Origin: Candidatus Omnitrophota bacterium
GTDB lineage: Bacteria > Omnitrophota > Gorgyraeia > Zapsychrales > JBDRMG01
Length of the DNA: 64,000 nucleotides
Assembly (NCBI GenBank): GCA_043812495.1
Contig: JBDRMG010000016.1
Coordinates: 2,137-66,136, forward strand
Reading direction: 5' to 3'
Shown here: positions 1-64,000 of the stretch, piece after piece
Layout of the letters: the number at the start of each line of letters is the position of its first letter
Position numbering within the stretch: position 1 is the first letter of the stretch
Position numbers and translations under genes: made by a program
Notes under the pieces: model-generated
Databases searched by the model: none
What the model was told of the DNA's origin: nothing
What the model saw: the letters and a program-made list of their open reading frames with translations, nothing else

Positions 1-559
1 GAAAATCTTTTGACCGTTTAGCCCACAGGGTCGTGCGTTCGCACGCTTTTTGGGCCTTCTTATGTTCGCAAGGATACTCCACGCATTCATCCAAAGGCAT
101 CATCATATCTGAGCCGAGGCGATTTTGAATGCGGATAATGTCTTCAGGGGCAAAGAAGTGCAGCTTCCCATCCAAATGAGAATTGAATGTCACGCCGTCA
201 TCTCTGATTTTTCTTAACCTCGCCAAGCTGAAGACCTGATAACCGCCGCTATCCGTTAAAATCGGCCCTTTCCATTTCATAAAAGAATGTAGGCCTCCGG
301 CTTGTTCGATCGTCTCTATCCCCGGACGCAAAAAAAGATGATAGGTATTGGATAAAACGATCTGGAGTTCCAGTTTCACTAAATCCTCAAGCGGAAGCGC
401 CTTCACCGTCGCATTGGTCGCCACAGGCATAAAAAAAGGCGAATGGATGGGCCCATGGGCCGTCTGAAGAAGCGCGCAGCGCGCCTTTGTTTTTGTATCG
501 GCGTGTTCGATCGTAAAAATCTTCTTCAAATTCTGAATGTTCGCAGTGCTTTTCATCAT
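1..559 (-). CDS. tgt: Queuine tRNA-ribosyltransferase (tRNA-guanine transglycosylase), N-terminal part. The gene runs off the window start.
   Basis: The minus-strand translation from ATG at 559 reads MMKSTANIQNL...HSPFFMPVATNATVKAL...NTYHLFLRPG...LTDSGGYQVFSL. This matches the conserved Tgt N-terminal region and TDSGG(F/Y)Q motif. It is absent from the ORF track because it is truncated by the window edge. It sits 6 nt downstream of the queA stop. Confidence 0.8.
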   Translation of the reverse strand, partial: MMKSTANIQNLKKIFTIEHADTKTKARCALLQTAHGPIHSPFFMPVATNATVKALPLEDLVKLELQIVLSNTYHLFLRPGIETIEQAGGLHSFMKWKGPILTDSGGYQVFSLARLRKIRDDGVTFNSHLDGKLHFFAPEDIIRIQNRLGSDMMMPLDECVEYPCEHKKAQKACERTTLWAKRSKDF

Positions 560-565
560 TTTGTC

Positions 566-1570
566 TTAAAGGACCAACATCGCATCCCCGTAGCTAAAAA
601 ATCGATATTGATTCCTGATCGCCTCCTGATAGGCGCGCTTCATAAGCGCATGTCCGGCAAAAGCCGAGACAAGCATCAGAAGCGTACTTAAAGGAAGATG
701 AAAATTGGTTAATAGGATGTCGACGAAATGGAACCGATAACCCGGATAGACAAAAAGATCTGTATTTCCTTGCAACTGTCCCGTATCGGCCACTGTTTCA
801 AGGACCCGGCAACTTGTCGTTCCCACGGCCAGAATCTTCTTTCCCTCTTTTTTGTGACGCTTGATGCGTTTAAAAGTTTCCTGGGTCATATGGTAGCGTT
901 CGGTATGCATTTTGTGTTTTGTAATATCGGTTTCTTCAACCGGTTTAAACGTCGCATAATTAATATGAAGCGTGACCTTTTGAAAAGGATGCCCCTGATT
1001 CATAAGGCGCGTGATGAGCCTTTGGGTAAAATGCAGCCCGGCTGTCGGCGCGGCCACAGATCCTTCTTTATTCGCATACACGGTTTGATAATATCGGCGG
1101 TCGATCGGTTCATCCGCTCTTTTGATATAAGGGGGCAGCGGCATATGTCCGATGCGATTCAATGCCTTGGTCAAATTCTTTTGATTAAAGCGAACCGTGT
1201 TTTTATCGATAATCTCGGCTATCAACCCATTGCCGTCAAACTGAATTTGATCATGATATTTCAATCTTCGCACAGGGCGTAACAAGGCGTGATAAGAATA
1301 CTTGTCGGCCAGCTGATTAAGAAGAAAAATCTCGACCTGCCCGCCTGTTCTTTGCTTGCGCCCTAGTAAACGGGCACAGATGACCTTGCTATCATTGAGC
1401 ACGATCATGCTTTCGGTCGGTAAATATTTTTCCAAATTCGCAAAACGGTCATGCGTTATCGTTTGCTTGTCCCGATTTAGGACTAGCAAGCGCGCTTGAT
1501 CTCTTCTTTTCAGCGGATATTGCGCAATAAGATTTTGCGGCAAATGGTAATCAAAATCTTGCAGTTTCAT
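566..1570 (-). CDS. queA: S-adenosylmethionine:tRNA ribosyltransferase-isomerase
   Basis: The ORF 566..1621 aligns along its full length to QueA (MKLQDFDYHLPQNLIAQYP, GHMPLPPYI, AAPTAGLHF, VGTTSCR, NFHLPLSTLLMLVSAFAG, RFFSYGDAML). The start is placed at the internal MKLQDF to match the QueA N-terminus. Confidence 0.9.
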   Translation of the reverse strand: MKLQDFDYHLPQNLIAQYPLKRRDQARLLVLNRDKQTITHDRFANLEKYLPTESMIVLNDSKVICARLLGRKQRTGGQVEIFLLNQLADKYSYHALLRPVRRLKYHDQIQFDGNGLIAEIIDKNTVRFNQKNLTKALNRIGHMPLPPYIKRADEPIDRRYYQTVYANKEGSVAAPTAGLHFTQRLITRLMNQGHPFQKVTLHINYATFKPVEETDITKHKMHTERYHMTQETFKRIKRHKKEGKKILAVGTTSCRVLETVADTGQLQGNTDLFVYPGYRFHFVDILLTNFHLPLSTLLMLVSAFAGHALMKRAYQEAIRNQYRFFSYGDAMLVL

Positions 1571-1610
1571 AGTTGTAGAAGTAGAAATAGTATTTATGTC
1601 TTTGCTTAAT

Positions 1611-1644
1611 CCCCCCACCACTTTTTATAAAAAAGTGGGGGGGG
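1611..1644 (-). terminator. GC-rich hairpin (CCCCCCACCACTTTTT/ATAA/AAAAGTGGGGGGGG) abutting the stop of the SpoIID-like gene and 40 nt upstream of the queA start
   Basis: The inverted repeat is visible in the sequence. There is no clear U-tract, so it may act as a terminator or attenuator. Confidence 0.4.
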
Positions 1645-2868
1645 TCAATTCGGCCTCGCACTTATGTTCTGCCCCACCTTTGGCGGGGCATCCATAAGTG
1701 CGGGCCTCATTGAAACAATGTCAACGCCGGGATAATAGAATTTTAAAATTTTATCATAGGAATACCTTTCACGAGCCATAAAATTGACGCCCCATTGGCA
1801 TAAACCGACGCCGTGCCCCCATCCTTTTCCGCTAAAATCCATATAATAGCCTTTGGGGATGGTCTGGTAATTATTGCTTTTGATGATATTGGGCCCGATG
1901 ATATCGCGAAAGGTTTTTCCCTCCATCTCTAGAGTCTTATTGTCCCTGGTTGTGATCAAGAGTTTGTCGATGCGTCCGCTTTTATTACGCTCAAGTATCT
2001 CGATATCTTTAATAAGCCAAAGAGCGTATCCCGCCGCATTCAGTTTCTCTTGAATTTCTTTTAACTGAATGTTCTTTTTCCATGAAAAATGAGGTGATTG
2101 TCTGCAATAAGGACAAACAACGCCTTTTAAACAAGGCCAATCCCCTTTCCAAAGATTGCTCGCATCTTCCGTATGCCCGGCGCAGGTGGCATGATAATAC
2201 GCAGGGATGATTTTCCCCTGATAGGTCATGACCAAACCTTTTGTGCGGTTGACAGCAATATTTGTTCGATACCTCTCGGCATGACGTCCGCCATAAACTT
2301 GAGAATAGATATCGCTTCGCACATCAAATGTCTTATTCTTATTAATGTTTTTCTGATAAAGCGCATAGGTTCTGGCCGCCACGGCCTGGGCCTTCATGGC
2401 CTCCATGGGCCAGCGATGAGAAATCTCATGATAAAGAACGCCTTTGATATAATCTTCCAAATCAACGGTATTGACAACGATACCCTGATGGTCTTGCGTT
2501 CTAATAATACTCAGGGAACCTCTAAATCGTCGACGATTGACATAAATAGACGCGTCTTTGGTCGGCTGAATGTTAATCCAATCCAAAGAATATTCTTTTT
2601 CGGCAATCATGATGCTTTTCGATGTAAATTCAACCGTAGAGTCCTTCAGGGCCTTTCTCTCTTCGCTCAGAATATTATTGTGCTGGTCCGTTAACTTATA
2701 TCCGCCCTGGATCGCGCAATCAAAATTCGATATATCCGTTAAGATGGCTACCCTGATCACAGAGGCCGCGGTATTCGTCAGCCCATAGACCGATCGTTGA
2801 GCCAAAGGAATTTGCAACAGTAGACCCAGAGCACATAAAATTGATAATTTTCGCATGCACTTGGTCAT
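1645..2868 (-). CDS. SpoIID/LytB-domain protein with N-terminal signal peptide
   Basis: The 407-aa ORF has a hydrophobic N-terminus and the SpoIID-family core (AMKAQAVAARTYAL, YHATCAGHTE, WGHGVGLCQWG). Confidence 0.75.
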   Translation of the reverse strand: MTKCMRKLSILCALGLLLQIPLAQRSVYGLTNTAASVIRVAILTDISNFDCAIQGGYKLTDQHNNILSEERKALKDSTVEFTSKSIMIAEKEYSLDWINIQPTKDASIYVNRRRFRGSLSIIRTQDHQGIVVNTVDLEDYIKGVLYHEISHRWPMEAMKAQAVAARTYALYQKNINKNKTFDVRSDIYSQVYGGRHAERYRTNIAVNRTKGLVMTYQGKIIPAYYHATCAGHTEDASNLWKGDWPCLKGVVCPYCRQSPHFSWKKNIQLKEIQEKLNAAGYALWLIKDIEILERNKSGRIDKLLITTRDNKTLEMEGKTFRDIIGPNIIKSNNYQTIPKGYYMDFSGKGWGHGVGLCQWGVNFMARERYSYDKILKFYYPGVDIVSMRPALMDAPPKVGQNISARPN

Positions 2869-3080
2869 GGTTTACGGAATAAATAAAATAGCAGACTTGC
2901 GATGAGGCTCAGAAGAATGCATGTCGTTAAAGGAAAATAGAATGTAAAATTCTCTTTTTTAATCAAAAGATCGCCGGGCAACCGGCCCATTCCGGGAATT
3001 TTGCCAAGGACAATTACCAAAACGCCCAGGCCAATCAAGAGAACACCGATCATAATTAAAACTTTACCGAAATCAAACAT
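2865..3080 (-). CDS. Small membrane protein (DUF2905-like, two TM helices)
   Basis: The 71-aa ORF is strongly hydrophobic (MFDFGKVLIMIGVLLIGLGVLVIVLGKIPGMGRLPGDLL). It overlaps the downstream gene by 4 nt. Confidence 0.5.
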   Translation of the reverse strand: MFDFGKVLIMIGVLLIGLGVLVIVLGKIPGMGRLPGDLLIKKENFTFYFPLTTCILLSLIASLLFYLFRKP

Positions 3081-3278
3081 AGCTCATTTCTTTTTTCTCG
3101 ACAATCGCATCTTCCTTCGCGTTGGCGATCTGTTATTGTCGAATCCTCTTGCCTTGATTAAGGTTCTTTCTAATTGATGTTGAATGAAAGAACCTGGGCC
3201 ATTCAATCTTTTTCATCATCTATTTGTCTTGCTTTAAGTTAAGAGATACTTATCAATCCAAATCAGAATGGCCCTTGA

Positions 3279-4316
3279 TTAATAGAGTTCTTTCTGAAGG
3301 TTACGATTTGCGGACAAGGGGGCATGGAAATGTTTCAAAGCAGTTTCCGTTATTTGTCGACCGCGCGACGTGCGCTGCAGGAATCCGATTTTCATCAAAA
3401 ACGGTTCAATGACATCGACGATCGTATCGGGCTCTTCGTTGAGAGAGGCGGCCAGCGCCTCAAGACCGACGGGCCCACCCTTATATTGCTTGATCAGCGT
3501 CTCAATCAGGCGTCGATCCTTTTCGTCAAGACCAACATCATCAATGCCCAATTTTGTCATGGATTTTTCAACAAGGGTTTTCGTGATTTGCGAGTCATTG
3601 GCCTTCACTTGCGCATAATCCCGTACGCGCCGCAACAGCCTGTTGGCAATGCGCGGGGTTCCGCGCGCGCGCCGGGCAATTTCACAGGCGGCTTCCTGAT
3701 CAATCGTTAAATTTAATTTGGAAGCGGAGTTGATCACGATGCACCCGAGTTCTTCTTCATTATAGAACTCAAGATGATAGAAAATGCCGAATCGATCACG
3801 CAAAGGAGACGCCAAAAGTCCGCTGCGGGTCGTCGCGCCGATCAACGTGAAGGGTTTGAGATTGAATTTGATAGTCCTCGCATAGGGCCCCTTATCCACC
3901 ACAAAGTCAATCTGGAAATTCTCCATGGCCGGGTAGAGAAACTCCTCGACTGTTTTTGATAGACGATGGATCTCATCGATAAAAAGGACATCGCCTTGCT
4001 CTAGATTTGTAAGAATTCCAATAAAGTCGCCGGCACGGTCGATGGCCGGGCCTGAGGTCACAGTGATACGCGTTCCCATTTCATGGGCCACAATATACGC
4101 CAGTGTCGTTTTTCCTAAGCCCGGAGGACCGCTAAAAAGCACATGCTCCACCGGCTCGCGTCTTTGTTTAGCGGCCTGCAGAGCAACATTTAAATTGTCA
4201 ATCAAGTCTTTCTGACCGACAAAATCCTGCAGCTTAGACGGCCGTAATGATAATCCAACGACGATATCTTCGTCGGTTTCTTGGTTGACGATAATCCTCT
4301 GTCGTTCGTCACTCAT
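3279..4316 (-). CDS. ruvB: Holliday junction branch migration ATPase RuvB
   Basis: Walker A GPPGLGKTTLA, the RuvB sensor motifs and a winged-helix C-terminus, across the full 345-aa length. Confidence 0.95.
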   Translation of the reverse strand: MSDERQRIIVNQETDEDIVVGLSLRPSKLQDFVGQKDLIDNLNVALQAAKQRREPVEHVLFSGPPGLGKTTLAYIVAHEMGTRITVTSGPAIDRAGDFIGILTNLEQGDVLFIDEIHRLSKTVEEFLYPAMENFQIDFVVDKGPYARTIKFNLKPFTLIGATTRSGLLASPLRDRFGIFYHLEFYNEEELGCIVINSASKLNLTIDQEAACEIARRARGTPRIANRLLRRVRDYAQVKANDSQITKTLVEKSMTKLGIDDVGLDEKDRRLIETLIKQYKGGPVGLEALAASLNEEPDTIVDVIEPFLMKIGFLQRTSRGRQITETALKHFHAPLSANRNLQKELY

Positions 4317-5089
4317 GCGTCGTTTCCTTGGGAATTGTCATCCTCTTGTTTTTCTTCAATAATCATGTTGTCTTTATTGCGAACGATTTCAATTTCCCCG
4401 AACAATCTCTTTTGCAGTACCAAAATTTCCTTCAGCCGGATCAATTCTAAAATGGCCATAAAAATCACAACGATTTCTATCTTTATTTGCGCCTGCTCAA
4501 AGAGATCCATCAAGAGAATCTTTGGTTTTTCCAACAAAAGATGCAAGATGTCATGAATTTTCTGTTCGACGGTGTGTTCGTCCTTAATGACTTGGTAAAA
4601 AGTTTCTTTGGGAACATTCTTAAGGACCTTGGTAAAAGCCGTAATCAGATCAAAAAGGCTGGCCTCGAAATAAGTTTCCTTGGCGTCTTCCTTGATCTCT
4701 TGGGTGAGCTCTTCATCGCCAATGCGCGAGAATAGATCCTGACGCTTGAGCTCCTTTTCCCTCAAGTCTTCGGCAATTTCTTTGAATTTTTTATATTCCA
4801 ACAATCGCCGGACAAGTTCATCGCGCGGATCTTCCTCTTGGTCTTCCTGGACAGTCGGATCCGGAGGAAGCAGCATACGGGATTTGATCTGTAATAGAGT
4901 GGCCGCCATCACAAGAAAATCACCGACGATGTCCAAATCCATAAGCTTAATCATTTCCAGATATTCGAGATACTGCTCGGTTACCTCGGTAATCGGGATA
5001 TCATAAATATTGACTTCATTCTTCTTGATGAGATACAAAAGAAGATCCAGGGGGCCTTCAAAGACGGCGAGTTTTAACTTGTAGCTCAT
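4313..5089 (-). CDS. scpA: Segregation and condensation protein A
   Basis: The N-terminus FEGPLDLLLYLIKKNEVNIYDIPITEVTEQYLEYL is the ScpA signature. It overlaps ruvB by 4 nt. Confidence 0.85.
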   Translation of the reverse strand: MSYKLKLAVFEGPLDLLLYLIKKNEVNIYDIPITEVTEQYLEYLEMIKLMDLDIVGDFLVMAATLLQIKSRMLLPPDPTVQEDQEEDPRDELVRRLLEYKKFKEIAEDLREKELKRQDLFSRIGDEELTQEIKEDAKETYFEASLFDLITAFTKVLKNVPKETFYQVIKDEHTVEQKIHDILHLLLEKPKILLMDLFEQAQIKIEIVVIFMAILELIRLKEILVLQKRLFGEIEIVRNKDNMIIEEKQEDDNSQGNDA

Positions 5090-6069
5090 GATCCGAAAAC
5101 CACCTTTCTGACTTCGGTCATGGTTTTTTGGGCAATGTCTTGAGCCTTTTTGGCGCCCACTTCAAGGATTTGCATAATGCGATCCTTATTCTTGCTTAAA
5201 GCGCGTCTTTTTTCTTGAATGGGCTCAAGCAGTTTCATAATCTCCTGGGCTAAACTCTTCTTGCACTCGGTGCATCCTTTCTTGGCATGAATACACCAGT
5301 CGCATACCTCTTCTGATTTCTGGGGAACAAAAACTTTATAATAGCTATAGACATTGCAAATATCCGGATGGCCGGGGTCGGAAATTCTTATTCTTTGCGG
5401 ATCGGTGACCATGCTTTGAATCTTTTGATAAACGACCTTTTCTTCATCGGAAAGGTTAATGGCGTTATCATAGCTTTTGCTCATTTTTCGATTATCAACA
5501 CCCAAAAGACGCGGTGTCGACGTCAAGATGGCTTCGCAATCCGAAAAAAGATTTGTCTTGTATAGATGATTGAAACGCCGGGCGATCTCCCGCGTAAGTT
5601 CAATATGCGGAAGCTGATCTTCGCCAATAGGAACCGCCTGGGCATGATAAAGCAAAATATCCGCTGCCTGCAAGACGGGGTAACCCAGGAATCCGTATGT
5701 TTGCAAATCTCTCGTTGTGATCTCGCGCAGTTGTTCTTTGTAGATGGGATTGCGCTCAAGCCAACCCAAAGGCGTGATGCACGCAAAAAACATGCTCAAT
5801 TCAAGATGCTCAGGTACGTGGGATTGAACAAAAAGAATGGATTTATTGGGGTCTAAACCACAGGCGATCCAATCCAAAGCCATGTCCGCAATATTTTCGT
5901 TGATTTCCTGGCTCTGTTCGTATTCCCCCATCAGGGCATGCCAATCCACGATGCCGAAGATACAGTCATACTCCTCTTGGAGTTTGATCCAATTGTTCAG
6001 GGCGCCGACCAAATGCCCCAAGTGCAGTTTACCCGTCGGTCGCATTCCGCTAAAGATTCTTTTTTTCAT
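5086..6069 (-). CDS. trpS: Tryptophan--tRNA ligase
   Basis: Class I aaRS HIGH-like motif GKLHLGH and KMSKS, over a TrpRS-length 327 aa. Confidence 0.92.
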   Translation of the reverse strand: MKKRIFSGMRPTGKLHLGHLVGALNNWIKLQEEYDCIFGIVDWHALMGEYEQSQEINENIADMALDWIACGLDPNKSILFVQSHVPEHLELSMFFACITPLGWLERNPIYKEQLREITTRDLQTYGFLGYPVLQAADILLYHAQAVPIGEDQLPHIELTREIARRFNHLYKTNLFSDCEAILTSTPRLLGVDNRKMSKSYDNAINLSDEEKVVYQKIQSMVTDPQRIRISDPGHPDICNVYSYYKVFVPQKSEEVCDWCIHAKKGCTECKKSLAQEIMKLLEPIQEKRRALSKNKDRIMQILEVGAKKAQDIAQKTMTEVRKVVFGS

Positions 6070-8426
6070 AGCGTCCTTGCAATTTTCTCGATTTCATAGG
6101 CCTCGATGATGTCGCCGGCCTGAATCTCGGAATAGTTTTCTAAAGAAATGCCGCATTCGAAACCTTCGCCAACGTCGCGCACATCATCCTTAAAGCGTTT
6201 GAGCGACGAAATAGAACCGGAAAAAACAACCTCTCCGTTCCGCAGGACATCCACTTTAGCCTTGCGATGAATTTTGCCTTTTTGTACGAAGCACCCGGCT
6301 ATGATTCCTGAGCGGCTCAACTTAAAGACCTGACGCACTTCGATTTTCGCCAAGAATTTCTTCTTTAACTTCGGCTCGAGAAGTCCTTCCAAAGCATTCT
6401 TGATATCTTTGATCGCATCATAAATGATCCGGTAGGTGCGCACATCCACGGGATTTTTCTCCAATTCCTGCTGCGCCCGAGGGTCCACATCCACATTGAA
6501 GCCAAGTATAATCGCGTCCGACGCGGCGGCCAAAATGACATCGGAGGAGTTAATCAATCCCATTCCTGTATGGATGAATTTGATCTGCACATCCTTGGTG
6601 GTAATTTTGTCAAGATTCTCTTTGACCGCTTCCAAAGACCCCTGAACATCTGCTTTCAAAATAATGCGAAGCTCCTTGATCGTTCCGGCTTGGATCTGCG
6701 CATACAAATCCTCGAGCGTAATCTTTCCGGTAGACTGCATTTTTTTATGCCGGAGCTGCTGTTGTCTCTGATCTGAAATCTCTTTGGCTTTTCGTTCATC
6801 TTCAACGACATAAAAAATTTCACCGGCTTCGGGAACACCCGAAAGGCCTAAAACCTCTGCAGGATCCGACGGTCCTGCCTCCTTAATCGATCTTTTGTGA
6901 TCATCCAACATGGCCTTGATTTTACCGTAATGCGGTCCGGCAATAATCACATCGCCTTCTTTCAAGACCCCGTTATGCACAATAACAGTTGCCAGCGGGC
7001 CTTTTCCATGGCAAAGTTCGGCTTCGACAACAATGCCCGTCGCCTTTTTCTCATAGTTGGCCTTCAACTCAAGTAACTCAGCTTCCAGTAAAATCATCTC
7101 CAGAAGAGTGTCGATGCCTTCGCCCGTCAGAGCGGAAACACCTGCAACAACCGTTTTTCCTCCCCAATCTTCGGGCGTGAGATCTTTTTTAACGAGTTGT
7201 TTCTTGACAAGATCGGGATCCGCGTTCTTTTTATCGATTTTGTTGAGCGCAACAATAATCGGAACGTTGGCCGCCCGCGCATGATCAATGGCTTCCTCAG
7301 TCTGGGGCATAATGCCTTCCTCAGCCGCCACGACGAGAACAACCAAATCGGTGATATGCGCACCGCGTGCGCGCATCGAGGTAAAGGCTTCATGACCGGG
7401 CGTATCCAAGAATGTTATTTTTCCTTTGGGCAATGTCACGGAATAAGCACCAATATGCTGCGTAATACCACCGTGTTCTTTGTCCGTAAGTTTACTTTTT
7501 CGAATCTTATCCAAAAGCGAAGTCTTACCATGATCCACATGCCCCATAAAGGTGACAATAGGCGCGCGCGGTTTCAATAGTTTCGGATCTTCTCCCTGCA
7601 GCTTATGAAAATCAATAATCTGTTCTTCTCTCGATTTAACTTTAATAAGGGCAAAACCGAATTCCTCAGCCATTTTCTTAACCAGTTCTTCATCAAGACT
7701 CTGATTGATATTGGCAAAGAAACCCTTTTGCATGAGTGATTTAAGAAGAACGCTTGGTTTCTGCTGAAGCCGCACAGCCAGGTCCTTAACGGAAATGGGG
7801 CACGCGATTTCGATTTCTTTTAAAGGCCCTTCGGCCTTTTCTTGAACTTCTTTGACTTGCGCAGTCTCCGGATGCTCAGCAATGTTTTGCGTGTCTTTCT
7901 TTTTGTCTTCAATTTTGAAAGAAGATGAGGTTGGCGCCGCAAAGAACGGTCTTGATCTTTGCTTCATGGAGTAAGGCCGCTTAAGAATAACCTCCTCAAT
8001 GACGGGTTCTTTCTTAATCTCTTTCTTTTTCCCCTCTTGAGCTTTCTCGACTTTAGGCTTTTTGACAGAGACTTTTTTCTCTTTTAAAGCACCCTTTCCC
8101 TTGGCTGTCTTTGTAACCTGCGCTTCGACTTTCTTTGACAGGGAAGGTTTTGCTTCTTTTTGTTTTTCTTGAGTTTCTTTTTTGGCTTTCTTTTCTTTCG
8201 GAGTTTTCGCTTTTGCTTCTTTCGCGGATTTCTCCTGTCCGGTAATTTCCTTTTCTTTTTTTGCCTGAGGCTTGGCAACACCCTTGAGAGCGCTTCTTAA
8301 GACAGCAATCACGGCGACATTCAGCTCTTGCTTGCCGTCCTTGGCCTTCAAATGCAAGGTTTTAAGCTTTGCCAAAATATCTTCGTTGGTGACGCCCAGT
8401 TCTTTCGCTAAATCAGAAACACGCAT
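6066..8426 (-). CDS. infB: Translation initiation factor IF-2
   Basis: A lysine-rich N-terminal region followed by the GTPase domain ([21 protein letters not shown]) and an IF-2 C-terminal domain, 786 aa. Confidence 0.95.
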
Positions 8427-8443
8427 AGATTAAAATTCACTTT

Positions 8444-9655
8444 CTAGGACTCGTTAGCCTTTAATAATTGATGGGCCTCTTTGATAATATTGTTGGCTTT
8501 GACTTTGCCAAGGCCCTTAATGGTTGTCAATTCTTCCGGTTTGGCCGCTGCAATCTTCTCATAAGAATCGTAACCCGCCTCTTGAAGCGCTTCTATTAGC
8601 TTCTGGCCGACTCCGGTTATGCCTTGAAGAGAAGTCTCCTTTTCTTCGCCGGACTCTTGTGGTGCGCTTTCTTTCTTGTCGCCTTTCTCGGCCTTTTTCT
8701 GTTTTTCCTCCCATTGGGACAGAGAGTAAACATTCAGCTCCCAATCCACAAGCTTGGCCGCTAAGCGGATATTCTGCCCTTGCTTGCCAATGCTCAAAGA
8801 CAACTGGTCATCGGCAACGATAATATCGGCTTTTTTGTTCTCCTTGTCCAAGCGCATTTGGCTGATTTCCGCCGGAGAAAGGGCTGCGCGAATAAACTCT
8901 TTGATGTCCGGAGAATAGCGGACGATATCGATTTTTTCTCCGTGTAATTCTGAAACAATACTTTTCACGCGTGAACCGCGCATCCCGACACAAGCGCCCA
9001 CGCAATCAACCTTTTCATCCTTGGATGTTACGGCAATCTTTGTTCTCTGGCCCGCATCACGCGCAATGGCCTTAACCTCCACGATACCTTCATAAATTTC
9101 AGGAACTTCCAATTCAAAGAGCCGTTTAACAAAATTCACATGCGCCCGCGATAAAATGATTTGCGGACCCTTGGTTTCGCGTTTCACATCCAAGATATAG
9201 GCCCGGATACGATCCCCCTGCTTAAATTCCTCCTTAATGGATTGTTCGCTCTTGGGCAAGATGGCTTCCGTTTTTCCTAAATCCACGACAATCGTGCCTC
9301 GCTCAAAACGATAAACGGCACCGCTGACAATTTGACCAACGCGGGTTTGATATTCGCTAAAGACGACATCTTTTTCCGCTTCTCGGATTTTTTGGATCAC
9401 AACCTGCTTAGCCGTTTGAGCGGCGATACGGCCAAAATCTCTGGATTTGATCTCCTGTCCGCCTGCAAAGGCAACGATCTTTCCTGTCTTCCGATCCAAA
9501 ACGGCTTTGACGTCCTCCTCTTTGTCGACAGTCCAGAGTTTTTTGACAGCCGAGGCTACGGCCGATTCCACGGCCTCAATCAAGATCTCTTTATTAATGC
9601 CTTTGTCTCGCTCCAATTGTTCAAGAATCATCAATAATTCACTTTCCATGATCAA
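8444..9655 (-). CDS. nusA: Transcription termination/antitermination factor NusA
   Basis: NusA N-terminal domain, S1 and KH domains, plus a C-terminal HhH region, 403 aa. Confidence 0.92.
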   Translation of the reverse strand: MIMESELLMILEQLERDKGINKEILIEAVESAVASAVKKLWTVDKEEDVKAVLDRKTGKIVAFAGGQEIKSRDFGRIAAQTAKQVVIQKIREAEKDVVFSEYQTRVGQIVSGAVYRFERGTIVVDLGKTEAILPKSEQSIKEEFKQGDRIRAYILDVKRETKGPQIILSRAHVNFVKRLFELEVPEIYEGIVEVKAIARDAGQRTKIAVTSKDEKVDCVGACVGMRGSRVKSIVSELHGEKIDIVRYSPDIKEFIRAALSPAEISQMRLDKENKKADIIVADDQLSLSIGKQGQNIRLAAKLVDWELNVYSLSQWEEKQKKAEKGDKKESAPQESGEEKETSLQGITGVGQKLIEALQEAGYDSYEKIAAAKPEELTTIKGLGKVKANNIIKEAHQLLKANES

Positions 9656-9666
9656 CCTTTCCTAAG

Positions 9667-10122
9667 CTAAATAATCTGTTTCCCTTTATTAATAGTGTAA
9701 ATAGGTATTTTTATCATTTTTCCTTCGCAGTCGAGCAAAATATTTTCTTCTTGCGCGGCTTGAAGGATTCCCGCATGTTCGATCTTCTCTCCAACAGGTT
9801 CACTCAAAAAAACGCGGATGGCTCGCCCGATAACCCTTGCGAAATCCTTACGTGTCTTTAATGGCCGATCCAGCCCGGGAGAAGATACTTCCAGGGCATA
9901 GCGTCCGGAAATAAGATTTTCCTGCTCAAGGGCGCAACTGATCTGTTTGTTTAATTGCGTGCATTCCTCAACGGTAATACCGCCGTCTGCTCGATCCGCC
10001 AGAATTTCAATGGTGATATCTCTGCCTTGATGGCGTATGTGCAAATCCACCAAATCAAGTTGTGTCTCTTCAAAAAATGGCTTGGCTAACTCTTCTATTT
10101 GTTCCGGCAATTGATCCATCAA
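9667..10122 (-). CDS. rimP: Ribosome maturation factor RimP
   Basis: A 151-aa protein with the conserved LEVSSPGLDRPL motif, in the usual position upstream of nusA. Confidence 0.88.
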   Translation of the reverse strand: MMDQLPEQIEELAKPFFEETQLDLVDLHIRHQGRDITIEILADRADGGITVEECTQLNKQISCALEQENLISGRYALEVSSPGLDRPLKTRKDFARVIGRAIRVFLSEPVGEKIEHAGILQAAQEENILLDCEGKMIKIPIYTINKGKQII

Positions 10123-10134
10123 AACCTCGAGGGC

Positions 10135-11391
10135 TTATCGAATGAGTTTCAGCAATTCTCTTTTAATCTGATCTCTCTCGACGCAGACAACCTCTTGTGT
10201 CTTTCTGTTCTTGATTTCAACAACCCCTTCGTTCAAAAACCGTTTTCCGATAATGACGCGCCAGGGAATGCCGATCAAATCAGCGTCTTTGAATTTTTTT
10301 CCTGCGCTTTCATCCCGATCATCCACAAGGACCTCTAGTCCGCTAAGTACAAGTTCCTTCTCAATCTCTAAGGCCAACGCATTGACTTTTTCTTCGCTGT
10401 TTTGAACAGGCAAAATTTCAACGTCGAAAGGAGCCACTTCTACGGGCCAAATAATACCATTTTGATCGCAATGCGTCTCTATAATCGCAGCGATGAGACG
10501 GCTGACGCCAATCCCGTAACATCCCATGATCATAGTTTGCTGCTTTCCGGATTCGTCCAGATAATTCGCGCCCTGTGCTTTGCTGTATTTTGTCCCTAAT
10601 TTAAAGATATGTCCCAATTCAATGGCGGCTAATTTTTTGAGCTTTCCTTTTTTGCATTCAGGGCAAGAATCATTTTCTTTAGAGGAACCCGTAACGCCGA
10701 CTTTGAATGAGCAAGCACTACACGCCAGCACCGCGTCTTCTCCGATAGGAGCCGGAACCATAAATTCATGGGAAACATCCCCGCCCATGGCCCCTGAGTC
10801 CGCCTCGGCAATAACTGTTTCAAGATCGCATCGATGAAAAACCTTTTTGTAGGCTTCATACATACGCTGATAATTTTGATCACATCCTTTTTCGTCGCGA
10901 TCAAAGCTGTAGGCATCTTTCATAATAAATTCACAGGCCCGGACAATACCAAACCGCGGACGCATCTCATCTCTGAACTTTGTTTGAATTTGATAAAGGA
11001 CAAGCGGAAGCTGTCTATACGATTGAACATAATTTTTCACCAAATCCGTAATTACTTCTTCATGCGTCGGCCCCAGGCACATTGGCCGCCCTTTTTTGTC
11101 CTCATAGCGAATCATTACATCGGCTAGTGTCTTATCGCGGCCCGTCGTCTCCCAAAGGCTGATCGGTTGTAAAACCGGCAAAAAAAGTTCATGCGCGCCC
11201 GCGGCATTCATTTCCTGACGAATGATATCTTCGATGCGCCTTAGTATACGTAAACCCAAAGGAAGATAAGAATAAACACCTGAGGTCAGCATATTAACCA
11301 ATCCTGCGCGCAAAAGAAGCTGATGGCTCACAGCCTCAGTGCCGACAGGAGCTTCTTTCAAAGTGGGAATGAAGAATTTTGACCAAAGCAT
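10135..11391 (-). CDS. proS: Proline--tRNA ligase (short form without INS editing domain)
   Basis: Class II aaRS motifs, an anticodon-binding domain (IGIPWRVIIG) and a C-terminal zinc cluster, 418 aa. Confidence 0.88.
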   Translation of the reverse strand: MLWSKFFIPTLKEAPVGTEAVSHQLLLRAGLVNMLTSGVYSYLPLGLRILRRIEDIIRQEMNAAGAHELFLPVLQPISLWETTGRDKTLADVMIRYEDKKGRPMCLGPTHEEVITDLVKNYVQSYRQLPLVLYQIQTKFRDEMRPRFGIVRACEFIMKDAYSFDRDEKGCDQNYQRMYEAYKKVFHRCDLETVIAEADSGAMGGDVSHEFMVPAPIGEDAVLACSACSFKVGVTGSSKENDSCPECKKGKLKKLAAIELGHIFKLGTKYSKAQGANYLDESGKQQTMIMGCYGIGVSRLIAAIIETHCDQNGIIWPVEVAPFDVEILPVQNSEEKVNALALEIEKELVLSGLEVLVDDRDESAGKKFKDADLIGIPWRVIIGKRFLNEGVVEIKNRKTQEVVCVERDQIKRELLKLIR

Positions 11392-11414
11392 TTTCTTAGT
11401 CCTTGGTAATCGCC

Positions 11415-12677
11415 CTATTCAAAGAAATCTTCTGCCAGTCGAACATTTCGTTTCTCAAATTTAATATAAAAAGATGGTTTTTTCTTGTCAAAAATCCACT
11501 CTCCATGAATGCGACCATCCTTCTCAACTTTTTCTTGCTGAAAAGAAAAAATATTATCCATGATAATTTTATTTTCATCGGGGATGTGTCTTACGTCTGT
11601 GATATGCGTGATACGGCGCGTGCCGTCCAAAAAGAGTTCCGTGTGCACAATCAGATCAATAGCTGACGCGATCTGACGGCGAATTTCTTCCACGCTGAGC
11701 TGAATTCCCGAAATTAGGATCATGGTCACTAAACGATTAAAGCAATCGGCCGGGGAATCGGCGTGGACAATGGCAAGCGATCCCGTATGACCGGAGCTGA
11801 TCGCCTGAATCATATCCAGGGCTTCTTCCCCGCGAACCTCACCGATAATGATACGGTCAGGCCGCATGCGCAAGGAATTGATAAACAAATCCCGAATGCT
11901 GATGATTCCTTTGCCTTCGATGTTGGCCGTTTTGGATTGCAGCTTAACGACATGATCCTGAAGCAATCTCAATTCGGAGGTATCCTCAATCGTGATAATA
12001 CGTTCTTCCTTAGGGATATAGCGCGATAAAACGTTTAACGTCGTCGTTTTCCCGGTGCCGGTAGCTCCGCAAAAAACGATGTTGAGCTTGGCCCGGATGG
12101 AGGCAACCAGAAACTCGGCCATTTTCTTATTCATCATTTGACGCTCTAATAAATCCTCGATCTTTGTAATTTTGGTCGAAAACTTCCGAACGGTGATGAC
12201 CGGACCGCTTAAGGACACGGGAGAAAGAATGACATTCACGCGCGAGCCGTCGGGCAAAGAAAAATCGACATAGGGAGAGGATTCGTCAACCCGTCGACCT
12301 GAACCCGAGGCGGATAAAATTTTCTGAACCGTATGAACCAATTCCCTTTCATCTTTAAAGGTCACTTCGGTTAACAGGATTTTGCCGTCCTGTTGGATAT
12401 AGATTTGCTTTGGTCCGTTGACCATAATCTCCGAGACCGATTCATCCTCCAACAGAGGACGTAAAGGGCCGTAGCTCACCACCGAACTCACAAGCTCCCT
12501 AATGATTGCGGTTCGTTCTTCCGGTGCCAGTTCTATTTCGCTCTTTTCGCAAACCTCGTCGATCCCTTTGGAGACATATTCCCTCAATTGATCTTCCGAA
12601 AGTTTGTCTTTAAGCTCTAGGAATTCCTTGTTGGTGAAAAAATAATGATTTATTTTTCTTCTTGTCTTTTCTTGCAT
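11415..12677 (-). CDS. CpaF/TadA-family type II/IV secretion ATPase (orphan)
   Basis: Walker A GATGTGKTTTLN, Asp box, Walker B and His box (GHTGSLAIVHADS), 420 aa. No other tad/pil assembly genes are adjacent. Confidence 0.8.
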   Translation of the reverse strand: MQEKTRRKINHYFFTNKEFLELKDKLSEDQLREYVSKGIDEVCEKSEIELAPEERTAIIRELVSSVVSYGPLRPLLEDESVSEIMVNGPKQIYIQQDGKILLTEVTFKDERELVHTVQKILSASGSGRRVDESSPYVDFSLPDGSRVNVILSPVSLSGPVITVRKFSTKITKIEDLLERQMMNKKMAEFLVASIRAKLNIVFCGATGTGKTTTLNVLSRYIPKEERIITIEDTSELRLLQDHVVKLQSKTANIEGKGIISIRDLFINSLRMRPDRIIIGEVRGEEALDMIQAISSGHTGSLAIVHADSPADCFNRLVTMILISGIQLSVEEIRRQIASAIDLIVHTELFLDGTRRITHITDVRHIPDENKIIMDNIFSFQQEKVEKDGRIHGEWIFDKKKPSFYIKFEKRNVRLAEDFFE

Positions 12678-12704
12678 AAGGCCCTCTGTTGATTAAAAAA
12701 TTGT

Positions 12705-13796
12705 TTAAGGCTTTAGATCTTGCCAGAATCCAACCAGCTTATCAATCCATCCAAACCGTGAAAAATCATTATAAAAAACGAAAACCGCTAAGCAAATAAT
12801 CAGGCTAAAACCAATACGGTTGATCATTTCGTCTGCTTTAACGGATAAGGCCTTTCCCCGTATTTTTTCGATCGCCAGAAAAAATAAATGTCCGCCATCC
12901 AGAATCGGTAAAGGCAAGAGATTAAAAATGGCGAGTGATGCGCTCACGACCGCCATAATCAGAATTACGTAAGACAGCCCCTGCGAAGCCGCGTCTTGTA
13001 TAATTTTATATATTCCCAGCGGTCCCGTCAAAGATTTCTTTGCGGACATGGCACCCGTAGCGATGAAGTAAAGAGCTTTATACGTCGTGGCGGTGATATC
13101 ATAAAGTTGCTCAAACGACTTAGAAATCGACTCCATCGGACCGTATTTGATGAAAACGATCTCATCGGTGGACATAATCCCAACAAGGGGAATTTCTTCT
13201 TTTTGTCCAAAAATGTTCTTTAGAATTTCTATTTGAGGAGTGACCATTTTTGTAATCTCTTGACCGTCCCGTACAACCGTAAAGGCTAAAGTGTCCTTCT
13301 TCATTGTGCGCACAGCCTTCAAAATATCTTCAAAGCTTTTAATCTTTTGTGAATCGATGCGTATGACCATGTCTCCTTCTTGAATTCCGACTTCCTGCGC
13401 AGGATAACCCTCGCGAATTTCACCAATGGTATTGGACAAATACGGATAGCCTGTCACAAAAATCATCCAAAAACACACAAAGGCCATCAAGTAATTCACG
13501 ATTGGACCGAAAACAACAATGAGAGCGCGATGCCCCGGCGGATGAGAAAAAAATTCATCTTTTTGTCCGGTGCACTGAGAGCGCTCATCACCAGCCATCT
13601 TGACATAACCCCCAACCGGTATAAGGCAAAGAGCGAATTCTGTTCCCCGAAAAACCTTTGAGACAAGCTTTGGCCCAAATCCTACGGCAAACCGCTCCAC
13701 CCGTATCCCCAGAGATTTTGCGGTCAGAAAATGCCCCAGCTCATGAACAACAATGAGGATGCTAATGACAATAAGAAATATAAGAAGACCTAGCAT
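12705..13796 (-). CDS. rseP: RIP metalloprotease RseP (site-2 protease)
   Basis: HELGH zinc motif in the first TM helix, a PDZ region and multiple TM segments, 363 aa. Confidence 0.9.
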   Translation of the reverse strand: MLGLLIFLIVISILIVVHELGHFLTAKSLGIRVERFAVGFGPKLVSKVFRGTEFALCLIPVGGYVKMAGDERSQCTGQKDEFFSHPPGHRALIVVFGPIVNYLMAFVCFWMIFVTGYPYLSNTIGEIREGYPAQEVGIQEGDMVIRIDSQKIKSFEDILKAVRTMKKDTLAFTVVRDGQEITKMVTPQIEILKNIFGQKEEIPLVGIMSTDEIVFIKYGPMESISKSFEQLYDITATTYKALYFIATGAMSAKKSLTGPLGIYKIIQDAASQGLSYVILIMAVVSASLAIFNLLPLPILDGGHLFFLAIEKIRGKALSVKADEMINRIGFSLIICLAVFVFYNDFSRFGWIDKLVGFWQDLKP

Positions 13797-14950
13797 AATG
13801 GCGACAAAACCTTTCTGGCTTCCTGCCTGGCCCAGGCATCGGCATCAAGTATTTCTTTTAAATCTGTTTTTGGTGATGCCTTGTGCCGGCAGACAACTTT
13901 TTCAACTATTTTATGTATCTTCGAAAAATTAATACGGCGTTCCAAAAACGCACGAACAGCTTCTTCATTGGCTGCATTCAAAACACAGGGAAATGTCCTC
14001 TCTTTCTTTGCCACGTCATAACACAGCGCCAGTGAAGGAAATTTCTTAATATCAGGTTTGGCAAACGTGAACTGGCCCAATTGATCAAAGTTAACTGTTT
14101 TTAAACCAGACGGCAAACGGTTCGGATAGGTTAGCGCGTATTGGATAGGCAGCTGCATATCCGTAATGCCCATTTGTGCCATGATGGAACCGTCTTGATA
14201 TTCGACCATCGAATGGATAATGGCTTGCGGATGAATCAACACGTCAATTTCTTCAACCTTTAATCCAAACAGCCATTTGGCTTCAATAATTTCCAATCCC
14301 TTATTCATTAATGTTGCGGAATCAACCGTTATCTTTTTCCCCATTTGCCACCGCGGATGTTTCAAAATCTTCTCGACCGATAGCTGGTCAAAGTCTTTTT
14401 TGCTTCTATCATAAAGAGGGCCTCCGGAGGCCGTCAGATAGACTTTCTTCAATTCTTTTCGATTATTGCCGCTGAGGCATTGAAATATCGCGCTTTGCTC
14501 ACTATCCACCGGAATAATCGCGGCCTGATGCCTTTGAGCCTCTTTCATAATGACATCACCGGCCATGACGATGGCCTCTTTGTTGGCCAAAGCCACAGTC
14601 TTGCCACAGCGAATAGCGCTTAAAAAAGGTTCAAGAGCAATGCTTCCGCTAATACCAAGAATCACAAGATCCACGCTAGGATGCGTTGTGATTCTCTCCA
14701 TTTCGAGGTGGGCATCGAGTATTTTTGTCCTTTGAGAATGAACGGCTCTTTTTAGGCGACCGATGTTTTCAGGGTGCACAGCCGCAAAAAAGGGCTGATA
14801 TTTGCGGATCTGTTTTTCCAGCAGGCGAACATTATTGTAGGCTGTCAGGCCAACAACGCGAAAACGATTTGGATATCGATCAATGACCTTCAGGGCATTG
14901 ATGCCGATAGAACCGGTTGATCCTAAGATGGCAACTCTTTTTACGTTCAT
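13790..14950 (-). CDS. dxr: 1-deoxy-D-xylulose 5-phosphate reductoisomerase
   Basis: N-terminus VAILGSTGSIG and Dxr core motifs, 386 aa. Confidence 0.93.
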   Translation of the reverse strand: MNVKRVAILGSTGSIGINALKVIDRYPNRFRVVGLTAYNNVRLLEKQIRKYQPFFAAVHPENIGRLKRAVHSQRTKILDAHLEMERITTHPSVDLVILGISGSIALEPFLSAIRCGKTVALANKEAIVMAGDVIMKEAQRHQAAIIPVDSEQSAIFQCLSGNNRKELKKVYLTASGGPLYDRSKKDFDQLSVEKILKHPRWQMGKKITVDSATLMNKGLEIIEAKWLFGLKVEEIDVLIHPQAIIHSMVEYQDGSIMAQMGITDMQLPIQYALTYPNRLPSGLKTVNFDQLGQFTFAKPDIKKFPSLALCYDVAKKERTFPCVLNAANEEAVRAFLERRINFSKIHKIVEKVVCRHKASPKTDLKEILDADAWARQEARKVLSPLC

Positions 14951-14955
14951 AGCGC

Positions 14956-15804
14956 TTACAAGGTTCCCAGCACAGCGCTCATATACAGATAAAAAGCCGG
15001 AGCCGAGAATAATAAGCTATCAATCACATCCATAATGCCACCCATGCCCGGAAGGGCCTTTCCGGAATCTTTAATATTGCAATCGCGTTTAATCAGAGAT
15101 TCGGATAAATCTCCCAGCTGGCCGACAGCTCCGAAGAAAGCGCCCATAAAGGCAACATGAATCAGGGAAAAATTCGGGACTTCCGGCAATAACGACCTTG
15201 CACAAATCGCTGTAACAATACTGAATAAAAGACTTCCCAGACATCCTTCTACGGATTTATTAGGGCTGATGTGCGGCAACAAAGGTCGCCGCCCAAATTT
15301 CTCTCCGATGAATAAGGCACCGATGTCTCCCATCTTCGTCACAAGAAGGATAAACGCAAGCAGATTCTGGCCATTGACATCGGGAAGAAGACGGATTTTC
15401 ACAAGAAAACTGAAGAACCATGAAATATACAAGATACCGAATAAAGTCGTGGATATGCCGACAATCGCATTTTTACTATCCTGCCTTCGGAATTGCAAAA
15501 ACAAAATTAATAAAAAGGCCAAAACAGTGAGCAAAAGTTCCCAATTTCTTGTCAATTCAAACCGGCTAAAGATGGATAAGGGAATCAATAAGCCGATGAA
15601 TATCCCGACATAACTATAGATGGGAATCCCTTTTTTCTTGACCATATGAAAAAATTCATAAAGCCCGCCGATCGTTAAGGCCACAATCGTGGCAATAAAT
15701 ATCCACTGGTTTAAAACAGCCAAAACGGCCAAGATTATCATGAGAAGCGCGCTGATTGTTCGCTTGATTGTCATGTTAAGATCCTGTGACTTTGATAGCG
15801 CCAT
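14956..15804 (-). CDS. cdsA: Phosphatidate cytidylyltransferase
   Basis: Polytopic membrane protein with a CdsA C-terminal signature, 282 aa, in the conserved uppS-cdsA-dxr context. Confidence 0.85.
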   Translation of the reverse strand: MALSKSQDLNMTIKRTISALLMIILAVLAVLNQWIFIATIVALTIGGLYEFFHMVKKKGIPIYSYVGIFIGLLIPLSIFSRFELTRNWELLLTVLAFLLILFLQFRRQDSKNAIVGISTTLFGILYISWFFSFLVKIRLLPDVNGQNLLAFILLVTKMGDIGALFIGEKFGRRPLLPHISPNKSVEGCLGSLLFSIVTAICARSLLPEVPNFSLIHVAFMGAFFGAVGQLGDLSESLIKRDCNIKDSGKALPGMGGIMDVIDSLLFSAPAFYLYMSAVLGTL

Positions 15805-16510
15805 AGCGTCGTTCTCGCACTTGAAAATCCGCTATGGCTTTGCGAAAATTTTTTTCTTTAAAATCCGGCCAATACGTATCCGTAAAATAAAGCTCTGCGT
15901 AAGAAAGCTGCCAGAGAAGAAAATTGCTGACGCGAAGCTCACCGGAGGTGCGAATCAGCAAGTCCGGATCCGGTTGACCCTTGGTATAGAGGGCATCGCT
16001 AAGAGTGTGCTCATCAATTTCTTGTACATTGATCTTGCCATCTTTAACATCTCGAGCAATTTTCCTGACCGCATCAACAATCTCTTGACGACTACCGTAA
16101 CTAAAAGCAACATTAACGATCAGGGTCTTGTTCTTGGCTGTCAGCCGTTCAGCAGATTCAATGGCTTCCAAAACCCTTGGGGCTATATCATTTCTACGTC
16201 CGATAAATCTCAACTGAATATCTTCTTGATCCAATTTTTTGATTTTCTTTTGCAAGACGGAAATGAGGGCCCTCATCAACATGTTGACTTCTTGTTTGGG
16301 GCGGGTCCAGTTTTCCGTCGAGAACGCATACAGGGTCAAAACCTTAACACCCATCTTCCCTGCCGCTTCAATCATTTCTTCGATTCTTTTGATGCCCTCG
16401 ACATGACCGCGCGTCCGCGGTAATCGTTTCTGTTTAGCCCATCGTCCGTTGCCATCCATAATGATGGCCACATGTTTTGGAATAGGTCCCGTCATTCTTA
16501 AGTCGGTCAT
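15776..16510 (-). CDS. uppS: Undecaprenyl diphosphate synthase (start taken at MTDLRM)
   Basis: VAIIMDGNGRWA, the cis-prenyltransferase core and a C-terminal RERRYG. Confidence 0.92.
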   Translation of the reverse strand: MTDLRMTGPIPKHVAIIMDGNGRWAKQKRLPRTRGHVEGIKRIEEMIEAAGKMGVKVLTLYAFSTENWTRPKQEVNMLMRALISVLQKKIKKLDQEDIQLRFIGRRNDIAPRVLEAIESAERLTAKNKTLIVNVAFSYGSRQEIVDAVRKIARDVKDGKINVQEIDEHTLSDALYTKGQPDPDLLIRTSGELRVSNFLLWQLSYAELYFTDTYWPDFKEKNFRKAIADFQVRERRYGAIKVTGS

Positions 16511-16637
16511 ATTCTTTAGAATTTCTATCAAACAAAATGGGGGATAAGCATCCCCCATGAAGAGATCGTAACCTTTTGGCTACTTCGAATATCAATTAAT
16601 AAAACATATTCATGCTTATCGGAATCAATGCGGTGTC

Positions 16638-17018
16638 TTAAGGCGCTGCCTCTTCTTGAAGGGGCTCGGGCACGAGGGCATCCTTGAGCTCATCCTCAAG
16701 AATATCCTTCAACTTAATGACCTTTTCATATTCTTTTCTGAGATTTCCGCTGGCGATCTTTTCTTTTTCTAAGATCGCTTGAATCCCCTGAACTTGATTG
16801 CGAACGCTGATCAGTTCATTCTCAAAGGAAGCAATTCTTGTCTGGCTTTTTTGAAGTTCTTCCTCGGCCGTGAAGCGTTTTAATCGCTCGCTACTGAGAG
16901 CTTGTTCGTTCTGCTGAACTGTTTGGCTTGCCTTGACGGCAAAGACCAAACATCCGATGGATAAAACAGCCGTTAAAATCAAGATTTTGTCTTTCAAAGT
17001 TCTCTCCTTTGCGCCCAA
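16638..17018 (-). CDS. Hypothetical membrane-anchored coiled-coil protein
   Basis: A 126-aa ORF with one N-terminal TM helix and a heptad-rich E/K/Q region. It is co-oriented with the OmpA-like gene 20 nt upstream. Confidence 0.5.
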   Translation of the reverse strand: MGAKERTLKDKILILTAVLSIGCLVFAVKASQTVQQNEQALSSERLKRFTAEEELQKSQTRIASFENELISVRNQVQGIQAILEKEKIASGNLRKEYEKVIKLKDILEDELKDALVPEPLQEEAAP

Positions 17019-17038
17019 CTCCGCTAGGCAAAGTCAAA

Positions 17039-17674
17039 CTATTTTAAGTTCTGCTTCTCAAGAATGGCTTTTTCTTTAATCGTCTTGGGCAATATGACAA
17101 TTTCCACTCGACGATTCTGCTGACGGCCTGCCTTTGTGTCGTTGCTCGTCACGGGATGATATTCCCCGTAACCTGTGGCAGATAAACGATCGGGCGATAT
17201 CCCTTCTGTGTCTGCTAAAAAGTGTAAAACACTTAATGCTCGCGCAGCCGATAATTCCCAGTTGGATTTCCATTTTGAATACTTGATGGGAATGTTATCC
17301 GTATGCCCTTCGATGCCGACATTCAAATCGCGAACCGTCGTCTTCAGGACCCGGGCAACATCGGAAAGGGTCGATAAGGCATTGGATTTCAATTCTGCTT
17401 TTCCCGAATCAAAAAGAACCTCATTGACAAAGGTAATGACAAGACCTTTTTCAAGCATTTCCACCTTGACTTCGCTGTCCGAAATCTCTCTTTTGAGAAG
17501 ATCTTCCAGCTCAAGTTTGGCTCTCTCAAGCTCGCTCAACTCCTTTTGCAGCTGCGAGATTTTCTGTGCATGAGCCGGTCTACCCTTTTGAAAAATAACC
17601 GTACATCCCGTAAGGGTCAAAACAGCAAATGACACAAGAAAGACAATAGACATAAGCATTATTGTTTTTTTCAT
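17039..17674 (-). CDS. OmpA/MotB-family lipoprotein (peptidoglycan-binding C-terminal domain)
   Basis: Lipoprotein signal ending LTGC, a coiled-coil linker and an OmpA-like domain (GHTDNIP, NWELSAARALSV, NRRVEI). Confidence 0.8.
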   Translation of the reverse strand: MKKTIMLMSIVFLVSFAVLTLTGCTVIFQKGRPAHAQKISQLQKELSELERAKLELEDLLKREISDSEVKVEMLEKGLVITFVNEVLFDSGKAELKSNALSTLSDVARVLKTTVRDLNVGIEGHTDNIPIKYSKWKSNWELSAARALSVLHFLADTEGISPDRLSATGYGEYHPVTSNDTKAGRQQNRRVEIVILPKTIKEKAILEKQNLK

Positions 17675-17940
17675 TACAGCCTCCTTTTGCGTTCGTTTAT
17701 TGACCTTTTCTCAATTTAAACATTATGGAAGTCAATATTTGGCCTTCTTCCTAGAAGAAAAATGTCAAAATTGGCCTACCTCTACGTCTTTATTAAGGAA
17801 AAGGCCAATAAATCAACAAAATTGTCCGCAACCGTCTGCTAAATTTATAGTTACGTTTCAGTAACCCACCTTAACATAAGCCAAAATCAAAGTCAAGAAA
17901 ATTTTGGAAACTCAATTCGCAGGGCATGAAATACGTCCAT

Positions 17941-19215
17941 TTAGCGAATGATAATTTCGTCCCTCTTGGAGCCGATCGAAATATATTTCACCCCCACTTT
18001 CAAAAGCTGCTCTAAGCGCTCGATATAACGTCTGGCGTTGACCGGAAGCTGTCGAAACGTTCGCACACCGTGCAAAGGTTTCTGCCAGCCACTTAATTCT
18101 TCGTAAACCGGCTTTGCTTTCTGGATGACCTCCAAATCCAAGGGGAAATCTTTTAACAGTTTTCCTTTATATCGATAGGCCGTACAAATCTTTATTTTCT
18201 TAAGGTTATCCAATACATCCAGTTTCATAATAGCGAGTTCGCTGGCCCCGTTAATAATAACGGCATACCTCACCAGAACGCTATCAAACCAGCCGCAACG
18301 TCGAGGCCGACCGGTTGTGGCTCCGTATTCTTTTCCTTTTAAGCGGATTTCATCTTTGAGTTTTGTAGAAAACTCCGTTGGGAACGGCCCCTCGCCCACT
18401 CTGGTTGTATACGCTTTAACAACGGCAATGGCCTTATGGATCCTAGTTGGTGATACACCGCTTCCGGCGCACACACCCCCGGCAATAGAGTTGGATGACG
18501 TCACGAAAGGATATGTGCCAAAATCGATATCCAAAAATGTCCCTTGCGCTCCCTCAAACAAAATTGATCTCTTATTGTCAATCGAACGGTTGAGAAGCAG
18601 GGCCGTATCGCAAATATAAGGCTTGAGGATACGGCCGTATTCCAAATATTCATTGTAGACATCTTTAAAGGAGAACGGCGGCTTATGATAAACCCTCTGG
18701 AAGGTCTCATTCTTTTCTCTAAGATTATCCTTGAGTTTCAAAGCCAGCAAGTGCGCATTGAGTAGATCTACAACACGAATTCCGCAACGTGTCACTTTAT
18801 CCGCATAACAAGGGCCTATGCCGCGGCCTGTTGTACCGATTTTATTTTTTCTCTTGGATTCCCGCAGGGTATCCAAAATTCTATGATACGGCATGACCAC
18901 ATGCGCATTACCGGAAATCTTCAACTTTTTAGGCGTTACGTCAATATGCTGACTTTTCAGCCCGTTCATTTCGCCCAAAAGAGCTTTGGGATCCACAACA
19001 ACACCGTTGCCGATGACACAGATTTTGCTTCTATGTAGTATTGCGGATGGAATCAAGTGAAAGATGTATTGTTTTTCTCCGACAACAACGGTGTGCCCCG
19101 CATTATTTCCGCCTTGATAGCGAACGGTGATATCCGCATCCTTGGAGAGAATATCAATGAGCTTGCCTTTTCCTTCATCCCCCCACTGGGCGCCAAAAAC
19201 AACGACTGTATTCAT
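17941..19215 (-). CDS. purA: Adenylosuccinate synthetase (start taken at MNTVVV)
   Basis: QWGDEGKGK P-loop, GGNNAGHTV, and the GTTGRGIGP and TTGRPRRCGW motifs. Confidence 0.95.
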   Translation of the reverse strand: MNTVVVFGAQWGDEGKGKLIDILSKDADITVRYQGGNNAGHTVVVGEKQYIFHLIPSAILHRSKICVIGNGVVVDPKALLGEMNGLKSQHIDVTPKKLKISGNAHVVMPYHRILDTLRESKRKNKIGTTGRGIGPCYADKVTRCGIRVVDLLNAHLLALKLKDNLREKNETFQRVYHKPPFSFKDVYNEYLEYGRILKPYICDTALLLNRSIDNKRSILFEGAQGTFLDIDFGTYPFVTSSNSIAGGVCAGSGVSPTRIHKAIAVVKAYTTRVGEGPFPTEFSTKLKDEIRLKGKEYGATTGRPRRCGWFDSVLVRYAVIINGASELAIMKLDVLDNLKKIKICTAYRYKGKLLKDFPLDLEVIQKAKPVYEELSGWQKPLHGVRTFRQLPVNARRYIERLEQLLKVGVKYISIGSKRDEIIIR

Positions 19216-19269
19216 GGAAGCCTTTCTTTTCAATGAGGCCTAAATTTACGGAATGAAGTGACGTAAATT

Positions 19270-19500
19270 TGACGGCCGAATCCTTCGACCTAGCTCAGGA
19301 TGTCCTTCGACTTGGCTCAGGATCATTCGAAGGATCATGAGCAACGTCGAATGAGAAGGATGGTGAGCCCGTTCGACTCACTTCGTCCTTCGAGAGGCTC
19401 AGGACTTGGCCTGAGCAAGGCGAAGCCGCGTCGAAGGCCTTCGTTCGCTCAGGGTCCTGAGTTTATCGAAGGACGAAAGTCGAACCATTGACCCCGAGCT
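19270..19500. repeat. Palindrome-rich repeat region in the purA-serA spacer. It reiterates CCTTCGA/TCGAAGG and GCTCAGG/CCTGAGC units.
   Basis: At least 7 copies of TCGAAGG or its complement and 5 copies of CTCAGG(A)/CCTGAGC within ~230 bp. It begins with the 19-nt near-direct repeat CCTTCGAC(C/T)T(A/G)GCTCAGGAT. Confidence 0.6.
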
Positions 19501-19567
19501 CGCCATTGATTCAGTAGCGAGCGAGGGGATTAAGCAAATTAAATTATAATATTTCCTTATTTCCCGA

Positions 19568-19603
19568 CACAAAAAAGCGGCGGTTCGATTTGTCCCACCG
19601 CTT
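19568..19603 (-). terminator. Rho-independent terminator downstream of serA
   Basis: On the minus strand: AGCGGTGG GACAAATCGAA CCGCCGCT followed by TTTTTTGTG. Confidence 0.8.
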
Positions 19604-19611
19604 GATACGCT

Positions 19612-21204
19612 TTACACCCTAAGCATTTTAACAAAGAGAATGTCTTTTTCTTTTCTTAATTTTTCAATAACGCTCTCAGGAACCTCGCTATCAACATTGA
19701 CGACGCTGATCACGCGTCCGCCCTGCGACTCCCGTCCGAAGGTAATCCCTCCGATATTGATATTGTCTTTGGCCAAAATCGTCCCAACCGCCCCAACGAT
19801 GCCTGGCCGGTCATTGTTATTGATAAACAGCATATGGCCCTCGGGTTTAGCCTCCACATAGACACTATTGACCTTAACAATGCGCGGTTGTTTGTTGCTG
19901 GATAAGGTCCCCCAAATCGCCAAGGGTTCTTTATCTGTTTTGACTTCAACACTGATCAGATTGACAAATTCAGCCTCTTCATTCGACGTGATTTCTTGAA
20001 TTTTGATAGCCCTCTCCTTGGCCACATCCATGGCATTCACGGCATTAACGGTTTCTTCACCCAGAATCGGAGAAAGCAGGCCATAGACGAGAGCCATGGT
20101 CACAGGAACAACTTTATACTCTGTCATCGCGCCGTTGTAGGTGATTTGGATTTCGTTGATTCGACCGCTTACCAATTGCCCGGCAAATCGGCCCATGCGC
20201 TCCGCTAAATCGATATAAGGTTCAAGGACCTTATAGCTTTTGGCATCGACCGACGGAAAGTTGGTCGCGTTCACAATGCCTTTGCCCAGAAGCGCATCGC
20301 GGATAATCTGAGCCACTTCGACAGCCACATTCACCTGAGCTTCAGAGGTGGAGGCTCCCAAATGAGGCGTCGCCACGCAATGATCGAATTTAAAAAGCGG
20401 AGAATCCGCGGGTGGTGGTTCAGTTTCATAAACATCCAACGCGCAACCGGCAATCTGACCGCTCTCCAAGGCTTTGATCAGGGCTTTCTCGTCAACAATA
20501 CCGCCTCTGGCGCAATTGATAATGCGCGCCGTCTTTTTCATTATGGCAAATTCCTTATCGGAAATCAGACTTTTTGTCTCAGCGCTTTTCGGCGTATGAA
20601 TCGTGATATAATCCGAGCGTTTCAATAGATCATTGAGTTCAACCATTTCCACTTCCATTTTTGAAGCAATCTCCATGGAAATAAAAGGATCGTAAGAAAT
20701 AATGGTCATACCGAAAGATTTCGCCATCCGCGCAATGCTTGAACCGATGCGGCCCAGACCGATAATCCCTAAAATCTTGCCGTGCAGCTCAACCCCAGTA
20801 AATTTGCTTCTCTCCCACTTGCCGCTTTTTAAAGAGGCGCAGGCCTGAGGAATATTCCTTGATAAAGCCAAAATCAGACTCATGGCATGCTCGGCCGTCG
20901 ATGTTGTGTTGCCGCCGGGCGTATTCATCACCACAATTCCTTTTTTGGTCGCGGCTTTTAAATCGACATTATCGACACCGACACCCGCTCGGCCGATGAA
21001 TTTCAATTTATCGGCAGCCTCGATAATATCCGCGGTCACCTTGGTTCCGCTGCGCACCACCAGGGCGTCATACTCTTTGATGATAGATTTTAATTCATCG
21101 GGTTTGATGCCGAATTTGCAATCCACCTCAAAATCCTTAACCTCTTTGAGGATGTCCACCCCTTCGGTGGCCATCTTGTCGCTCACTAAGATCTTTTTCT
21201 TCAT
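19612..21204 (-). CDS. serA: D-3-phosphoglycerate dehydrogenase with C-terminal ACT domain
   Basis: 2-hydroxyacid dehydrogenase fold (GIIGLGRIGS, NCARGG), a long C-terminal regulatory region, 530 aa. Confidence 0.92.
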   Translation of the reverse strand: MKKKILVSDKMATEGVDILKEVKDFEVDCKFGIKPDELKSIIKEYDALVVRSGTKVTADIIEAADKLKFIGRAGVGVDNVDLKAATKKGIVVMNTPGGNTTSTAEHAMSLILALSRNIPQACASLKSGKWERSKFTGVELHGKILGIIGLGRIGSSIARMAKSFGMTIISYDPFISMEIASKMEVEMVELNDLLKRSDYITIHTPKSAETKSLISDKEFAIMKKTARIINCARGGIVDEKALIKALESGQIAGCALDVYETEPPPADSPLFKFDHCVATPHLGASTSEAQVNVAVEVAQIIRDALLGKGIVNATNFPSVDAKSYKVLEPYIDLAERMGRFAGQLVSGRINEIQITYNGAMTEYKVVPVTMALVYGLLSPILGEETVNAVNAMDVAKERAIKIQEITSNEEAEFVNLISVEVKTDKEPLAIWGTLSSNKQPRIVKVNSVYVEAKPEGHMLFINNNDRPGIVGAVGTILAKDNINIGGITFGRESQGGRVISVVNVDSEVPESVIEKLRKEKDILFVKMLRV

Positions 21205-21207
21205 AGA

Positions 21208-22362
21208 CTACACTCCGATTTTTTGAGAATTCAATATTTTCTGAGCAGCCGCCACACCGGCTCCTTGCTTAAAGGCATAACCCATTTCTTTGAGAACCGT
21301 TTCTAAGCAGGAAATTCCCGCAATGAGATCCTCTTCGTTCACGCAACCCATGGTCGCAATGCGGAAAATTCTGCCTTTCATATCACCTTGTCCGCCGGCC
21401 ATCGTTACTCCATAGGTATCTCTCATGGTCTTGACTAATTTTCCGCCGTCCATTCCCTCCGGAACCTTAACGGCTGTGACCGCATTCGAAAGACAAGACT
21501 CATCCGTGTAAAGAGACAATCCTAAGGCCTTCATGGCTGCCCTGGCTGCTTGAGCTAAGCGGGTAAAATAAGCGAAGTGCTCCTGAAGACCGCGTTGCTT
21601 GATCAGCTTGATGCTCTCGTTAAGGGCGATAATCAAAGTAATCGCTGACGTATAGGCTGTATCTGTTTTATCCGCAGCTTTTTTGGCTTTTTTAAGATCT
21701 AAATAATATTTCGGGCTCTTGGATTGTTCAACGAGCTTCCAGGCTTTTGCACTCAGACTGATAAACGCAAGCCCGGGGGGGAGCATAAAGCCTTTTTGAG
21801 AACCTGAGACAACAACATCCACAGACCATTGATCCATGGGGAGATCATCGACGCTTAATCCGCTGATCGCATCAACCACGCAAACGGCATTCGTTTTCTT
21901 CACAATATTCGCAATCGCCTGAATATCCGTTTTGACACCCGTGGATGTCTCGCATTGAGTCACAAAAACAGCTTTGATGTCTTTGTCATTTTTGAGAGCG
22001 TTCTCAATCTGCGCGGGCTCTACGGCCTTTCCCCATGGCACCTGGATGACTTTTGGCTCAATTTTATAGGCTTTGCATAATTCCGTCCATCGCTCGCCGA
22101 ATTTTCCGCCTTCAACTGTAATGGCCTTATCACCCGGCGACAATAAATTACAGACCGCGGCTTCCATCGCGCCTGTTCCCGAGGAAGCCAGGATAAAAAC
22201 GTCATTCTGAGTTTGAAAAATATATTTGAGCCCTTCAAAGGCCTCTTTGAGATGCGCCTGAAACTGCGGCGTACGATGATGAATAATGGGCTTAGCAAAA
22301 GAAGCGTACACCTCCTCCGGTACTTTGGTCGGACCCGGCGTGAGTAACAAGTTGGTCTTCAT
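21208..22362 (-). CDS. Class V aminotransferase, probable phosphoserine/serine-pyruvate aminotransferase partner of serA
   Basis: 384 aa with TPGPT at the N-terminus and an SGSQKG PLP-lysine motif. It lies 4 nt downstream of serA. Confidence 0.75.
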   Translation of the reverse strand: MKTNLLLTPGPTKVPEEVYASFAKPIIHHRTPQFQAHLKEAFEGLKYIFQTQNDVFILASSGTGAMEAAVCNLLSPGDKAITVEGGKFGERWTELCKAYKIEPKVIQVPWGKAVEPAQIENALKNDKDIKAVFVTQCETSTGVKTDIQAIANIVKKTNAVCVVDAISGLSVDDLPMDQWSVDVVVSGSQKGFMLPPGLAFISLSAKAWKLVEQSKSPKYYLDLKKAKKAADKTDTAYTSAITLIIALNESIKLIKQRGLQEHFAYFTRLAQAARAAMKALGLSLYTDESCLSNAVTAVKVPEGMDGGKLVKTMRDTYGVTMAGGQGDMKGRIFRIATMGCVNEEDLIAGISCLETVLKEMGYAFKQGAGVAAAQKILNSQKIGV

Positions 22363-22388
22363 GGAATTGATCCTTTCTGATATTTATT

Positions 22389-22997
22389 TTATTTCTTCTC
22401 ACCCGCATGAAGAATGACTTCATCGACGATTCCGTAATCTTTGGCTTCGCTCGCTGTCATAAAGAAATCCCGGTCCGCATCGGTTTCGACTCTTTCTAGC
22501 GGTTGGCCGGTGTGCTTAGAAAGAATTTCGTTAAGTTGTTTTTTAATGCGTAAGATTTCCTTGGCCTGAATGGAAATATCGCTGGCCGCGCCCTGTGTTC
22601 CGCCCCAGGGTTGATGAATCATCACGCGCGAATAAGGAAGCGCAAACCGTTTTCCTTTTCTGCCGCTTGACAATAAAAGAGCCCCCATGCTCGCGGCCTG
22701 ACCAATGCAATAGGTACAAACATCCGGCTTAACAAACTGAATGGTGTCATAAATCGCCAAACCTGCCGTGACAGATCCGCCGGGCGTATTGACATAGAGG
22801 TTAATGTCCTTAGACGCATCTTCGGATTGCAAGAATAATAATTGCGCAATGATGAGATTAGCGACATTATCGTCAATCATCGTTCCGACGAAAATGATGC
22901 GTTCTTTGAGCAGACGCGAATAAATATCGTAAGCTCTTTCGGCATGACCACTTTTCTCGATGACCATAGGAATTAAAATTTGTGATTTTGGATCCAT
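22389..22997 (-). CDS. clpP: ATP-dependent Clp protease proteolytic subunit (start at MDPKSQ behind an AAGGAGGG RBS)
   Basis: Catalytic triad context GQAASMGA and HQP, full ClpP length. Confidence 0.93.
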
Positions 22998-23020
22998 TGA
23001 CTTTCCCTCCTTTAATGAGT

Positions 23021-23059
23021 GCATTGGCTTACGCGACCGAAGGGAGCGTAAGTCAATGC
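23021..23059 (-). promoter_or_regulatory. Leader hairpin with CCGAAGG-containing loop immediately upstream of the clpP RBS
   Basis: GCATTGGCTTACGC/GACCGAAGGGA/GCGTAAGTCAATGC inverted repeat. Its counterpart is upstream of ilvC. Confidence 0.5.
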
Positions 23060-23060
23060 A

Positions 23061-23184
23061 CGAATTAAACCCCCACACCAATTTCAGTTGGAGTGCTGAG
23101 TTTATTTAGAGAATTTTTATTATGATTTAACCTCATCTTTAAATTTTCATTCACCGTGTCAAATTGGTGTGGGGGCAAATTCGG
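23061..23184. repeat. Copy A of a MITE-like composite element: 24-bp terminal inverted repeats (CGAATTAAACCCCCACACCAATTT ... AAATTGGTGTGGGGGCAAATTCGG) flanking ~76 bp of AT-rich DNA
   Basis: A perfect inverted repeat is seen directly. A second copy with the same arm sequence lies at 60607..60721. Confidence 0.7.
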
Positions 23185-23202
23185 ACAAACAACTTGCATT
23201 CA

Positions 23203-24111
23203 CTACGTTCTGCAAGTTGTGTCCTCATTTGCCCAGGTGGCTTCCTTTAATAAAAACTCGATAACTTTATTCACCATATTTTCTTGCCTCTGGATCTCAA
23301 TTTTTTCAAGCTGAGCAATTTTCTCCACAATAAAATAGACCTTCAGATCCTTTTCGGCAACCTTTTCCAAATCCTTGCGCATTTGATCTTCCTTCTTGGC
23401 TATGTCGTCTTCCTTGAGACCCTGCTGTTTCATGCGCTCTTTCGTTTCTGAGAGACGGTGTTCAAGCTGTTTCTTAACGACTGCTTGAGGAACAGTCACT
23501 TTGGTATTCTTTAACAGATGTTCGACGATCTGATTTTCGACGTCAAAACGATTTTGCCGATCCTTGTCCACTTCCATTTGTCTTTTGAGAGAGTCTTTGA
23601 ACGCATCAAGGCTCGGATATCCAAGACTTTTAGCGAAACCATCATCAACCTTGGCCTCTTTTTCCTGACCTTGTCCCTTTTTGAACATATCAAAAACTTT
23701 ATTGATTTCCTCATCTTTTACCGCGGAACTCTTTCGCGTCACCTTGATCCCTTTATAATCTTTGACAATGATATCCGGCCGAATATCAAATTTCGCCGTA
23801 AAAGAAATAATGCCGTCCTTAAAAGACACGTCTTGAATTTCCGGTAGATCAATCGGTAATAACTGCTCTTTTTCGACACCCTCCTGATAAACTTCGGGGA
23901 TAACCTTCTGAATGGTTTCTTCCTGAGCCAGCTTTCCATAATGAGATTCCAGAATTTCTTTCGGAACCTTGCCCGGCCGAAATCCTTTGACCTTGGCTTC
24001 TTTGCCGATTTCTTTATAGACATCATCCATGGCTTGAGTCACGCGGTCTTTCGGAACCTCGATTTTCATCTCTCGTCTTGTTGCATCAATTTTTTTGACT
24101 TCCACTTTCAT
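23203..24111 (-). CDS. tig: Trigger factor, short form lacking the FKBP-type PPIase domain
   Basis: N-terminal ribosome-binding domain with the GFRPGKVP signature joined directly to a TF C-terminal helical domain. It is 302 aa against the usual ~430 aa, and is located upstream of clpP. Confidence 0.8.
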   Translation of the reverse strand: MKVEVKKIDATRREMKIEVPKDRVTQAMDDVYKEIGKEAKVKGFRPGKVPKEILESHYGKLAQEETIQKVIPEVYQEGVEKEQLLPIDLPEIQDVSFKDGIISFTAKFDIRPDIIVKDYKGIKVTRKSSAVKDEEINKVFDMFKKGQGQEKEAKVDDGFAKSLGYPSLDAFKDSLKRQMEVDKDRQNRFDVENQIVEHLLKNTKVTVPQAVVKKQLEHRLSETKERMKQQGLKEDDIAKKEDQMRKDLEKVAEKDLKVYFIVEKIAQLEKIEIQRQENMVNKVIEFLLKEATWANEDTTCRT

Positions 24112-24129
24112 CGATGATGTAATCCTTTC

Positions 24130-24852
24130 TTACATGCGGAATTTCTCACCCAGATAGAGTTCCTTGGCCTTGGGATCGTTGATCAATTGATCCGCCGTGC
24201 CGGAAATCAAAACCTTTCCGTCGGCAATCAAGTACGACCGATCGGTGATGGAAAGGGTTTCGCGCACATTATGGTCTGTTAATAAAATTCCTAAGCCTCT
24301 ATTTTTCAAATCTTTGATGATTTCCTGAGCTTCGGCCACGACAATCGGATCAATCCCCGAAAAAGGCTCATCCAAAAGAATAAAAGACGGATTGGTGACA
24401 AGCGCCCTCGTAATCTCAAGGCGCCGGCGTTCCCCTCCGGAAAGCGTATAGGCCCTGCTTTTCGCTAAATGGGCGATGTTGAGTTCTTCCAACAATGAGG
24501 CGAGCCTGCGCTTGCGCTCGCGCGGGCTGATTTCCAAAGTTTCTAAGATTGCCATGATATTCTCTTCAACCGTTAATTTACGGAAGATGGACGGTTCCTG
24601 CGCCAAGTACCCGATTCCCAGATGCGAGCGTTCGTGAATCGATTTTCGGGTGATATTTTCCTGATCAAAAATAATCTGGCCTTCATTAGGCTGGATAATG
24701 CCGACCACCATATAAAAGGTGGTTGTTTTTCCGGCGCCGTTGGGTCCCAAAAGCCCGACGATTTCCGAACGCCGAACGGAAATGCTCAGGCCATCGACAA
24801 CCCGCCGGCCGCCATATATTTTGACAAGATTATTCGTCTCCAAAAGATACAT
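24130..24852 (-). CDS. lptB: LPS export ABC transporter ATP-binding protein
   Basis: Walker A GPNGAGKTT, the signature LSGGERRRLEI and Walker B ILLDEP, 240 aa, adjacent to lptA/C. Confidence 0.92.
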   Translation of the reverse strand: MYLLETNNLVKIYGGRRVVDGLSISVRRSEIVGLLGPNGAGKTTTFYMVVGIIQPNEGQIIFDQENITRKSIHERSHLGIGYLAQEPSIFRKLTVEENIMAILETLEISPRERKRRLASLLEELNIAHLAKSRAYTLSGGERRRLEITRALVTNPSFILLDEPFSGIDPIVVAEAQEIIKDLKNRGLGILLTDHNVRETLSITDRSYLIADGKVLISGTADQLINDPKAKELYLGEKFRM

Positions 24853-25678
24853 CGGAGCCTTCCTCTGCGTAAAAAATCAATTTTGGCCGCCCGGACAGAA
24901 TCACCCTTTGATGTTCAGCTTTATACACGGCCTTTTCAGAATAGCTGGCATTATCTCCCTGGAAAATCTTCACATTTCCGGTACAGATCATTTCTGTAAT
25001 CTTATTGGATTGAGAATCAAAAAAGACTTCCATCTTGTCCGCCAAAAGCCGGCGATCTCCGTCAACAGCCACAACATTATTGTTGAAAATGGCGTTTTGT
25101 TCTTCATAATTGATTTCCAAAGGACCATCGCATGTAATAGTAATTTTTCTTTTCCCTTTGTCCTTCGATTCAACATCAACCGTAACACTAACTTCTTCGT
25201 TGAGTTGAGCTGCGTTTAAACCCGGGTTGGCCTTGGCTCCCTTGCCAACGGCGAGCATGCTCTCTTTTTTGATGACGACTTCGTCGTCCGTGCTGACTAA
25301 GTCCACATCTCGTTCCCAATTCAGCGAATCGGTCACCAGGGTCGCGCCGCTTTCCGTTGTGATAATCACATCGTTTTCAAGAAACATATTTCCGCTTGTC
25401 TTGTTCATGGTTCCGTCTTTAGCCGTTAAATGCATAACATCTTCACCATAGTTATTGGCGACAATATTTTTTATCTTAATGGTCTCTCCCAGAATATCTG
25501 CTGAATCTCCCTTGACATCCCAAGATTTCTGCCCTGTTCCATTGAAGCCGGATAAGGTAAAGCCTTCGAATTGCTGCGGTGTTTCTTCAGCGGCCGCAAG
25601 CCCTGCTGAGCAAAGAATAACGGCCAAAAGGAGGGTAATGCTTTTTAGCATGCGTAACGCTCGATCACTTTCTGCCAT
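24830..25678 (-). CDS. LptA/LptC (OstA-like) periplasmic LPS transport protein
   Basis: Signal peptide followed by OstA-like beta-jellyroll repeats, 282 aa, in an lptC/A-lptB context. Confidence 0.7.
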   Translation of the reverse strand: MAESDRALRMLKSITLLLAVILCSAGLAAAEETPQQFEGFTLSGFNGTGQKSWDVKGDSADILGETIKIKNIVANNYGEDVMHLTAKDGTMNKTSGNMFLENDVIITTESGATLVTDSLNWERDVDLVSTDDEVVIKKESMLAVGKGAKANPGLNAAQLNEEVSVTVDVESKDKGKRKITITCDGPLEINYEEQNAIFNNNVVAVDGDRRLLADKMEVFFDSQSNKITEMICTGNVKIFQGDNASYSEKAVYKAEHQRVILSGRPKLIFYAEEGSDVSFGDE

Positions 25679-26160
25679 TTGCCCTGCGCCTTTAAGATCA
25701 ATTCAACAACTTCACGGACCGCGCCTTCGCCGCCTTTGCGCAGGGTGATATAATCCGCTTCTTTCTTGGCCTCCTGGCATGCGTTGGCCACGCAAACGGC
25801 AAAGCCGACACGCTTGAGAATCTGAAGATCAATCAGATCATCGCCGATAAAGCAAACATTCTCATCTTTGACTTTGAAATAACGCAGCAGCTTCTGATAA
25901 GCGCCGATTTTGGGATCCGCATTCTGATAAACCTTATCAATCTTTAATCCCTTGGCGCGTACATTCACAACCTTGGAATATCGCCCGGTCAAAAAAGCAG
26001 TTTTGATGCCTACGCGCTTAGCCAAAACAAGGGCAAAACCGTCATAAATATCAAAACTTTTTATCTCCTGGCCCCGGCTGTCCAAAGTAATCTTGGCATC
26101 GGTAAGAACGCCGTCGACATCGCAAACCAAAACCTTAATTTTTTTAATAGCCTCATTCAT
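25645..26160 (-). CDS. kdsC: 3-deoxy-D-manno-octulosonate 8-phosphate phosphatase
   Basis: HAD motif VLVCDVDGVLTD and a GDDLIDL motif. Confidence 0.88.
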   Translation of the reverse strand: MNEAIKKIKVLVCDVDGVLTDAKITLDSRGQEIKSFDIYDGFALVLAKRVGIKTAFLTGRYSKVVNVRAKGLKIDKVYQNADPKIGAYQKLLRYFKVKDENVCFIGDDLIDLQILKRVGFAVCVANACQEAKKEADYITLRKGGEGAVREVVELILKAQGKWQKVIERYAC

Positions 26161-26167
26161 CGTGTCA

Positions 26168-27127
26168 TCAAACCAATCCTGCTTTAAGGATGTCTTGGAC
26201 ATCCAGGAGACCGACGCACTTTTTCTTCTTATCCACTACGGGAATTTCATCAATTTTATGGTCCTGAAGGATCTTTAAGGCCTCGGCGGCCAAATGATCC
26301 TTGAGGATCGCCTTGGGATTTTTGGTCATCACTTCCTTGACTCTTCTTTTCAAAATATGGGAATCAATCTCCAGCTGGCGTCGCAGATCTCCGTCGGTAA
26401 AAATCCCGACAAGCTGTCCTTTGGAATTAACGACGCACGCCGAACCACAGCGAGCACGCGTGATGGCGAGCATAACATCTTTAACGCACGTCTGTTCTCT
26501 GACCCGCGGATTATAGGAACCGGTGCGCATAATATCTTCGACCTTTAAAAGCAAACGACGACCCAAAGCCCCTCCGGGATGAAAAACGGCAAAATCTTCT
26601 TTCTTGAACTTTTTTCGATCGATCAAGCAAGCGGCTAAAGCATCGCCCATGACTAAGGTTGCTGTCGTAGAGGCCATCGGAGCTAACCCAAGAGGACACC
26701 CTTCTTGTTTGACAGAGACATCTAAAACAACATCGCTATATTTGGCAAGGCTTGACTTAAGGTTGCCTGTCATAGCGATAGTCTTCACTCCCATCTTTTT
26801 CATAAAAGGAAGAAGCTTCTTGATTTCAACTGTCTCTCCGCTGTTAGAAATCAAAATACAAACGTCTTGATAAGTGACTTGCCCAAGATCTCCGTGAATG
26901 GCTTCGGCGCAATGCATCCAAATGCTCGGCGTTCCTGTCGAAGATAAAGTGGCTGCAATTTTGCGGCCGATAATTCCTGTTTTACCCATACCTGTTACAA
27001 TCACTCGGCCGCGGGATTTCATAATCAAATCAACAGCGGCAACAAAATTCTTATCCATGCGCTTTGTTAACGCTCGAATGGCATCGGCCTCGATGCGCAC
27101 AACTTCTTTGGCTCTTTTAATAGACAT
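26168..27127 (-). CDS. kdsD: Arabinose-5-phosphate isomerase (KpsF/GutQ family)
   Basis: SIS domain (VTGMGKTG, SNSGET) plus a tandem CBS pair, 319 aa. Confidence 0.9.
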   Translation of the reverse strand: MSIKRAKEVVRIEADAIRALTKRMDKNFVAAVDLIMKSRGRVIVTGMGKTGIIGRKIAATLSSTGTPSIWMHCAEAIHGDLGQVTYQDVCILISNSGETVEIKKLLPFMKKMGVKTIAMTGNLKSSLAKYSDVVLDVSVKQEGCPLGLAPMASTTATLVMGDALAACLIDRKKFKKEDFAVFHPGGALGRRLLLKVEDIMRTGSYNPRVREQTCVKDVMLAITRARCGSACVVNSKGQLVGIFTDGDLRRQLEIDSHILKRRVKEVMTKNPKAILKDHLAAEALKILQDHKIDEIPVVDKKKKCVGLLDVQDILKAGLV

Positions 27128-27141
27128 TCTTATCCCCTTAA

Positions 27142-27969
27142 TTATCGTTTCCTTTTAACAACTTCATCTATGGCCTTGAGCTCTTTGAGAAGACTTTCTA
27201 ACTCTTTAAGGGACAGCATATTTGGGCCGTCGGAAAGAGCCTTCTTGGGATCAGGATGGACTTCCATGAAAATGGCGCTGCAACCCGCCGCAACAGCGCA
27301 TCGGGCTAAAAGCGGAATAAATTCACAGTTTCCTCCGGAAGCCGTTCCTAGCCCTCCGGGCTGCTGAACGCTGTGAGAGGCATCAAAGACCACCGGATAT
27401 CCGGTTTCGCGCATGATAGCGAGTGAACGAAAATCACTCACCAGATTATTGTATCCGAAACTCACGCCTCGTTCCGTTAAAAGAATTTTTTTATTTCCTG
27501 TTTTTTCGACCTTTTTAATCACTTGCTTCATATCCCAAGGAGCCAAAAATTGTCCCTTTTTGATATTCACGATTTTCCCTGTTTGCCCGGCCGCCACCAG
27601 AAGATCTGTTTGCCGGCACAAGAAGGCGGGTATCTGGATAATATCCAGAACGCTTTTGGCGCGCAAAACCTCACCGACGCTGTGAACATCACTTAAAACA
27701 GGAACACCGACCTTGTCTTTAACGTCTTTGAGAATTCTCAAACCTTTATCAATGCCCAGCCCGCGAAACGATGCAATCGAAGTCCGGTTCGCTTTGTCAT
27801 AACTCGCTTTAAAGATAAAAGGAATCTTGAGCCGACTCGTCATTTTCTTAAGCGCTTTAGCGCTTTGAAGTGTTATTTCTTCGCTTTCAATGACGCAAGG
27901 ACCGGCAATCAAAACCAGGGGATTTTGATTGCCTAAGGAAATCTTTTGACACTTAACGACTCTATCCAT
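27142..27969 (-). CDS. kdsA: 2-dehydro-3-deoxyphosphooctonate aldolase (KDO8P synthase)
   Basis: LIAGPCVIES, KASYDKANR and DASHSVQ motifs. Confidence 0.93.
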   Translation of the reverse strand: MDRVVKCQKISLGNQNPLVLIAGPCVIESEEITLQSAKALKKMTSRLKIPFIFKASYDKANRTSIASFRGLGIDKGLRILKDVKDKVGVPVLSDVHSVGEVLRAKSVLDIIQIPAFLCRQTDLLVAAGQTGKIVNIKKGQFLAPWDMKQVIKKVEKTGNKKILLTERGVSFGYNNLVSDFRSLAIMRETGYPVVFDASHSVQQPGGLGTASGGNCEFIPLLARCAVAAGCSAIFMEVHPDPKKALSDGPNMLSLKELESLLKELKAIDEVVKRKR

Positions 27970-28708
27970 TTTCCGCTTCCCTCTTTAACAATTTTTCTGC
28001 TTCAAAAAGATCTTCTCTGACATCGATACCGGCTGTCGGACGGTCTGTTTCCACGGTTTTAATTTTGGTACCGGCCTGCAGAATCCTTAACTGCTCGAGT
28101 TGCTCTACTTGCTCCAACTGTGAGTGAGGTAAGCCTTTAAAAGACATCAAGAATTTTCTTCGGTACGCATAGATTCCCAAATGTTTGTAATAACCAATCG
28201 TTTTTGTAGCCATTTTAGCGCGGTTAAAGGGGATCACAGAGCGCGAGAAATACAGCGCATAATGATCCTTATCGATAACAACTTTGACAATATTCGGATT
28301 TTCCAATTCTTTTTCATAATCGATCGCTTTAATGGCGGTTGCCACCATGCAGGAGCGATCCTCTTTTAAGGCCTTGACCAAACCATCGATAATGCTGTGA
28401 TGAATTAAGGGTTCATCGCCTTGGATATTCACAATGATGTCAGCCTCTAAATCCTTGGCCGCCTCAATAAGACGGTCAGACCCCGACGGATGATCTTTGC
28501 TTGTCAAAATAGCCTTGGCTTTAAACTCTTTCGCCTTAGCAAGAATTCTTTCGTCATCGCAGGCAATGATCAGATCCTTGAGCGCCTTGCTTTGCTTGGC
28601 CCTCTCCCAAACATGTTGAAGCACGGGTTTCCCGCAAAGATTGGCTAAAACCTTGCCTTCAAAACGCGTTGCTCCGTAACGAGCGGGAATAATGCCAATG
28701 GCTCTCAT
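27962..28708 (-). CDS. kdsB: 3-deoxy-manno-octulosonate cytidylyltransferase
   Basis: IIPARYGATRFEGK and QGDEP motifs, 248 aa. Confidence 0.92.
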   Translation of the reverse strand: MRAIGIIPARYGATRFEGKVLANLCGKPVLQHVWERAKQSKALKDLIIACDDERILAKAKEFKAKAILTSKDHPSGSDRLIEAAKDLEADIIVNIQGDEPLIHHSIIDGLVKALKEDRSCMVATAIKAIDYEKELENPNIVKVVIDKDHYALYFSRSVIPFNRAKMATKTIGYYKHLGIYAYRRKFLMSFKGLPHSQLEQVEQLEQLRILQAGTKIKTVETDRPTAGIDVREDLFEAEKLLKREAENG

Positions 28709-28719
28709 GAAATCCTCAC

Positions 28720-29745
28720 CTACGATTTGATAGCTGCTAAAAGTTCTTTCTTGGCAACAGGCACAGCCCCTGTCTTAGCGACAACAATGCCGGCCGCATA
28801 ATTCGAAAGATCCGCCGCTTCTTTTTTCGTCGCTCCGGCCGTGAGGCTAAGCGTAAAGACAGAAATCACCGTATCCCCGGCACCTGAAACATCGAAGACT
28901 TCTCGGGCTTTGGTATTGATATGGACCGGTTTCTTGCCTTTTTCAAATAGACGCATGCCAAGCTCGCCCAGAGTAATCAATAGAGAATCCAAATTCAGAT
29001 ACTTCACTAAAGCGCTTCCGGCGCTATCAATATCTTGATCTTTTTCCAGCTTCAGAGCGGAAACGGCCAGGCGTCGTCCGGCATGGTGCGTCATTTTAAT
29101 ATTCTGGATGGCGTTTTCGGTTTCTTTTTTATTGGGCGTAATCGCGGTCACGCCGTTATAATAGCGAAAATGCTCCACCTTGGGATCAACGGTAAAAATT
29201 TTCTTTTTCTGAATCGCTAAGGTGCACGCCTGGGTCACCAAAAGAGGCGTGATTATACCCTTTCCGTAATCAGAAATGATGATAGCATCGCATTTCGGGA
29301 TTTGATCTTTTAAAAATTTGAGAATCTTTTGGCTGAGAAGTCCCTCGTCTTGATCCTTGATTTTTTCCCGGTCAATTCGGACAACCTGTTGATGCTGGGC
29401 GATGATACGCGTTTTCATCGAGGTCGGTATTCTTCTGTCGACAAAAACACCGCGCGCGGAAACCTTGTTTTTCTTAAGCTCGCGCAGAAGGATCTTGCCT
29501 TCGGCGTCCGAGCCGATTCTTCCCGCTAAAATAGCCTCTGCTCCAAGGCTGCTTAGGTTGCTGGCCACATTCGCCGCACCTCCTACCATAAAAGCCGAAC
29601 GGCCTTCTTGGAGCACAACGGGCACAGGGGCTTCGGGAGAAATGCGGGAAACCGTTCCACGGATATACTGATCCAAAATAATATCGCCGATCACAAGGAT
29701 CCGCTTTCCCTTAAACTTGGAAATAAGCTGCGTGTAACGTTCCAT
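28720..29745 (-). CDS. D-beta-D-heptose 7-phosphate kinase (RfaE/HldE domain I, PfkB family)
   Basis: PfkB ribokinase-like fold ending in the DVSGAGDT anion-hole motif, 341 aa. Confidence 0.85.
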   Translation of the reverse strand: MERYTQLISKFKGKRILVIGDIILDQYIRGTVSRISPEAPVPVVLQEGRSAFMVGGAANVASNLSSLGAEAILAGRIGSDAEGKILLRELKKNKVSARGVFVDRRIPTSMKTRIIAQHQQVVRIDREKIKDQDEGLLSQKILKFLKDQIPKCDAIIISDYGKGIITPLLVTQACTLAIQKKKIFTVDPKVEHFRYYNGVTAITPNKKETENAIQNIKMTHHAGRRLAVSALKLEKDQDIDSAGSALVKYLNLDSLLITLGELGMRLFEKGKKPVHINTKAREVFDVSGAGDTVISVFTLSLTAGATKKEAADLSNYAAGIVVAKTGAVPVAKKELLAAIKS

Positions 29746-30006
29746 GGGGACCTTCTTTCTTAGAGAAAAATCGGAATAAAAAGGTTACGGATAACGGCGA
29801 GAATCTTTTTTCTTTTTATTCGAAACAAGCGTTAATTTTAGCATAGTTTAAATTGGTCGTCAACTGCTTCTAACATATACTAATAAAAGAATTTCCGACT
29901 AGATTTATAGGCTAGGAGACGTTGTTTAAAGTATTGAATTTTTCCATTGGGAAGAAGGGATGTTGATTAAAATATTAAAGTTGGCTCCGGAAATTACTTT
30001 AATACT

Positions 30007-30141
30007 TTAATCTTCGTCCCTCAAAAAACCTAATTGCGGGGATTCTGATGTATCTTCCGAAAGACCTAACAAAAGCGGCAGGTTGGCGGGAACGATTTGA
30101 AAAATAACCGGCGCAAAGCCGTCGATTTTGATGGTATGAAT
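30007..30141 (-). pseudogene. Degenerate remnant of a giant-gene 3' end (encodes ...IKIDGFAPVIFQIVPANLPLLLGLSEDTSESPQLGFLRDED*)
   Basis: About 80 percent nucleotide identity over ~113 nt to the last codons of the 2405-aa gene at 31528..31640, with higher identity at the peptide level. An in-frame TGA lies 10 codons upstream and there is no ATG. Confidence 0.7.
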
Positions 30142-30362
30142 CCCCGCGGGCAAGTCCCTGGTTCCATTTTTATTACGTGAGCTTCACTCACGAAAAACCT
30201 TTGGCAACCCACCACGGGTAAACCCGTGGTCTGTCTTTTCGCAATTATGAGCGGATCTATTCTGCGAAGCTGCAACGTGAAAACTTTGCAGCGGAGCAGA
30301 ATCAATGAACCACTCTCAAATATGCCTGGAGATACAAAAATGGTGGCGTATTATTCTTTGCA

Positions 30363-30773
30363 TTATTTCTGAATCACTATGGATTTTATCCAATTCAGAA
30401 ACCTCTCTGCGTGTTTTGATAAATTAACCGCTTCTCTTTGGGTGATTAACCTCTGATCATATTCCACAACGCTCTTCATGGAAACAAGATGCCGTAAATG
30501 GTTCATGTTTTCATCCGCAGCTTTATGTTTTACCAAGCTTGAAAAAAGCTTAAGAATATCATCGTGTTTGGGGCTGATACTTCTTATCCCATGCAAAGCA
30601 ACTAATAAGGCATCTGCGGAAGATATTCCGGCATGGATGGCATTTAAGCCCGCGGCATTCCATTTTCCCCTACCCAGGCTCTCTTGCGCACTTGAGAGAA
30701 ATTCCTCAGCCTTTTTTAGGTAGTTAATATAATCCGACTTGGGTAAATGTGCGGTTCTTATTTTTTTAACCAT
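30363..30773 (-). CDS. HEPN-domain protein (toxin-like component of a HEPN/MNT pair)
   Basis: 136 aa and all-helical, with an Rx4-6H-type motif (RSISPKH). It overlaps the upstream MNT gene by 8 nt. Confidence 0.7.
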   Translation of the reverse strand: MVKKIRTAHLPKSDYINYLKKAEEFLSSAQESLGRGKWNAAGLNAIHAGISSADALLVALHGIRSISPKHDDILKLFSSLVKHKAADENMNHLRHLVSMKSVVEYDQRLITQREAVNLSKHAERFLNWIKSIVIQK

Positions 30774-31392
30774 TGTAAGTGATTAATTCAGCTACGCTTT
30801 TGCCATAAATGACTTTACCCGTTCGGATAATCTCTTTGAGAAAACGGTCCTCTTTTTTTAATTTTCTCTGAAATTCATCTATCCTGAATGATGAGCATGC
30901 CAAGTGATTCCCAAAAAGCACAGTTATTTTCTTTTCCGCCTTGGACAGTTGCCTGGCGAGAAGTGCCTTGTCTGTTGGATAAGGGGCAATAATAGCCATA
31001 TCGATATCGCTGTCTGCGGAAGCATTTCCTTTGGCGAAGCTGCCAAAGAGAATAATGCTCAAGGGCCGTATAGATTTTATTGCCCTTAAAATAATCCTGG
31101 CAATATGTTCAAAGACGTGACTCTCTTTTTCAAAAGCCGGCCGGATAATTTCTTTAACCAAGAAATGCTCCTCGTTCAGCCAGTAAACAAGAGAATTACC
31201 CAGGGAACGCATGTTCACTATGCCGTGGCTGGTTAAATCCTTCAAAGCCGTGTGCGCTTTGACATGGGATATTCCGATATTCTTGGCAATCTCCCGCCCG
31301 TTCATCTGGGCTTGAACATTGATAAGGAAACGAAGTATTTTTACCTTTGAAGTCTGTCCAAAAATATCATCAAGCGGCCTGTTTAACAGCAC
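30766..31392 (-). CDS. Nucleotidyltransferase (MNT-type) with an N-terminal winged-HTH, GTG start
   Basis: Minimal nucleotidyltransferase motif ILFGSFAKGNASADSDIDMAII and an N-terminal HTH (REIAKNIGISHVKAHTALKDL). AAGGAGG lies 6 nt upstream of the GTG. Confidence 0.75.
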   Translation of the reverse strand: MLLNRPLDDIFGQTSKVKILRFLINVQAQMNGREIAKNIGISHVKAHTALKDLTSHGIVNMRSLGNSLVYWLNEEHFLVKEIIRPAFEKESHVFEHIARIILRAIKSIRPLSIILFGSFAKGNASADSDIDMAIIAPYPTDKALLARQLSKAEKKITVLFGNHLACSSFRIDEFQRKLKKEDRFLKEIIRTGKVIYGKSVAELITYNG

Positions 31393-31436
31393 ACTCTGCC
31401 TCCTTTATATGGTAACTTTTATTAACATTCGGTATT

Positions 31437-31467
31437 TATTATTACCATGTAAATTGTCTCTTGTCAA
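31437..31467 (-). promoter_or_regulatory. Sigma70-type promoter for the MNT-HEPN operon (TTGACA, 17 nt, TAATAAT)
   Basis: The minus strand reads TTGACAagagacaatttacatggTAATAAT about 45 nt upstream of the MNT start. Confidence 0.6.
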
Positions 31468-31513
31468 GGTCTTTATTTGAGCTTTTTTCGTGTTTCGAGA
31501 TGCGACCGGTATC

Positions 31514-34500
31514 TTATCGCAAAAGACCCAACTGCGGGGATTCTAATTCGTCTTCTGAAAGGTCTAATAAAAGCGGCAGATTGGTGGGAACGATTTGAAA
31601 AATCACCGGGCTAAAGCCGCCGATTTGGATGGATTGGATAGATTGAGGATCGATTGGTATGCTAAAATCTACTCCCGCGCCTTGAGTTTGGAGTTCTAAT
31701 ATATTTGGATTGAGGTCAATACCGCCGACCTTCTCTGCTGCGATATGGTCTTGCCCTTCAACAATAACTCTATCTAATTGTTCTGCCTGTACGAAATCTT
31801 CCTGCGCTTCGTCAACTGATCCAGAATTCCCTCGGTCAAATAAAGCCTGTCCAGTTGCAAAGAAACGCATAATATTAAGCAACTCATTCGGCATTTCAAT
31901 ATGATTCATTTCAAGAATATGAAAGAACCACAACAATTTTTGTCCAACACTGTTTTTTGATTGCAACACTTGAGTGACCAGTTCGTTCCGGATATCTCTA
32001 TTCAATGTGCCACCGAGCTCTTGAATTATATTTTCCAAAACATCCTTTTGGCTATCGCGGACGGCCACCATTAATTTTCCCAGCAACCGCCGATTATTTT
32101 TGTTAAGTCCAAAAGATGCTCCTGCATCAATCAAAACAATACGAACTCGACCGTTCTCGCCCTTCTGTATCAAAATATTTCCCAAGTGAGGGTCTCCGTG
32201 ATAAAAGCCCTCATAGAAAATTTCCCGTAATAGTTCATTGGCCACAGCCAATTCGACATCCTTCTGATCAACCCCTGACTCCTGCACGCGTGCTTCATTC
32301 GACAATTTAATACCATCAATGTATTCCATAACAATTAGTGAATTGTTAAAGACCTCAATTATCTGCGGAACATAAAATTCATAGTCCCCTCTTACCTCTC
32401 CCAATCGAGTGTCACCAAATAATTTCTTTAAAGAAAACTCCTTAATTCTCTTCAATACGGTTCGCTGAACCCGGGAACCTAATTCGGCCGTATTCTTTGC
32501 CTCCTGCTCAAAATCCAGTTCTTGCCGAAACCCTTCTTCTAGCTGTGAAATGAAATTATCCGGTATAACAATTCCTTCCTCCACAAAAGCCGAACGTAAG
32601 TCATCATCGAAGACATCCTTCAAAAACTTCATGTCGGCCTCAATAGTCTTATCGACTTCGGATCGTTTAACTTTGATAGCCACTATTCTGCCATCGCGCA
32701 TCTTGGCTCGATAAACGCCAGCAATTTTTGCACTGCCCAAAGGTTCTTCAATGCTCTCAAACTGTCCCGTCAAATCAAATTTTTCCAACATATCAAAGAC
32801 CACTCCTTTATCCATCCTGCGAGCACTGTCTTGAACCAGCGACAATTCATCCCGCATAACCGGAGTGACCCACAAAGAACGAGCCAAAACTTGTGCCAGT
32901 TGGCGACCGACTAATCCAAGCGACTCCAGAAACATACGCACTGCACGAGCCTCTTGCCTCTCCGGAGTGATGTTTGGCTGACCAGCTTGCATTTCACCAC
33001 GCTGTAAGGACAAAGTCCAGGCTAACGAAAGAAAAATTTCCTCACGGCGAGATTGGTCAGCTTTCTCAAAAACCTTATCAAAGACTTTTTTTAGAACGCT
33101 CTTATTCGGACCATCTTTGATTAGGAAATCAAACATGCCGTCCAGCAAATTTGACATGGCTGTGGGATCATTAAAAATGCCTTTTTCGCCATATAGAAAC
33201 GGCTCCAGAGCCTCCCGTTGTGACGACTGACCAGCCAAAGGATAATATTTGCTCTGCCTTCGGCCAAAATCTTCTCGCATGCTATCTGCATTAACGTGGA
33301 AATTATATTCGAAATCAATAAGGAAAAACGGCTTCTCGTCTGTGATGCCCATAAGCCAAAGAAGAAGATGCGCTTTCTCAGTTGGGCTGCGATCCTTCAT
33401 CCATGCGCGAAATACATCAGCATGCATTGCCGTTCGCGCCGTTTCTTTAAGATCCAAATCTTTGGTCTTTTTGAACGGATCAAGATAAAGCGCTCTGACC
33501 TGCTCGTATTGCTCACGCGTCTTTGTCAAGAATTGTGCTGTCTCTGAAAGAATATCATCCCTGATTAACGAAGCTTCTGGGAAGAATCTCTGAATTTTCT
33601 GAAGAACATCATCCAACGTTCCAAATTCTTCAGGATGTTCCGTGCGATATTGATCAAAGACGCCTAACGCCAGATTATCCCGCAATTCGCGGTTATGAAC
33701 CATCGCCAGCAGTTTTTCAATCTCATCGACGGTCTTGTCTCGACCCTCAGCCTGAATTGCCTCTTTAATCCATTTGTCCCTTACCAATGATGATTGCGGA
33801 TAATACTTTTCAATAGATTCTCTTTTAGAAGCCAATGATAACTCTGAAAAACCGATGATGTTTCTCATTTCCTCTTCGGCCAAACGGCTAACAAACACAT
33901 ATAATTGAGCAACGGGTCCTCCCGGATTAGAATAAATCATATCATCGTAATCACCACTCTCCTGATTATGCTCTTGGCGAATAGCAGTCTCATCTAATTG
34001 AGGAGCATTTTTGGAGTATCGATCTCTCCAATAGGCCGCCACAGTTGCTTCATTAGACTTTTCCATAATTCCATCATGAACAAAATATGGCGCGATTGCC
34101 GCTATGGCCGATAAAACACCCGCTCTTTCATCTGTCGATAGCCCGGCAAGATGCATCTGCATCCTTTTAATATCAAAAATTGCGTCGTTATGGCCAGTAT
34201 ATCCGGCCTGATTAATAAGCACCCGATTGACGAAAAGCATATAAAGAACAAAATTTTTGAATACTGATGGCGGCATCTCTCGAACTACCACATCAACAGC
34301 CTCCTCGTAATCTGCAGGAAGCAAAGCGATAAAATCAAATAACCGCATAAAATCATCAAAGGCAATTTCCTCTCTCATGAAGCGAACCGCGTTCCTAGGT
34401 CGTTGCTTAGTGGCTTGTTTGGTATAGTCAGCCTCTTCAGAAACCCCCTTGCCTGAAATGTCTCCGGCAAATACACGCCAAACACTACTCCCAAGCCTGA

Positions 34501-37500
34501 CATCATCCTCTTTAAGTCTCACGTCATAACCAAGCTCCACGAACAGTGCCTGCAAATAAACCGGCGCCGTATACTTTCCAAAGGCCTCTTCTTGCTGTTC
34601 CGGTGTTGAATCTTTTTCAGATAATAATTGACCAATCGAATGGCGATTACGCTCCAGTAACTCCTTGATCAAGCCAAATTCATCGTTGTTAACATTTTCG
34701 ATTCTCCGTTCAGGATTAATCTCATTCCAACGATCAAAAATCTTGAGCCGATCCTTGTTAGATAAAGCATTATATCGTTCTGATAAATCTTCTTCATCAT
34801 AAACTGGACGCTCAGGCTCGGCGTTTTTGATAAAGGAAATAATTTGTGGATCAGAAAACATGCTTCCCTTTTTTTCTCTAACACGCAATGCACCGAAAAT
34901 AAAATTTCTCAAATTCTTTCCTTCCGGGATTCCCCCCCCCAGGGCAATAACATAAAAAATTGGTCTTAATTCGCGTCGTGTCCTCTCAATTAAAGGCCTA
35001 AACTCCTTGGGTATATGCTCAAAAAGAACTCTTTCAAAAGCATCACCAGTAAACATTTGACTATCTCCACGTGCCCTTAGCCAAAGATCGCGGAAAATAC
35101 CCAAATCATTATTGATGTGTTCTTCTCTAAATTTCGTGAAAATCTTTTGATGCACAAGAACAAGCTCTTCAGAAGAAACTTTGTTGGCTTTTGCATGCGC
35201 GGCTTCAACAAAAACTTTCAATACATTCTGCATATTCTTAACAATGTTTTTATTCGCCAATAAACTGTCCAAGTATTCTATCCTGCTTCCCAGAAAGACG
35301 ATGCCTTGGCCTTCCTTAAATAGAGTTTGTATATCCAACTTTATAAACTCGGCTCTTAATGAATTCCACCCATCATCCCGACGTAAAAGCCAGTCCATAA
35401 GTTCCTTCTTTGCGTCAGGAGAAGTATTGCGAGCAAGTTTGTATAATTCCTCGGCAAGTCCGTCCGCTTTTAATGCATAATTGACCTTGGTCCCTAAAAT
35501 TTCATAAACACGAATCAGGAGCCTGATGTCTTCTGATTCTAACTGACTTCGATAAACAGTGGATGAAGTCAAGACTGATGCCATTTGACTTAACGGTTCA
35601 GCAAATAAATAACCTTTGAAGTACCCTTGTGAATCCTGCATATCTATCAAGTCAGTAAGAAAATGGCGGGCCTGTTCTAATGTCAGTTTGCCTTGCTGGG
35701 CATCCTTAACCATTCTTATATACAATCCATACAGGAAGCCGCTGGCATAGTGCTTAAATCGATCACTCGCACGCCTTGGCCCTTTCATAGGAAGGACATA
35801 AGAATCGAGCCTTGAAAGAACTCTTTTAGCTTGTTCATGTCGATCATTCATCTTTTGTTTCTCCACATCAATTGACATAGAGAAAATACCCGGAACGCCT
35901 AGTTCATAAATTTGAACGATCGTTTCAGGGGATAATAACTGACCAAGGCCAAGAAAAGAATTCATGTCTGAGCTTAAATCTTCTCTCTTTAGTCCAAGCA
36001 TCACATAGATTTCATCCCTCATATATTTAAATAAAACTTGTTTGGCTTCATCCTCACCGGAAAATTCTTTTATCCGTTGTTCAAATACCGTTTGAGCTAG
36101 AAGATAAAATTGCTTTTCAGTATCAGGTAAAACCTCATAACCAATCAACATCGCAAAATGCAATTCTTCAATTGTCTTTGCCTCATTCAATAAGGATATG
36201 AGATTCGATGTGTTTGTAACATTGATAACTCTTTCTTGAAATTCTCTAAATCGCGTTCTTTGTTGAGAAAGGGGAACAGATTTTAATGCCGTAGGCGGGA
36301 CGTCTTGATTCTGCCAGTGATATGTCAGGATCTGGTGCTGCAACTTTCTTAAACGTTCTTCTATTTGGGGGTGAGTGCCCCAAAAAGCGTCACGTTCGCC
36401 GCGTGCCGTCAGCCAATGCTCTATGCCAGCAAGAATATGTGGCGCCGACCTAACTGAAAAACCAGCTCTGTCCATCAACCACAAAGCTAATAAGTCACTC
36501 TGATATTCCTTGCCTCGATCTTCCGCATGACGATCTATCAATCTTTTCTTTTCATCAAACCGACCTTCATCAATTTCGCGACGGTTCTGCATAATATGCA
36601 AAATTTCATGAGACAAAACCCAAGCTAACGCATCTTGCGTTACATCAAGATTATTAGTGCTCGCATATTCCGTGAGCATACGAATAAGCCCCAAATTAAC
36701 TACGATAGTATTATAATAATTCACGACATAGGCATTAGGATCAGTCGTATCCGCGAGGAAAAATTGAAATTCTTGTGGGTTCAGTCCCTGAGCAATTAAT
36801 AATCGGTCTATAACACTACGTACCTCATCATATAACGTCTGAAACTGCTCGAAATCTTCCTTCCCAGGAGCAATGAAGCGATCAACGACATCCTTTTGTT
36901 TCAGAAACTTTTCTTTACGATCAACGTCTCGGTTATATTCGCTCTGAGATTTTAAAGGTGTCCCCGGAATAGTTTTTCCAACCTTTTTCCTGTCCGATAC
37001 AGGAACTCTTCGGATGCTAGGACTGATTATATCCCTTCTCGCAACCTCATATTCTTGCCGGGCGGTTTCTTGATCAATCTGCTGATCGCCGGCCCGTAAT
37101 CTCTGGCGTGCGTTATTGTGGGCGATAATCCAATGCTTCCCTGCTTTTCTTTCCTGAACTTCCTCTCGCTCAAGGTCAAGCTGCTGATCAATTTCACTTT
37201 CAAAGACAATGATTTTCCAAATCTCGTCTGTGCCTTTAAAGTTAATCGCCTGAACGCCACCCTTCGGATCCATGACCCATCTTTGAATGGCTTTTCCTAA
37301 ATCCGTTTCCTTAACCGCATCTGAAATGACAAAAACGCGGACATCGTTTTCTTCATCCATTGTCTCAGCAATTAATCCTTGTTGTTCGAGATGGCCTAAA
37401 ATAAACTCTAGAATTTGATCTTCAGTGGCATCATTTGCAACTTCGGGAACATTCTCACTCCTAGCCAGAATATTTATTAACCTACGAAAGCGGTCTAGAT

Positions 37501-38731
37501 TTTTGACAGGATCTAAAACAGTCGAAACTGTTCTTAGCGATCCGGCTGTTGTTTCATTTGCTTTGGCTAAAGTTTCAACTCCACTCTTTGATTCAACTGA
37601 AAGAGCTTCATCAATTGCCTTTCCTCGGAACTCCATCCCGCCAGAAAAATATTTCCTGGGTATAATCTGTCGAGTTGTTGGATCATAATCTTCTTTGATG
37701 TAGTTATAAACGCCTACTTTAAACGCTTCGACATACTGTTGATAAATTTTTTCTCTAACCTTCTTGTCCTCAATGTCAACCCCACTGACTTTATTTTCAC
37801 CAACATAAACTTTTCCCAAAAGACTTTCTTTAAGATTACGCTTAAACCATGTGGCCAGAATCATGGAATGATATATCTGACGCAATAATGAAAAGTTTTC
37901 TCCGTTATTAACCTCTTTCTCAATCTCCGGGATAATGACTTCTCTCACAATTTCAGAAGAAATATTGCTGAGTTGTTCAACATCCTCTTCATCTAACTTA
38001 TCCGTGCCAATTGTTTCTTTGTTTAGATTTTCCTTGAGAGCAAGATAATCCCCTTCCAGCATGACTTTTAAATGGCTTTCAATAATAAAAGCCGTATCTC
38101 CGGTCTCGTACACAAGAGCTTTTTCCGGAACAACCCAGACTTTATTGAAAGTATTTATTGGTATTTCTGCCGTCCCATAACGCTCGCGCGCCTTCTCATA
38201 GACTCGATTCCAAAACTGTTCCCCTAATTCGTCTTCAGGATAAATCAACGAAGCCGTTAATTGCTTGAGGATATAGTCCTGGCCCAACAAATCCCTGCCC
38301 ATTTCAGTAATACCTAATTGATCAGGGATAATTCTATCCTGTTCATAAGGGGATAGATTGACCCATAATTCGTCCTCTGGCACCGTTAGGGAAGCCAGGA
38401 AATATTTGATAAGTTTGGAAGATTCTGTCTGTAAAGTTTCATCCTCGAATTGAGCGCTGCCTGTATCTATGATGAAATCAAATCGAAGAGGATTATTCAC
38501 AAAGATCTTGATACCTTTTATAACGGCAGGGGTAAAATTCGGGGTTGGCATAACCATAGCTCCGACCGCAGGAAGATTCAACAGACCCTGGGCATGAGCA
38601 GGCGGTGGCGGGGTGATGAGGCTTGAGAGAAACGCCAGAATAACAAAAGACACAGCGCATCTGTAAGGGGCCCTGGAGGTAGCGTTTGATTTTCGGCTTT
38701 GAGAAAGCATCCCTTTAATATGAATATTCAT
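31514..38731 (-). CDS. Giant 2405-aa secreted multidomain protein with an M48-like zinc-metalloprotease segment and a C-terminal ABC1/UbiB-type atypical kinase domain
   Basis: A single uninterrupted ORF. The N-terminal signal peptide is hydrophobic (AVSFVILAFLSSLI), then PPPPAHA/QG. Around aa 690-720, DPNAYVVNYYNTIVVNLGLIRML...ALAWVLSHEILHIMQ follows the M48 NAF...GLL...HEXXH pattern. The C-terminal ~300 aa match ABC1 motifs: LGSAKIAGVYRAKMRDGRIVAIKVKRSEV, FYHGDPHLGNILI and LIDAGASFGL. Confidence 0.85.
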   Translation of the reverse strand: MNIHIKGMLSQSRKSNATSRAPYRCAVSFVILAFLSSLITPPPPAHAQGLLNLPAVGAMVMPTPNFTPAVIKGIKIFVNNPLRFDFIIDTGSAQFEDETLQTESSKLIKYFLASLTVPEDELWVNLSPYEQDRIIPDQLGITEMGRDLLGQDYILKQLTASLIYPEDELGEQFWNRVYEKARERYGTAEIPINTFNKVWVVPEKALVYETGDTAFIIESHLKVMLEGDYLALKENLNKETIGTDKLDEEDVEQLSNISSEIVREVIIPEIEKEVNNGENFSLLRQIYHSMILATWFKRNLKESLLGKVYVGENKVSGVDIEDKKVREKIYQQYVEAFKVGVYNYIKEDYDPTTRQIIPRKYFSGGMEFRGKAIDEALSVESKSGVETLAKANETTAGSLRTVSTVLDPVKNLDRFRRLINILARSENVPEVANDATEDQILEFILGHLEQQGLIAETMDEENDVRVFVISDAVKETDLGKAIQRWVMDPKGGVQAINFKGTDEIWKIIVFESEIDQQLDLEREEVQERKAGKHWIIAHNNARQRLRAGDQQIDQETARQEYEVARRDIISPSIRRVPVSDRKKVGKTIPGTPLKSQSEYNRDVDRKEKFLKQKDVVDRFIAPGKEDFEQFQTLYDEVRSVIDRLLIAQGLNPQEFQFFLADTTDPNAYVVNYYNTIVVNLGLIRMLTEYASTNNLDVTQDALAWVLSHEILHIMQNRREIDEGRFDEKKRLIDRHAEDRGKEYQSDLLALWLMDRAGFSVRSAPHILAGIEHWLTARGERDAFWGTHPQIEERLRKLQHQILTYHWQNQDVPPTALKSVPLSQQRTRFREFQERVINVTNTSNLISLLNEAKTIEELHFAMLIGYEVLPDTEKQFYLLAQTVFEQRIKEFSGEDEAKQVLFKYMRDEIYVMLGLKREDLSSDMNSFLGLGQLLSPETIVQIYELGVPGIFSMSIDVEKQKMNDRHEQAKRVLSRLDSYVLPMKGPRRASDRFKHYASGFLYGLYIRMVKDAQQGKLTLEQARHFLTDLIDMQDSQGYFKGYLFAEPLSQMASVLTSSTVYRSQLESEDIRLLIRVYEILGTKVNYALKADGLAEELYKLARNTSPDAKKELMDWLLRRDDGWNSLRAEFIKLDIQTLFKEGQGIVFLGSRIEYLDSLLANKNIVKNMQNVLKVFVEAAHAKANKVSSEELVLVHQKIFTKFREEHINNDLGIFRDLWLRARGDSQMFTGDAFERVLFEHIPKEFRPLIERTRRELRPIFYVIALGGGIPEGKNLRNFIFGALRVREKKGSMFSDPQIISFIKNAEPERPVYDEEDLSERYNALSNKDRLKIFDRWNEINPERRIENVNNDEFGLIKELLERNRHSIGQLLSEKDSTPEQQEEAFGKYTAPVYLQALFVELGYDVRLKEDDVRLGSSVWRVFAGDISGKGVSEEADYTKQATKQRPRNAVRFMREEIAFDDFMRLFDFIALLPADYEEAVDVVVREMPPSVFKNFVLYMLFVNRVLINQAGYTGHNDAIFDIKRMQMHLAGLSTDERAGVLSAIAAIAPYFVHDGIMEKSNEATVAAYWRDRYSKNAPQLDETAIRQEHNQESGDYDDMIYSNPGGPVAQLYVFVSRLAEEEMRNIIGFSELSLASKRESIEKYYPQSSLVRDKWIKEAIQAEGRDKTVDEIEKLLAMVHNRELRDNLALGVFDQYRTEHPEEFGTLDDVLQKIQRFFPEASLIRDDILSETAQFLTKTREQYEQVRALYLDPFKKTKDLDLKETARTAMHADVFRAWMKDRSPTEKAHLLLWLMGITDEKPFFLIDFEYNFHVNADSMREDFGRRQSKYYPLAGQSSQREALEPFLYGEKGIFNDPTAMSNLLDGMFDFLIKDGPNKSVLKKVFDKVFEKADQSRREEIFLSLAWTLSLQRGEMQAGQPNITPERQEARAVRMFLESLGLVGRQLAQVLARSLWVTPVMRDELSLVQDSARRMDKGVVFDMLEKFDLTGQFESIEEPLGSAKIAGVYRAKMRDGRIVAIKVKRSEVDKTIEADMKFLKDVFDDDLRSAFVEEGIVIPDNFISQLEEGFRQELDFEQEAKNTAELGSRVQRTVLKRIKEFSLKKLFGDTRLGEVRGDYEFYVPQIIEVFNNSLIVMEYIDGIKLSNEARVQESGVDQKDVELAVANELLREIFYEGFYHGDPHLGNILIQKGENGRVRIVLIDAGASFGLNKNNRRLLGKLMVAVRDSQKDVLENIIQELGGTLNRDIRNELVTQVLQSKNSVGQKLLWFFHILEMNHIEMPNELLNIMRFFATGQALFDRGNSGSVDEAQEDFVQAEQLDRVIVEGQDHIAAEKVGGIDLNPNILELQTQGAGVDFSIPIDPQSIQSIQIGGFSPVIFQIVPTNLPLLLDLSEDELESPQLGLLR
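31528..31640. repeat. Direct repeat copy 2: the 3' end of the giant gene, duplicated in diverged form at 30029..30141
   Basis: The two segments were aligned by eye at ~80 percent identity. The pair brackets the HEPN/MNT cassette. Confidence 0.7.
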
Positions 38732-39007
38732 AATATTTTTAATAAGTAAATTTGTTAAGAAAAGTATACCATGATATTGATCGAGAAAGGGTTCAATGGG
38801 GCGTTTTTGAGAAAACGCTTTCTTATTTTTTATCGACGGAAAATAGCAGAATTATTAATAATGGACCGAAGAAGGGGATATTTATTGCGGATTTCTTGGG
38901 ATAAGGGCATCCCAAATGGGCTGGTTAGGATTTACACTTGTCCGCATTGTGGGCAGCTCAGTTTTCTGGTTTTCCTATAAGGAAATATTAAATTGTATTT
39001 ACTCTAT

Positions 39008-39089
39008 CCCCGCCCGCCATTGATTCGGTGGCGGGCGGGGTCAATTCGCACTGATCAGTTACGTTCCCTACAGTCACGTAACTGATGTG
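39008..39089 (-). terminator. Tandem GC-rich hairpins downstream of the DUF4143 ATPase gene
   Basis: CCCCGCCCGCCA/ttgattcgg/TGGCGGGCGGGG, then ATCAGTTACGT/tccctacagtc/ACGTAACTGAT. Confidence 0.5.
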
Positions 39090-39105
39090 CTCATTGATTT
39101 GTTTT

Positions 39106-40269
39106 TTATATAACCTTATCTGCCCATAGGCGGTTTAAGAAATTTTCCCAGGGCCATATGTCCATCTTGTTGTGAAGTCTTTTTTCTTTTTCGTTGCAAA
39201 CCACGATACTTTTTGAGGGTGAAAAAATTTCCCTAAAGGCATTTAACCCACGCAAATCTTTTCTTCCGATGCGGCTAGAGCCTTTGACTTCAACGGCCGC
39301 TTCTCCTTTTCCAAGCACAAAATCGACTTCCATGCCTGTCTTGGTTCTCCAGAAATGAATGTCAAAGTTCTTATTGCTGTAGGAGCGATAGGCAACGATT
39401 TCCATCAAGATAAAGTGTTCAAAGGCCCTTCCAAAGTCGCTGCCCCGGGTCTGGGCCACATGCCTTTTTGTCAAATACCCCGCGACACCCACATCAAACA
39501 GATAGTATTTCGGGGTCTTTGTGATCACCTGCCGCGATTGTCTTTTGCGAAAGGGCTCAAGGCGGATAGCCAGCAATGTATCGATAAGGATTTGATAATA
39601 TTCTTTGACTGTCTTGGAATCAACGGCGCATTCGCGGGCAATGTTGGAATAATTTGTCAGTTCTCCGTGGGAGTAAGCAAAAGCATCAAAAAATCTTGAA
39701 AACGCCGGTATATTGCGCGTCAAACCCTCGGCAAAAATTTCTTCACGCAAATAATCCTGAACATAGGCCTTTAGCGATCTTTGCGCCTCTTCTTTATTCT
39801 GCAAATAATGAATCGGAATCATCCCCTGATTTAATGCACGCAAAAGGTCGACTTTCATTAATTCCCGGCTCACAAAGGGAAACAATTCGTACCGCCAGGC
39901 CCTGCCGCCCAAGAGGTTGGCATGGCCTCTTTTTAACTTTCGCGCACTTGAACCGCAGAGGATGAACCTCAATCCTTTATTTTCTATCAACCAATGTATT
40001 TCATCCAGAACCTGCGGAATCTTCTGGACTTCATCAATAATGATGGGTTTCTTGAAAAAGGAATCCTCTTGGGCAAGAATACGCTCACGCAATAGCGCCG
40101 GATTCTTGGATATTTCCATAAATAAATCCGTTTTCAGAAAATCATAAACAAGGCTGTCTGGAAACCTCTCTTTTAAGAAAGTGGTTTTGCCGGTTTTCCG
40201 GGCGCCCCAAAGAAACGCCGATTGCCCCCGGGAAAGCTTCAAATCCAATATTCTTGGTATCCTTCTCAT
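39106..40269 (-). CDS. AAA-superfamily ATPase of the DUF4143/COG1373 type
   Basis: Walker A GARKTGKTT, Walker B IIIDEV and a C-terminal DUF4143-like region (WRTKTGMEVDFVL), 387 aa. Confidence 0.7.
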   Translation of the reverse strand: MRRIPRILDLKLSRGQSAFLWGARKTGKTTFLKERFPDSLVYDFLKTDLFMEISKNPALLRERILAQEDSFFKKPIIIDEVQKIPQVLDEIHWLIENKGLRFILCGSSARKLKRGHANLLGGRAWRYELFPFVSRELMKVDLLRALNQGMIPIHYLQNKEEAQRSLKAYVQDYLREEIFAEGLTRNIPAFSRFFDAFAYSHGELTNYSNIARECAVDSKTVKEYYQILIDTLLAIRLEPFRKRQSRQVITKTPKYYLFDVGVAGYLTKRHVAQTRGSDFGRAFEHFILMEIVAYRSYSNKNFDIHFWRTKTGMEVDFVLGKGEAAVEVKGSSRIGRKDLRGLNAFREIFSPSKSIVVCNEKEKRLHNKMDIWPWENFLNRLWADKVI

Positions 40270-40435
40270 TCTGAATGTCCTCCGAAATAGTCTAACTATT
40301 TAGGAGTATACTCCATATTGGTATTTTTGTCAAATTTTGTTTTTTGGGGGTTTGGGGACATGCTTTGGCTAGCCTTTAACCTTCGGGAAAAATCGGCCCA
40401 ACGATTCCAGTAAGGATGAACATCAGAATCAGGAT

Positions 40436-41503
40436 TTAAGCCTCTGATTTGGATCTTTCAGGAAGGGAAATTAAGGATTCCACGGCCCGGAAGACCTCTC
40501 GCGCTTCAATTGCCTGAAGACACGAGAGGCAGGATTCCTCATCGCTTTGCGCGCATTCTTCGCACCCCTGGTCACGGTGGATCGCAAAAGCCTTTTGGCC
40601 TAAAGGACGCCAGCGCGTATGACTGATACCACCGCTTCTATGGCCAAATATGGAAATCACAGGGGTGCCTACGGCGCTCGCAATATGCACAGGACCCGAA
40701 TCATTGGAAATGAGCAAGCAGCTTTGACGTAAAAGACAAACCAGTTGACCCACGGTCGTTAGGGCTACGGCATCCATAAAGGGCCACCGGCATGAGGACT
40801 TGATCGCATCAGCGATTTCCTGGGTCTCCAACCCTCCTATGAGCATCATGCGGACAGAATATTTTTCTCGGATAAGACCAATCAATTCCGCGAACTTTTC
40901 AGGCGGCCAGCGTTTGGTTTCGTCGCTGCCACCTGGATGGATGGCGATAAAAAGATCCTGGCCTTTAATATTATGCTCAACGAGAAATTGCTTTACCCAC
41001 ATTTCGTTTCGTGTTTTGATGGGAACATGGAGATTCATATAATTGGTGGCCTTAATGCCCAGCGCCTCGAGTAAATCAAGACAATACTGCGCTTCGTGCT
41101 TTGTCCCTAAAGGACGGTCGTCTTGAATCTTTTTCGTCAACAAAAAACCGAATTTGTTGTTGTGATATCCGACTCTTTCCGGAATCCCGGCCAAGAAGCA
41201 AATCAAATTGGTCCTTTTTTTCGTGTGATAGACAATCGCACAATCAAATTTTTTCTTTCTTAAGGCAAAAATAAATTTCCAGAAACGGATGGGTCCTTTG
41301 TCTTTTTCCTGGCGATCATACACAATCACTTCATCAAGATAAGGATTTCCGTCAACCAGTTCCACCGTCGCGGGTGTGACCATAAGTGAAATTTTTGACT
41401 TTGGATAGGCTTGGCGAAGATACGCCAAGGCCGGTGTTGTGAGGATCACATCCCCGATTCTGTCGGTGCGTACAACGAGGATATTTTTCAAAGGCTTAAT
41501 CAT
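40436..41503 (-). CDS. Glycosyltransferase family 9 (LPS heptosyltransferase)
   Basis: N-terminus ILVVRTDRIGDVILTTPAL and a C-terminal GT9 motif (ISNDSGPVHIASAVGTP), 355 aa. Confidence 0.85.
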   Translation of the reverse strand: MIKPLKNILVVRTDRIGDVILTTPALAYLRQAYPKSKISLMVTPATVELVDGNPYLDEVIVYDRQEKDKGPIRFWKFIFALRKKKFDCAIVYHTKKRTNLICFLAGIPERVGYHNNKFGFLLTKKIQDDRPLGTKHEAQYCLDLLEALGIKATNYMNLHVPIKTRNEMWVKQFLVEHNIKGQDLFIAIHPGGSDETKRWPPEKFAELIGLIREKYSVRMMLIGGLETQEIADAIKSSCRWPFMDAVALTTVGQLVCLLRQSCLLISNDSGPVHIASAVGTPVISIFGHRSGGISHTRWRPLGQKAFAIHRDQGCEECAQSDEESCLSCLQAIEAREVFRAVESLISLPERSKSEA

Positions 41504-41509
41504 GAATTT

Positions 41510-42499
41510 TTATTTCAAAAGTGAATGGATTTCAATGACATGAACGATATCGTCCAGCGTAATCTGCGCCATGCAGGTATGCTGGTCATTTTTTTTGGGA
41601 CGCTCGCAAGCCGGGCAATTCTCATTTTTTCTTACGGCAAAACTTTGCGCACTCCATGGTCCGTAAGTACCCGGATCCGTCGGGCCAAACAAAGCCACAA
41701 TAGGCCGGTCCAGATAGCTGGCCAAATGCATCACCGCGCTATCATTGGCCACCACAAGGCAGCATCGCTTAAGAAGCGCTGCCAGTTGAATAAGCGTCGT
41801 TTGGCCGCATAAATTTATGCACGGATTTTTCATCTTTTTGATGACGGCGTTTGTGGTTTTCTCATCCGCTTGATCCCCCACAAAAATAACCTTCACTTGA
41901 TAGCGTCCCGTGATTTCATCCGCCAGGCCCGCAAAACCATCCGGCGCCCATCTTTTCTTTTCATCCGCGGCTCCGGCGTTGATCACGACAAATCGTTTTT
42001 CTGCCCCCAGCTTCGCCTGGATCATGCGATCCGCGGAATCGCTAATGTCTTTGGGAACAGAAAAAACGTATGAGTGATCAGCTTCTTGAGGAAAATCATA
42101 AACGGTTTTTAATTGTTTGAGGTGCTTGCTTTTCCTGTGCAGCCCTTTGGGTCCGGCCACAAAGAAAGATGTTCGGTATTTTGATCCAATCAAGAAAGGA
42201 ATGGCAGTATTGCGCAAATCAACCGCTAAATCAAATTTTTCTTTTCTCAAATTCAAAATCCATCTCAGCTTATAGGAAATCGACCCGTATTTGTCAAATG
42301 TATAGGCGCGAACAATCGCAGGATTGTCGTTGACTAGCGCCAAGGCCTTGGGCCCGACGATCACGGATAATTTAGCCAAGGGAAAGTTTTCCTTGAGAAT
42401 ATCCATGACGGGAAACGTCAAGATGACATCCCCCAAATTGCTCAGAGAAATGACAAGGATTTTCTCGACGTCAGATTTTTTTAAACGCTTCGCATACAT
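41510..42499 (-). CDS. Glycosyltransferase family 9 (LPS heptosyltransferase)
   Basis: ILVISLSNLGDVILTFP and ANDSAVMHLASYLDRP motifs, 329 aa. Confidence 0.85.
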   Translation of the reverse strand: MYAKRLKKSDVEKILVISLSNLGDVILTFPVMDILKENFPLAKLSVIVGPKALALVNDNPAIVRAYTFDKYGSISYKLRWILNLRKEKFDLAVDLRNTAIPFLIGSKYRTSFFVAGPKGLHRKSKHLKQLKTVYDFPQEADHSYVFSVPKDISDSADRMIQAKLGAEKRFVVINAGAADEKKRWAPDGFAGLADEITGRYQVKVIFVGDQADEKTTNAVIKKMKNPCINLCGQTTLIQLAALLKRCCLVVANDSAVMHLASYLDRPIVALFGPTDPGTYGPWSAQSFAVRKNENCPACERPKKNDQHTCMAQITLDDIVHVIEIHSLLK

Positions 42500-43520
42500 C
42501 GTTCACCGTAATCGATTTCATACAGGAATTATCCGGACATACCAGATGGTAACAAGCCGCGCGATTGCAGCCAATATCATTCTGCAAAATTTCACAGGTT
42601 GCTTTTCCCCTGGGACCTGTGATTTCGGATCGCGTGGGACCAAAAAGGGCAATGGACTTCGTCCCAACACTATTAGCGATATGCAAAGGACCGCTATCAT
42701 TAGAAATAACGCAAAAGGCCTGTTGCATCAAGGCGGCTAATTGTTTTAAATTTGTTCGGCCGGCCAAAAGAACCGGTCGGTTGCTGCAAAAATCCGCAAC
42801 TCTCTTGATCAAATCTTCATCCTTGGCGCTTGCGATCAAGACAACCCGAACATCCCTTTCTTTCTGCAGTCGGTCGATCAGCAAGGCAAAGTTCTTCTCA
42901 GGCCAACGTTTTAGATTCCAATTGCCGCCGACGTGAATCACAACAAAACGCTCATGAGCATCCATATGATTTTCTTTTAAAAGCTGTTCGATGTAATGCT
43001 GATCTTCTTCTGTTGTCTTGATAGCGCAAGTTCGGTCCTGCGCTTGTACGCCGAAGGACTCAATCACGCGAAGATAATAGTCCGCGCGATGCAACGGCTC
43101 CTTTGCGGACTGAACTTTATGCGTCAGAAGAATGCCTCTTTTCTTGGCCTCATAACCGACGCGCACGGGAATTCCCGCCAAGTAAACCAAGAGAGCGCGC
43201 GTCCAGGAGCGATGCAGAAGAAAACAGGCATCAAATTTCTTCTTGCGTAATTCAAGAATAAGACCAAGCTTCGTCCAGGGATGAATGTGCCGGCCTTTCT
43301 CATCGTAAAGAATGATATCGTCCACGTCCGGAATCATCTCTAATATTTCTTTGACGCGCGGAACCGCCATGCAGGATATGCGCGCCTGAGGATAAGCCGT
43401 TTTGAGGGCCTTAAAAATGGGGGATGAAAAGATCACATCACCGACCCAATTGACATTCACCACAAGAATATTATTCATGTTCGCCCATGGCCTTTTGGTA
43501 GCAAGCGATTGTTTTTTCAA
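42471..43520 (-). CDS. Glycosyltransferase family 9 (LPS heptosyltransferase). The true start may be the internal MNNILVV at 43478.
   Basis: ILVVNVNWVGDVIFSSP and SNDSGPLHIANSVGT motifs. Confidence 0.82.
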   Translation of the reverse strand: MKKQSLATKRPWANMNNILVVNVNWVGDVIFSSPIFKALKTAYPQARISCMAVPRVKEILEMIPDVDDIILYDEKGRHIHPWTKLGLILELRKKKFDACFLLHRSWTRALLVYLAGIPVRVGYEAKKRGILLTHKVQSAKEPLHRADYYLRVIESFGVQAQDRTCAIKTTEEDQHYIEQLLKENHMDAHERFVVIHVGGNWNLKRWPEKNFALLIDRLQKERDVRVVLIASAKDEDLIKRVADFCSNRPVLLAGRTNLKQLAALMQQAFCVISNDSGPLHIANSVGTKSIALFGPTRSEITGPRGKATCEILQNDIGCNRAACYHLVCPDNSCMKSITVNDVCEAFKKI

Positions 43521-44574
43521 CCATCTTTTCCGCGGAGAATTCTTTCTGAATAAAAAGCCGCGCTGATTCTCCTATTTTCTTGGCCCTGATGGGGTCTTTC
43601 AATAGAGCGATGACGGCCCGGCCAAGCTCCTTGGGATCTTTGCTTGAAACCAAAACACCTGTTTCATTGTCCTGGATGAGGCTCGGAATACCGCCCACTC
43701 TTGAGGCCACAACGGGTAAACCCACCGCTTGCGCCTCCATCACCGAAAGGCCTAAACCTTCTTGGATTGACGGCATAACAAAAATATCAAAAATTGGTAA
43801 GATCCAGGCCGTTTTATTGACGATAGGATAAAAAGAAATGTTCTGCGCCAAGCCCAGCTCTTTGGTCATTTGCTTTAATAAGTCTTCTCTTTTCCCTTCA
43901 CCAATAATCATCAAGCGTGCCTGAGGAATTTCTTGCACAATATGCTTCATGGCCGAAATCAATATGTCATGGCCCTTGACATCGGATAACCTGGCGATGA
44001 TTCCAATCACGGGGCCTTGATCCAGATGAAATTCTTTCCGCCTATCTTCTTTCGTCTTTTCATCAATGAGGCGAAACTCATCTAGATCAATTCCGTTGGG
44101 AATAAGGTCAATTTTGTCTTTCGGAACGTGAAAATCCTTTTCAAGATGACGTCGCACGGCCTCACTGATGGCAATAGTCCGGTTGCCCCAGCAGGGAAAT
44201 ATTTTTCTGGATAAACGGGGTTTAAAAAAACCGTGGCATGTGCAGACACAGGGTTTTTGAGACATTTTCTGAAGAAAAAAGCCTATAACTTGCGTCACGC
44301 GCGTATGCGCATGAATAATGTCAATCTTTTCGTTTCGTATAAGCTCTCTGAGCTTTTTTAAAGACAGATAAAGTCTTGGATTTAATTCGGATTTTGTGCG
44401 AAGCGCGAATGTCTGATGCCTAGCGCCCATCGCTATCAAATCATTGACTCGGTCACCGCCGCTCGAGACAACAATCACGCGATGCCCTCTCGATAAAAGA
44501 CTTTTTGTGAGCGTGAGAATATAACTCGCAATTCCGCCTGTATGGCAATGAGTCGACAGAATAAGAATGTTCAT
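43471..44574 (-). CDS. Glycosyltransferase family 4
   Basis: GT-B fold with a C-terminal EGLGLSVMEAQAVGLPVVAS motif, 367 aa. Confidence 0.85.
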   Translation of the reverse strand: MNILILSTHCHTGGIASYILTLTKSLLSRGHRVIVVSSGGDRVNDLIAMGARHQTFALRTKSELNPRLYLSLKKLRELIRNEKIDIIHAHTRVTQVIGFFLQKMSQKPCVCTCHGFFKPRLSRKIFPCWGNRTIAISEAVRRHLEKDFHVPKDKIDLIPNGIDLDEFRLIDEKTKEDRRKEFHLDQGPVIGIIARLSDVKGHDILISAMKHIVQEIPQARLMIIGEGKREDLLKQMTKELGLAQNISFYPIVNKTAWILPIFDIFVMPSIQEGLGLSVMEAQAVGLPVVASRVGGIPSLIQDNETGVLVSSKDPKELGRAVIALLKDPIRAKKIGESARLFIQKEFSAEKMVEKTIACYQKAMGEHE

Positions 44575-46673
44575 CTTTTCATCTTTACTAATTTCAAAAC
44601 TTCATCAGCCACTTCTTCGGGCTTAATTTCTTCCATGCACAAACGGCTGGGCATCCGGCACATCGGACTGTAGCAAGGGCTGCATTTGATTTCCTTCTTA
44701 AAAATAATAGGATTCTCGCAGGGCGGCGCATGCCTTAAGGGGTTTGTCGGCCCAAATAGGGCAATAAAAGGAGTGTGCATGGCTGCGGCGATATGCATGG
44801 GCGCCGAATCCGGCGTAATGAATACCTTGCATTTTCTAATGAGGACCGCCAACTGTAAAATATCTGTTTTCCCGACCAGGATCGCAGGCTTGGACTTTGT
44901 TCTGTTGAGCAATTCCCTTGCTCTTTCTTTGTCCTGTTCAACGCCGGTAACAACAATGCGCAAATTCTTTTGAGAAAGAATATCGCATAACCGGGCCACA
45001 TGATCCAGAGGCCAGTTTTTGGATATCCATTTATCGGAAGCCGCCAGATGAATACCGATTATATTTTTTTCATGCCCCATCCATTCGGAATCCAAAAGAT
45101 TCCTAACGAACTCTTCGTCTTCGATCGATGGCCATAGTTCCAAAGAAAGGTTGCCCTCATATTCAATGCCCAACATCTTCAGCACCTGAAATTGATGCTC
45201 GACGGGCGGCAAAAACGGATGTTCGTTCTTGATCCGCCGCGAAAGAAGAAAACTTCCCTTGCCGTTATCGTATCCGTAACTGTTTCTCGCAAAACTCAAG
45301 AATGCCAGCATATGACTCCTGCGATTATTCTGCAAATCTATCACCTTGTCGAACCTGAATCTGCGCAATTGACGGGAGAAGCGAAACAGCCTCCAGGCGC
45401 CCCGGTCATTTTCTTGGGGATCGATCACGATGAATCCGTTGATATAAGGACAGCGCTTGAGGACAGGGCTGGCTTCTTTTCCGACCAGGCAATAGATCAG
45501 GGCCTGCGGATATCTTCGACGCAATGCTCTCAAGGAAGGAATGACCAAAACAACGTCGCCGATCGAGCTGATTTTAATCACCAAAATATTCAAAGAATCG
45601 AGCAATTCTTTATACACCTCCAGAGTCTTACTGGCCATATGCTCAAGCGTATATTTTAATTCAATTTTCTTGCGGGCCTCCGTGACTAAGCTTTGAGCCA
45701 ACCGCCTGTCTTTCAAGACTCTCATCACGGCTTGGGCCATGGCATCCGTGTCTTTCGGTAACACCAAAAGGCCTGTTTGTTCATCATCAATAATTTCAAT
45801 CACGCCACCCACTTTCGTTGCCACCACAGGAACGCCGGCGGCCTGGGCCTCAACCACAACACGGCCAAAGGATTCCGGTTCTATGCTTGAGAGGACCAGA
45901 ACATCAATACGCGAAAGAAGCGCGGGGACGTCTTTTCGATTTCCCAAAAATTCAACGTAATCATGAAGCCCCAATCGTTTGATGAGAATCTGGAGCTCCT
46001 GCTTATAGGATTGTTTGCTCGCGGGCGCATCTCCGATCATCCAAATCTTGACATAGGGCATCGAGCGAACGACCTTGGCCATCGCTTTCAGGAAATACGC
46101 ATGTCCTTTAAGCGGCGTCATGCGGCCGATAATGGCGACCACTCTGTCTGCCTTCCCTGTTTTCTCTTCATGCGGTTTACTAAACCGCTTGAGGTCAACA
46201 CTGCGGGGAATCAGGCGGATGCTTTCTTGGCGGACACCAAAATCATCGATCATGTGCCGGCCGATCACTTCGCTCGGGACAATCACAAGCTTGGATGAGC
46301 CCATGACGCGGCTAAAGAGATGCTTTCCGTAATACCCATGGCACGTCGTGATAAAGGCCGTATCGGTCTTATGACAGGCAAAAAAAGCGATCCATGCCGG
46401 AACGCGGCTGCGCGCATGAACAATATCTACCTTTTCATCCATAATGATCTTTTCTAATTTCTTGATGGAGGAGATGATAGAAAATAAATTTTTCCGATGT
46501 GCAGGAAGTTTGTAATGTTTGACGCCGGCCGCTTCGATATCTGCTACAAGGTCTCCGCCGCTGGAAACAACAACCGCTTCATGACCGTGTTGAATTAAGT
46601 ATTTGGCAAAATCCACCGTGCCGGTTTCGACGCCGCCGACTTTGAGCTCGGGAAGTATTTGCAGAACTTTCAT
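44571..46673 (-). CDS. Bifunctional GT4-GT9 glycosyltransferase fusion
   Basis: The N-terminal ~350 aa are GT4 (ESFGRVVVEAQAAGVPVVAT). The C-terminal ~350 aa are a GT9 heptosyltransferase (ILVIKISSIGDVVLVIPSL ... TPDSAPMHIAAAMHTP). Total 700 aa. Confidence 0.8.
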   Translation of the reverse strand: MKVLQILPELKVGGVETGTVDFAKYLIQHGHEAVVVSSGGDLVADIEAAGVKHYKLPAHRKNLFSIISSIKKLEKIIMDEKVDIVHARSRVPAWIAFFACHKTDTAFITTCHGYYGKHLFSRVMGSSKLVIVPSEVIGRHMIDDFGVRQESIRLIPRSVDLKRFSKPHEEKTGKADRVVAIIGRMTPLKGHAYFLKAMAKVVRSMPYVKIWMIGDAPASKQSYKQELQILIKRLGLHDYVEFLGNRKDVPALLSRIDVLVLSSIEPESFGRVVVEAQAAGVPVVATKVGGVIEIIDDEQTGLLVLPKDTDAMAQAVMRVLKDRRLAQSLVTEARKKIELKYTLEHMASKTLEVYKELLDSLNILVIKISSIGDVVLVIPSLRALRRRYPQALIYCLVGKEASPVLKRCPYINGFIVIDPQENDRGAWRLFRFSRQLRRFRFDKVIDLQNNRRSHMLAFLSFARNSYGYDNGKGSFLLSRRIKNEHPFLPPVEHQFQVLKMLGIEYEGNLSLELWPSIEDEEFVRNLLDSEWMGHEKNIIGIHLAASDKWISKNWPLDHVARLCDILSQKNLRIVVTGVEQDKERARELLNRTKSKPAILVGKTDILQLAVLIRKCKVFITPDSAPMHIAAAMHTPFIALFGPTNPLRHAPPCENPIIFKKEIKCSPCYSPMCRMPSRLCMEEIKPEEVADEVLKLVKMKR

Positions 46674-48646
46674 ATGATTTTTTTAATGGCTTCCAGGATG
46701 GTCGGATTGTCGTCTAAGGGTTTTGTTTTGATGGCCTGATTGGCTAACTGATCAATATGTTCCGCCAAATGATTTTCGTCGCTTGCGACAACATGCCCCT
46801 GGGCATGCAATTGCTCAACAAAAATTCTATGTTTATTGCGACGCGTTTCGGCTTCCTTCTGTTTAGGTAAATACACAATGGTACCTTTCTTTGAGCAGGC
46901 GGCTTCGCTGATCATAGAAATACTGTCCGCTGTGACTACAATCAAATCAGACAACCCCAGAATCCCGCCGATAACTTCCGGAAAATTCTGTTTATTGGCA
47001 ATTACCAAAAGTACGCACAGAGGAAAACCCTTAAGTTCATTCTCAAGGATATCCCCAATCGCCGCGGGAGTCCTGCGAGAGGTTGTCACCAAAATTTCTG
47101 CGTTAAGTTTTTTAGCAACTTCCTTGATTTGTGAAATAACAAGACGGGCCTGCGTTTCATCAAAAGGATTGTTTTTTCCCGCCCCACCCAATAGAATGCC
47201 GATTTTACATCGATCGTTTTTTTTGATATGGGGAAATCGCTTCATCAGGGCAAGCGACTGAGATTCCAAATACGCCTGATCGATAAGATTGGGCGCGCCT
47301 TCTGTAATAATAATTTTTCCTTTTGTTTTACGATGGGCCTGGCGGTCATGCTGCGGCAGAATCACAAGGTTGAATTTGTCAAACCCCAGAAGACCCGGGG
47401 TAAGAATCGCAATGCTTTTAGCGCGACAATCGCTGGATAAAAGAAAATTCGCGCCGGCTCCGGCCGACCCGCAGGACACAACATAATCGGCTTTGATACT
47501 GGAAATCTTACGGTAGGACTCTTTGGTCAAAAACCATTTAAAATACCTCATCCGCCCCTGGCAAAAACGCGCATTAGCGAGGAAGCTCAAGAGCGCAAGG
47601 ACTTTGGTCGAAAAGGCATTTTTAAAATGGATATCGACAATCTGTGTTTCGGAATGGATGCCCCGCTCAGCTAAGGCGGCATCAATCATCTTGGCCACGG
47701 CCTGGGATTGGCGAAGATGCCCGACTTTTCCGTCATGGATAATCACCGTAGCCGATTCTTTGGAATATTTCCAAATCTTGTAAAACCAGACATATTGATC
47801 GGGATATTTTTCGATATAAGACTCCATAAGTTTCACAACTTTTTCAAGATTCCCAGCAACATCTTGCTCGGTATTCCCGGTTTTGATGAGCTCGAAAGCT
47901 GGATGAATGACGAGCCGATGACGATAATCAGGGCCTTTTTCGCGAATGATAATCGCAAAACAAACAGGGGTCCCAAATTTTAAAGCCAAACGAATCGCCC
48001 CCACGCTCATGGAGGCCTCCCGGCCGAAGAATTTTACCAAAACGCCGTCTTTTCCGCCTTGATCAGCCACCATGCCGATGATTTCATTTTTGCGCAAAGA
48101 TTCAATGATTTCCCGCGTTCCTGAGCCGCGTGAAATGATAACGGACCCGGCGCATTCCCGGTAAGAATTTAAAATTTCGTCCAGTTTGGTATGTCGTTTC
48201 TGGGGCTTGACCACAACCCTGTAGGGATGTTGGGCCATATGGGACATGAGGCTCGAAATCTCCCAGCTGCCAAAATGCGGCGGCAGGAGAATCAGGCCTT
48301 TGCCTTCTTTTAAAGCAGCATCGATATGTTCTTTTCCTTCTAATCGAACGTACTTTTCAGGCCCTTCTTTGAGAATCAAAGGCAAGCGCAGCAATTCGAC
48401 CACATTCATGCCAAAATTCTGGAACAACCGCTTAACGATACATTTAATTTCACTCGGCTTTTTGGTTTTGGCAAAGGCGATTTTCAGGTTGGCGTAAGCC
48501 AGGGATTTGTGTTTGGCATCGAAATAATAACCGAGGATACCCATGGCGCGGCCAAAACTAAGCGCCATGCTGAGCGGAAGACGACGGATAATAATGCCGA
48601 AAAATCTAACGATGTAATAGATCAGAGATTCGGTTAAAGAATTCAT
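46670..48646 (-). CDS. Lipid A acyltransferase (LpxL/HtrB family) fused to an ELM1/GtrOC1-family putative glycosyltransferase domain
   Basis: The N-terminal ~300 aa are an LpxL-like acyltransferase (PPHFGSWE). The C-terminal ~350 aa carry ELM1 motifs HDGKVGHLRQSQAVA, ILLGG and VTTSRRTP. Total 658 aa. Confidence 0.75.
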   Translation of the reverse strand: MNSLTESLIYYIVRFFGIIIRRLPLSMALSFGRAMGILGYYFDAKHKSLAYANLKIAFAKTKKPSEIKCIVKRLFQNFGMNVVELLRLPLILKEGPEKYVRLEGKEHIDAALKEGKGLILLPPHFGSWEISSLMSHMAQHPYRVVVKPQKRHTKLDEILNSYRECAGSVIISRGSGTREIIESLRKNEIIGMVADQGGKDGVLVKFFGREASMSVGAIRLALKFGTPVCFAIIIREKGPDYRHRLVIHPAFELIKTGNTEQDVAGNLEKVVKLMESYIEKYPDQYVWFYKIWKYSKESATVIIHDGKVGHLRQSQAVAKMIDAALAERGIHSETQIVDIHFKNAFSTKVLALLSFLANARFCQGRMRYFKWFLTKESYRKISSIKADYVVSCGSAGAGANFLLSSDCRAKSIAILTPGLLGFDKFNLVILPQHDRQAHRKTKGKIIITEGAPNLIDQAYLESQSLALMKRFPHIKKNDRCKIGILLGGAGKNNPFDETQARLVISQIKEVAKKLNAEILVTTSRRTPAAIGDILENELKGFPLCVLLVIANKQNFPEVIGGILGLSDLIVVTADSISMISEAACSKKGTIVYLPKQKEAETRRNKHRIFVEQLHAQGHVVASDENHLAEHIDQLANQAIKTKPLDDNPTILEAIKKII

Positions 48647-49685
48647 TGTGTCCTTGCGTAATTTGTATTTTTATCTTCAAACATAAAAAGTCACAGGCAT
48701 GGATCAGCTGATCCAAGTAAGGTTCAATTTTAACCACATCTTTTTCTGTCGTGACCAAGGTATCGATCTTATTTTGCTTGCAGAAATGGATGATGCCCTC
48801 GATATCCTCTTTGGAATAAATATGATGATCAAGAAAAGCAAAATTCATCTTTAAGTGAGCACCACAATTGACCAAAGTCCTTGCGAATGATTCGGGATCA
48901 CCGATACTGCAAAACGAACAGACGGTTTTTTCTTTTAAAAAAGATACTTCTTTGTCGAATTCTTTCTCTTTAAGATCAATGAGCCCGCCGGCTTGATACT
49001 GAGCCTCGACGATTAAACTATCAGGGCAAATACGCAATAATTTTTCTTTGATGTCTTTGACATTGTCCTTTCCCAAGTCAGACTTCGTGATAACAAACAT
49101 CTGGGCTCTTTGTAAATGCGAAACAGGCTCTCTCAAAATGCCGCGGGGAATCAAATAGCCGTTTCCGAAGGGCTTGGTGGCATTAATGGCAACGATATTC
49201 AAATCTCTTCGAAGGCGCCAATGCTGATATCCGTCATCCAGAATAAAAACATCCACAGGTCCCTGCCTTAAGGCCGAAAGAGCCATTTGGAACCGATTGG
49301 CCCCGACCATCACAGGAACATCATTCAAGGTTTCCTGCAGAACCACAGCCTCGTCGCTGATGGATTCGTTCTTCTTCAAACCATGGGCTTTGTTAACCAT
49401 ATAGCCTCTTGTGAGAACGGCCGGCTTAAAACCTTTTTCCTTCAAATATTCACAGATACAAATGACCAAAGGCGTCTTTCCCGTCCCGCCCCATGTAATA
49501 TTCCCGACAGAAATCACAGGTTTAGAAAGAGCTTGCACGCACAGCAGCTTAATCTTGTATCCAAAGAGGATGATTTTCACAAAAAGTCCGTAAGTCAAAG
49601 ATAATAAAAGAAGAATCGGCTTAAGGCATTTAGCGGCAAGGGTATTGATCTGATCTGTGGCACATTGATATAAGTAGATTCGCAT
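48606..49685 (-). CDS. lpxK: Tetraacyldisaccharide 4'-kinase
   Basis: N-terminal TM helix, then VISVGNITWGGTGKTP and LTRGY motifs. Confidence 0.9.
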   Translation of the reverse strand: MRIYLYQCATDQINTLAAKCLKPILLLLSLTYGLFVKIILFGYKIKLLCVQALSKPVISVGNITWGGTGKTPLVICICEYLKEKGFKPAVLTRGYMVNKAHGLKKNESISDEAVVLQETLNDVPVMVGANRFQMALSALRQGPVDVFILDDGYQHWRLRRDLNIVAINATKPFGNGYLIPRGILREPVSHLQRAQMFVITKSDLGKDNVKDIKEKLLRICPDSLIVEAQYQAGGLIDLKEKEFDKEVSFLKEKTVCSFCSIGDPESFARTLVNCGAHLKMNFAFLDHHIYSKEDIEGIIHFCKQNKIDTLVTTEKDVVKIEPYLDQLIHACDFLCLKIKIQITQGHNEFFNRISDLLHR

Positions 49686-49686
49686 T

Positions 49687-50952
49687 CTAGGCTTTCTTGA
49701 GAAACTTTGAGATTATGTTGATTGTTTTCTGCGTGGCGCCGGCATTGGCTTCGACAACCTGTTTGGCCAACCGGCCGATTGTCTTCATTTCTTCGGGATT
49801 TCTCAAAAGCTCGCGCAATTTGAATAAAAGTTCTTGTTGATCGTTGACCTGCATGATGGCTTCATTGCTCATAAAAATTTCAACGATATCACGAAAGTTT
49901 TCCATGAACGGCCCGATTAAAATCGGTTTGGCAAAACAAGCCGGTTCAATAATATTGTGCCCTCCGCCTACGGTCAGGCTTTTGCCCACAAAGACCAATG
50001 TCGCCATCGCGTAAATAGATTTCAAGTGCCCCAAGGTATCCACCACAATCACATGGCCTTGCTCAAACTTTTTGTTTTCGATGTCTGAAAATCGGATGGG
50101 GTCAAATCCTTCCTGCGCGACGATCTTGAGGATTTCCTCTGTTCTTTCCACATGACGCGGGGCGATCACAAGCCTAAGGTTCGGAAAATCATTGAGAAGA
50201 GATTTAAACACCTTTAAAAGGATTTCCTCTTCGCCCGAATGCGTGCTTCCGGCAACCAAAAGCTGCGTGTCTTTTTCTGTCTCAAAACATTTCTGGCGAT
50301 ATTCCCCTTCACCGGGTAAATCGTCAAACTTGATATTACCAACGACATTCGCTTTTCTGGAGTCGGCACCAAGCTCAATAACTCTTTCATGATCCGTTTC
50401 GCTTTGCATGCAAAAGGCGCTGATGCGGTTAATTTCTTTCTTGAAAAAGAAATGTATTTTCTTATACCCTTGAAATGATTTATCCGAAATTCGGCCATTC
50501 ACTTGAACAATCGGAATGTTTCGCTTATTTAGGCTTGTTAATAAATTCGGCCAGAGTTCGGTTTCTGCCACAATATAAATCTTTGGATTGATGAGATTCA
50601 GGACTTTTCGAACCACAAAACTGAAATCCAAAGGCGCGAAAATAACAACATCGGCAGCGCCTTTATCTTTTGTGGCCATGGCGTATCCGGTTTTGGTGAC
50701 GGTCGAAAGAACAATTTGATGCCGGGGAAAGGCCTTTTTAATATTTTGAATCAATTGTTTGACCGATAGAACCTCGCCCACGCTCACCGCGTGAATCCAT
50801 ATGTTTTCTTTGCTTTTGAGCGCTTCTTTGATTTCCCCGGGCAAGCACCCAAACCGCATCAAAAACTTCTCATGCCATTTTTTTTGAATGCATAAATAAG
50901 GCATATAAAATAACATTGACAGTAAATATAATAAATCGTAAATGATCCACAT
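49687..50952 (-). CDS. waaA: 3-deoxy-D-manno-octulosonic acid (Kdo) transferase
   Basis: IWIHAVSVGE N-terminal motif, full KdtA length of 421 aa. Confidence 0.9.
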   Translation of the reverse strand: MWIIYDLLYLLSMLFYMPYLCIQKKWHEKFLMRFGCLPGEIKEALKSKENIWIHAVSVGEVLSVKQLIQNIKKAFPRHQIVLSTVTKTGYAMATKDKGAADVVIFAPLDFSFVVRKVLNLINPKIYIVAETELWPNLLTSLNKRNIPIVQVNGRISDKSFQGYKKIHFFFKKEINRISAFCMQSETDHERVIELGADSRKANVVGNIKFDDLPGEGEYRQKCFETEKDTQLLVAGSTHSGEEEILLKVFKSLLNDFPNLRLVIAPRHVERTEEILKIVAQEGFDPIRFSDIENKKFEQGHVIVVDTLGHLKSIYAMATLVFVGKSLTVGGGHNIIEPACFAKPILIGPFMENFRDIVEIFMSNEAIMQVNDQQELLFKLRELLRNPEEMKTIGRLAKQVVEANAGATQKTINIISKFLKKA

Positions 50953-50959
50953 GCTTTAA

Positions 50960-51820
50960 TTATGCCCTTGGATGCGCTTTATCGTAAACACTCTTTAATT
51001 TTTCTGTTGTTAAATGCGTATAAATCTGCGTTGTCGACAAATTCACGTGGCCTAACAATTCCTGGACGCTGCGTAAGTCCGCCCCGCGGTTTAAGAGATG
51101 CGTGGCAAAGGAATGACGCATGGTGTGCGGGGAAATGCCGCTGCGCATACTTAAGGCTTTAATATATTTAGCTATAATCAACCGCACCCCGCGGTCCGTT
51201 AATCGTGTCCCGTTTTTATTCAAGAAAAGGGCCTTGGATTGCTTTTCGCGAGTGTTGAGATAATCTCTGATAGCGGAAAGCGCCATTTCGCCAATCGGCA
51301 CGATTCTTTCCTTACGGCCCTTACCCATGACTTTAACGATATTGCTGATTAAATCGACGCTATCGGTATCCATGGCCACAAGTTCGCTAACGCGGATACC
51401 TGTGCTGTAAAGCGTTTCGAGAATAGCCCGGTCGCGCTTATCCAACGATTTAATTTTCAAAGGAGACTCGATGAGTTTATTGGCCTCCTCTTCACTCAAA
51501 AATTCCGGAAGTTTCTTGTCCAATTTTGGGGTCATTAAAAGCAACGTGGGATTATTTTTGATGAGCCCTTCGCGATGCAGAAATTTAAAGCAGCTGCGCA
51601 AGGCCGAAAGCTTGCGCGCGAGGGTGCGGGGTCTGTGTTGTTTGGTTTTGATCACGGCTAAGTACCGGCGGCAGGTCAAATAATCAACGTTTTCAACGCT
51701 CTGGTCTTTGATAAACGCAAAAAATTCCTCAAGATCAAGTTTATAGTTCAAGATAGTGTGCGGAGAATAATTTTTCTCGATCTCTAGATAAGACAGGAAT
51801 TTTTCGACATAGCGGTTCAT
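50960..51820 (-). CDS. xerC: Tyrosine recombinase XerC/XerD family
   Basis: RHSFATHLL and LGHVNLSTTQIYTH catalytic motifs, 286 aa, in a housekeeping context beside topA/dprA. Confidence 0.85.
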   Translation of the reverse strand: MNRYVEKFLSYLEIEKNYSPHTILNYKLDLEEFFAFIKDQSVENVDYLTCRRYLAVIKTKQHRPRTLARKLSALRSCFKFLHREGLIKNNPTLLLMTPKLDKKLPEFLSEEEANKLIESPLKIKSLDKRDRAILETLYSTGIRVSELVAMDTDSVDLISNIVKVMGKGRKERIVPIGEMALSAIRDYLNTREKQSKALFLNKNGTRLTDRGVRLIIAKYIKALSMRSGISPHTMRHSFATHLLNRGADLRSVQELLGHVNLSTTQIYTHLTTEKLKSVYDKAHPRA

Positions 51821-53790
51821 GAGGTCTTCTGTTCGTCACTGGGCTGAGGCAATTTGTTGGCGATAAATCGGCATTCGGGATATTTGCTGCAACCATAAAA
51901 CATCTGACCCCGGCGGGAACGCCGCTCGACAAGCTCTCCGCCACAATTGTCCTGGGGACATTTGACGCCTGTTAAATACGATTCAGAATGTTTGCATTTG
52001 GGAAAATCGGAACAACTCAAAAAGCGGCCGTTACGGCCCCATTTGACGGTGAGTTTTTTCCCGCACACGGGGCATTCCTTGTCGATCAAGGTACGTGTCT
52101 TTTCGATATTGTCCACGGCATAATCCAATTCTTCCTTAAACGGCGCATAAAATTCCTTGAGAAGCTCGTGATATTTCATCTTGCCTTCTTCCACCAAATC
52201 CAGGTCCTCTTCCATGGTGGCGGTAAAGCCGATATCCATAATTTTGGGGAAATATTCGACCAGCAAATCGCAAATCAAAATCCCGAGGTCTGTCACACGA
52301 AAATATCCCCGCTCGCGGTGCGCATAGTTTCTTGTGACAAGCGTATAAATAATCGAGGCATATGTGCTGGGACGGCCAATGCCGTCTTCCTCAAGCGCGC
52401 GTACCAAAGTGGCCTCGGAATATCTGGCCGGAGGTTTGGTGAAATGCTGCGAAGGGCTTACATTCAACAAAGCCAGGGAATCATCCTGCGCATAATGAAA
52501 AAAATCTACTTCGGCCTTTTCTTCTTCGGCATCGCGGTACACGGCCAAATAGCCGTCGAATTTTACAGTGGACCCTGATGCGCCGAATTGGAATTTGCCG
52601 GCTGTGATTTCAATTTTTCGGCTGTCAAAAATAGCCGGCATCATCTGGCAGGCCACAAAACGGTTCCAGATCAATTCATAGAGCTTGAGCTGATCCTCAG
52701 ACAAATATTTCTTCAAATCCGAAGGTTTGAACGTCACATTGCTGGGCCGAATCGCTTCGTGCGCTTCTTGGGCTGACTTTCGGGACTTGTAGACATTTGG
52801 CGCTTCGGGTAAATAGGAATCACCGTATGATTCTTTGATGAATGTTCTGACGCGTTCAATCGCCTCTTTGGCGATATTCACCGAATCGGTACGCATATAG
52901 GTGATCAAACCCGCGGATTCCTCTCCGATCTCAACGCCTTCGTACAATTGCTGGGCGATCATCATGGTTTTATTGGCGTTGAATCTTAATTTATTGAACG
53001 CCTCCTGCTGAAGCGTGCTTGTGATAAAGGGAGGCGCAGGATTTCTCCTGATATCCCTTTGCGTGATATTGGACACTATGAATTTTTCTTTTTTGATTTG
53101 ATCAACAAGATCTTGGGATTCTCCTTCATTTTTAATTTCAAAGGCTTCACCGTTGATCTTTTCCAAGAAGGCCTTGAGGATTTCGTCATAGCTTTCTTTC
53201 TTGAGATCCACCGTGATTTGCCAGTATTCCTTAGGTATGAATTTTTCGATTTCCCGTTCTCGCTCGACCAAAATGCGTAGCGCCACCGATTGAACCCGGC
53301 CCGCGCTCAGGCCCGCTCCGACTTTTTTCCATAACAGGGGACTCAATTGATAACCTACAACTCGGTCCAAAATGCGGCGCGCGATCTGCGAATCTACTTT
53401 GTTTTGATCAAATTCGAAAGGATGCTCAAAGGCCTTGAGGACCGCTTCTTTGGTGATTTCATGAAAGGTCACCCGAAAAACTTTCTTTCCTTCGCCGATC
53501 TGATTGACAATATGCCAGCCGATCGCTTCGCCTTCGCGGTCAGGGTCGGTGGCGATATAAATTTCTTTTTTCTTCTCGGCTTCTTTTTTAAGGCCTTTTA
53601 AGATCTTTTGTTTTTTGCGCACAATAATAAATTTCGGCTCAAAATTGTTTTCGATATCGACGCCAAAGGTGGACACAGGCAAATCAATCAAATGCCCCAT
53701 GGAGGAGACAACCTTGAATTTCTTGCCTAGAATCTTGTTGATAGTTTTTGTCTTAGCCGGAGATTCAACGATCACAAGTGCGTTTGCCAT
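51817..53790 (-). CDS. topA: DNA topoisomerase I
   Basis: TOPRIM N-terminus LVIVESPAKTKTI, catalytic Tyr region and C-terminal Cys4 zinc ribbons, 657 aa. Confidence 0.92.
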   Translation of the reverse strand: MANALVIVESPAKTKTINKILGKKFKVVSSMGHLIDLPVSTFGVDIENNFEPKFIIVRKKQKILKGLKKEAEKKKEIYIATDPDREGEAIGWHIVNQIGEGKKVFRVTFHEITKEAVLKAFEHPFEFDQNKVDSQIARRILDRVVGYQLSPLLWKKVGAGLSAGRVQSVALRILVEREREIEKFIPKEYWQITVDLKKESYDEILKAFLEKINGEAFEIKNEGESQDLVDQIKKEKFIVSNITQRDIRRNPAPPFITSTLQQEAFNKLRFNANKTMMIAQQLYEGVEIGEESAGLITYMRTDSVNIAKEAIERVRTFIKESYGDSYLPEAPNVYKSRKSAQEAHEAIRPSNVTFKPSDLKKYLSEDQLKLYELIWNRFVACQMMPAIFDSRKIEITAGKFQFGASGSTVKFDGYLAVYRDAEEEKAEVDFFHYAQDDSLALLNVSPSQHFTKPPARYSEATLVRALEEDGIGRPSTYASIIYTLVTRNYAHRERGYFRVTDLGILICDLLVEYFPKIMDIGFTATMEEDLDLVEEGKMKYHELLKEFYAPFKEELDYAVDNIEKTRTLIDKECPVCGKKLTVKWGRNGRFLSCSDFPKCKHSESYLTGVKCPQDNCGGELVERRSRRGQMFYGCSKYPECRFIANKLPQPSDEQKTS

Positions 53791-53791
53791 A

Positions 53792-54907
53792 TCAAATCCT
53801 CACGAATAATTTTCCCGGTAATTGTTTGATAAGATGTTTGAGTTCCAATTGAAGCACAACGGCCATGGTGCGCGCGATAGAAAACCGGCACTGATCGGCT
53901 AATTCGTTAATCTGGATCGCCCGGCTGTTAATACATGAAAAAACCTGTTTTTCGTCATCCGAAAGCTTTGCCTCTTGATGGGAGGCCCCGGATGAATCAC
54001 TTGGCTTTTTCTTCTGTGAAAGAAAATCTTTGAACTGGGGTTTCAATTCTTCAATGATGTCATCCACACTAGCAACAAGCTTGGCGCCTTGTTTGATGAG
54101 GCTGTGGACTCCGCGAGAATTGGGAGAATCAATCTTCCCGGGCACTGCAAAGACCTCTTTGCCCTGCTCCAGGGCAAAATCGCTTGTGATCAAAGCCCCG
54201 CTTTTTTGGGATGCCTCGACCACAACGACACCCATCGAAAGACCGCTGATGATTCTGTTTCGTCTTGGAAAATTGCAGGCCAGCGGTTTCTCATCCATGG
54301 GAAATTCCGATAGAACAGCTCCGTCTTTTTGGGCGATTTCATCCATTAATTTCTTATTTTCCGGTGGATAGGCGCGTGATAATCCGCAACCTAATACCGC
54401 AACGGTTGAGCCTCTGACGCAAAGCGCTCCCCGGTGCGCGGCTGTATCGATGCCACGCGCCATCCCAGAAACGATGGTGATCCCTAATTCGCTAAGTTCC
54501 ATGGCAAGCTTTTGCGCCATGGATGTTCCGTACACTGAGGCCCTGCGTGAGCCCACAATAGCCAGGGCAAGTTCAAAACATTCTTTTAAAATTCCTCTAA
54601 CGTAAAGCAGGATCGGCGCGTCATAAAGATTTAACAGTTGTTGTGGGTAATTTTTGTCTTTGAAACTAATCACATTGACCTTATGCTTTTGAATCAAAGA
54701 ATATTCCATTTTTAAAAATTCTTCGCGAGGAAAACTCCTCAGATTCTCTGCGACAGCTTGAGGAAGAATATTTTTCGAAATTAAGTCTTTAAAGTCAGCG
54801 CTAAAAACATTTTTGGCGCAACAAAAATAATCCAAAAGCTTGCGGATACGCACCGGACCAAGTCCGTTAATGGCGTTTAAAGAAAGAAGGCAGTCGAGTT
54901 CGGTCAT
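53792..54907 (-). CDS. dprA: DNA processing protein A (Smf)
   Basis: SAM-like N-terminus and a Rossmann core (AIVGSRRAS, GMARGID), in the usual dprA-topA arrangement. Confidence 0.88.
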   Translation of the reverse strand: MTELDCLLSLNAINGLGPVRIRKLLDYFCCAKNVFSADFKDLISKNILPQAVAENLRSFPREEFLKMEYSLIQKHKVNVISFKDKNYPQQLLNLYDAPILLYVRGILKECFELALAIVGSRRASVYGTSMAQKLAMELSELGITIVSGMARGIDTAAHRGALCVRGSTVAVLGCGLSRAYPPENKKLMDEIAQKDGAVLSEFPMDEKPLACNFPRRNRIISGLSMGVVVVEASQKSGALITSDFALEQGKEVFAVPGKIDSPNSRGVHSLIKQGAKLVASVDDIIEELKPQFKDFLSQKKKPSDSSGASHQEAKLSDDEKQVFSCINSRAIQINELADQCRFSIARTMAVVLQLELKHLIKQLPGKLFVRI

Positions 54908-55410
54908 TTAGATACAATTTCTATGATTTCGTCAACGATTTGCTGAATGGATTTATTGTCGGTTGCGACCGTATGGTCTGCTTTCGCGTAACCGGCTTTT
55001 CTTTTTTCCAACAATTCGATAATCTTGGCCTTGGGATCATCCACATTGAGCAAAGGTCGGTGTTTCTGATGTTTGACCCGCTCGATAATCGTTTCCGGTG
55101 TAGCGGATAAGAAAACGATGAGGCCATTGTTTTTCAAGCAATCCATGTTGTCTTGATCGAGGACAACCCCGCCGCCGCAGTCGATGACTAAACCATTTTG
55201 CAAAGCTATCTTTTGGATTATTTCTTTCTCGACTTTACGGAAATAGGCTTCGCCGGAATCGCGAAAAATATCGACAATTTGTCTTTTTTCTTTGGCTTCA
55301 ATACGCTCATCCGTTGACACAGGCTGGCGTTTGAGAACCTTGGCTAATTTCTTAGCCACAGTTGTTTTTCCTGAGCCCATGAATCCGACCAAAGCAATAT
55401 TACGGTTCAT
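54904..55410 (-). CDS. aroK: Shikimate kinase
   Basis: IALVGFMGSGKTTV P-loop, 168 aa. Confidence 0.88.
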   Translation of the reverse strand: MNRNIALVGFMGSGKTTVAKKLAKVLKRQPVSTDERIEAKEKRQIVDIFRDSGEAYFRKVEKEIIQKIALQNGLVIDCGGGVVLDQDNMDCLKNNGLIVFLSATPETIIERVKHQKHRPLLNVDDPKAKIIELLEKRKAGYAKADHTVATDNKSIQQIVDEIIEIVSK

Positions 55411-55589
55411 TCTTAATTTCTAACCTCTTATTTTTCATAAAGTTACTAATGAAAGGAAACGTGCTCACTAATCGCAGATTGTAACACATAGTTTTTTGAG
55501 TGTCAAACCCTACCGATTTTGGATTCCTACTATAACTAATGTAAATATTAATAAATAAAAGATTAACTAAAATATTTTGGAGGGGTAAA

Positions 55590-56384
55590 TCAATAGAGTC
55601 CGTAGCCGCTTAAAACCCACACGATGATTTCCTGGGACCAAAAAAGACTGATGATTGCCCCAAGGGCAAGAAACGGACCATAAGGAATGAGGCTTTCTTT
55701 GGTGCGGATTTTGACAATGATGCCCGCCACGGCACCGAATAAAGGAGCAATGAAAAAGGCCAGTATGGCTGACGGCCAGCCCAAAAAGGCACCGATCATG
55801 GCCAGGAGCTTGACATCTCCTCCCCCCATGGATTCTTTTTTAAAAATAAAATCACCTAAAAGACCCATGGCGTAAATGGATCCACCGCCGATGAGGATGC
55901 CCAAGCAAGATCTTTTGGCGGCCAAAAGGACGGATGATGTCTGCTGCAGATCTGGAATCGCAAGGCTTAAGAGAAATCCGACGACAATACCACCCACGCT
56001 GATTTCATCAGGAATGATGCGATACTTGATGTCAACGAATGTGGCGATGATCAATCCGCATACAAAAATCAAATAGGGAATCAAGACCGGGTGCAAGCCA
56101 TAGGTATTGTAAAAAACAATAAAGAAACATGCCGTCAATAGCTCTACGAGAAAATAACGAATCGATATTTTCTCTTTACAAAACCGGCAGCGACCCCGCA
56201 ACAACCAGTAGCTTAAAAGCGGAATATTGTCAAACCACAAAATATTTTTTTTGCAGTGGACACAATGGGAGGACGGCCAGATCACGGATTTTTCTTCGGG
56301 CATCCGGACAATGCACACATTGAGGAAACTGCCCACGGCCGCTCCAATCGCAAAAATGAAAACTTTGATGACGCTATCGATCAT
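55590..56384 (-). CDS. pilD: Prepilin peptidase (A24 family type IV leader peptidase/N-methyltransferase)
   Basis: N-terminal CxxC...CxxC zinc cluster (CVHCKKN...CRFCKE), polytopic membrane domain with conserved Asp residues, 264 aa. Confidence 0.85.
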   Translation of the reverse strand: MIDSVIKVFIFAIGAAVGSFLNVCIVRMPEEKSVIWPSSHCVHCKKNILWFDNIPLLSYWLLRGRCRFCKEKISIRYFLVELLTACFFIVFYNTYGLHPVLIPYLIFVCGLIIATFVDIKYRIIPDEISVGGIVVGFLLSLAIPDLQQTSSVLLAAKRSCLGILIGGGSIYAMGLLGDFIFKKESMGGGDVKLLAMIGAFLGWPSAILAFFIAPLFGAVAGIIVKIRTKESLIPYGPFLALGAIISLFWSQEIIVWVLSGYGLY

Positions 56385-57249
56385 CGCCTGCGGCCTCCCT
56401 AAGACTTCTTCTCATTTTATCCTTGATATCATCAGCCAATTCGATATCCGCCCAGTGCTGAAAAGCCAAAACCGCTTGATAAAAAAGCATGCCTAACCCA
56501 TTGGCTGTCCTGGCTCCTTGTGCCTTGGCCAGCTTTAAGAGTTTTGTCTCAAGGGGTTTGTAAATACAATCCACCACCAGCAACTTCGCATGAAGTGATT
56601 CTCCGTCGATGAGACAGGGATCTGTTTCTTTCATCCCGATGGGTGTCGCGTTGATCAAGAGATCGCTGATTTCAATATTCAGATCATTAATGTCGGAAAC
56701 GCTTTGCACAATACTGGCATCTAATTTTTGACCCAAATCGGCAATTAATTTTTCCGTCCTAACCGGATAAAGATCATAAATCTTGATAGAGTTTGGCTTT
56801 TGGGGAAGTACGCAAAATGCCGCAACAATCGCCCGCGAGGCTCCGCCGGCACCGAGAATAGCAACTCTCTTTTCTTTTGTGTCAAAACCAAGTTCGACCA
56901 GATGAGTCAAGAAGCCCGGGCCGTCGGTATTAAAACCTTTGAGCTGCCTTTTTTTTGTGATCACGATGGTATTGACGGCATTGGCTTTTTGCGCAAACGG
57001 ACTTAATGAGTCTAAGAAAGGAATAACTTTTTCCTTGTAAGGGACCGTGACATTAAGCCCAAAAATACAAGAAGATTTTTCCTTTAAACGCGTAAAGAAA
57101 TCACCAAGCTCATGTTCCTCTAAAGGAAAGAGTTCATAAACGGCGTCAACGTTAAGTTCCTTGAAAGCGATATTATGAATGACGGGGGAAAGGCTATGGA
57201 CGACGGGATTCCCGATGAGACCATAGGTTGTCTTTTTCTGCTGGGGCAT
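56374..57249 (-). CDS. aroE: Shikimate dehydrogenase (start at MPQQKK)
   Basis: GLIGNPVVHSLSPVIHN, a GAGGASRA NADP-binding loop. Confidence 0.88.
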   Translation of the reverse strand: MPQQKKTTYGLIGNPVVHSLSPVIHNIAFKELNVDAVYELFPLEEHELGDFFTRLKEKSSCIFGLNVTVPYKEKVIPFLDSLSPFAQKANAVNTIVITKKRQLKGFNTDGPGFLTHLVELGFDTKEKRVAILGAGGASRAIVAAFCVLPQKPNSIKIYDLYPVRTEKLIADLGQKLDASIVQSVSDINDLNIEISDLLINATPIGMKETDPCLIDGESLHAKLLVVDCIYKPLETKLLKLAKAQGARTANGLGMLFYQAVLAFQHWADIELADDIKDKMRRSLREAAGDDR

Positions 57250-57256
57250 AATAAGC

Positions 57257-58774
57257 TTACGTCTCGGCGGAAAGCACCTTATTGATGGCATTGACATACG
57301 CTTTGGCGGAAGCGACCAAAATGTCCGTGCTTGTGCCGTGCGTGATGACGCTCTTATTTTTTATTTTGACCTTGACCGTGACTTCGCCCAAAGCGTCTTT
57401 TCCGCGCGTGACGGATTGGATGGAATAATCCAAAAGCTCACCCTTGGTCTTAGTGATAGAGTCAATGGCTTTGTAACAGGCATCTACCGGGCCATCACCC
57501 GATGAGATTTTCTTATATTTTTTTCCTTTGGACTGCAAGACAACCGTCGCCTTCGGCGGAATATCGGTTCCGCTGGTTGTTGTCAAGCTCACCAAGGTCC
57601 AGATATTGCGGACCAATTTGATTTCATCCTCAGCGATCGCCACAAGGTCTTCGTCAAAAACCTCTTTTTTCTTATCCGCGACGCTCTTGAACCGTTCAAA
57701 AGCGCGGTCAACCGCTTCATCCTTGAGATCAATTCCCAGGGATTTCAATCTGACTTTGAAGGCATGGCGTCCCGAATGCTTTCCCAGGACAAGACCTACA
57801 CCCACAAAACCAACATCTTCGGGTTTCATGATTTCATAGGTCGTGCGTTCTTTGATCACGCCATCCTGATGAATACCGGATTCGTGACGAAAGGCATTGG
57901 CGCCCACAATGGCTTTGTTGGGCGCGACGACAAAACCGGCCAATTTGCTCACCAATCGAGACGTCTTGCAAATTTCCTGTGTATGAATATTCGTTGCACA
58001 ACCATACAAATCAGGGCGTGTTTTGACAGCCATGACGATTTCTTCCATGGACGCGTTGCCGGCGCGTTCTCCGATACCGTTTACGGTGCATTCGACCTGC
58101 CGGGCGCCGTTTTTGATGGCTGAAAGAGAATTCGCCACAGCCAAACCCAAATCATTATGGCAATGAACCGAAATAACCGCCTTATGGACATTCACAACAT
58201 TGTTCATGATGCCTGCAATCAACTGACCAAATTCTTCCGGCGTGCTGTATCCCACCGTATCCGGGATATTGATCGTTCGCGCGCCCGCTTCAATGGCGAC
58301 TTCAACGATCTTATAGAGAAAGTCTTTCTCGGTGCGCGACGCGTCTTCGGGTGAAAATTCAATATCTCCCATTTTGCTGTGCGCGTATCGAACGGCTTCC
58401 TCGGCCGCTTTCAAGATTTCTTCTTTACTTTTCTTCAGCTTAAACTGCCGATGGATTTTGGACGTAGCCAAGAAAACATGGATCCGGCCTTTTTTAGCGC
58501 TTTTCAGGGCTTCGTAGGCCGCGTCGATATCCTTTTTCATGGATCGCGCCAGACCGCAGACAATAGAATTTTTGACGGCTTTGGCCACGCGCTTGACAGA
58601 ATTAAAATCACCTTCGGAACTGATGGGAAAACCGGCTTCGATGATATCGACCCCCATGCGCTCCAGGGCGTAAGCAATCTCAAGTTTTTCGTTTTCGTTC
58701 ATGCTTGCGCCCGGTGCTTGCTCTCCGTCGCGCAAGGTTGTATCAAAAATCAAAACTTTACTTTTGTTGTCCAT
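57257..58774 (-). CDS. leuA: 2-isopropylmalate synthase (or citramalate synthase) with LeuA-type regulatory C-terminus
   Basis: LRDGEQ and HCHND(L)G motifs, 505 aa. Confidence 0.88.
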
Positions 58775-58787
58775 CGCGTTTTCTCTG

Positions 58788-59405
58788 TTATTGGTTGTTT
58801 TGAAATACTTTTACCTTTTCCTTGGCTAGGCTAAGCGGCAAGATCGCTTCTCCGATTCCATAATCGTTGGCATGAGAATAAATTCGTATGTCGTTTAATT
58901 CTTCGACCGGAACATATCTTTTTTTAGTACCGATAAAGCGGATGTTCATGCCCTTGGTTTTAATTTCCATAGGCTCAATGCCGAAAAGCTGCGTGAAATC
59001 CTTCAATGTCTTTTTTGAGTATCCCCATTTGTGATTTCCGAAATGACCCAAATACACTTCAGAGCGCAGCATATTCTCTCCAAATAATGAGTCCACAAAG
59101 TTATCAAAATCAAGCTTAAAGTAGCTCAAGAGTATCTTGCGAAAATCAGGAACTTGCAGAGTGATTGTTCCGCCTATTCTTAAAACTCTCGCCCAATCCC
59201 CAAACACAATAAACCTCATGTATTTATCAAAATGTTCCAGAAGGTCTTCGGCCAAAATTTCGTCGACAGACTGATCGGCATAAGGCAAGGGTTTTGAAAT
59301 ATCGTGCGCGAGATCCGGCTGGCAATCTTTAACGGAATCAATATTCACCCAACCGGATAACTTGTTCGTTCCACAACCTAAATGCAGCTTTAAGGATTCA
59401 GACAT
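58788..59405 (-). CDS. Class I SAM-dependent methyltransferase (Methyltransf_11-like)
   Basis: Motif I LHLGCGTNKLSGWVNID, 205 aa. Confidence 0.7.
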   Translation of the reverse strand: MSESLKLHLGCGTNKLSGWVNIDSVKDCQPDLAHDISKPLPYADQSVDEILAEDLLEHFDKYMRFIVFGDWARVLRIGGTITLQVPDFRKILLSYFKLDFDNFVDSLFGENMLRSEVYLGHFGNHKWGYSKKTLKDFTQLFGIEPMEIKTKGMNIRFIGTKKRYVPVEELNDIRIYSHANDYGIGEAILPLSLAKEKVKVFQNNQ

Positions 59406-59450
59406 TCATTTGACCGTTTATTTAGTCTTCCTCCAAGGCATCATAAATGA

Positions 59451-59540
59451 CCCCGCCGCTTTTTGCTTTTTTCTATAACAAAAAGCAAAAGGCGGGGGAA
59501 TTTATCCCGAGCCCGCCTATGATTTGATGGCGGGCGAGGG
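59451..59540 (-). terminator. Two consecutive GC-stem/AT-loop hairpins downstream of ilvC
   Basis: CCCCGCCGCTTTTTGCTTTT/ttctataac/AAAAGCAAAAGGCGGGGG, then CCCGAGCCCGCC/tatgatttgat/GGCGGGCGAGGG. Confidence 0.55.
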
Positions 59541-59543
59541 ATT

Positions 59544-60536
59544 TCAATGTTTCATCCAAGGCATCATATCTCGTAATTGACGCCCCACGTCTTCGATTTT
59601 GTGCTGGTCGGCTTCTTCGCGCCATTTGGTCAGATTGGGCCGGCCTTTTTTATTTTCGCGAATCCATTCGCGCGCAAATTTCCCTGATTGAACATCGGCA
59701 AGCATCTTTTTCATGATCTTGCGCGTCTTATCGTTGATCACTTTCTTACCGCGGGAAAAGTCTCCGTATTCCGCTGTATCCGAAACACGTTTGCGCATCC
59801 CTTGAATACCGACTTCATAGATAAGATCCGTGATTAATTTTAACTCATGCAGGCATTCAAAATAAGCGATCTCGGGCTGATAGCCGGCTTCCACAAGCGT
59901 ATCGAATCCGGCCTTGATCAATTCGCTCACGCCGCCGCAGAGAACCGCTTGCTCGCCAAAAAGATCAGTTTCTGTTTCTTCTTTGAAGGTCGTTTCGATC
60001 ACGCCAGCCCTTGTGCCGCCGATTCCTTTGGCGTAAGCCAAGGCTTTTTGCAAAGCTTTGCCCGAGGCATCCTGATGAATGGCCACTAGGCAAGGAACGC
60101 CTTTGCCTTCCTCATACTGACGACGGACCAAAGCGCCGGGACCTTTGGGCGCGATCATAAAAACATCCACATCCGCCGGAGGATCAATCTGCCCAAAGTG
60201 AATGTTAAACCCATGGGAGAACATAATGGATTTTCCGCTTTTTAAATGCCGTCGGATGGATTTCTTATAAACCATGGCCTGGATATGGTCCTGCGTGAGG
60301 ATCTGAATAATATCGGCATTCTTGGCAGCGGTATTGGCATCCACCGGATCAAAACCGTCTTGTTTGGCCATCTCATAATTGGGTGTTCCCTCAAGTTCGC
60401 TGACGATAACTTTCAAACCGCTATCGCGCAGATTCAAGGCCTGGCCGCGACCTTGAATTCCATATCCCACAATCGCAATCGTTTGATCGTTGAGAATATT
60501 CGAATCAGCATCTTTGTCATAATAAATTTTTGCCAT
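59544..60536 (-). CDS. ilvC: Ketol-acid reductoisomerase
   Basis: [11 protein letters not shown]-terminal motif and the class I KARI core, 330 aa. Confidence 0.95.
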
Positions 60537-60556
60537 AATGAAACCTCCTTCAATGA

Positions 60557-60603
60557 CGACACAACTTATGGAGTCCGAAGGACGACATAAGTTGTGCGTC
60601 GGG
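60557..60603 (-). promoter_or_regulatory. Leader hairpin with CCGAAGG-containing loop immediately upstream of the ilvC RBS
   Basis: CGACACAACTTATG/gagtccgaaggacga/CATAAGTTGTGCGTCG. It sits in the same position and has the same loop motif as the clpP leader hairpin. Confidence 0.5.
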
Positions 60604-60606
60604 ATT

Positions 60607-60721
60607 GAACCCCCACGCCAATTTTCCTGAAATACTAAAACTTAACCTAATATTGCTATTATTTTCAAACTACATATAAATATTCTCCCCACATAATAAA
60701 AATTGGTGTGGGGGTAAATTC
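60607..60721. repeat. Copy B of the MITE-like composite element (arms GAACCCCCACGCCAATTTT ... AAAATTGGTGTGGGGGTAAATTC)
   Basis: The inverted-repeat arms share their core with copy A at 23061..23184. The ~72-bp interior is AT-rich. Confidence 0.7.
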
Positions 60722-60726
60722 AGCCT

Positions 60727-60769
60727 ATGACTTAGCTCCCCCGATGATACATCGGGGGAGCTAAGTCAT
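60727..60769 (-). terminator. Perfect 19-20 bp hairpin (ATGACTTAGCTCCCCCGAT g ata c ATCGGGGGAGCTAAGTCAT) abutting the fba stop
   Basis: A perfect palindrome seen in the sequence, with no U-tract. Confidence 0.5.
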
Positions 60770-60777
60770 GGCTTCAT

Positions 60778-62094
60778 TTAATCGTCTCCCTCACCGTCTA
60801 GAACAGCTTTCGATGATTTGATGCCCAATTTAAAATCCTTGGGCTGGATAAAATCCTCAACGGTCTTCTTGGTGTCATTCACTCTCAGTTGCTTGAAGAG
60901 AAAATCGAATTTTGACTCGATCTCTTGCGCAATACCTTCTTTGATTTCTTCGGGAAGCTCCATAATCTCTCTTTTAAAAGGACCCAGGGCTTTCTTGCGT
61001 GTCTTGTAAATAAACTGATCTTCCGTCTGCCCGTCTTTCATTTCTTTAGCGCAATTCTTTTTCAACCATGCATACATCTTATCTTTGAGTTCCTTCGGAA
61101 AAATCGTGCTATCGAACATCATGTTCTGAAAGTTTGTCGCCAGATGAACTTCCAGTGTTTCGTTGTCGGGTAATTTTCCGAAAGCCGCCGGAGGCAAGGT
61201 GGACGCTCCATGCTGAACCGTTCCGCCCAAATGATAATTTTCCCGTCCATACTTTGCAAGATTTTTAAGGACATCGAAATCGACTTTGACCTGCGCAATC
61301 GAGCCATCCGGTAGAACAACGCCTCCGTGCGAGGTTCCTGTCTGAACGCTGATTTTGCTGATTCCCTCCATTCCCGGAGGAAGGCTGTCTAAGTAGCCGT
61401 CCATATAGGCCTTGAGTTCCTTAATGTTAGAATTCTTTCCGCCCACTTCGCCGATTTCACCGCCGACGGATACCACAATGCCCTCGGGCTGAACCTTGCG
61501 AATGTATTTGGTCAATTCGGCGCATACCTCAAAATTGTCTCTTTGTTGTTCCAGGATTTCCTTTCTCTCCAAATCAACAACGGTAGAGCTGTCGATATCG
61601 ATATTGAGGAAACCGGCTCCCACGGCATCGTCAATGAGATGTTTTAAACCGTTGACTTCTTTTTCGCGATCCACAGCAAACATTTTAGCATTGAGCTGAA
61701 AATGATCCCCTTGGATAAAAACAGGACCGCTGTATTCCTCTTTAATGGCGGCCGCCAGAATAACGCCCGTGTATTCCATGGGCGGTTGATCGGTGTAGCC
61801 CATTTCGGATTTGGCAATCTCAAAGATAAAGGCCCCGGCATTGTTTTTCTTGGCAACACGGAAGATCGCCCTCGCTAAATAATAGGTCAAATTTCTCAGA
61901 TTGATTGCCGGCACTGTAAAACCAGAAACTTTGCCTTCTCCTACCGCTTTGTACAAATCATGAATCGAGGCAAGAAAAATACCCTTCTCTTTAGCCATCG
62001 CTTGAATTTGATTTGTGATTTTCTGCTTTTTTTCGGCGCTCTCGGTCATGATGAGATCTTTTGCGATTTGATCAATATCCTTTTTGCTTGTCAT
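60778..62094 (-). CDS. fba: Fructose-bisphosphate aldolase, class II (long form)
   Basis: 438 aa with class II aldolase metal-binding His context (GDHFQ, TSHGG). Confidence 0.8.
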   Translation of the reverse strand: MTSKKDIDQIAKDLIMTESAEKKQKITNQIQAMAKEKGIFLASIHDLYKAVGEGKVSGFTVPAINLRNLTYYLARAIFRVAKKNNAGAFIFEIAKSEMGYTDQPPMEYTGVILAAAIKEEYSGPVFIQGDHFQLNAKMFAVDREKEVNGLKHLIDDAVGAGFLNIDIDSSTVVDLERKEILEQQRDNFEVCAELTKYIRKVQPEGIVVSVGGEIGEVGGKNSNIKELKAYMDGYLDSLPPGMEGISKISVQTGTSHGGVVLPDGSIAQVKVDFDVLKNLAKYGRENYHLGGTVQHGASTLPPAAFGKLPDNETLEVHLATNFQNMMFDSTIFPKELKDKMYAWLKKNCAKEMKDGQTEDQFIYKTRKKALGPFKREIMELPEEIKEGIAQEIESKFDFLFKQLRVNDTKKTVEDFIQPKDFKLGIKSSKAVLDGEGDD

Positions 62095-62146
62095 TTGAGT
62101 ATCCTCTGTTTGTTGATTGGTGAAAAAAATGCGTAAGCCGATGAAT

Positions 62147-63403
62147 TTATGTACCTATCTCCCAGCTCGATAAATATTTTGTTTGCTCGGCTGTGAGCGT
62201 ATCAATCTTAATGCCAAGGCACTCCAGCTTAAGCTTGGCGATCATGCGATCGATTTTTTCCGGAACGCAGTAAACTTTTTTCTCTAATTTTTCGTAATTC
62301 TTGGCCACATACTCTGCGCTCAGCGCTTGATTCGCAAAACTCATATCCATGACAGAGGCCGGATGACCTTCTCCGGCGGCCAGGTTAATGAGCCGTCCCT
62401 CTCCTAATAAATAGATACATCGGCCGTTTTTTAAAGTAAATTCTTCGACAAAATCACGAATTAACCGTCTTGATTTTGTGATTGTTTTTAGCCCATCAAG
62501 GTCCAGTTCCGCATCAAAATGACCGGCATTGGCCATGATTGCGCCATCTTTCATCAAAAGCATATGTTCGCTCCTAATGACATTCAGATCGCCGGTCACT
62601 GTGACAAAAATGTCTCCTTGTTGTGCCGCTTCTTTAATCGGCATAACTTCATATCCGTCCATATTGGCTTCAAGGGCTCTTAAAGGATCAGTTTCCGTAA
62701 CAATAACGCGCGCACCCATTCCATTAGCCCGCATGGCTGTTCCGCGACCGCACCATCCGTAACCGCAAACGACAAAAACAGATCCAGCCATCAGTCGATT
62801 GGTGGCGCGAATGATTCCATCCACCGTGGATTGTCCTGTCCCGTAACGATTATCAAAAAAATGTTTTGTCATGGCTTCATTGACAGCGACGATAGGATAC
62901 ATGAGTAATCCTTGGGCTTCCAGGCTTTTTAGCCGGATGACTCCTGTCGTTGTCTCTTCTGTCCCAGCCCAAATATTTTTGGCTAAATTTTTTCTTTTGC
63001 CATGCACTTCGGAAACCAAATCTGCTCCGTCATCCATTGTGATGTTGGGTTTGGGATCCAGAACAGCATTGAGATGCTGATAGTAGGTCTTTGTGTCTTC
63101 ACCCTTAATCGCAAAAACAGGTATTCCAAAATCTTTGACAAGGGAAGCGGCCACGTCATCTTGGGTAGATAATGGATTGGAGGCGCAGACATAGGTCTTG
63201 GCTCCTCCGGCCTTAAGCACGCGAGCCAAATTTCCCGTTTCTGTTGTCACATGCAAACAGCAAGCAACGGTCGCTCCTTTTAAGGGTTTTTCTTTCTTAA
63301 ATCTTTTTTCAATACTATGTAAAACGGGCATATCCCTACCCGCCCATTCAATGCGCAGTTTTCCTTTCTTTGCCAATGCCAGATTTTTAACATCATATTT
63401 CAT
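62147..63403 (-). CDS. ahcY: Adenosylhomocysteinase
   Basis: NAD-binding GYGWCGRG motif and an AhcY C-terminus, 418 aa. Confidence 0.93.
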
Positions 63404-63406
63404 GAA

Positions 63407-64000
63407 TTATGCATCCTTTCGCAATTTCTCGGCTTTGTCTGTCTTCTCCCAGGTAAATTCTTTACGGCCCAAATGTCCGTAGGCGGCAGTCTTCTGATAA
63501 ATCGGCCGCAATAATTTCAGTTCTTTGATGATCCCTTGCGGCGTCAGTTGAAAATGCTTTTTCACCAGATGGACTAATTTCTGCTCGGAAACTTTTCCCG
63601 TTCCAAACGTATCGATCACAAGGCCGACAGGTTCGGCCTTGCCGATGCAATAGCCGAGCTGAACCCAGCATTTTGTTGCTAATTTGGCCGCAACAATGTT
63701 CTTAGCGATATAGCGTGCCATGTACGTGGCCGAACGATCGACCTTGGAAGGATCTTTGCCCGAAAAAGCCCCGCCGCCGTGAGACACAATGCCGCCATAG
63801 GTATCTACGATAATTTTTCTTCCCGTCATCCCCGTATCGGATTGGGGTCCGCCCACAACGAATTTTCCTGTTTGATTGACGTAAAATTTTGTTTTTCTGT
63901 CGATCATCTTGCCCAAAACAGGAGTAGCCACTGTCCTGATAATTTCTTGCCGTGCTTTGTTCGTAATCTTCTTGCCTGTTTTGTCTAAGATATCCGCTGT
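63407..64000 (-). CDS. metK: S-adenosylmethionine synthetase, C-terminal part. The gene starts beyond the window end.
   Basis: [31 protein letters not shown]. The upstream reading frame continues through ...[10 protein letters not shown] to the window edge. Confidence 0.9.

Follow-up and report, generated by a model that had tools for sequence, protein, structure and literature searches.

Palindromic composites between operon genes of an Omnitrophota bacterium, probably mosaics of two selfish repeat kinds

Results

Three-hairpin composites upstream of clpP and ilvC

The window, by which we mean the whole 64,000-nt stretch of Omnitrophota DNA analysed here, contains clpP downstream of the trigger factor gene tig and ilvC downstream of an aldolase-like gene. 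The minus strand carries both clpP and ilvC, as well as all 55 long open reading frames (ORFs) in the window, so that in the mRNA sense each locus reads upstream gene, hairpin, inverted-repeat (IR) unit, hairpin, Shine-Dalgarno sequence (SD) and ATG (Table 1). The ClpP encoded here is 100% identical to that of an NCBI Omnitrophota MAG (132,652-bp contig).

At both loci, a composite of three hairpins (a side hairpin, the IR unit and an inverted side hairpin) takes up the whole space between the stop codon of the upstream gene and the SD of the next one. The first-pass annotation had described a two-part leader, with the IR unit followed by a CCGAAGG-loop hairpin and the ribosome-binding site. 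That hairpin is found between unit and ribosome-binding site at both loci, and the identical module order at clpP and ilvC is borne out, but a third hairpin beyond each unit had been overlooked. It belongs to the same family as the supposed leader hairpin and is inverted relative to it. The tig stop codon falls within the loop of the third hairpin, and at the aldolase-like gene the stop codon TAA (60780-60778) abuts the linker AAUGAAGCC. The clpP-side region folds at -83.8 kcal/mol (z = -6.9 against shuffles) and the ilvC-side region at -108.2 kcal/mol (z = -10.6); the SD is predicted to be unpaired in the minimum-energy folds of both loci.

The central IR unit consists of an arm CCCCCACACCAATTT, an interior of about 75 nt and an arm AAATTGGTGTGGGGG, for a total of about 105 bp. 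Counted in either orientation, the 15-mer AAATTGGTGTGGGGG has four occurrences in the 64,000-nt window, as two inverted pairs, compared to 0.15 by chance, and none of 100 shuffles gave four. The arms had been put at 24 bp and called perfect; the perfect stretch is in fact 15 bp, followed by three unmatched nucleotides and then a shifted 5-bp GAATT/AATTC match. The single arm mismatch of copy B reads as G-U on the plus strand and as A-C on the minus strand. Apart from the arms and the CCTTCGG loop, copies A and B can scarcely be aligned, and their interiors differ by one nucleotide in length.

Table 1. Coordinates of the repeat features and flanking genes in the window
Feature	Positions	Strand	Details
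clpP CDS	22389-22997	-	
clpP SD	23005-23010	-	GGAGGG; clpP ATG 22997-22995
Side module by clpP (R-module in mRNA sense)	23014-23069	+	R1 38.0 bits, E = 4.7e-07; linkers on the minus strand TTTAATTC and CTCATT
clpP-side hairpin	23019-23061		15 Watson-Crick pairs plus one G-T; 11-nt loop
IR unit, copy A	23070-23175		arms 23070-23084 and 23161-23175, 15 bp, perfect
Copy A interior	23085-23160		76 nt, 30% GC
Copy A outer extension, imperfect	23061-23069 and 23176-23184		GAATT/AATTC
Side module by tig (L-module)	23175-23229	-	R1 70.7 bits; copy belongs to the training set
tig-side hairpin	23189-23220		loop AGAACGUAGUGAAU; linkers AAAUGAGGAC and GUCCGAAUUU
tig (trigger factor) CDS, upstream gene	23203-24111	-	synteny with Pfam Trigger_N/C in relatives
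ilvC CDS	59544-60536	-	
ilvC SD	60544-60548		CCTCC; ilvC ATG 60536-60534
Side module by ilvC (R-module)	60552-60609	+	R1 43.0 bits, E = 2.2e-08
ilvC-side hairpin	60557-60601		inner GUCC-UUC-GGAC stem-loop on the minus strand
IR unit, copy B	60610-60714		arms 60610-60624 (one mismatch) and 60700-60714
Copy B interior			75 nt, 24% GC
Side module by aldolase-like gene (L-module)	60714-60778	-	R1 39.0 bits, E = 2.5e-07
Aldolase-side hairpin	60725-60771		21-bp stem
Half-composite without IR unit	39008-39095	-	side module 39041-39095, then short GC-rich hairpin
Short central hairpin	39008-39040		CCCCGCCCGCC..GGCGGGCGGGG
Half-composite	1612-1711	-	side module 1645-1711, then short central hairpin
Short central hairpin	1612-1644		CCCCCCCCAC..GUGGUGGGGGG
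Solitary inverted side module	19232-19288	+	R1 48.5 bits; directly 5' of gene 17941-19233
Half-composite past ilvC stop codon	59446-59543	-	central-type hairpin 59511-59539, then TAAATTC, hairpin 59456-59495, TCATTTA

Copies of the IR unit in at least four phyla

We searched public genome contigs, metagenomes and viral contigs for two exact arms 60-90 nt apart. Species-representative genome contigs yielded 31 loci and metagenomes 68 more, so that, rather than the two window copies alone, 101 two-arm copies are known with the window included, 88 of them non-redundant. Because the search demanded exact arms, their apparent conservation is biased by ascertainment. Judged by record title, the hosts span at least four phyla: Omnitrophota, Planctomycetota (including Phycisphaerae), Patescibacteria (Zambryskibacteria, Moraniibacteriota, Saccharibacteria and Staskawiczbacteria) and Bdellovibrionales. 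The 64-kb window holds two copies, the MAGs JAHJUV01, CAINDG01 and CAZBLD01 hold four to six each, and the SDBU01 contigs hold 11.

Interiors measure 67-89 nt, with a mode at 74-75, which gives whole units of 97-119 bp; mini-copies with interiors of 19-41 nt are also present. The interior sequence is free to vary and its GC content tracks the host: the arms are perfectly kept while the interiors have diverged to near randomness. One small ORF in an SDBU01 interior (MWGGRSRIYSKVDEYITPK, 19 codons) was considered and rejected, as sister copies carry in-frame stops when their alignment is read by eye. Viral contigs contained no two-arm copy, only one solitary arm with TAAA and no partner. A full-text literature search with the arm sequence, as DNA or as RNA, gave no match. 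No arm pair lies 0.5-3 kb apart, as in an autonomous element, within 784 kb of fetched loci, nor did a transposase gene turn up with these arms, and mobilisation is thus something that we infer.

Target-site duplication

Identical 4-mers abut both arms in 27 of the 88 non-redundant copies, whereas identical 5-mers do so in none. When flanks were re-paired at random in 5000 trials, the mean was 11.9 matches and the maximum 23, although the richness of both flanks in TAAA and TTTA partly inflates the signal. A left TTTA is paired with a right TTTA and a left TAAA with a right TAAA, including eight TTTA/TTTA cases in the metagenome set, and two duplications, CGAG and CTGG, are not AT-rich. Across the family, this 4-bp flank identity is the signature of a target-site duplication. 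Together with the same arms in 101 copies and several insertions that can be reconstructed, the many 4-bp duplications uphold the first description of the unit as MITE-like with terminal inverted repeats (TIRs).

The window copies themselves have imperfect flanks, TAAA/CAAA and TGAA/TAAA, each matching at three of four positions. Clean duplications are generally missing from Omnitrophota copies, and the polymorphism among relatives described below is that of the whole composite.

Insertion sites

In L084 the unit lies three bases before tRNA-Leu(CAG), and its terminal GGG together with the duplicated CGAG rebuilds the acceptor stem. Units also lie within the Rfam-delimited 16S rRNA gene in L008 and L106, at a site that we take to be near helix 40, and within the 23S rRNA gene in L087. 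Additional degenerate copies occur in the same genes.

Six distinct sites are read through by long ORFs, and at each of them the length of the unit with 4 nt added is divisible by three (105, 108 or 111). These in-frame insertions include UvrA and a UDG-family gene, and at several planctomycete loci prepilin-like proteins have the unit in their leader. In L020 the reading KKG/FTLIE returns once the unit and one TTTA are taken out; with the unit in place the frame is open and again ends in G/FTLIE (both by eye). Elsewhere, many copies begin one base past a stop codon (TAA/A) or finish a few bases ahead of a start codon. Such insertion sites show the survival pattern of selfish DNA.

A second repeat family on both sides of the unit

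Every Omnitrophota-type locus has hairpins with conserved linkers on both sides of the unit. Read along the mRNA, such a locus has a stop codon, (UC)AAAUGA, a hairpin, GAAUUUGA, the unit, UUUAAUUC, a second hairpin, UCAUUAAAGGAGG, 5-8 nt and AUG. The side module is about 55 nt long, with linkers AAATGA/GAATTT and AAATTC/TCATT. From an alignment of twelve upstream modules we built a covariance model, R1. This alignment has 19 predicted pairs, 12 of them with compensatory changes, and a conserved loop GGAACnnAGUGAAC.

R1 has seven matches in the window, all inverted around a centre. Four have the sense (minus-strand) orientation and lie on the 5' side of a central hairpin: those by tig and the aldolase-like gene and those of the half-composites at 39008-39095 and 1612-1711. 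The other three are on the opposite strand, 3' of a centre and right before an SD and start codon, by clpP, by ilvC and at the solitary module 19232-19288. Since R1 matches at both composites, the clpP-side and ilvC-side hairpins repeat, in inverted form, the module located behind the upstream genes. What had been taken for a leader-specific hairpin is one half of an inverted REP-like pair, and the module also occurs at gene 3' ends.

The centre of the composite varies. Three centres in the window are short GC-rich hairpins (39008-39040, 59511-59539 and 1612-1644) that start with CCCC and end with GGGG. At the SDBU01 locus L063, the three-hairpin layout stands before ilvC with a 25-nt hairpin in place of the IR unit; this locus, L063:1952, is the one clear case of a composite with both linkers but a short centre. 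The central slot is therefore interchangeable between the IR unit, a 25-nt hairpin and a GC-rich hairpin. We found no genome with the side hairpins but no unit at the same locus as in the window, the nearest being L063 with its 25-nt centre. L002, which shares flanks with copy B, was considered as an orthologue of it and rejected, its neighbour being DegV-like by eye; flanks shared without orthology are part of the repeat.

The two side modules differ in detail. By hand tally, the linker-proximal hexamer is TTCAGC in 13 of 24 upstream modules versus TTCGCA in 14 of 25 downstream ones. In the sense orientation the closing pairs are AGCC/GGCT in upstream modules and GCAC/GUGC in downstream modules.

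Absence of the composite from close relatives

Three relatives whose ClpP is 82-85% identical share with the window the gene order hydrolase, lptC, lptB, tig, clpP, aminotransferase, serA. Their tig and clpP genes overlap by 4 bp, overlap, or stand 62 bp apart, compared to about 205 bp in the window, and none has a composite between them. Relatives whose IlvC is 84-87% identical likewise keep the order aldolase, ilvC, methyltransferase, leuA. Their aldolase-ilvC spacers lack the composite and measure 33 nt (L110), 107 nt of unrelated sequence (L108) or 163 nt with a different palindrome (L107); in L109 the contig begins within a downstream module, 34 nt ahead of ilvC. An R1 search of about 33 kb from composite-free relatives gave no side-module match.

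That neither locus has the composite in syntenic close relatives points to an insertion, and its sporadic presence means that the architecture is not an ancestral leader. The overlap of tig and clpP in relatives implies that the two genes are co-transcribed.

Promoter and RNA-family searches

The first-pass annotation had proposed candidate -35/-10 hexamers on the minus strand of the AT-rich interior. A consensus scan for sigma-70-like sites found no such pair in either interior on either strand. The wider idea of a mobile or invertible promoter, moved by the inverted repeats or flipped by them so as to turn downstream genes on or off, draws on an AT-rich interior between inverted repeats directly 5' of genes, and on the presence of both interior orientations among paralogous copies: in about 10 of 11 SDBU01 copies the interior faces the downstream gene in the same way, and L071 differs. 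We consider this reading very unlikely. Besides lacking a promoter-like site, the interiors are unrelated to each other and GC-rich in GC-rich hosts, units sit inside rRNA genes and in-frame coding sequences, some mini-copies have interiors of 19-41 nt, and tig and clpP appear to be co-transcribed.

Rfam gave no hits in the window at the gathering threshold, and at E <= 10 only generic miRNA and snoRNA hairpin matches. Terminator-like predictions were confined to the antisense strand of the copy B upstream hairpin. As a G-U asymmetry test for selection at the RNA level, we compared the folding energies of the two strands of the unit; the sense strand was the more stable one in 29 of 46 co-directional cases and in all three rRNA-borne copies, overall a non-significant difference. 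The same architecture and very stable folds at both leaders might be expected of a dedicated leader, whether a riboswitch-like cis-regulator or a small RNA gene common to clpP and ilvC. With no Rfam family matched, an unconserved interior, the same arms in about 100 unrelated contexts across phyla, and leaders of close relatives that lack the element, we find this reading extremely improbable. For the suggested shared cis-regulatory RNA speak the covariation of the side hairpins and some polarity of the composites; against it speaks the sporadic presence among relatives.

Discussion

Our analysis suggests that the sequence shared by the clpP and ilvC leaders is likely a mosaic of two selfish palindromic repeat kinds inserted between operon genes, with a putative effect through co-transcription and RNase III. 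The central piece would be a MITE-like element of about 105 bp, in which 15-bp TIRs (CCCCCACACCAATTT) enclose some 75 nt of dispensable interior, and which inserts with a 4-bp target duplication and prefers TAAA/TTTA. It would persist only at harmless sites: intergenic, 1 nt past a stop codon, within helices of rRNA, as an in-frame insert of proteins or prepilin leaders, and just before a tRNA. In Omnitrophota, the unit sits between two inverted REP-like modules, and the resulting BIME-like composite exactly fills the stretch from stop codon to SD. The composite looks like something tolerated between operon genes, not like a promoter or a dedicated regulator. As a by-product of two spacer-filling repeat families, the shared leader should not be taken to signal a regulon common to clpP and ilvC.

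We propose that the tig-clpP and aldolase-ilvC mRNAs include the composite, where the 16-21-bp duplex of the arms would be a plausible RNase III substrate, comparable to those of Correia elements and of intervening sequences in rRNA. Once the duplex is cut, the new ends would be capped by side hairpins, one at 3' on the upstream fragment and one at 5' on the downstream one, with the SD predicted to be single-stranded. If it acts at all, the composite probably does so as a double-stranded RNA processing or stability site. Its net effect may be neutral, or may be to uncouple the two cistrons.

A different possibility is that the composite has been domesticated as an intercistronic RNA cassette, a polar module under selection, made up of a hairpin by the stop codon, a processing site of double-stranded RNA and a hairpin by the SD, that would set the relative mRNA stability and translation of neighbouring cistrons. 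Several observations are in keeping with it: the exact fit from stop codon to SD recurs in about 25 Omnitrophota loci, the hand-tallied closing pairs set upstream modules apart from downstream ones in a way that follows transcription, the SDBU01 interiors are nearly constant in orientation, and the side hairpins covary around the conserved loop GGAACnnAGUGAAC. Two genomes, moreover, have the layout before ilvC, with IlvC about 70% identical by eye and different upstream genes. Conservation of the arms and the polar closing pairs hint at selection beyond selfish spread. However, neither locus has the composite in relatives whose proteins are 82-87% identical, with no side modules in about 33 kb, the centre varies, half-composites occur, and the flanking genes are functionally unrelated. 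The polarity could also stem from the purging of harmful orientations or from common descent of the copies. On this evidence we regard domestication as unlikely.

Still bolder would be to see in the composite a self-contained, polar, operon-splitting mobile cassette that lands between cistrons and whose RNase III site comes from a cross-phylum MITE, the MITE family being also the source of rRNA insertions in CPR bacteria. We put this forward as a speculation that is rather improbable as a whole. If it were true, the stop-proximal hairpin would guard the upstream 3' end and the SD-proximal hairpin the downstream 5' end, and a selfish element would have become a standard part for processing RNA between cistrons.

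The mosaic of two selfish repeats, which we favour, has practical consequences for annotation. Composites explain over-extended ORFs (tig in the window, and a 440-aa IlvC call), contig breaks by ilvC, and inserts of 35-37 residues in conserved proteins.

Comparison with known systems

The start of the TIRs with CCC and the 4-bp target duplication provide a lead towards an IS1380/piggyBac-type enzyme as the possible mobiliser. IS1380 transposases serve as the prokaryotic outgroup for piggyBac (PMC10813416). Elements of this type likewise have ends that start with CCC and make a 4-bp duplication; the piggyBac duplication is TTAA, with rarer variants that include TAAA, and the unit prefers TAAA/TTTA. 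Identical 15-bp ends across four phyla imply a common mobilising enzyme among uncultured freshwater and groundwater lineages. Several further IS families make 4-bp duplications, and MITE families are normally confined to a genus.

Correia elements, which are known from one genus only (Neisseria), have a TA duplication, 26-bp TIRs, a promoter and IHF sites. Like these elements (CREE/NEMIS; about 100-155 bp), the unit is bounded by TIRs, is non-coding and has many intergenic copies, and co-transcription is known for Correia. It differs in its 15-bp TIRs of other sequence, its 4-bp duplication, its lack of a promoter motif and its occurrence in at least four phyla. In Neisseria, the TIRs of Correia elements form a long RNA duplex that is cleaved by RNase III (PMC10969869).

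Tolerance of insertion within genes has a parallel in the Rickettsia palindromic elements (RPEs), which at about 100-150 bp persist in frame within conserved protein genes (PMC10969869). The unit resembles them in its presence in uvrA, a UDG gene, pilin-like leaders and rRNA genes, whereas RPEs are found in Rickettsia only, have no clear signature of TIRs plus target duplication, and are unrelated in sequence. RPEs, too, occur within RNA genes.

The side modules recall the enterobacterial REP/BIME repeats in being short imperfect palindromes of alternating orientation with conserved linkers and covarying stems, placed between operon genes or at 3' ends. REP/BIME repeats protect mRNA 3' ends and bring about differential expression within operons. 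The sequences are different, however, and the Omnitrophota mosaic has a central slot for a long MITE or a short hairpin. Among the window ORFs that we read, no RAYT-type (IS200/IS605-like) transposase is evident.

The rRNA genes of CPR bacteria contain short (<200 bp), ORF-less, uncharacterised insertions that are presumed to be removed by RNase III (PMC11270868). The unit resembles these and the rRNA intervening sequences in being a hairpin of about 100 nt inserted into 16S and 23S rRNA genes at the tips of helices, but its family also occurs outside rRNA, with target duplications. To our knowledge, non-rRNA copies with target duplications have not been described for rRNA intervening sequences or CPR insertions. 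A transposon-like element is thus a candidate origin for at least some of the short ORF-less CPR insertions, and the unit provides a case on which to test the long-standing view of intervening sequences in rRNA as remnants of mobile DNA. Taken together, the identical ends across phyla and the direct connection with short insertions in the rRNA genes of CPR bacteria go beyond an ordinary MITE within a BIME.

Gene layout and other repeats in the window

All 55 of the 55 non-overlapping long ORFs in the 64-kb window (1-64000) lie on the minus strand, and the spacers between them are very short, exceeding 45 nt in only about a dozen cases. The repeats cause gene callers to over-extend ORFs, as two examples illustrate. 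The protein record P0122 is a 440-aa ‘IlvC’ called on a 1.5-kb contig, and the tig ORF of the window (23203-24111) enters the upstream hairpin and has its stop codon in the hairpin loop.

The window also holds repeats of other kinds. The spacer after serA contains a terminator-like hairpin plus T-run, followed by a cluster in which CCTGAGC and TCGAAGGA motifs recur and which includes a 24-nt inverted repeat (19382-19405 / 19454-19477). These motifs appear to be another repeat family. A long direct repeat has its copies 1.5 kb apart, and a 2405-aa ORF (31514-38731) opens with one of them. The GC-rich hairpins, which start with CCCC or TCCC at the 5′ end and finish with GGGG or GGGA at the 3′ end, sit in the central slot that the IR unit fills elsewhere, or come after gene ends. 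Two central hairpins are followed by related sequences that are 77% complementary across 31 nt, and what they have in common may represent one more linker or module.

Repeat features in the window and loci carrying an in-frame unit
Feature	Location	Detail
Spacer after serA	19234-19611	378 nt
Direct repeat, 120 nt, two copies	30022-30141, 31520-31639	82% identity
GC-rich hairpin family, GCCCGCCATTGATTCGGTGGCGGGC-like	19498-19526, 39012-39040, 59511-59539	
Related sequences following two central hairpins	1584-1614, 19525-19555	GGGGATTAAGCAAA...ATAAAT..ATTTC
Small Cys-rich ORF with in-frame unit	L015, L023, L031, L081, L092	planctomycete loci

Insertions in other genomes

In a relative whose IlvC is 87% identical (L107), the aldolase-ilvC spacer (1838-2000) holds a long palindrome of another kind, rich in GATATCAG/CTGATAATC and with a predicted energy of -66 kcal/mol, so this spacer attracts unrelated palindromic insertions.

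Several units can accumulate in rRNA genes: a single Patescibacteria 23S rRNA gene carries three arm pairs, of which one is perfect and the others are degenerate or short (L087, 1065-2285), and one 16S gene contains a second mini-copy, with a shortened interior (L106, 7760-7822). Two further loci show other arrangements. In L091 (201-312) a tandem pair of mini-units is separated by TTTAC alone, and in L068 (141-369) about 60 nt of the unit's interior recurs in its left flank, where position 141 marks an additional left arm. Both arrangements suggest tandem duplication or nested insertion.

The small Cys-rich planctomycete ORF, for which Pfam gave no match, follows the pattern …CPYLENG[unit]KC.VRN.RFAGCRIFFC…. 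The unit occupies an identical position across several related planctomycete genomes, the reading frame is kept, and the peptide it encodes is conserved (PPHQF.L.R..LKEHLKP.GL.FKT.HR.ANWCGG). Ribosomes may translate the insert, and selection may act on it.

Follow-up and report, generated by a model that had tools for sequence, protein, structure and literature searches.

Accessory DNA at an LPS operon boundary

The DNA between the heptose kinase gene and the GT9 heptosyltransferase genes of the window (the whole stretch of 64,000 nucleotides that was analysed, from an uncultured Omnitrophota bacterium) is very likely a small accessory island of patchwork make-up. It would have accumulated, probably in two or more steps, where two lipopolysaccharide (LPS) transcription units leave a permissive gap, and it consists of three independent modules that each have a promoter-like site. 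The modules are an ATPase gene, the gene of a giant protease-kinase protein, and a cassette of MNT and HEPN genes. All genes, promoters and spacers located below lie on the minus strand, and coordinates are those of the window.

Both flanks of the insert are native. On the left, the gene at 28720-29745 encodes a D-glycero-beta-D-manno-heptose-7-phosphate kinase with the kinase domain only, which scored 346.7 bits against the heptose-7-phosphate kinase domain model TIGR02198 (cut-off 345). On the right, GT9a (40436-41503, Pfam Glyco_transf_9) is the first of three GT9 heptosyltransferase genes, the next two genes being of the same kind. GT9a was the closest gene upstream of the kinase gene in all 33 informative related Omnitrophota loci, where its orthologues, directly upstream, were 35-57% identical. 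The gap between the two genes was at most 193 bp in 28 of these loci and 35-36 bp in the closest relatives. Homologues of the four insert genes occurred in none of the 33. Kinase orthologues in this conserved synteny were 61-70% identical, and even the closest relatives compared share only that much kinase identity with the window. Comparison with relatives thus agreed with the preliminary description, in which accessory DNA parts the kinase gene from the GT9 genes; the elements listed there for the intervening DNA were all found, at about the coordinates claimed.

The same description held that the LPS block had been split. The conserved gene order is indeed interrupted, but the operon is not, as the kinase gene has a predicted native promoter of its own at 29835-29863 (TTGACG, 17-nt spacer, TG-TAAAAT; promoter scan 10/12, extended -10). 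The block GTTGACG...TAAACT.TG.TA.AAT is invariant in six of six aligned sequences, namely the window and five relatives. This promoter sets the inserted DNA at about 29864-40435 (~10.6 kb). Since the insert sits between the GT9a stop codon and the conserved kinase promoter, no visible break affects either transcription unit. The GT9a-kinase junction carries other extra genes in other lineages.

The earlier reading of the insert as accessory cargo rather than LPS genes is supported by the synteny in 33 relatives, by the atypical composition, and by the resemblance of two modules to families that are candidates for defence or toxin-antitoxin function. As a genomic island the insert is ordinary. 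Like genomic or 'defence' islands, it is absent from relatives at a conserved junction, has atypical composition and carries candidate defence and toxin-antitoxin cargo, and its junction varies among lineages. It differs from them in that no integrase or transposase (by the Pfam domains of annotated genes) and no tRNA gene (within the window) lies in or beside it. Its two edges have no direct repeats ≥8 nt and no inverted repeats ≥9 nt in common, and neither a target duplication nor terminal repeats were found at the insert. A further difference is that 7.2 of the 10.6 kb are one gene for a probably exported protein and not genes for defence. The insert shows that the tightly conserved Omnitrophota LPS supercluster tolerates accessory DNA at one operon boundary, and that accessory DNA in this phylum can take the form of small cassettes of promoter plus gene that carry no recognisable mobility genes.

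Composition and non-coding DNA

Composition was compared with that of the flanks, and the giant gene and the toxin-antitoxin pair proved atypical. GC3 of the giant gene was 0.386, below that of all 46 flanking genes (mean 0.492, sd 0.036, minimum 0.422), and GC3 of the HEPN gene was 0.409. The MNT gene gave the worst fit to native synonymous codon usage. Tetranucleotide distances peaked within the insert, at 0.015-0.018, and reached no more than 0.0128 elsewhere. The ATPase gene was native-like in composition, and the shift of the insert overall was moderate. Such a native-like ATPase gene among atypical modules suggests that the modules have different histories.

Non-coding DNA makes up ~1.15 kb of the insert, where about 1 kb of hairpin-rich sequence had been proposed, and three stretches of it fold far better than shuffled sequence. 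The strongest fold is that of the 38732-39105 spacer between the ATPase and giant genes (-55.3 kcal/mol, z = -9.2, with no shuffle equally stable). It contains two tandem strong hairpins at ~39009-39041 and ~39052-39088, which probably terminate the ATPase transcript and correspond to the terminator-like hairpins described earlier behind this gene. Downstream of the HEPN gene, the stretch at 30151-30362 folds with -53.1 kcal/mol (z = -4.0); it had no Rfam match, and no other copy was found in the window or the comparison loci. The third, at 29864-30018, is a spacer with a long A+T-rich hairpin formed by a 26-nt inverted repeat (I1, 85% complementary, arms 29956-29981 and 29996-30021; -26 kcal/mol, z = -3.5). 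No second copy of this spacer was present in the window or in 149 loci.

The ATPase module

The gene at 39106-40269 encodes a 387-aa AAA+ ATPase (AAA_14) fused to DUF4143, with both Pfam models above their cut-offs (AAA_14, E = 9e-20; DUF4143, E = 1.8e-32). The protein matched PADLOC PDC-S01 over its full length (E = 6.4e-54 and 2.5e-50), and inspection by eye found Walker A (GARKTGKT), Walker B (IIIDEV) and D...EVK (EVDFV...VEVK) motifs. DUF4143 is named in a survey of the PD-(D/E)XK superfamily (PMC3424549). PDC-S01, an ATPase fused to PD-(D/E)xK, is a candidate family whose antiviral function is not yet validated (PMC12988326). Its motifs, full-length match and occurrence as a single gene with its own promoter mark the window ATPase as a candidate single-gene defence module of the PDC-S01 type, with a putative PD-(D/E)xK nuclease-like domain. 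A defence role would be in keeping with this assignment.

The ATPase promoter and leader lie at 40305-40336 (TTGACA, 17-nt spacer, TATACT; promoter scan 11/12), and the promoter was invariant in four aligned loci. DNA similarity to the homologous loci runs from ~40336 (about -65) to the stop codon and no further. Homologues number in the thousands in the database, and the best 120, mostly on short contigs, were 72-78% identical. Compared with PDC-S01 in general, the ATPase is unusually abundant and conserved in Omnitrophota. In the three contexts examined it was a solo gene, wedged between unrelated housekeeping operons.

The MNT-HEPN cassette and the tail repeats

The cassette begins with a 208-aa wHTH-MNT protein (30766-31392; Pfam Polbeta, NTP_transf_2 and HTH), a putative antitoxin and autoregulator. 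Its gene overlaps by 8 bp the following gene for a 136-aa HEPN-domain protein, a putative toxin (30363-30773; Pfam PF05168, E = 1.3e-11). The MNT protein matched PADLOC PDC-M05A (E = 3.9e-20) and contains the catalytic motif GSx10DxD (LFGSFAKGNASADSDIDMAI). A sigma70-like promoter had been proposed for the pair, and a site scoring 11/12 was found at 31410-31467 (TTGACA, 18-nt spacer, AATAAT). Within it, a 39-nt element (31410-31448) is 97% identical in two other loci (L145 and L146) and is a probable operator. The similarity of cassette DNA spans 31481-30375, and the promoter and two genes are conserved as a unit in other islands. In every homologous cassette the HEPN gene comes immediately after the MNT gene, and the pair is kept in L145-L149.

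The order of the overlapping genes, the GSx10DxD motif, the promoter and the PDC-M05A match are shared with type VII toxin-antitoxin systems (MntA/HepT) and with PDC-M05, so that an addiction or defence role may be suggested for the pair. Several features differ from type VII MntA/HepT, however. The window MNT carries an N-terminal winged-helix domain and scored 41.7 bits against NCBIfam MntA_antitoxin, where 60 is the cut-off. The HEPN protein is a PF05168 member in which RH and Rx7H arrangements are seen but no clean Rx4-6H motif is visible in the 136 aa. Toxicity and AMPylation are only putative here. PDC-M05 (nucleotidyltransferase with HEPN) is likewise a candidate family that is not yet validated (PMC12988326). 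The insert places PDC-S01 and PDC-M05, two candidate defence families that are very common, in natural contexts.

The cassette is bracketed by two diverged direct repeats (D1), in which the segment at 30019-30150 pairs with 31520-31639 (120 nt, 82%, spacing 1498). The former, described earlier as a gene-fragment scar, is genuinely an orphan copy of the last 44 codons of the giant gene. It is 83% identical to the giant 3' end in DNA (blastn, 94/113) and 73% in protein (tblastn, 32/44 against residues 2362-2405), and has an in-frame stop upstream and no start codon. Just downstream of it lies the A+T-rich hairpin at 29956-30021, which probably served as terminator where the giant gene originally ended.

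That diverged copies of these 44 codons flank the cassette suggests single-crossover integration. The gap between the GT9a stop codon and the kinase promoter would have taken up accessory DNA, probably in at least two steps, of which the entry of MNT-HEPN was most likely the last. If incoming circular DNA carried a diverged copy of the giant 3' end, one crossover between the two would leave the cassette between two diverged 44-codon repeats. This scenario is weakly grounded, since 83% identity over 113 nt makes a poor substrate for homologous recombination.

The giant protease-kinase protein

The giant gene (31514-38731) encodes 2405 aa with M48 metalloprotease and ABC1 kinase domains. The protein, which is probably exported, has a signal-peptide-like start followed by a conserved, phylum-specific Omnitrophota N-domain (~residues 45-375) and a second shared module (~residues 400-570). 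The M48 metalloprotease has the zinc site HExxH as HEILH at 708-712, followed by EYQSD, and scored 46.9 bits against Pfam Peptidase_M48 (gathering score 20.3). The ABC1/UbiB-type kinase occupies residues 1988-2229, with VAIK, HGDPHLGN and IDAG motifs and 142 bits against Pfam ABC1 (cut-off 22.9). Between the two domains are ~1,150 residues without a database match, and a conserved C-terminal tail (C-tail) is found at ~residues 2336-2392. Sequence matches in the PDB were to COQ8/ABC1 kinases only.

These motifs and scores liken the giant to UbiB/ABC1/COQ8 kinases and to M48 proteases of the HtpX, Ste24 and BepA types. It differs from both in fusing the two domains in 2405 aa, with a signal-peptide-like start and ~1,500 residues of no known sequence. 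Identity with UbiB itself was rejected. The giant scored 141.9 bits against TIGR01982 (cut-off 487.55) and 98.6 against NF003404 (cut-off 667), and being so far under the UbiB equivalog cut-off, it is not a ubiquinone-pathway UbiB.

Module independence and alternative explanations

Each of the three modules recurs across Omnitrophota at ~70-78% identity without the other two, and the shared DNA ends at each module's own edges. For the giant, orthologues of 71-75% identity (P0002, P0004, P0005 and P0007) lie in four other neighbourhoods, and their DNA similarity is limited to the coding sequence (38548-31574). Those in L059 and L150 adjoin a cluster of BolA, ABC transporter and pyridine-nucleotide oxidoreductase genes, and others adjoin integrase and relaxase genes, or toxin-antitoxin genes. 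The preliminary description had proposed that the ATPase and the giant, or the whole set, might form a functional unit. In a defence or effector system of this kind, the ATPase could act as sensor, the giant as executor and the toxin-antitoxin pair as regulator. The four genes are adjacent and co-oriented on the minus strand, as such a system would have them. In L142, moreover, a close ATPase homologue shares an island with toxin-antitoxin genes of AbiE type and has a 3,560-aa gene ~6 kb downstream, and in L147 an MNT-HEPN cassette comes after a divergent N-domain gene. These two loci may reflect a loose association of ATPase, MNT-HEPN and large-gene classes. Nevertheless, a DUF4143 ATPase or MNT-HEPN pair was found in none of the four other giant-orthologue contexts, and there was no large neighbour in two of three ATPase contexts and in one of three longer MNT-HEPN contexts examined. 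Within the insert, each module has its own promoter-like site (scoring 11/12 before both the MNT and ATPase genes), strong hairpins part the ATPase from the giant gene, and composition differs among the modules. A single multi-gene system is thus largely refuted by the independent distributions, and we regard it as very improbable.

It is also unlikely, to nearly the same degree, that the giant is an envelope or LPS accessory factor placed where it functions, as a BepA-like periplasmic M48 protease joined to a WaaP/WaaY-like kinase. BepA acts on LptD assembly, and WaaP and WaaY are LPS core kinases. In favour are the signal-peptide-like N-terminus of the giant, its intact M48 motif, the position of its gene among lpt, kds, waa and lpx genes, and a weak match of a WaaY model over the kinase fold (E = 0.0043). 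This was the sole match when the insert was compared with known LPS enzymes, however, and at 17.2 bits it fell under the cut-off of 20.3. Orthologues of the giant occur outside LPS clusters, the gene is missing from all 33 related LPS loci, and its N-domain and C-tail recur on hundreds of unrelated cargos. The least probable alternatives are that the arrangement is ancestral and was lost in other lineages, or that the contig was misassembled from unrelated DNA. The relatives compared were of other species, and the window comes from a metagenome-assembled contig 132,652 bp long. In four of four contigs (L057, L058, L059 and L138) giant orthologues lie less than 1 kb from a contig end, so such regions assemble poorly. 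Ancestry, however, would need many independent, precise deletions restoring the GT9a-promoter-kinase junction, also in all of the closest relatives with their 35-36 bp gaps. A chimera would need two false joins after which the locus resumes in unchanged orientation, and the kinase promoter and GT9a are intact at the insert edges. Stepwise insertion of independent modules remains the preferred explanation.

A family defined by the N-domain and C-tail

The most unusual element of the insert is the N-domain and C-tail of the giant, and its wider value is as a pointer to their family. The N-domain comprises ~330 aa and the C-tail ~60 aa, with the consensus GGIDLNP...GF.PVI..I.P..NLPLLLG. Their pairing marks more than 8,000 protein cluster representatives with very varied cargo. 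No Pfam or NCBIfam model matches the pairing, and we found no description of the family.

It is possible, if doubtful, that the giant is one of the cargos of a phylum-wide system for export or sorting, in which a cleavable signal peptide, the N-domain and the C-tail would send thousands of proteins to the cell surface, an extracellular structure, or host or prey cells. Under the same tentative proposal, the tail DNA may also be a recombination handle for cassette insertion (for example of MNT-HEPN) and gene relocation. Should the modules prove to be a signal for export or targeting, the family would bear on how ultra-small, possibly host-dependent Omnitrophota meet other cells.

C-terminal sorting tags on Sec-exported proteins are known from type IX secretion (CTD) and from PEP-CTERM/exosortase. 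By analogy only, the family resembles these in that an N-terminal signal peptide and a short, conserved domain right at the C-terminal end are common to many proteins whose functional domains are unrelated. It differs in having the extra ~330-aa N-domain, and it is not known to have associated machinery. Its cargo also differs in including typically cytoplasmic enzymes: phosphoglycerate kinase, glucose-6-phosphate isomerase and malate synthase occur in it, as do SNF2-type helicases and protein kinases.

Insertion at the GT9a/kinase junction

The contiguity of the heptose kinase and GT9 heptosyltransferase genes expected by the preliminary description was borne out in related genomes. Loci around kinase homologues were taken from genomes, one for each species, and from metagenomes, and the window proteins were mapped onto them. 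In all 33 Omnitrophota loci with upstream sequence, the closest gene upstream of the kinase gene was GT9a, the GT9 heptosyltransferase gene that borders the insert in the window. The gap between the two was no more than 193 bp in 28 loci, and 35–36 bp in the closest relatives. In loci of sufficient length the whole order waaA-lpxK-lpxL-like-GT4GT9-GT4-GT9c-GT9b-GT9a-kinase was kept, and continued kinase-kdsB-kdsA-kdsD-kdsC-lptCA-lptB-tig-clpP. None of the 33 loci held homologues of the genes for the giant protein (a 2405-aa M48 protease and ABC1 kinase), the ATPase, MNT or HEPN. The reading of the insert as accessory DNA rather than a set of LPS genes was confirmed.

When the regions preceding the kinase gene in the window and five relatives were aligned, a promoter block, GTTGACG-N17-TG.TA.AAT, proved invariant. 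In the window this promoter occurs at 29835–29863, and the inserted DNA therefore spans about 29864–40435. The described insertion between the kinase and GT9 genes was confirmed; it lies between two transcription units and does not interrupt an operon.

Five loci carried other genes at the same position. L041 (8216–10000), L077 and L089 (8232–10000) contained a 118-aa gene and a 390–400-aa gene, L079 (1449–2457) contained a 309-aa gene, and L009 (9412–10000) contained 589 bp that included a reading frame of the 118-aa type. Gene content at the GT9a/kinase junction has therefore varied repeatedly. Elsewhere in the same LPS cluster, one relative had about 1.3 kb of additional sequence between GT4 and GT9c (L005, 5516–6861).

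Content and composition of the insert

All elements previously listed for the insert were present, with its four genes on the minus strand. The HEPN gene (30363–30773) overlaps by 8 bp with a gene encoding a winged-helix and MNT nucleotidyltransferase protein (30766–31392). The giant ORF (31514–38731) encodes Peptidase_M48 and ABC1 domains, and an AAA_14/DUF4143 ATPase gene lies at 39106–40269. Between the ATPase and giant genes, a 69-aa ATG-started ORF lies on the opposite strand of the spacer (38771–38980) and may be spurious.

The supposed gene-fragment scar proved to be a 44-codon copy of the 3′ end of the giant gene (30019–30150), identical to it at 94 of 113 nucleotides and 32 of 44 residues. 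It forms a direct repeat with 31520–31639 at a spacing of 1498 bp, has no start codon, and is preceded by an in-frame stop. In protein terms it is a copy of the C-tail, the conserved end of the N-domain/C-tail family to which the giant belongs. A 79-aa ORF at 30066–30305 was rejected as the scar, as it is in a different frame from the true fragment and has no family matches.

Non-coding DNA amounted to about 1.15 kb. Three stretches folded far more stably than shuffled controls: the tandem hairpins that follow the ATPase gene (z = −9.2), the stretch behind the HEPN gene (z = −4.0) and that behind the orphan fragment (z = −3.5). The hairpins ascribed to the ATPase were thus found, as was a promoter for the MNT-HEPN pair, in the form of a promoter-like site upstream of the MNT gene (score 11/12). 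The promoter scan also identified a site upstream of the ATPase gene with the same score. No Rfam family matched within 29000–41000 at E ≤ 0.1, and comparison with PHROGs gave nothing informative. With the exception of two conserved promoters, the non-coding pieces did not recur in the window or in 149 loci (1.87 Mb), and a REP-like or miniature-transposon origin of the hairpins was therefore dropped.

A compositional shift relative to the flanks was real but moderate, and did not extend to the whole insert. GC3 was 0.386 for the giant gene and 0.409 for the HEPN gene, against 0.492 ± 0.036 for 46 flanking genes (minimum 0.422), and the MNT gene showed the poorest fit to native synonymous codon usage of all genes. 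Tetranucleotide distances to the flank profile were 0.015–0.018 for 5-kb windows in the insert, compared with 0.0128 or less for the flank reference. The ATPase gene (GC3 0.497), however, could not be distinguished from the flanks. These differences between modules fit donors of the same phylum and separate histories.

The modules in other neighbourhoods

The suggestion that the ATPase and the giant, or the whole set, form a single functional unit was not upheld. Each module was found elsewhere in other neighbourhoods, and DNA similarity ended at the edges of the giant, ATPase and MNT-HEPN modules.

For the giant gene, orthologues at 71–75% identity had neighbours that differed from those in the window. 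Orthologue P0002 is followed by an HTH_17 gene, a ParE toxin-antitoxin pair, NikR and V-type ATPase genes, and P0004 is preceded by radical-SAM and TIR-domain genes. P0005, in L138, adjoins genes for a tyrosine integrase, a DUF234/ATPase_2 protein and a TrwC relaxase-helicase; these surroundings (7564–12736) look like an integrative mobilisable element beside the giant gene. P0007, an orthologue of 39% identity, is flanked by an oxidoreductase gene and dus. Two orthologues, in L059 and L150 (72% and 39% identical to that of the window), stand beside the same BolA/ABC-transporter/pyridine-nucleotide oxidoreductase cluster (L059, 607–3910; L150, 4753–7875). Between the two loci, the ABC and oxidoreductase proteins of this cluster are 70–82% identical and the BolA proteins 52%. 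This cluster may be the more usual location of the giant gene. It is common to L059 and L150 and absent from the window, and a conserved home locus was rejected. DNA similarity between the window and orthologue loci was limited to the giant coding sequence (38548–31574). In four contigs with 71–75% orthologues (L057, L058, L059 and L138) the giant gene was less than 1 kb from a contig end, which we read as a sign of strain-variable flanks.

The ATPase gene has thousands of database homologues. The best 120 were 72–78% identical, and those with a named source were from Omnitrophota. Most of these 120 were on contigs of only 1–5 kb, as though the gene existed in several copies or had flanks that vary between strains. 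In three longer contexts it was a solo gene between unrelated housekeeping operons. DNA similarity began about 65 bp before the start codon, ended at the stop codon, and included a promoter and leader with an invariant TTGACA-17-TATACT (40305–40336 in the window; about 7935–8000 in L139, L142 and L143). No mobility gene was attached to these DUF4143 ATPase genes. In L142 the close homologue belongs to an island (7221–17164) that also contains two AbiE-type toxin-antitoxin pairs, a Y1 transposase gene and the first part of a 3,560-aa gene.

Comparison with PADLOC matched the ATPase to the candidate family PDC-S01 (E = 6.4e-54), and Walker A (GARKTGKT), Walker B (IIIDEV) and D...EVK motifs were kept. 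DUF4143 is named in a survey of the PD-(D/E)XK phosphodiesterase superfamily (PMC3424549). PDC-S01, an ATPase fused to a PD-(D/E)xK domain, ranks as the fourth most common prokaryotic defence candidate in a 2026 survey, in which most such candidates still await experimental validation (PMC12988326). Phage records gave only 7 matches, all distant. The 302 plasmid matches, likewise distant and all below 40% identity, show that the family is widespread on plasmids and say nothing on the origin of this copy.

MNT-HEPN was kept elsewhere as a cassette of a promoter and two genes, at 69–76% protein identity: in a restriction-modification/ParE/Fic island (L145), in front of genes for pyrimidine biosynthesis (L147), and next to a serine recombinase (L148). 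Similarity at the DNA level spanned 31481–30375. Within the promoter region, a 39-nt element (31410–31448) was 97% identical in L145 and L146, whereas the cassette genes were only about 75% identical; this element is likely an operator for the MNT winged-helix domain. The MNT protein retains a GSx10DxD motif and matched PADLOC family PDC-M05A (3.9e-20). PDC-M05 comprises a nucleotidyltransferase and a HEPN protein, typical of toxin-antitoxin modules, with an unconfirmed antiviral role (PMC12988326). In its putative working the pair resembles a type VII toxin-antitoxin system. It was not filed as MntA/HepT, because the MNT protein scored 41.7 against a cut-off of 60 for curated MntA and the clean Rx4-6H motif of HepT was not seen in the HEPN protein.

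Probable assembly of the island

No integrase, transposase, tRNA gene, target duplication or terminal repeat marked the island: the window had no tRNA or tmRNA genes, and neither direct nor inverted terminal repeats were found at the island edges. The probable order and route of its build-up were considered from the arrangement of the modules. By arrival or by relocation, the giant gene would have come to lie at the GT9a/kinase junction together with a terminator hairpin of its own. The ATPase cassette is upstream of it, with its own promoter and terminators, and its native-like composition suggests a history different from that of the giant gene.

Two diverged copies of the last 44 codons of the giant gene stand on either side of the MNT-HEPN cassette. 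Both share a lineage-specific ending, LSED..ESPQLG.LR, that the orthologues lack. One crossover joining the chromosome to a circular DNA that carried the cassette and a related tail segment would give exactly the observed arrangement. At 83% identity the substrate for such a crossover would be poor, and other routes may have been taken.

The N-domain/C-tail family

Accessory islands as such are of a known kind, and this one is of modest interest. The N-domain/C-tail family is a notable by-product that deserves its own study. As read from its sequence, the giant opens with a run of basic residues, followed by a hydrophobic core and AHA|QG, a pattern that resembles a Sec signal peptide. Its M48 site (HEILH and EYQSD) and ABC1 kinase core (VAIK, HGDPHLGN and IDAG) are intact. 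It scored far under the UbiB equivalog threshold, and among solved structures its sequence matched COQ8/ABC1 kinases only.

The first ~375 and last ~60 residues of the giant are common, at 55–74% identity, to a very large set of Omnitrophota proteins. The N-domain (37607–38596, ~330 aa) follows an x-A-Q signal-peptidase-like site, and the C-tail (31517–31726, ~60 aa; GGIDLNP...GF.PVI..I.P..NLPLLLG) forms the protein end. An exhaustive N-domain search yielded 8,028 cluster representatives at E ≤ 1e-3 and 6,309 at 1e-30; in the best 150 of the 8,028 it was at or near the N-terminus, in proteins of 420–5,312 aa. Among 222 retrieved members, the C-tail was also present at the end of 184, and the x-A-Q site directly preceded the N-domain in 192. 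Members without the C-tail were mostly short, and these were probably truncated at contig ends. Neither module was matched by Pfam or NCBIfam, and no fold match was found for them, with a structure model of mediocre quality. The family was not found described in the Omnitrophota papers on giant proteins that were consulted, which is no proof that it is undescribed.

Family middles were unrelated, and included histidine-kinase ATPase and receiver domains, SNF2 helicases, Ser/Thr kinase and phosphatase, and WD40, TPR and HEAT repeats. The cargo bracketed by N-domain and C-tail (P0002–P0342) also included normally cytoplasmic enzymes, glycolytic and others: phosphoglycerate kinase, glucose-6-phosphate isomerase, phosphoglucomutase, UDP-glucose pyrophosphorylase and malate synthase.

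The flanking LPS supercluster

The flanks of the insert form a large LPS supercluster, and all long ORFs of the window are on the minus strand. On the kinase side are clpP, tig, lptB, an LptC/LptA-like gene, kdsC, kdsD, kdsA, kdsB and the heptose-7-phosphate kinase gene (28720–29745; TIGR02198, 346.7 bits against a cut-off of 345). On the GT9a side, three GT9 heptosyltransferase genes starting from 40436 are followed by a GT4 gene, a GT4-GT9 fusion, a long LpxL-like gene, lpxK and waaA, and then xerC, topA and dprA. The nearest relatives of the kinase protein were all from Candidatus Omnitrophota metagenome-assembled genomes (61–70% identity). The kinase protein consists of the kinase domain (RfaE domain I) alone and is not a bifunctional HldE; the adenylyltransferase half of HldE function must be encoded elsewhere.

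Three other proteins of the supercluster are unusual fused forms and are kept in relatives: a 282-aa protein with matches to both LptC and LptA (24830–25678), the 700-aa GT4-GT9 fusion (44571–46673), and the 658-aa LpxL-like acyltransferase (46670–48646), which has about 360 additional C-terminal residues with no family match.

Follow-up and report, generated by a model that had tools for sequence, protein, structure and literature searches.

The last 120 nt of a giant gene from a Candidatus Omnitrophota bacterium are present twice in the window, by which we mean the whole 64-kb stretch of DNA that was analyzed. The two copies form a direct repeat that ends at the stop codon and exactly brackets an MNT-HEPN toxin-antitoxin cassette. 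An insertion or recombination scar, which a first-pass annotation of this DNA had put forward as its alternative explanation, is the best reading of the arrangement. We consider it fairly probable that the downstream copy, here called the remnant, is the displaced and no longer used 3′-end of the giant gene, and that one copy marks the left and the other the right junction of the insertion.

A repeated gene end around a toxin-antitoxin cassette

The features of the window that are relevant here are the following.

28720..29745, minus strand: pfkB-type kinase gene (ORF list)
29956..30021, minus strand: hairpin with 26-nt arms, overlapping the stop codon of the remnant (repeat search)
30007..30153, minus strand: open reading frame of the remnant as called mechanically, 48 aa, TTG start (ORF list)
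30019..30150, minus strand: remnant, which repeats the last ~40–44 codons of the tail in truncated form and has no promoter (PAGIHTIKIDGFAPVIFQIVPANLPLLLGLSEDTSESPQLGFLR; blastn, tblastn, blastx, repeat search)
30154..30362, no strand: non-coding structured spacer of 209 nt, from the HEPN stop to the remnant
30363..30773, minus strand: HEPN-domain toxin gene, overlapping the MNT gene by 8 nt (PF05168, E 1.3e-11)
30766..31392, minus strand: MNT-type antitoxin gene, winged-HTH plus nucleotidyltransferase, with a GTG start and an AAGGAGG Shine-Dalgarno sequence
31404–31415 and 31442–31453: 12-nt inverted repeat (TTTATATGGTAA / TTACCATGTAAA) around the promoter −10 element
31438..31467, minus strand: sigma-70-like promoter of the cassette's own, TTGACA-18-AATAAT, 11/12
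31514..38731, minus strand: giant gene, 2,405 aa, with a signal/TM segment, the family N-domain, Peptidase_M48, an ABC1/UbiB-type kinase and the tail
31517..31726, minus strand: tail module at the C-terminus of the giant protein, complete at ~70 aa (GGIDLNPNILELQTQGAGVDFSIPIDPQSIQSIQIGGFSPVIFQIVPTNLPLLLDLSEDELESPQLGLLR), of which the last 120 nt, 31520–31639, are the repeat copy
31556–31558 and 31619–31621, minus strand: deviant codons of the giant tail, for the D of LLLD and the G of IGGF (family consensus comparison)
37637..38599, minus strand: conserved family N-terminal domain, ~330 aa, residues ~45–365 (alignments)

The giant gene, the MNT and HEPN genes, the open reading frame of the remnant and the pfkB-type kinase gene all lie on the minus strand. 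When the 3′ region of the giant gene was used as blastn query against the 64-kb window, the only significant second copy was found at 30022..30134, aligned with 31520..31632 (84.2% identity over 114 nt, E 2e-26). A repeat blastn of the pair gave 83.2% identity (E 9e-29), and the repeat search gave a direct repeat of 120 nt, 30022–30141 and 31520–31639, with 82% identity and a spacing of 1498. The duplicate with about 80% nucleotide identity that had been noted earlier is thus real, at 82–84%, but the coordinates then assigned to it (30029..30141 and 31528..31640) place the copies 1499 nt apart instead of 1498; aligned in that earlier register, they are only 39% identical.

Both copies are in frame and match the family profile, and the two peptide strings first quoted for the remnant and for the end of the giant protein are exact. 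In tblastn the remnant is 72.7% identical to the giant tail over 44 aa (E 1e-16). The homology sets in abruptly inside the tail, at the codons I-Q/H-S/T-I, and ends with the stop codon; upstream, the remnant has no counterpart of the first half of the tail (GGIDLNPN...DPQS). The longest run of identical nucleotides, 18 nt (ATTTTTCAAATCGTTCCC), lies in the middle of the repeat rather than at the homology boundary. The giant open reading frame is whole and carries the full 70-aa tail, and the remnant consists of ~40–44 homologous codons with no family sequence upstream of them: blastx of 29746–30400 against 251 collected family proteins gave matches to tails only and none outside 30013–30156. 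At two near-invariant positions of the family it is the giant tail that deviates (IDGF to IGGF and LLLG to LLLD), and the remnant keeps the consensus at both. The hairpin at the remnant stop codon is probably the original 3′ hairpin or terminator of the giant gene; no terminator-like hairpin was found 3′ of the present giant stop at 31514. The TTG start of the remnant has no Shine-Dalgarno sequence and the spacer no promoter-like site upstream of it, from which we infer that the remnant is not expressed.

The copies flank the MNT and HEPN genes, as had been recognized at first reading, and the bracketed interval also contains the 32 nt that follow the giant stop and the 209-nt spacer. Neither an integrase nor a transposase gene was found between the repeats, where MNT, HEPN and the non-coding spacer are all that is present. 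The MNT protein matches the Polbeta and NTP_transf_2 families of Pfam and has its GSx10DxD motif (GSFAKGNASADSDID) at residue 117, and the HEPN protein has an R-x5-H motif (RSISPKH) at residue 64, so that the pair shows all the characters of an MNT-HEPN toxin-antitoxin system, namely a GSx10DxD nucleotidyltransferase, an Rx4-6H HEPN protein and a shared operon. The 12-nt inverted repeat at the promoter could plausibly be an operator to which the MNT protein binds with its HTH domain.

The block of promoter, MNT and HEPN is 72–75% identical in nucleotide sequence to cassettes in five other Omnitrophota loci (L010–L014). The homology runs from 31467–31481 to about 30384–30411, that is, it stops ~20–50 nt short of the HEPN stop codon. 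Among the unrelated neighbors of these five cassettes are restriction-modification, ParE, Fic and pyrimidine biosynthesis genes, and at none of the five loci were tails nearby or flanking direct repeats found. The presence of the same cassette among unrelated neighbors indicates a free-standing and widely scattered module whose link with a tail is peculiar to the locus studied here; the same five loci rule out the idea that the cassette is an element that targets tails. About a hundred homologues of the HTH-MNT/HEPN cassette exist at 58–76% protein identity, the named ones mostly from Omnitrophota. Most of them lie on contigs of 1–5 kb, which suggests strain-variable or repeated regions that break assemblies. 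The cassette in L010 sits within a defense-type island with DpnI restriction-modification, ParE and Fic genes.

On either strand the spacer (30154–30362) is predicted to fold far more stably than its shuffled counterparts (z −4.1 and −5.6). Rfam contains no credible match to it, and it is absent from the five other cassette loci. On its plus strand it contains a GC-rich hairpin at 30211–30230 followed by a T-run.

The tail and its protein family

In the giant protein, for which NCBI has an identical entry annotated from a Candidatus Omnitrophota MAG, Peptidase_M48 covers residues 636–716 and the ABC1/UbiB-type kinase residues 1988–2229. A word-indexed search with the last 79 residues of the giant protein yielded seven short proteins that carry the same sequence, and a profile of the tail was built from them. 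Among 1.84 billion cluster representatives this profile had 2,751 matches at E ≤ 1e-3, and 543 at the stricter threshold of E ≤ 1e-10. Among the best 153 of the 2,751 matches the tail was at the extreme C-terminus every time (153/153), with the GFxPVI core 20–87 residues (median 34) from the end, in proteins of 61 to 4,628 aa. The consensus is GGIDLNPxxLxLQxxGxGxxFxxPxDPxxLxxIxIDGFxPVIxQIxPxTNLPLLLG; downstream of it comes an acidic and variable stretch of 10–40 residues that often ends in (Q/E)LSxx(R/K/N). The tail is a widespread conserved C-terminal module, and these numbers bear out the suggestion of the first-pass annotation that it is functional and under selection. That annotation had also named a lack of other carriers as part of the grounds against its reading, and the search found thousands.

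In nearly all its carriers the tail is accompanied by a second conserved region. The 46 tail carriers that were aligned have in common an N-terminal region of ~330 residues, placed after a signal/TM segment and marked by the motifs MGRDLLxQDYxLKQLTASLxYPE, TFNKVWIxP, LRQIYxSxILAxWFK and PRKYFSGG; this N-domain is present in the giant protein, and is shared at ~55–65% identity by thousands of tail-terminated Omnitrophota proteins that are unrelated in other respects. When proteins were selected by the N-domain instead, 82 of 96 matched the strict tail pattern, and by eye 10 of the remaining 14 also end in the tail. A search with the whole giant protein returned 2,716 proteins at E ≤ 1e-20, and all named matches come from Omnitrophota/Omnitrophica or from an unclassified vent metagenome. 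Between the two conserved ends the proteins carry very different middles: M48 peptidase plus ABC1 kinase, histidine-kinase ATPase, glycosyltransferases, methyltransferases, HAD, GNAT, PP2C, Fic and sigma-70 region 4, and furthermore PGI, PGK, PGM, UGPase, malate synthase, HEAT and WD40 repeats, receiver domains and SNF2 helicases.

Neither the tail nor the N-domain sequences have a match in Pfam, NCBIfam or the PDB. For the tail no Pfam match was obtained even at E ≤ 10, and NCBIfam gave none for the giant tail region, for the short tail-bearing proteins P0001 and P0004 or for the remnant. AlphaFold predicted no secondary structure and no strands for the isolated tail, with low confidence (pLDDT 63.5, pTM 0.17); its model of the N-domain was weak (pLDDT 59.5), and Foldseek found nothing in the PDB for this model below E 0.4. 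No description of the family was found in the searched literature on large proteins of Omnitrophota or for the motif strings, and no tails were found on viral contigs. The tail would most likely serve a family of exported or membrane-anchored Omnitrophota proteins as an extended signal for recognition or docking. The sorting or secretion tag put forward in the first-pass annotation would be a reasonable function, although the tail is not built like the C-terminal sorting signals known so far.

Two arrangements of family genes were noticed outside the window.

L017 1044–2063, L018 804–1823 and L019 247–450: Y1 transposase gene in the tail, separating ...GGIDLNPNN from SLDLQTQG...LLLG
L021 2200–5787 and 6001–10980: tandem family members, each with the N-domain, with unlike tails (ending in IKGLVPLIINVAPVNNIPFLLGSGR and IDGLSPVIFQIIPTNLPLLLGISEKDEEPGQLTSLR)

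The first of these is an IS200/IS605-type Y1 transposase gene inside the tail in three assemblies. Free-standing proteins of 60–160 aa that consist of a tail only were considered as further remnants and rejected: this split tail is the one real case, and the others come from contigs of ~1–2 kb that break at the repeat, or else from frameshifted long-read assemblies (L001) or a scaffold gap (L020).

Origin of the remnant

The nucleotide differences between the two copies tell something of their history. Over a 26-codon core, the remnant matches the giant tail at 82% of nucleotides and 73% of amino acids, with 4/3/7 differences at codon positions 1/2/3; between the giant gene and its orthologue in L001 the same core is 67% identical in nucleotides and 92% in amino acids, with 4/3/19 differences. 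In a 21-codon stretch of the core, third positions differ at 5 of 21 codons between the copies and at 7–17 of 21 in comparisons with orthologues and one paralogue (11–17 for L001, L008 and L021; 7 from the giant tail and 9 from the remnant for L015, the nearest). For the whole 26-codon core the numbers are 7 between the copies and 15–19 for the others. P0025, considered for comparison as a paralogue from this genome, was set aside because its assembly did not link to the window. As the copies differ at fewer third positions than the orthologues in hand, they have a specific and more recent common origin.

It had been claimed at first that the peptide is better conserved than the nucleotide sequence, and this does not hold: over the same 44 codons the identity is 72.7% for amino acids and 76.5% for nucleotides. 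The comparison of substitution rates that had been proposed along with it was carried out and gave a dN/dS of 0.26–0.41 overall (0.28 for 44 codons, 0.41 for the core), a sample of only 40–44 codons. The differences are biased toward synonymous changes. If the 31 differences in 132 nt are placed at random, the expected amino acid identity is 55 ± 5%, compared with the observed 72.7% (p = 0.00035). The bias indicates that most of the divergence accrued under constraint at the protein level, when both copies were working gene ends, which argues against simple decay of a spare copy in place and favors two ends, from separate lineages or separate genes, that both remained in use until they were brought together. 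The open frame of the remnant, by comparison, is kept in 30% of random-mutation replicates and is therefore by itself not evidence of function. Polarized with L001 and L008, there are four derived amino acid changes in the remnant and two in the giant tail.

We suggest the following course of events. A segment of ~1.5 kb would have entered the tail-coding DNA by recombination, at a point some 40 codons short of the stop, bringing with it its own last ~40 tail codons, 32 nt, the self-promoted MNT-HEPN cassette and the 209-nt structured stretch. This could have happened by a single crossover within the tail homology, or by a site-specific event catalyzed in trans. The incoming copy of the tail would then complete the giant open reading frame, and the resident copy would have been pushed 1,498 nt downstream together with its hairpin, losing its promoter, start and upstream coding sequence; the spacer at 30154..30362 would be the far end of the inserted segment. 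The direction and the mechanism of the event are what we infer from the present arrangement. As this small segment encodes no recombinase, a homologous crossover, catalysis in trans or the eroded stump of a larger element would all be conceivable. The synonymous bias between the copies is as expected for an imported surrogate end.

The orthologous loci bear on this proposal in different ways. The nearest orthologues of the giant protein have 71–75% identity. No second tail copy was found in the orthologous loci L001, L008, L009, L015 and L016, whose flanks show no synteny with the window, and the genome and metagenome collections contained no close relative in which the site is empty; scans of genome and metagenome contigs with the last 695 aa of the giant protein gave distant ABC1 kinases only. 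Several points count against the scar: no empty site is available for comparison, the nearest orthologue being only 75% identical in protein sequence and differently flanked; no integrase or transposase gene lies between the repeats; and the homology boundary has no identical core. So does the lack of flanking repeats around the cassette at its other loci, where it evidently does not normally insert in this fashion. Across the orthologues, the 360 residues before the linker are 77–88% identical and the tails only 31–64%, a contrast between conserved bodies and divergent tails that fits replacement of tails by recombination. Mobile genes are found at several of the orthologous gene ends: in L016 (7564–13611) a tyrosine integrase gene is convergent with the giant orthologue, which has a different tail subtype (GGIDLTPANMNLQTQNAGEEIKFHLDPAMLQQLQNAPGFVPVIISIQPMGNLRAFLG), and overlaps its stop by 11 nt, and next in line come an ATPase_2/AAA_14/DUF234 ATPase gene and a TrwC relaxase gene; in L015 a fragment of a DDE transposase comes after the stop, and in L008 and L009 an excisionase-type HTH and ParE pair.

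In the window, a block of an AAA_14/DUF4143 ATPase gene, the giant gene and the MNT-HEPN genes lies inside a co-directional LPS cluster (24830–29745 and 40436–49685), with lpxK, a lipid A acyltransferase gene, four GT9 heptosyltransferase genes and GT4s on one side, and the pfkB-type kinase gene, kdsB, kdsA, and genes for a SIS+CBS isomerase, a HAD phosphatase and LptC/LptA on the other. As the orthologues of the giant gene are found in unrelated contexts, the block may itself be an insertion.

Alternatively, the remnant could be the last ~40 codons of a neighboring paralogous family gene, once present between the HEPN and pfkB-type kinase genes and since deleted. This is the main competitor, close to the first-pass idea of a paralogous cargo gene as the source of the remnant, and we regard it as unlikely, though not so unlikely that it can be set aside. 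Family genes do occur in tandem, as the two adjacent members in L021 demonstrate, and P0219 and P0228, two paralogues whose longest contigs are equal in length and may be one contig, have common lineage-specific tail ends; a deleted neighbor could therefore give the same picture as a scar, including the shared LSED..ESPQLG.LR, and the low dN/dS fits two once-functional ends equally well. On the other hand, the blastx search of 29746–30400 revealed nothing else that could belong to such a gene, and the adjacent paralogues in L021 have unlike tails. The giant tail is moreover the nearest to the remnant among the 251 collected proteins, with 72.7% identity against at most 66% over comparable lengths, although shorter partial matches to the remnant reach 69–71%. 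The position of the cassette between the two genes would also have to be a coincidence.

A local tandem duplication of the tail end with the cassette, followed by loss of the second cassette and neutral decay of the spare tail, would likewise yield a direct repeat flanking a cassette, and the larger number of derived changes in the remnant (four against two) agrees with it. We nevertheless consider it improbable, since neutral decay should have pushed the differences toward random, which is hard to reconcile with the strong synonymous bias (p = 0.00035), and since two events are needed and the 209 nt of unrelated spacer are left unexplained. Slightly less probable again is that the remnant has been kept for a purpose, as a silent gene-conversion donor for the tail (pilS-like) or as a small translated or regulatory element. 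Its frame is open over 48 codons, it keeps the consensus at IDGF and LLLG where the expressed copy deviates, and tails are evidently exchanged between orthologues; against this stand the frequent survival of an open frame under random mutation, the missing translation and transcription signals noted above and the fact that this copy is single, with no equivalent in L001, L008 or L009. We give almost no credence to chance similarity or an assembly artefact, for although the source is a metagenome-assembled genome, the match has an E of 2e-26 within the window, both copies are in frame and match the family profile, and the pair, at only 82–84% identity, shares no run of identical bases longer than 18; from the word sizes that assemblers generally use, such copies would be expected neither to collapse nor to be falsely joined.

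As an insertion scar, the repeat is of an ordinary genomic kind, useful mainly for dating and orienting the arrival of the toxin-antitoxin cassette. It matters more as a pointer to a huge Omnitrophota family with a fixed N-domain, interchangeable enzyme middles and a fixed tail. Omnitrophota are uncultured and probably host-dependent nanobacteria, for which one enrichment culture is known, and a defined profile of the tail makes the export, anchoring or delivery of their large proteins approachable. A tail that is apparently swapped between orthologues and struck by mobile elements furthermore suggests how the family diversifies. Being conserved across the family, tail-coding DNA could serve as a landing pad. 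We tentatively raise a broader possibility, which we would not press, that the tail together with the N-domain is the recognition signal of an undescribed Omnitrophota sorting, anchoring or assembly system, that tail-coding DNA is also a landing pad for mobile elements which bring replacement tails, and that the repeat in the window marks one such event. If the recognition-signal part of this were true, the system would handle thousands of large proteins with enzyme domains of cytoplasmic type.

Relation to known systems

The proposed scar would be a further example of a known phenomenon. [quoted passage not shown] The window resembles this closely in that the repeat is the 3′ coding end of the target up to the stop codon, the proximal copy completes the open reading frame and the distal copy is truncated. 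The differences lie in the element and in the target. Prophage e14 is 15 kb and has its own integrase and excision functions, whereas the insert in the window comprises 1.4 kb of bracketed DNA with a toxin-antitoxin pair and a structured spacer only; an integrase of the e14 type is absent from the bracketed DNA, and only in L016 does an integrase gene abut the end of the orthologous gene. The target of e14 is a single-copy housekeeping gene, in contrast to a module found in many genes across a phylum.

The insert can also be compared with CIMEs, as known from ICESt1/CIME of Streptococcus thermophilus, which are integrase-less remnants of integrative elements with att repeats derived from the 3′-end of a gene. 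The insert in the window is similarly short, has no genes for recombination or transfer and is bordered by direct repeats from the end of the target gene, and the related locus L016 has an integrase and a relaxase gene at the same gene end, though its kinship to the insert is only putative. The att repeats of CIMEs are short and nearly identical, whereas those in the window are 120 nt long and 82% identical.

The cassette itself is cargo and does not explain the repeat. It is like other MNT-HEPN (type VII-like) modules in its GSx10DxD nucleotidyltransferase, its R-x5-H HEPN protein, the overlap of the two genes, its own promoter and the operator-like palindrome, and it differs from them in the additional N-terminal winged-HTH domain of the MNT protein.

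For the tail, the comparison is with the C-terminal sorting domains of the PEP-CTERM/exosortase, LPXTG/sortase and T9SS (CTD) systems, which are likewise homology regions at the extreme C-terminus of many unrelated proteins. The tail is like them also in the N-terminal signal peptides of its carriers and in its restriction to one lineage. Unlike PEP-CTERM, LPXTG and GlyGly-CTERM, the tail has no C-terminal TM helix or basic cluster and its end is acidic and variable, and unlike the C-terminal domain of T9SS, a beta-sandwich of ~80 aa, it has no predicted strands and no Pfam match. What sets it apart from all of these is that it is paired with a conserved N-domain of ~330 aa, and that the cargo carried between the two consists of typical cytoplasmic enzymes.

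Follow-up and report, generated by a model that had tools for sequence, protein, structure and literature searches.

The giant gene described here, found in a 64,000-nucleotide stretch of DNA from Candidatus Omnitrophota bacterium (GCA_043812495.1 JBDRMG010000016.1:2137-66136; the window), is best explained, with a confidence somewhat above even, as encoding a Sec-exported modular carrier of an Omnitrophota-specific family, whose two end modules would handle sorting or delivery and whose cargo is in this case an M48-UbiB cassette. The cassette spans ~1,700 aa, is conserved, and comprises a soluble BepA/PGM48-like M48 domain, a stretch of ~1,100 aa and a UbiB/COQ8-type kinase/ATPase domain (Table 1).

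Table 1. The giant gene, the parts of its product and the genes flanking it; coordinates are counted from the first letter of the window.
Feature	Residues	Coordinates	Strand	Remarks
Giant gene	2405 aa + stop codon	31514..38731	(-)	uninterrupted 7.2-kb frame
Sec-type signal peptide (predicted)	aa 1-47	38591..38731	(-)	rule-based inspection and family statistics
N-module	aa 48-365 (~318 aa)	37637..38590	(-)	family-defining; LNLPxPGxMV ... WVNLSPYE ... TEMGRDLLxQDYxLKQ ... PRKYFSGG
Second shared stretch, N2	aa ~390-575	37007..37564	(-)	in a subset of the family only
Soluble M48 zinc-metalloprotease domain	aa ~610-800	36332..36904	(-)	PF01435, E=3.7e-12
Middle region	aa ~801-1889 (~1,100 aa)	33065..36331	(-)	conserved, no recognisable family
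UbiB/ABC1 (COQ8-like) atypical kinase/ATPase domain	aa ~1890-2300	31832..33064	(-)	PF03109, E=2.2e-41
C-module	aa 2336-2394 (~60 aa)	31550..31726	(-)	GGIDLNPNILELQTQGAGVDFSIPIDPQSIQSIQIGGFSPVIFQIVPTNLPLLLDL
HEPN/nucleotidyltransferase pair		30363..31392	(-)	HEPN 30363..30773; nucleotidyltransferase 30766..31392
Orphan C-module remnant		30007..30153	(-)	...IKIDGFAPVIFQIVPANLPLLLGLSEDTSESPQLGFLRDED; tblastn 72.7% identity
AAA_14/DUF4143 ATPase, directly upstream		39106..40269	(-)	Pfam; PADLOC PDC-S01, E=6e-54

The protein belongs to a so far undescribed and very large Omnitrophota family of exported, cysteine-poor proteins, here called the bookend family, which is recognised by a signal peptide, an adjoining N-module, a terminal C-module and a near-zero cysteine content; all four were found in the query and are common to 115 of its best 120 database matches. 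Among these 120 matches the N-module is present in every one and the C-module stands at the extreme C-terminus in 115, in the same positions. Matches to the N-module amount to 8,026 cluster representatives at E<=1e-3 (6,268 at E<=1e-30), and member lengths extend from 438 aa up to about 5,300 aa. The MAGs that contributed the 78 genome loci all carry the label Omnitrophota/Omnitrophica or, in some cases, Planctomycetales; the genes are multi-copy within a genome and often lie head-to-tail in tandem, with at least two N-modules in 20 of the 78 loci and, in one assembly (OFTM38), six loci, one of them with three copies. A preliminary description of this DNA had presented the joining of M48 and ABC1 domains as a singular fusion, had left the region upstream of the M48 domain anonymous and had overlooked the conserved C-terminal module; the fusion turns out to be one cargo type (about 4% of members) in a family of thousands with the same end modules, and the ~560 aa upstream of the M48 domain include both the N-module and N2. 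No paper on an M48-UbiB fusion or on the bookend family was found in the literature.

Constraint is far stronger on both end modules than on the cargo. Conservation is high in the N-module, with many invariant aromatic residues (W123, W174, W199 and W295 among them), and the C-module is summarised by the short motif GGIDLNP...GF.PVI..I.P..NLP.LLG, or, as the consensus of 111 copies, by GGIDlNp..L.Lq..g.g.....p.d........i.Gf.PvIi.i.P.tnlPlllG. The additional stretch N2 is recognised by its HMM in 32 of 340 N-module proteins; P0023, with a HATPase_c cargo, aligns at 56% identity to query residues 48-573, that is, through N2. The end modules have no match in Pfam or NCBIfam, and their folds resemble nothing among solved folds, so that their role is deduced solely from position and conservation. 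A search for homologues of the N-module only, which returned mostly short contig-end fragments and no cargo census, yielded P0313, a cargo-less member of 438 aa present on 5 contigs that consists of a signal peptide, an N-module and a C-module only, and whose model gives the C-module a pLDDT of 89 over residues 371-380. The models have an alpha/beta fold, with no repeat or lattice-type fold.

Between the end modules, the cargo is wholly different from paralogue to paralogue: Pfam domains identified in other members include PGK, PGI, PGM, UGPase, malate synthase, histidine-kinase ATPase, receiver, GGDEF, helicase and radical-SAM domains. Cargo appears to be swapped between sets of end modules, as suggested by the orphan C-module in the window and by the end modules of the query, which are closer to those of P0014, a protein with another cargo (76.7% identity in the N-module, 80% in the C-module), than to those of its own orthologue P0002 (69.8% and 56.9%, respectively). 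The cargo is, moreover, probably catalytic rather than decorative, in view of the invariant or nearly invariant catalytic residues of the M48 and UbiB domains and of P0119 (2074 aa), in which the mature protein has just four cysteines, which make up the CxxxCxxC cluster site of a radical-SAM domain. Two other interpretations of the cargo were considered and rejected. The M48 domain as a self-processing domain of the whole family, comparable to the MARTX protease, is at odds with its presence in just 4 of 96 N-module ORFs (in loci retrieved by way of the N-module), each time accompanied by the middle region and ABC1; and P0122 (1785 aa), which might be taken for a cassette free of end modules, is a split gene, since its N-module lies in an ORF of its own 85 nt upstream.

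The same family traits could also describe a surface coat or matrix, with the N-module anchoring the proteins to LPS or to the outer membrane and the C-module assembling an enzyme-studded layer, no injection being involved. The export signals, the strongly conserved N-module with its invariant tryptophans and the many paralogues per genome would suit such a layer, the cargo-less P0313 could be its pure structural unit, and an extracellular 'coat' of giant protein has been proposed for Velamenicoccus (PMC10066038). Nevertheless, cargo dependent on ATP, SAM or iron-sulfur clusters would be inactive on a surface, yet its catalytic residues are retained, and repeats or lattice-type folds are missing from the models; a coat is, on this evidence, rather unlikely.

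Concerning the cassette itself, the M48 and ABC1/UbiB assignments of the preliminary description were borne out by Pfam searches, both domains scoring well above their cut-offs (PF01435, 46.9 bits against 20.3; PF03109, 142.1 bits against 22.9, over residues 1988-2229). The M48 domain has its zinc-site residues in place, with the motif HEILH at 708-712, the third-ligand glutamate E742 (within EYQSD), D746 and HPQIEER at 787-793; the subfamily alignment shows no variation at H708, E709, H712, E742, D746, P788 and R793, and conservation of at least 90% at H787. A profile search matched this domain to PDB 3c37, an M48 family peptidase, at E=9e-11 and to BepA at E=3e-5. BepA (YfgC) is a periplasmic M48 protease of E. 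coli that is exported by a signal peptide. The query domain shares with BepA and 3c37 the HExxH motif, the downstream glutamate, the HP…R motif and a soluble character, having no transmembrane segments, unlike the integral-membrane HtpX/Ste24 topology; the relation to BepA is, however, distant, the query domain is embedded in a giant multi-module protein, and no TPR domain comparable to that of BepA was detected in the query by Pfam scan. The middle region matches nothing in Pfam and no PDB profile, remains alignable among M48+ABC1 orthologues down to 39% identity (P0007, P0123), and is always found together with the M48 and ABC1 domains. The interval between the two enzyme domains had been put at roughly 1700 residues and is actually about 1,100 aa (aa ~800-1890).

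The UbiB domain carries the motifs VAIK (2017-2020), HGDPHLGN (2178-2185) and IDAG (2201-2204), and a 14-sequence subfamily alignment shows the core residues K2020, E2071, D2180, N2185 and D2202 to be either invariant or conserved to 90% or more. The subfamily profile matches COQ8A (4ped) at E=3.3e-20 from residue 2 of the crystallised chain, indicating that the UbiB-specific N-extension is included. At the position of the KxGQ motif this extension aligns and Q1947 is invariant, but the query clade reads R-Q-L-A-Q (Lys to Gln, Gly to Ala) where more distant relatives have IKLGQ or KKLAQ; the motif is thus degenerate in the query clade, and ATPase or kinase competence is not assured. The equivalog models for UbiB score far below their cut-offs (TIGR01982, 141.9 bits against 487.55; PRK04750, 98.6 against 667), and the domain is, as judged by these scores, a UbiB-family domain and not a UbiB orthologue. 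UbiB proper has C-terminal membrane helices; none of this type were detected in the query by hydropathy scan. In comparison with UbiB, COQ8 and ABC1K, the N-extension is present, as are the catalytic Lys, Glu, Asp, Asn and Asp, whereas the KxGQ motif is degenerate and the membrane anchor is missing, and those proteins are cytoplasmic, mitochondrial or plastid and of 400-550 aa, while the query domain forms part of an exported 2405-aa protein.

The gene lies in a cluster whose products synthesise lipid A, core and Kdo and transport LPS (LpxK, KdtA, heptosyltransferases, KdsA/B/D, LptC/A), which could indicate a role in maintaining the producer's own envelope, with an M48 protease similar to BepA and a lipid-handling ATPase similar to UbiB working in the periplasm or outer membrane in step with the LPS genes. 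The profile match to a periplasmic protease, the position of the gene inside the cluster and the apparent export of the protein are all in line with this idea. However, three orthologues at 66-75% identity occupy unrelated neighbourhoods (RND/P-type ATPase genes; V-type ATPase genes and a ParE toxin; a TIR-domain gene), and on these grounds a functional tie to the surrounding LPS genes was rejected and the LPS neighbourhood is regarded as incidental. In addition, accessory genes flank the giant gene here, the periplasm would offer a UbiB ATPase no ATP, and other cargo borne by these end modules (PGK, helicases, radical-SAM enzymes) has no function in the envelope; own-envelope maintenance is accordingly an improbable explanation.

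The AAA_14/DUF4143 ATPase is an accessory gene and no conserved partner, as genes of this type adjoin family members in only 4 loci. The HEPN/nucleotidyltransferase pair (Pfam HEPN, E=1.3e-11; Polbeta/NTP_transf_2, E=1e-10; the nucleotidyltransferase corresponding to PADLOC PDC-M05A) sits between the stop codon of the giant gene and the orphan C-module, which is thus downstream of both the giant gene and the toxin-antitoxin pair and shares, by an estimate made on the alignment, close to 85% identity over ~120 nt with the final 120 nt of the giant gene. Clustering of 792 ORFs from the 78 loci revealed no conserved secretion partner, and no secretion or delivery machinery was found beside the family genes in these loci; the genes that recur beside them encode receiver proteins and histidine kinases (10-11 loci) or have housekeeping functions.

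The export signal had already been recognised in the preliminary description, and this claim gains support both from its conservation across the family and from the cysteine-free mature protein, which resembles the exported and not the cytoplasmic proteins of these genomes. The signal peptide was assigned by rules (a basic n-region, then a hydrophobic h-region, with small residues in positions -3 and -1), by which the query has a signal peptide of the Sec type for signal peptidase I: the n-region contains K6, R13, K14, R20 and R24, the h-region is AVSFVILAFLSSLI, and the c-region PPPPAHA leads to a predicted cleavage AHA|Q48, followed by QG. The h-region is the sole hydrophobic stretch of the protein (aa ~21-45), and outside residues 21-45 the hydropathy scan detected no 19-residue window with a mean above 1.4. 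Of 119 family members inspected, a hydrophobic core is present in 115, a net-positive n-region in 112, and a small-x-small motif followed by Gln in 97, with Ala at -1 in 93 of these 97. The only cysteine of the query, C25, is within the signal peptide, leaving none in the 2,358 aa of the mature protein (chance 5.5e-13 at the window's cysteine content of 1.19%). The family median is 0.04%, with no cysteine in 52 of 120 members, against 1.19% for cytoplasmic-type neighbours and a median of 0.30% for other signal-peptide proteins from the same loci, a comparison that places the bookend family, by prediction, outside the cytoplasm. An initial view of cysteine depletion as proof of a special route of unfolded translocation was toned down in the light of the other signal-peptide proteins, which are also cysteine-poor (0.30%); since depletion is common to other exported proteins, it supports export without favouring any route or delivery into another cell.

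The hydrophobic segment might alternatively be an uncleaved anchor, with the ATP-dependent cargo remaining in the producer's cytoplasm and the family consisting of membrane-tethered enzyme scaffolds. Nearly all identifiable cargo does correspond to classic cytoplasmic enzymes or signalling domains needing ATP, UTP, SAM or DNA, and a 2026 preprint reads many of the larger Omnitrophota giants as membrane-anchored with the bulk in the cytoplasm. Against this, the basic residues come before the hydrophobic segment, an arrangement for which the positive-inside rule predicts an outside location of the bulk, 97 of 119 members have small-x-Ala|Gln after the hydrophobic core, and the cysteine content of the family is like that of exported and unlike that of cytoplasmic proteins in the same loci; tethering in the cytoplasm is, under these circumstances, very doubtful.

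Several known systems resemble the bookend family in part. MARTX toxins of Vibrio are very large secreted proteins with conserved N- and C-terminal regions around a reshuffled array of interchangeable effectors; lacking a Sec signal peptide, they use a type I secretion signal at the C-terminus and contain glycine-rich repeats as well as an internal cysteine-protease domain. Giant size and conserved ends around an exchangeable centre are common to both, but the query begins with a Sec signal peptide, its two end modules are non-repetitive, the cargo types differ, and neither RTX/MARTX elements nor a cysteine-protease domain were matched by Pfam in the query, where GGIDLN occurs once. Polymorphic toxins, CdiA (two-partner secretion) and Rhs systems combine a signal peptide, a conserved handling domain of ~300 aa and a long variable body. 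The likeness here extends to the signal peptide followed by a conserved ~300-aa domain and a variable body, the multi-copy occurrence, the orphan terminal fragments produced by recombination (in this window at 30007..30153) and the toxin-antitoxin or defence genes often near bookend genes; nevertheless, the bookend family is variable in the middle with both ends conserved, and its cargo consists of metabolic and signalling enzymes and not of nucleases or pore-formers. Pfam gave no TPS (PF05860, absent at E<=1), Rhs/YD or PAAR match in the query, no adjacent TpsB-type transporter or immunity gene was found, no transporter gene recurs beside the family genes in the 78 loci, and the models have an alpha/beta fold. 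As regards a type IX sorting domain, the last 100 residues of the query have no Pfam or NCBIfam match at E<=1 and the C-module is only ~60 aa, which is also too short for an autotransporter (type Va) barrel, PF03797 having no match in the query.

Within the phylum, Omnitrophota proteins of at least 10,000 aa, mostly sequence-unique, have been reported (bioRxiv 10.1101/2023.11.21.568195; bioRxiv 10.64898/2026.06.07.730766). Signal peptides are common in these giants too, and HATPase_c, methyltransferase, GNAT, HAD, phosphoglucomutase, receiver, radical SAM, NUDIX, GGDEF and HEAT domains recur; however, the studies (West-Roberts et al. 2023; 2026 preprint) make no mention of a shared N- or C-module, of cysteine depletion or of an M48-UbiB cassette, and the bookend family remains within its far smaller size range.

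If the protein is indeed a Sec-exported carrier, it would be cleaved before Q48 upon export, and a shared machine or structure would then recognise both end modules and sort, anchor or deliver the protein beyond the inner membrane, a destination that we infer. The cargo would be active where ATP is available, for an exported protein most plausibly at or inside another cell, since the cargo needs ATP yet the protein is exported, and this fits the host-dependent lifestyle proposed for Omnitrophota (PMC10066038). The cassette would probably act on the target membrane, possibly that of a host, by remodelling its proteins and its prenyl or quinone lipids, as M48 proteases and ABC1/UbiB kinases share prenyl-lipid droplets in plastids and cyanobacteria, where the soluble M48 protease PGM48 (sll1280) and ABC1K kinases co-reside on plastoglobules and cyanoglobules (PMC12223511, PMC8956952); the analogy draws on co-localisation in distant organisms, the query fusing M48 and ABC1 in one chain. 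The suggestion in the preliminary description of an effector acting in a host or prey cell gains weight, given that ATP-dependent and radical-SAM cargo make little sense outside the cytoplasm, yet the proteins look exported. Going further, and only tentatively, the end modules could be address labels of an unrecognised Omnitrophota sorting or delivery system, by which dozens of cysteine-free carriers per genome would put working metabolic, signalling and nucleic-acid enzymes on or in host or prey cells, reprogramming their membranes and metabolism.

Omnitrophota are widespread, uncultured and very small, and are thought to live off other cells; the family comprises more than 8,000 sequence clusters of apparently exported proteins with enzymes normally confined to the cytoplasm, and, should the end modules prove to be signals for sorting or delivery, they would define for the phylum as a whole a new export route and a catalogue of candidate effectors. 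The fusion of M48 and UbiB, in turn, offers an independent "Rosetta-stone" link between two families whose one earlier tie was their shared residence on lipid droplets of plastids and cyanobacteria, and bears on the long-unsettled question of UbiB/ABC1 protein function.

At the level of the gene, the start codon is ambiguous by 7 codons (M1 or M8), with a clear ribosome-binding site at neither; the scan for promoters and terminators gave nothing above shuffled expectation, and PADLOC recognised in the giant protein no known defence component, with a marginal kinase-like match only. The single long ORF already described was confirmed without interruption, and the search for orthologous giant genes elsewhere recovered P0002, P0003 and P0004 (2394-2398 aa; from NCBI, Logan, ENA and JGI assemblies), collinear with the query and 72-75% identical to it across 99% of its length. 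An assembly chimera or fused pseudogene that corresponds to no single real protein, for which no support was found beyond the split of the relative P0122 into two ORFs, indicating that such genes can break, is effectively refuted by the 7.2 kb in one open frame, by these full-length orthologues from different samples and pipelines, and by the record of the same protein on a 132-kb contig. That record, an identical protein deposited as 'AarF/UbiB family protein [Candidatus Omnitrophota bacterium]', also means that the view of a lack of precedent fails for the sequence databases, where about 30 of the best 120 matches have the same M48+ABC1 architecture.

As the preliminary description had it, the giant gene is a single unbroken ORF, and a protein identical to its product has already been deposited, encoded on a contig of 132 kb. 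Data from NCBI, Logan, ENA and JGI further yield three orthologues, 2394-2398 aa long, that share 72-75% identity with it and are collinear over 99% of its length, and together with the identical record these rule out an assembly chimera, the artefact which that description had itself raised. The proposed signal peptide is supported by sequence features, since five basic residues are followed by the sole hydrophobic stretch that a hydropathy scan detects in the entire protein and then by the predicted cleavage site PPPPAHA/QG. The Pfam assignments hold for both Peptidase_M48 (E=3.7e-12, 46.9 bits vs a cut-off of 20.3) and ABC1 (E=2.2e-41, 142 bits vs 22.9), and every motif named for these domains was located, although the spacer between them comprises about 1,100 aa and not the 1,700 claimed. 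The fusion, presented there as singular, is real, but its greater interest is as a doorway to a family that shares its end modules, rather than as a one-off.

Features discussed in the text, with positions in nucleotides (window and other loci) or residues (giant protein)
Feature	Sequence	Position	Strand	Remarks
Type II/IV secretion ATPase (T2SSE)	window	11415..12677	-	
LptC + LptA/LptD_N fusion	window	24830..25678	-	282 aa
Orphan C-module remnant	window	30007..30153	-	48 codons
HEPN + nucleotidyltransferase pair	window	30363..31392	-	PADLOC PDC-M05A
Giant gene	window	31514..38731	-	2405 aa
AAA_14/DUF4143 ATPase	window	39106..40269	-	PADLOC PDC-S01
GT4 + GT9 (heptosyltransferase) fusion	window	44571..46673	-	700 aa
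Lipid A acyltransferase + Mito_fiss_Elm1 fusion	window	46670..48646	-	658 aa
Prepilin peptidase (A24)	window	55590..56384	-	
Hydrophobic stretch of signal peptide	giant protein	about 21-45		
N-module	giant protein	48-365		ends in PRKYFSGG (358-365)
M48 motif HEILH	giant protein	708-712		
M48 E742	giant protein	742		EYQSD
M48 HPQIEER	giant protein	787-793		
ABC1 VAIK	giant protein	2017-2020		
ABC1 HGDPHLGN	giant protein	2178-2185		
ABC1 IDAG	giant protein	2201-2204		
C-module	giant protein	2336-2394		begins with GGIDLN (2336-2341)
P0313, member without cargo	L079	2704..4020		438 aa
N-module ORF of split gene	L085	4855..5916		353 aa
P0122, cargo ORF of split gene	L085	6001..11358		

A homologue search with the giant protein returned 2,718 significant proteins, most of which share just 14-17% of it, at about 60% identity, and differ widely from it in their Pfam domains. 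Pairwise alignment places the shared parts directly behind the signal peptide (the N-module) and in some 60 aa at the extreme C-terminus (the C-module); the former occurs in all 120 best hits, at about residues 30-360 of each, and the latter forms the last 60-70 or so residues in 115 of them, with the consensus GGIDlNp..L.Lq..g.g.....p.d........i.Gf.PvIi.i.P.tnlPlllG. The N-module has 27 invariant positions among 80 sequences, and neither module matched Pfam, NCBIfam or PDB sequences. AlphaFold models of the first 420 aa of the giant protein (pLDDT 72.7, pTM 0.72) and of P0313, a member consisting of signal peptide, N-module and C-module without cargo (pLDDT 74.5, pTM 0.75), both show an alpha/beta domain with long helices and three beta-hairpins; in P0313, part of the C-module (residues 371-380 of the protein) reaches a pLDDT of 89, which hints that the C-module may dock on the N-module. 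The Gly-Gly pairs at both module boundaries are invariant family-wide, and their likeness to double-glycine processing sites invites the speculation that they might be processed; C39 peptidase domains are reported to be common in Omnitrophota giants (bioRxiv 10.1101/2023.11.21.568195; bioRxiv 10.64898/2026.06.07.730766).

Exhaustive HMMER searching with the N-module recovered 8,026 cluster representatives (clustering at 50% identity) with E<=1e-3, and 6,268 when the threshold is tightened to E<=1e-30, in which the module is invariably N-terminal and the proteins reach 5,312 aa. When each GTDB species was scanned through a single genome, 78 loci emerged, all in MAGs labelled Omnitrophota/Omnitrophica or, for some assemblies, 'Planctomycetales'. 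Genomes have several copies each, and the isolate OFTM38 contributes 6 of these loci, including one with three copies; at least two N-modules are found in 20 loci, and where an upstream C-module was detected in multi-copy loci, the copies lie head to tail, the next N-module beginning a few hundred nt on. The shortest complete member, with both modules, has 438 aa, and the median for such members in the loci is about 1,580 aa. P0313, present on five contigs, is a real gene; it adjoins the gene of a BrnT toxin and an ORF of 1110 aa.

The cargo of other members, by Pfam, includes phosphoglycerate kinase, glucose-6-phosphate isomerase, phosphoglucomutase, UDP-glucose pyrophosphorylase, malate synthase with isocitrate lyase and aldolase, HATPase_c, receiver and GGDEF domains, Ser/Thr kinase with PP2C, SNF2 and DEAD helicases, a RelA/SpoT-like domain (PF13328), NUDIX, GNAT, methyltransferases, radical SAM with a B12-binding domain, and HEAT, WD40 and TPR repeats. 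Domains of like kinds are reported in Omnitrophota giants of at least 10,000 aa, with no mention of shared end modules (bioRxiv 10.1101/2023.11.21.568195; bioRxiv 10.64898/2026.06.07.730766). The cassette of M48, middle region and ABC1 occurs in 4 of 96 N-module ORFs from loci found through that module, its three parts always together. P0122 was considered as a cargo-only relative lacking an end module, and was rejected when the N-module appeared in the ORF just upstream: one ORF carries the signal peptide and N-module and ends just past YFSGG, and 85 nt later P0122 supplies the M48-UbiB cargo and C-module, a split that may mean a pseudogene, an error of sequencing or a naturally two-part form.

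Signs of cargo exchange are seen when the end modules of the giant protein are compared, as they resemble those of P0014, a member with other cargo and without M48 or ABC1 (N-module 76.7%, C-module 80%), more closely than those of the full-length orthologue P0002 (69.8% and 56.9%, respectively). An orphan C-module remnant also lies in the window, about 120 nt of which are, by an alignment-based estimate, close to 85% identical to the terminal 120 nt of the giant gene, with the HEPN/nucleotidyltransferase pair between this remnant and the stop codon of the gene; the arrangement looks like replacement of the 3' end, or insertion of a cassette, by recombination within the conserved C-module.

Export was assessed through signal-peptide features across the family and, as an independent test, through cysteine composition. 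Among 119 members, 115 have a hydrophobic core, 112 a net-positive n-region and 97 a small-x-small motif followed by Gln behind the core; position -1 is Ala in 93 of these 97. The only Cys of the giant protein falls within the signal peptide, leaving none in the mature 2,358 aa (chance 5.5e-13 at the window median of 1.19% Cys), and the mature parts of 120 full-length relatives have a median of 0.04%, 52 of them with none and 94 with two or fewer. The medians in the same loci are 1.19% for proteins without signal peptide or membrane segment, 0.94% for membrane proteins and 0.30% for other signal-peptide proteins, of which 26 of 60 have none. By comparison with these controls, the family has a composition of the exported type in extreme form, which, despite enzyme domains of the cytoplasmic type, argues for export, although cysteine depletion alone favours no particular route. 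P0119 (2074 aa) is instructive here, since its mature part has just four Cys (C581, C584, C585 and C588), all in CVFCCAIC, a radical-SAM CxxxCxxC iron-sulfur site; retention only where catalysis needs them indicates selection for a functional cargo.

We incline, with moderate confidence, to the reading that the giant protein is a Sec-exported carrier whose conserved end modules would be handling signals, and that its M48-UbiB cargo would work beyond the inner membrane of the producer, possibly in a host cell. Conserved delivery ends with swappable cargo recall MARTX and polymorphic-toxin systems, but the giant protein fails every membership test for these, and the same holds for those classes of type V and type IX substrates that were tested.

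Regarding the cassette itself, alignment of 14 M48+ABC1 relatives shows H708, E709, H712, E742, D746, P788 and R793 of the M48 domain, and K2020, E2071 and N2185 of the UbiB domain, to be invariant, with D2180 and D2202 at least 90% conserved. Profile matches were obtained to COQ8A (E=3.3e-20), beginning where the crystallised chain begins, to 3c37, a soluble M48 protease (E=9e-11), and to BepA (E=3e-5), and the middle region had no match in the same search. The kinase-like domain is, by profile, UbiB-family and not a UbiB orthologue, because its TIGR01982 score is 141.9 vs a cut-off of 487.55; the KxGQ signature reads RQLAQ in its clade, and IKLGQ is retained in more distant relatives. Plastoglobules and cyanoglobules, lipid droplets rich in prenyl lipids, have both M48 and ABC1K proteins among their core components (PMC12223511, PMC8956952), and this co-residence, together with the physical linkage of the two families in the giant protein, hints that the cassette may act on membrane proteins and prenyl or quinone lipids.

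The window is chromosomal, its annotated genes being mostly housekeeping ones, and forms one co-oriented block, with all 40 ORFs of at least 250 aa on the minus strand and negative GC skew across 1..64000. The giant gene is located within a lipid A/core/Kdo/Lpt cluster, which implies that the organism has an outer membrane, and with the accessory or defence-type genes on both sides it forms an island of lower G+C (0.40-0.43 for the giant gene vs about 0.45-0.46). The neighbourhoods of orthologues are unrelated, often adjoining toxin-antitoxin or TIR genes (ParE/YoeB, BrnT, TIR), which makes the position in the LPS cluster incidental. No conserved secretion partner was found beside family genes in the 78 loci (L001-L078); stand-alone receiver genes (about 142 aa) recur there in 11 loci and histidine-kinase genes (about 495 aa) in 10, and receiver or HATPase_c domains are also frequent as cargo. 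Reports exist of secretion and pilus genes in the vicinity of larger Omnitrophota giants; in the window, the T2SSE and A24 genes lie 19-24 kb from the giant gene, with no link to it established. Three unusual fusions, of GT4 with GT9, of a lipid A acyltransferase with Mito_fiss_Elm1 and of LptC with LptA/LptD_N, are found among the envelope genes.
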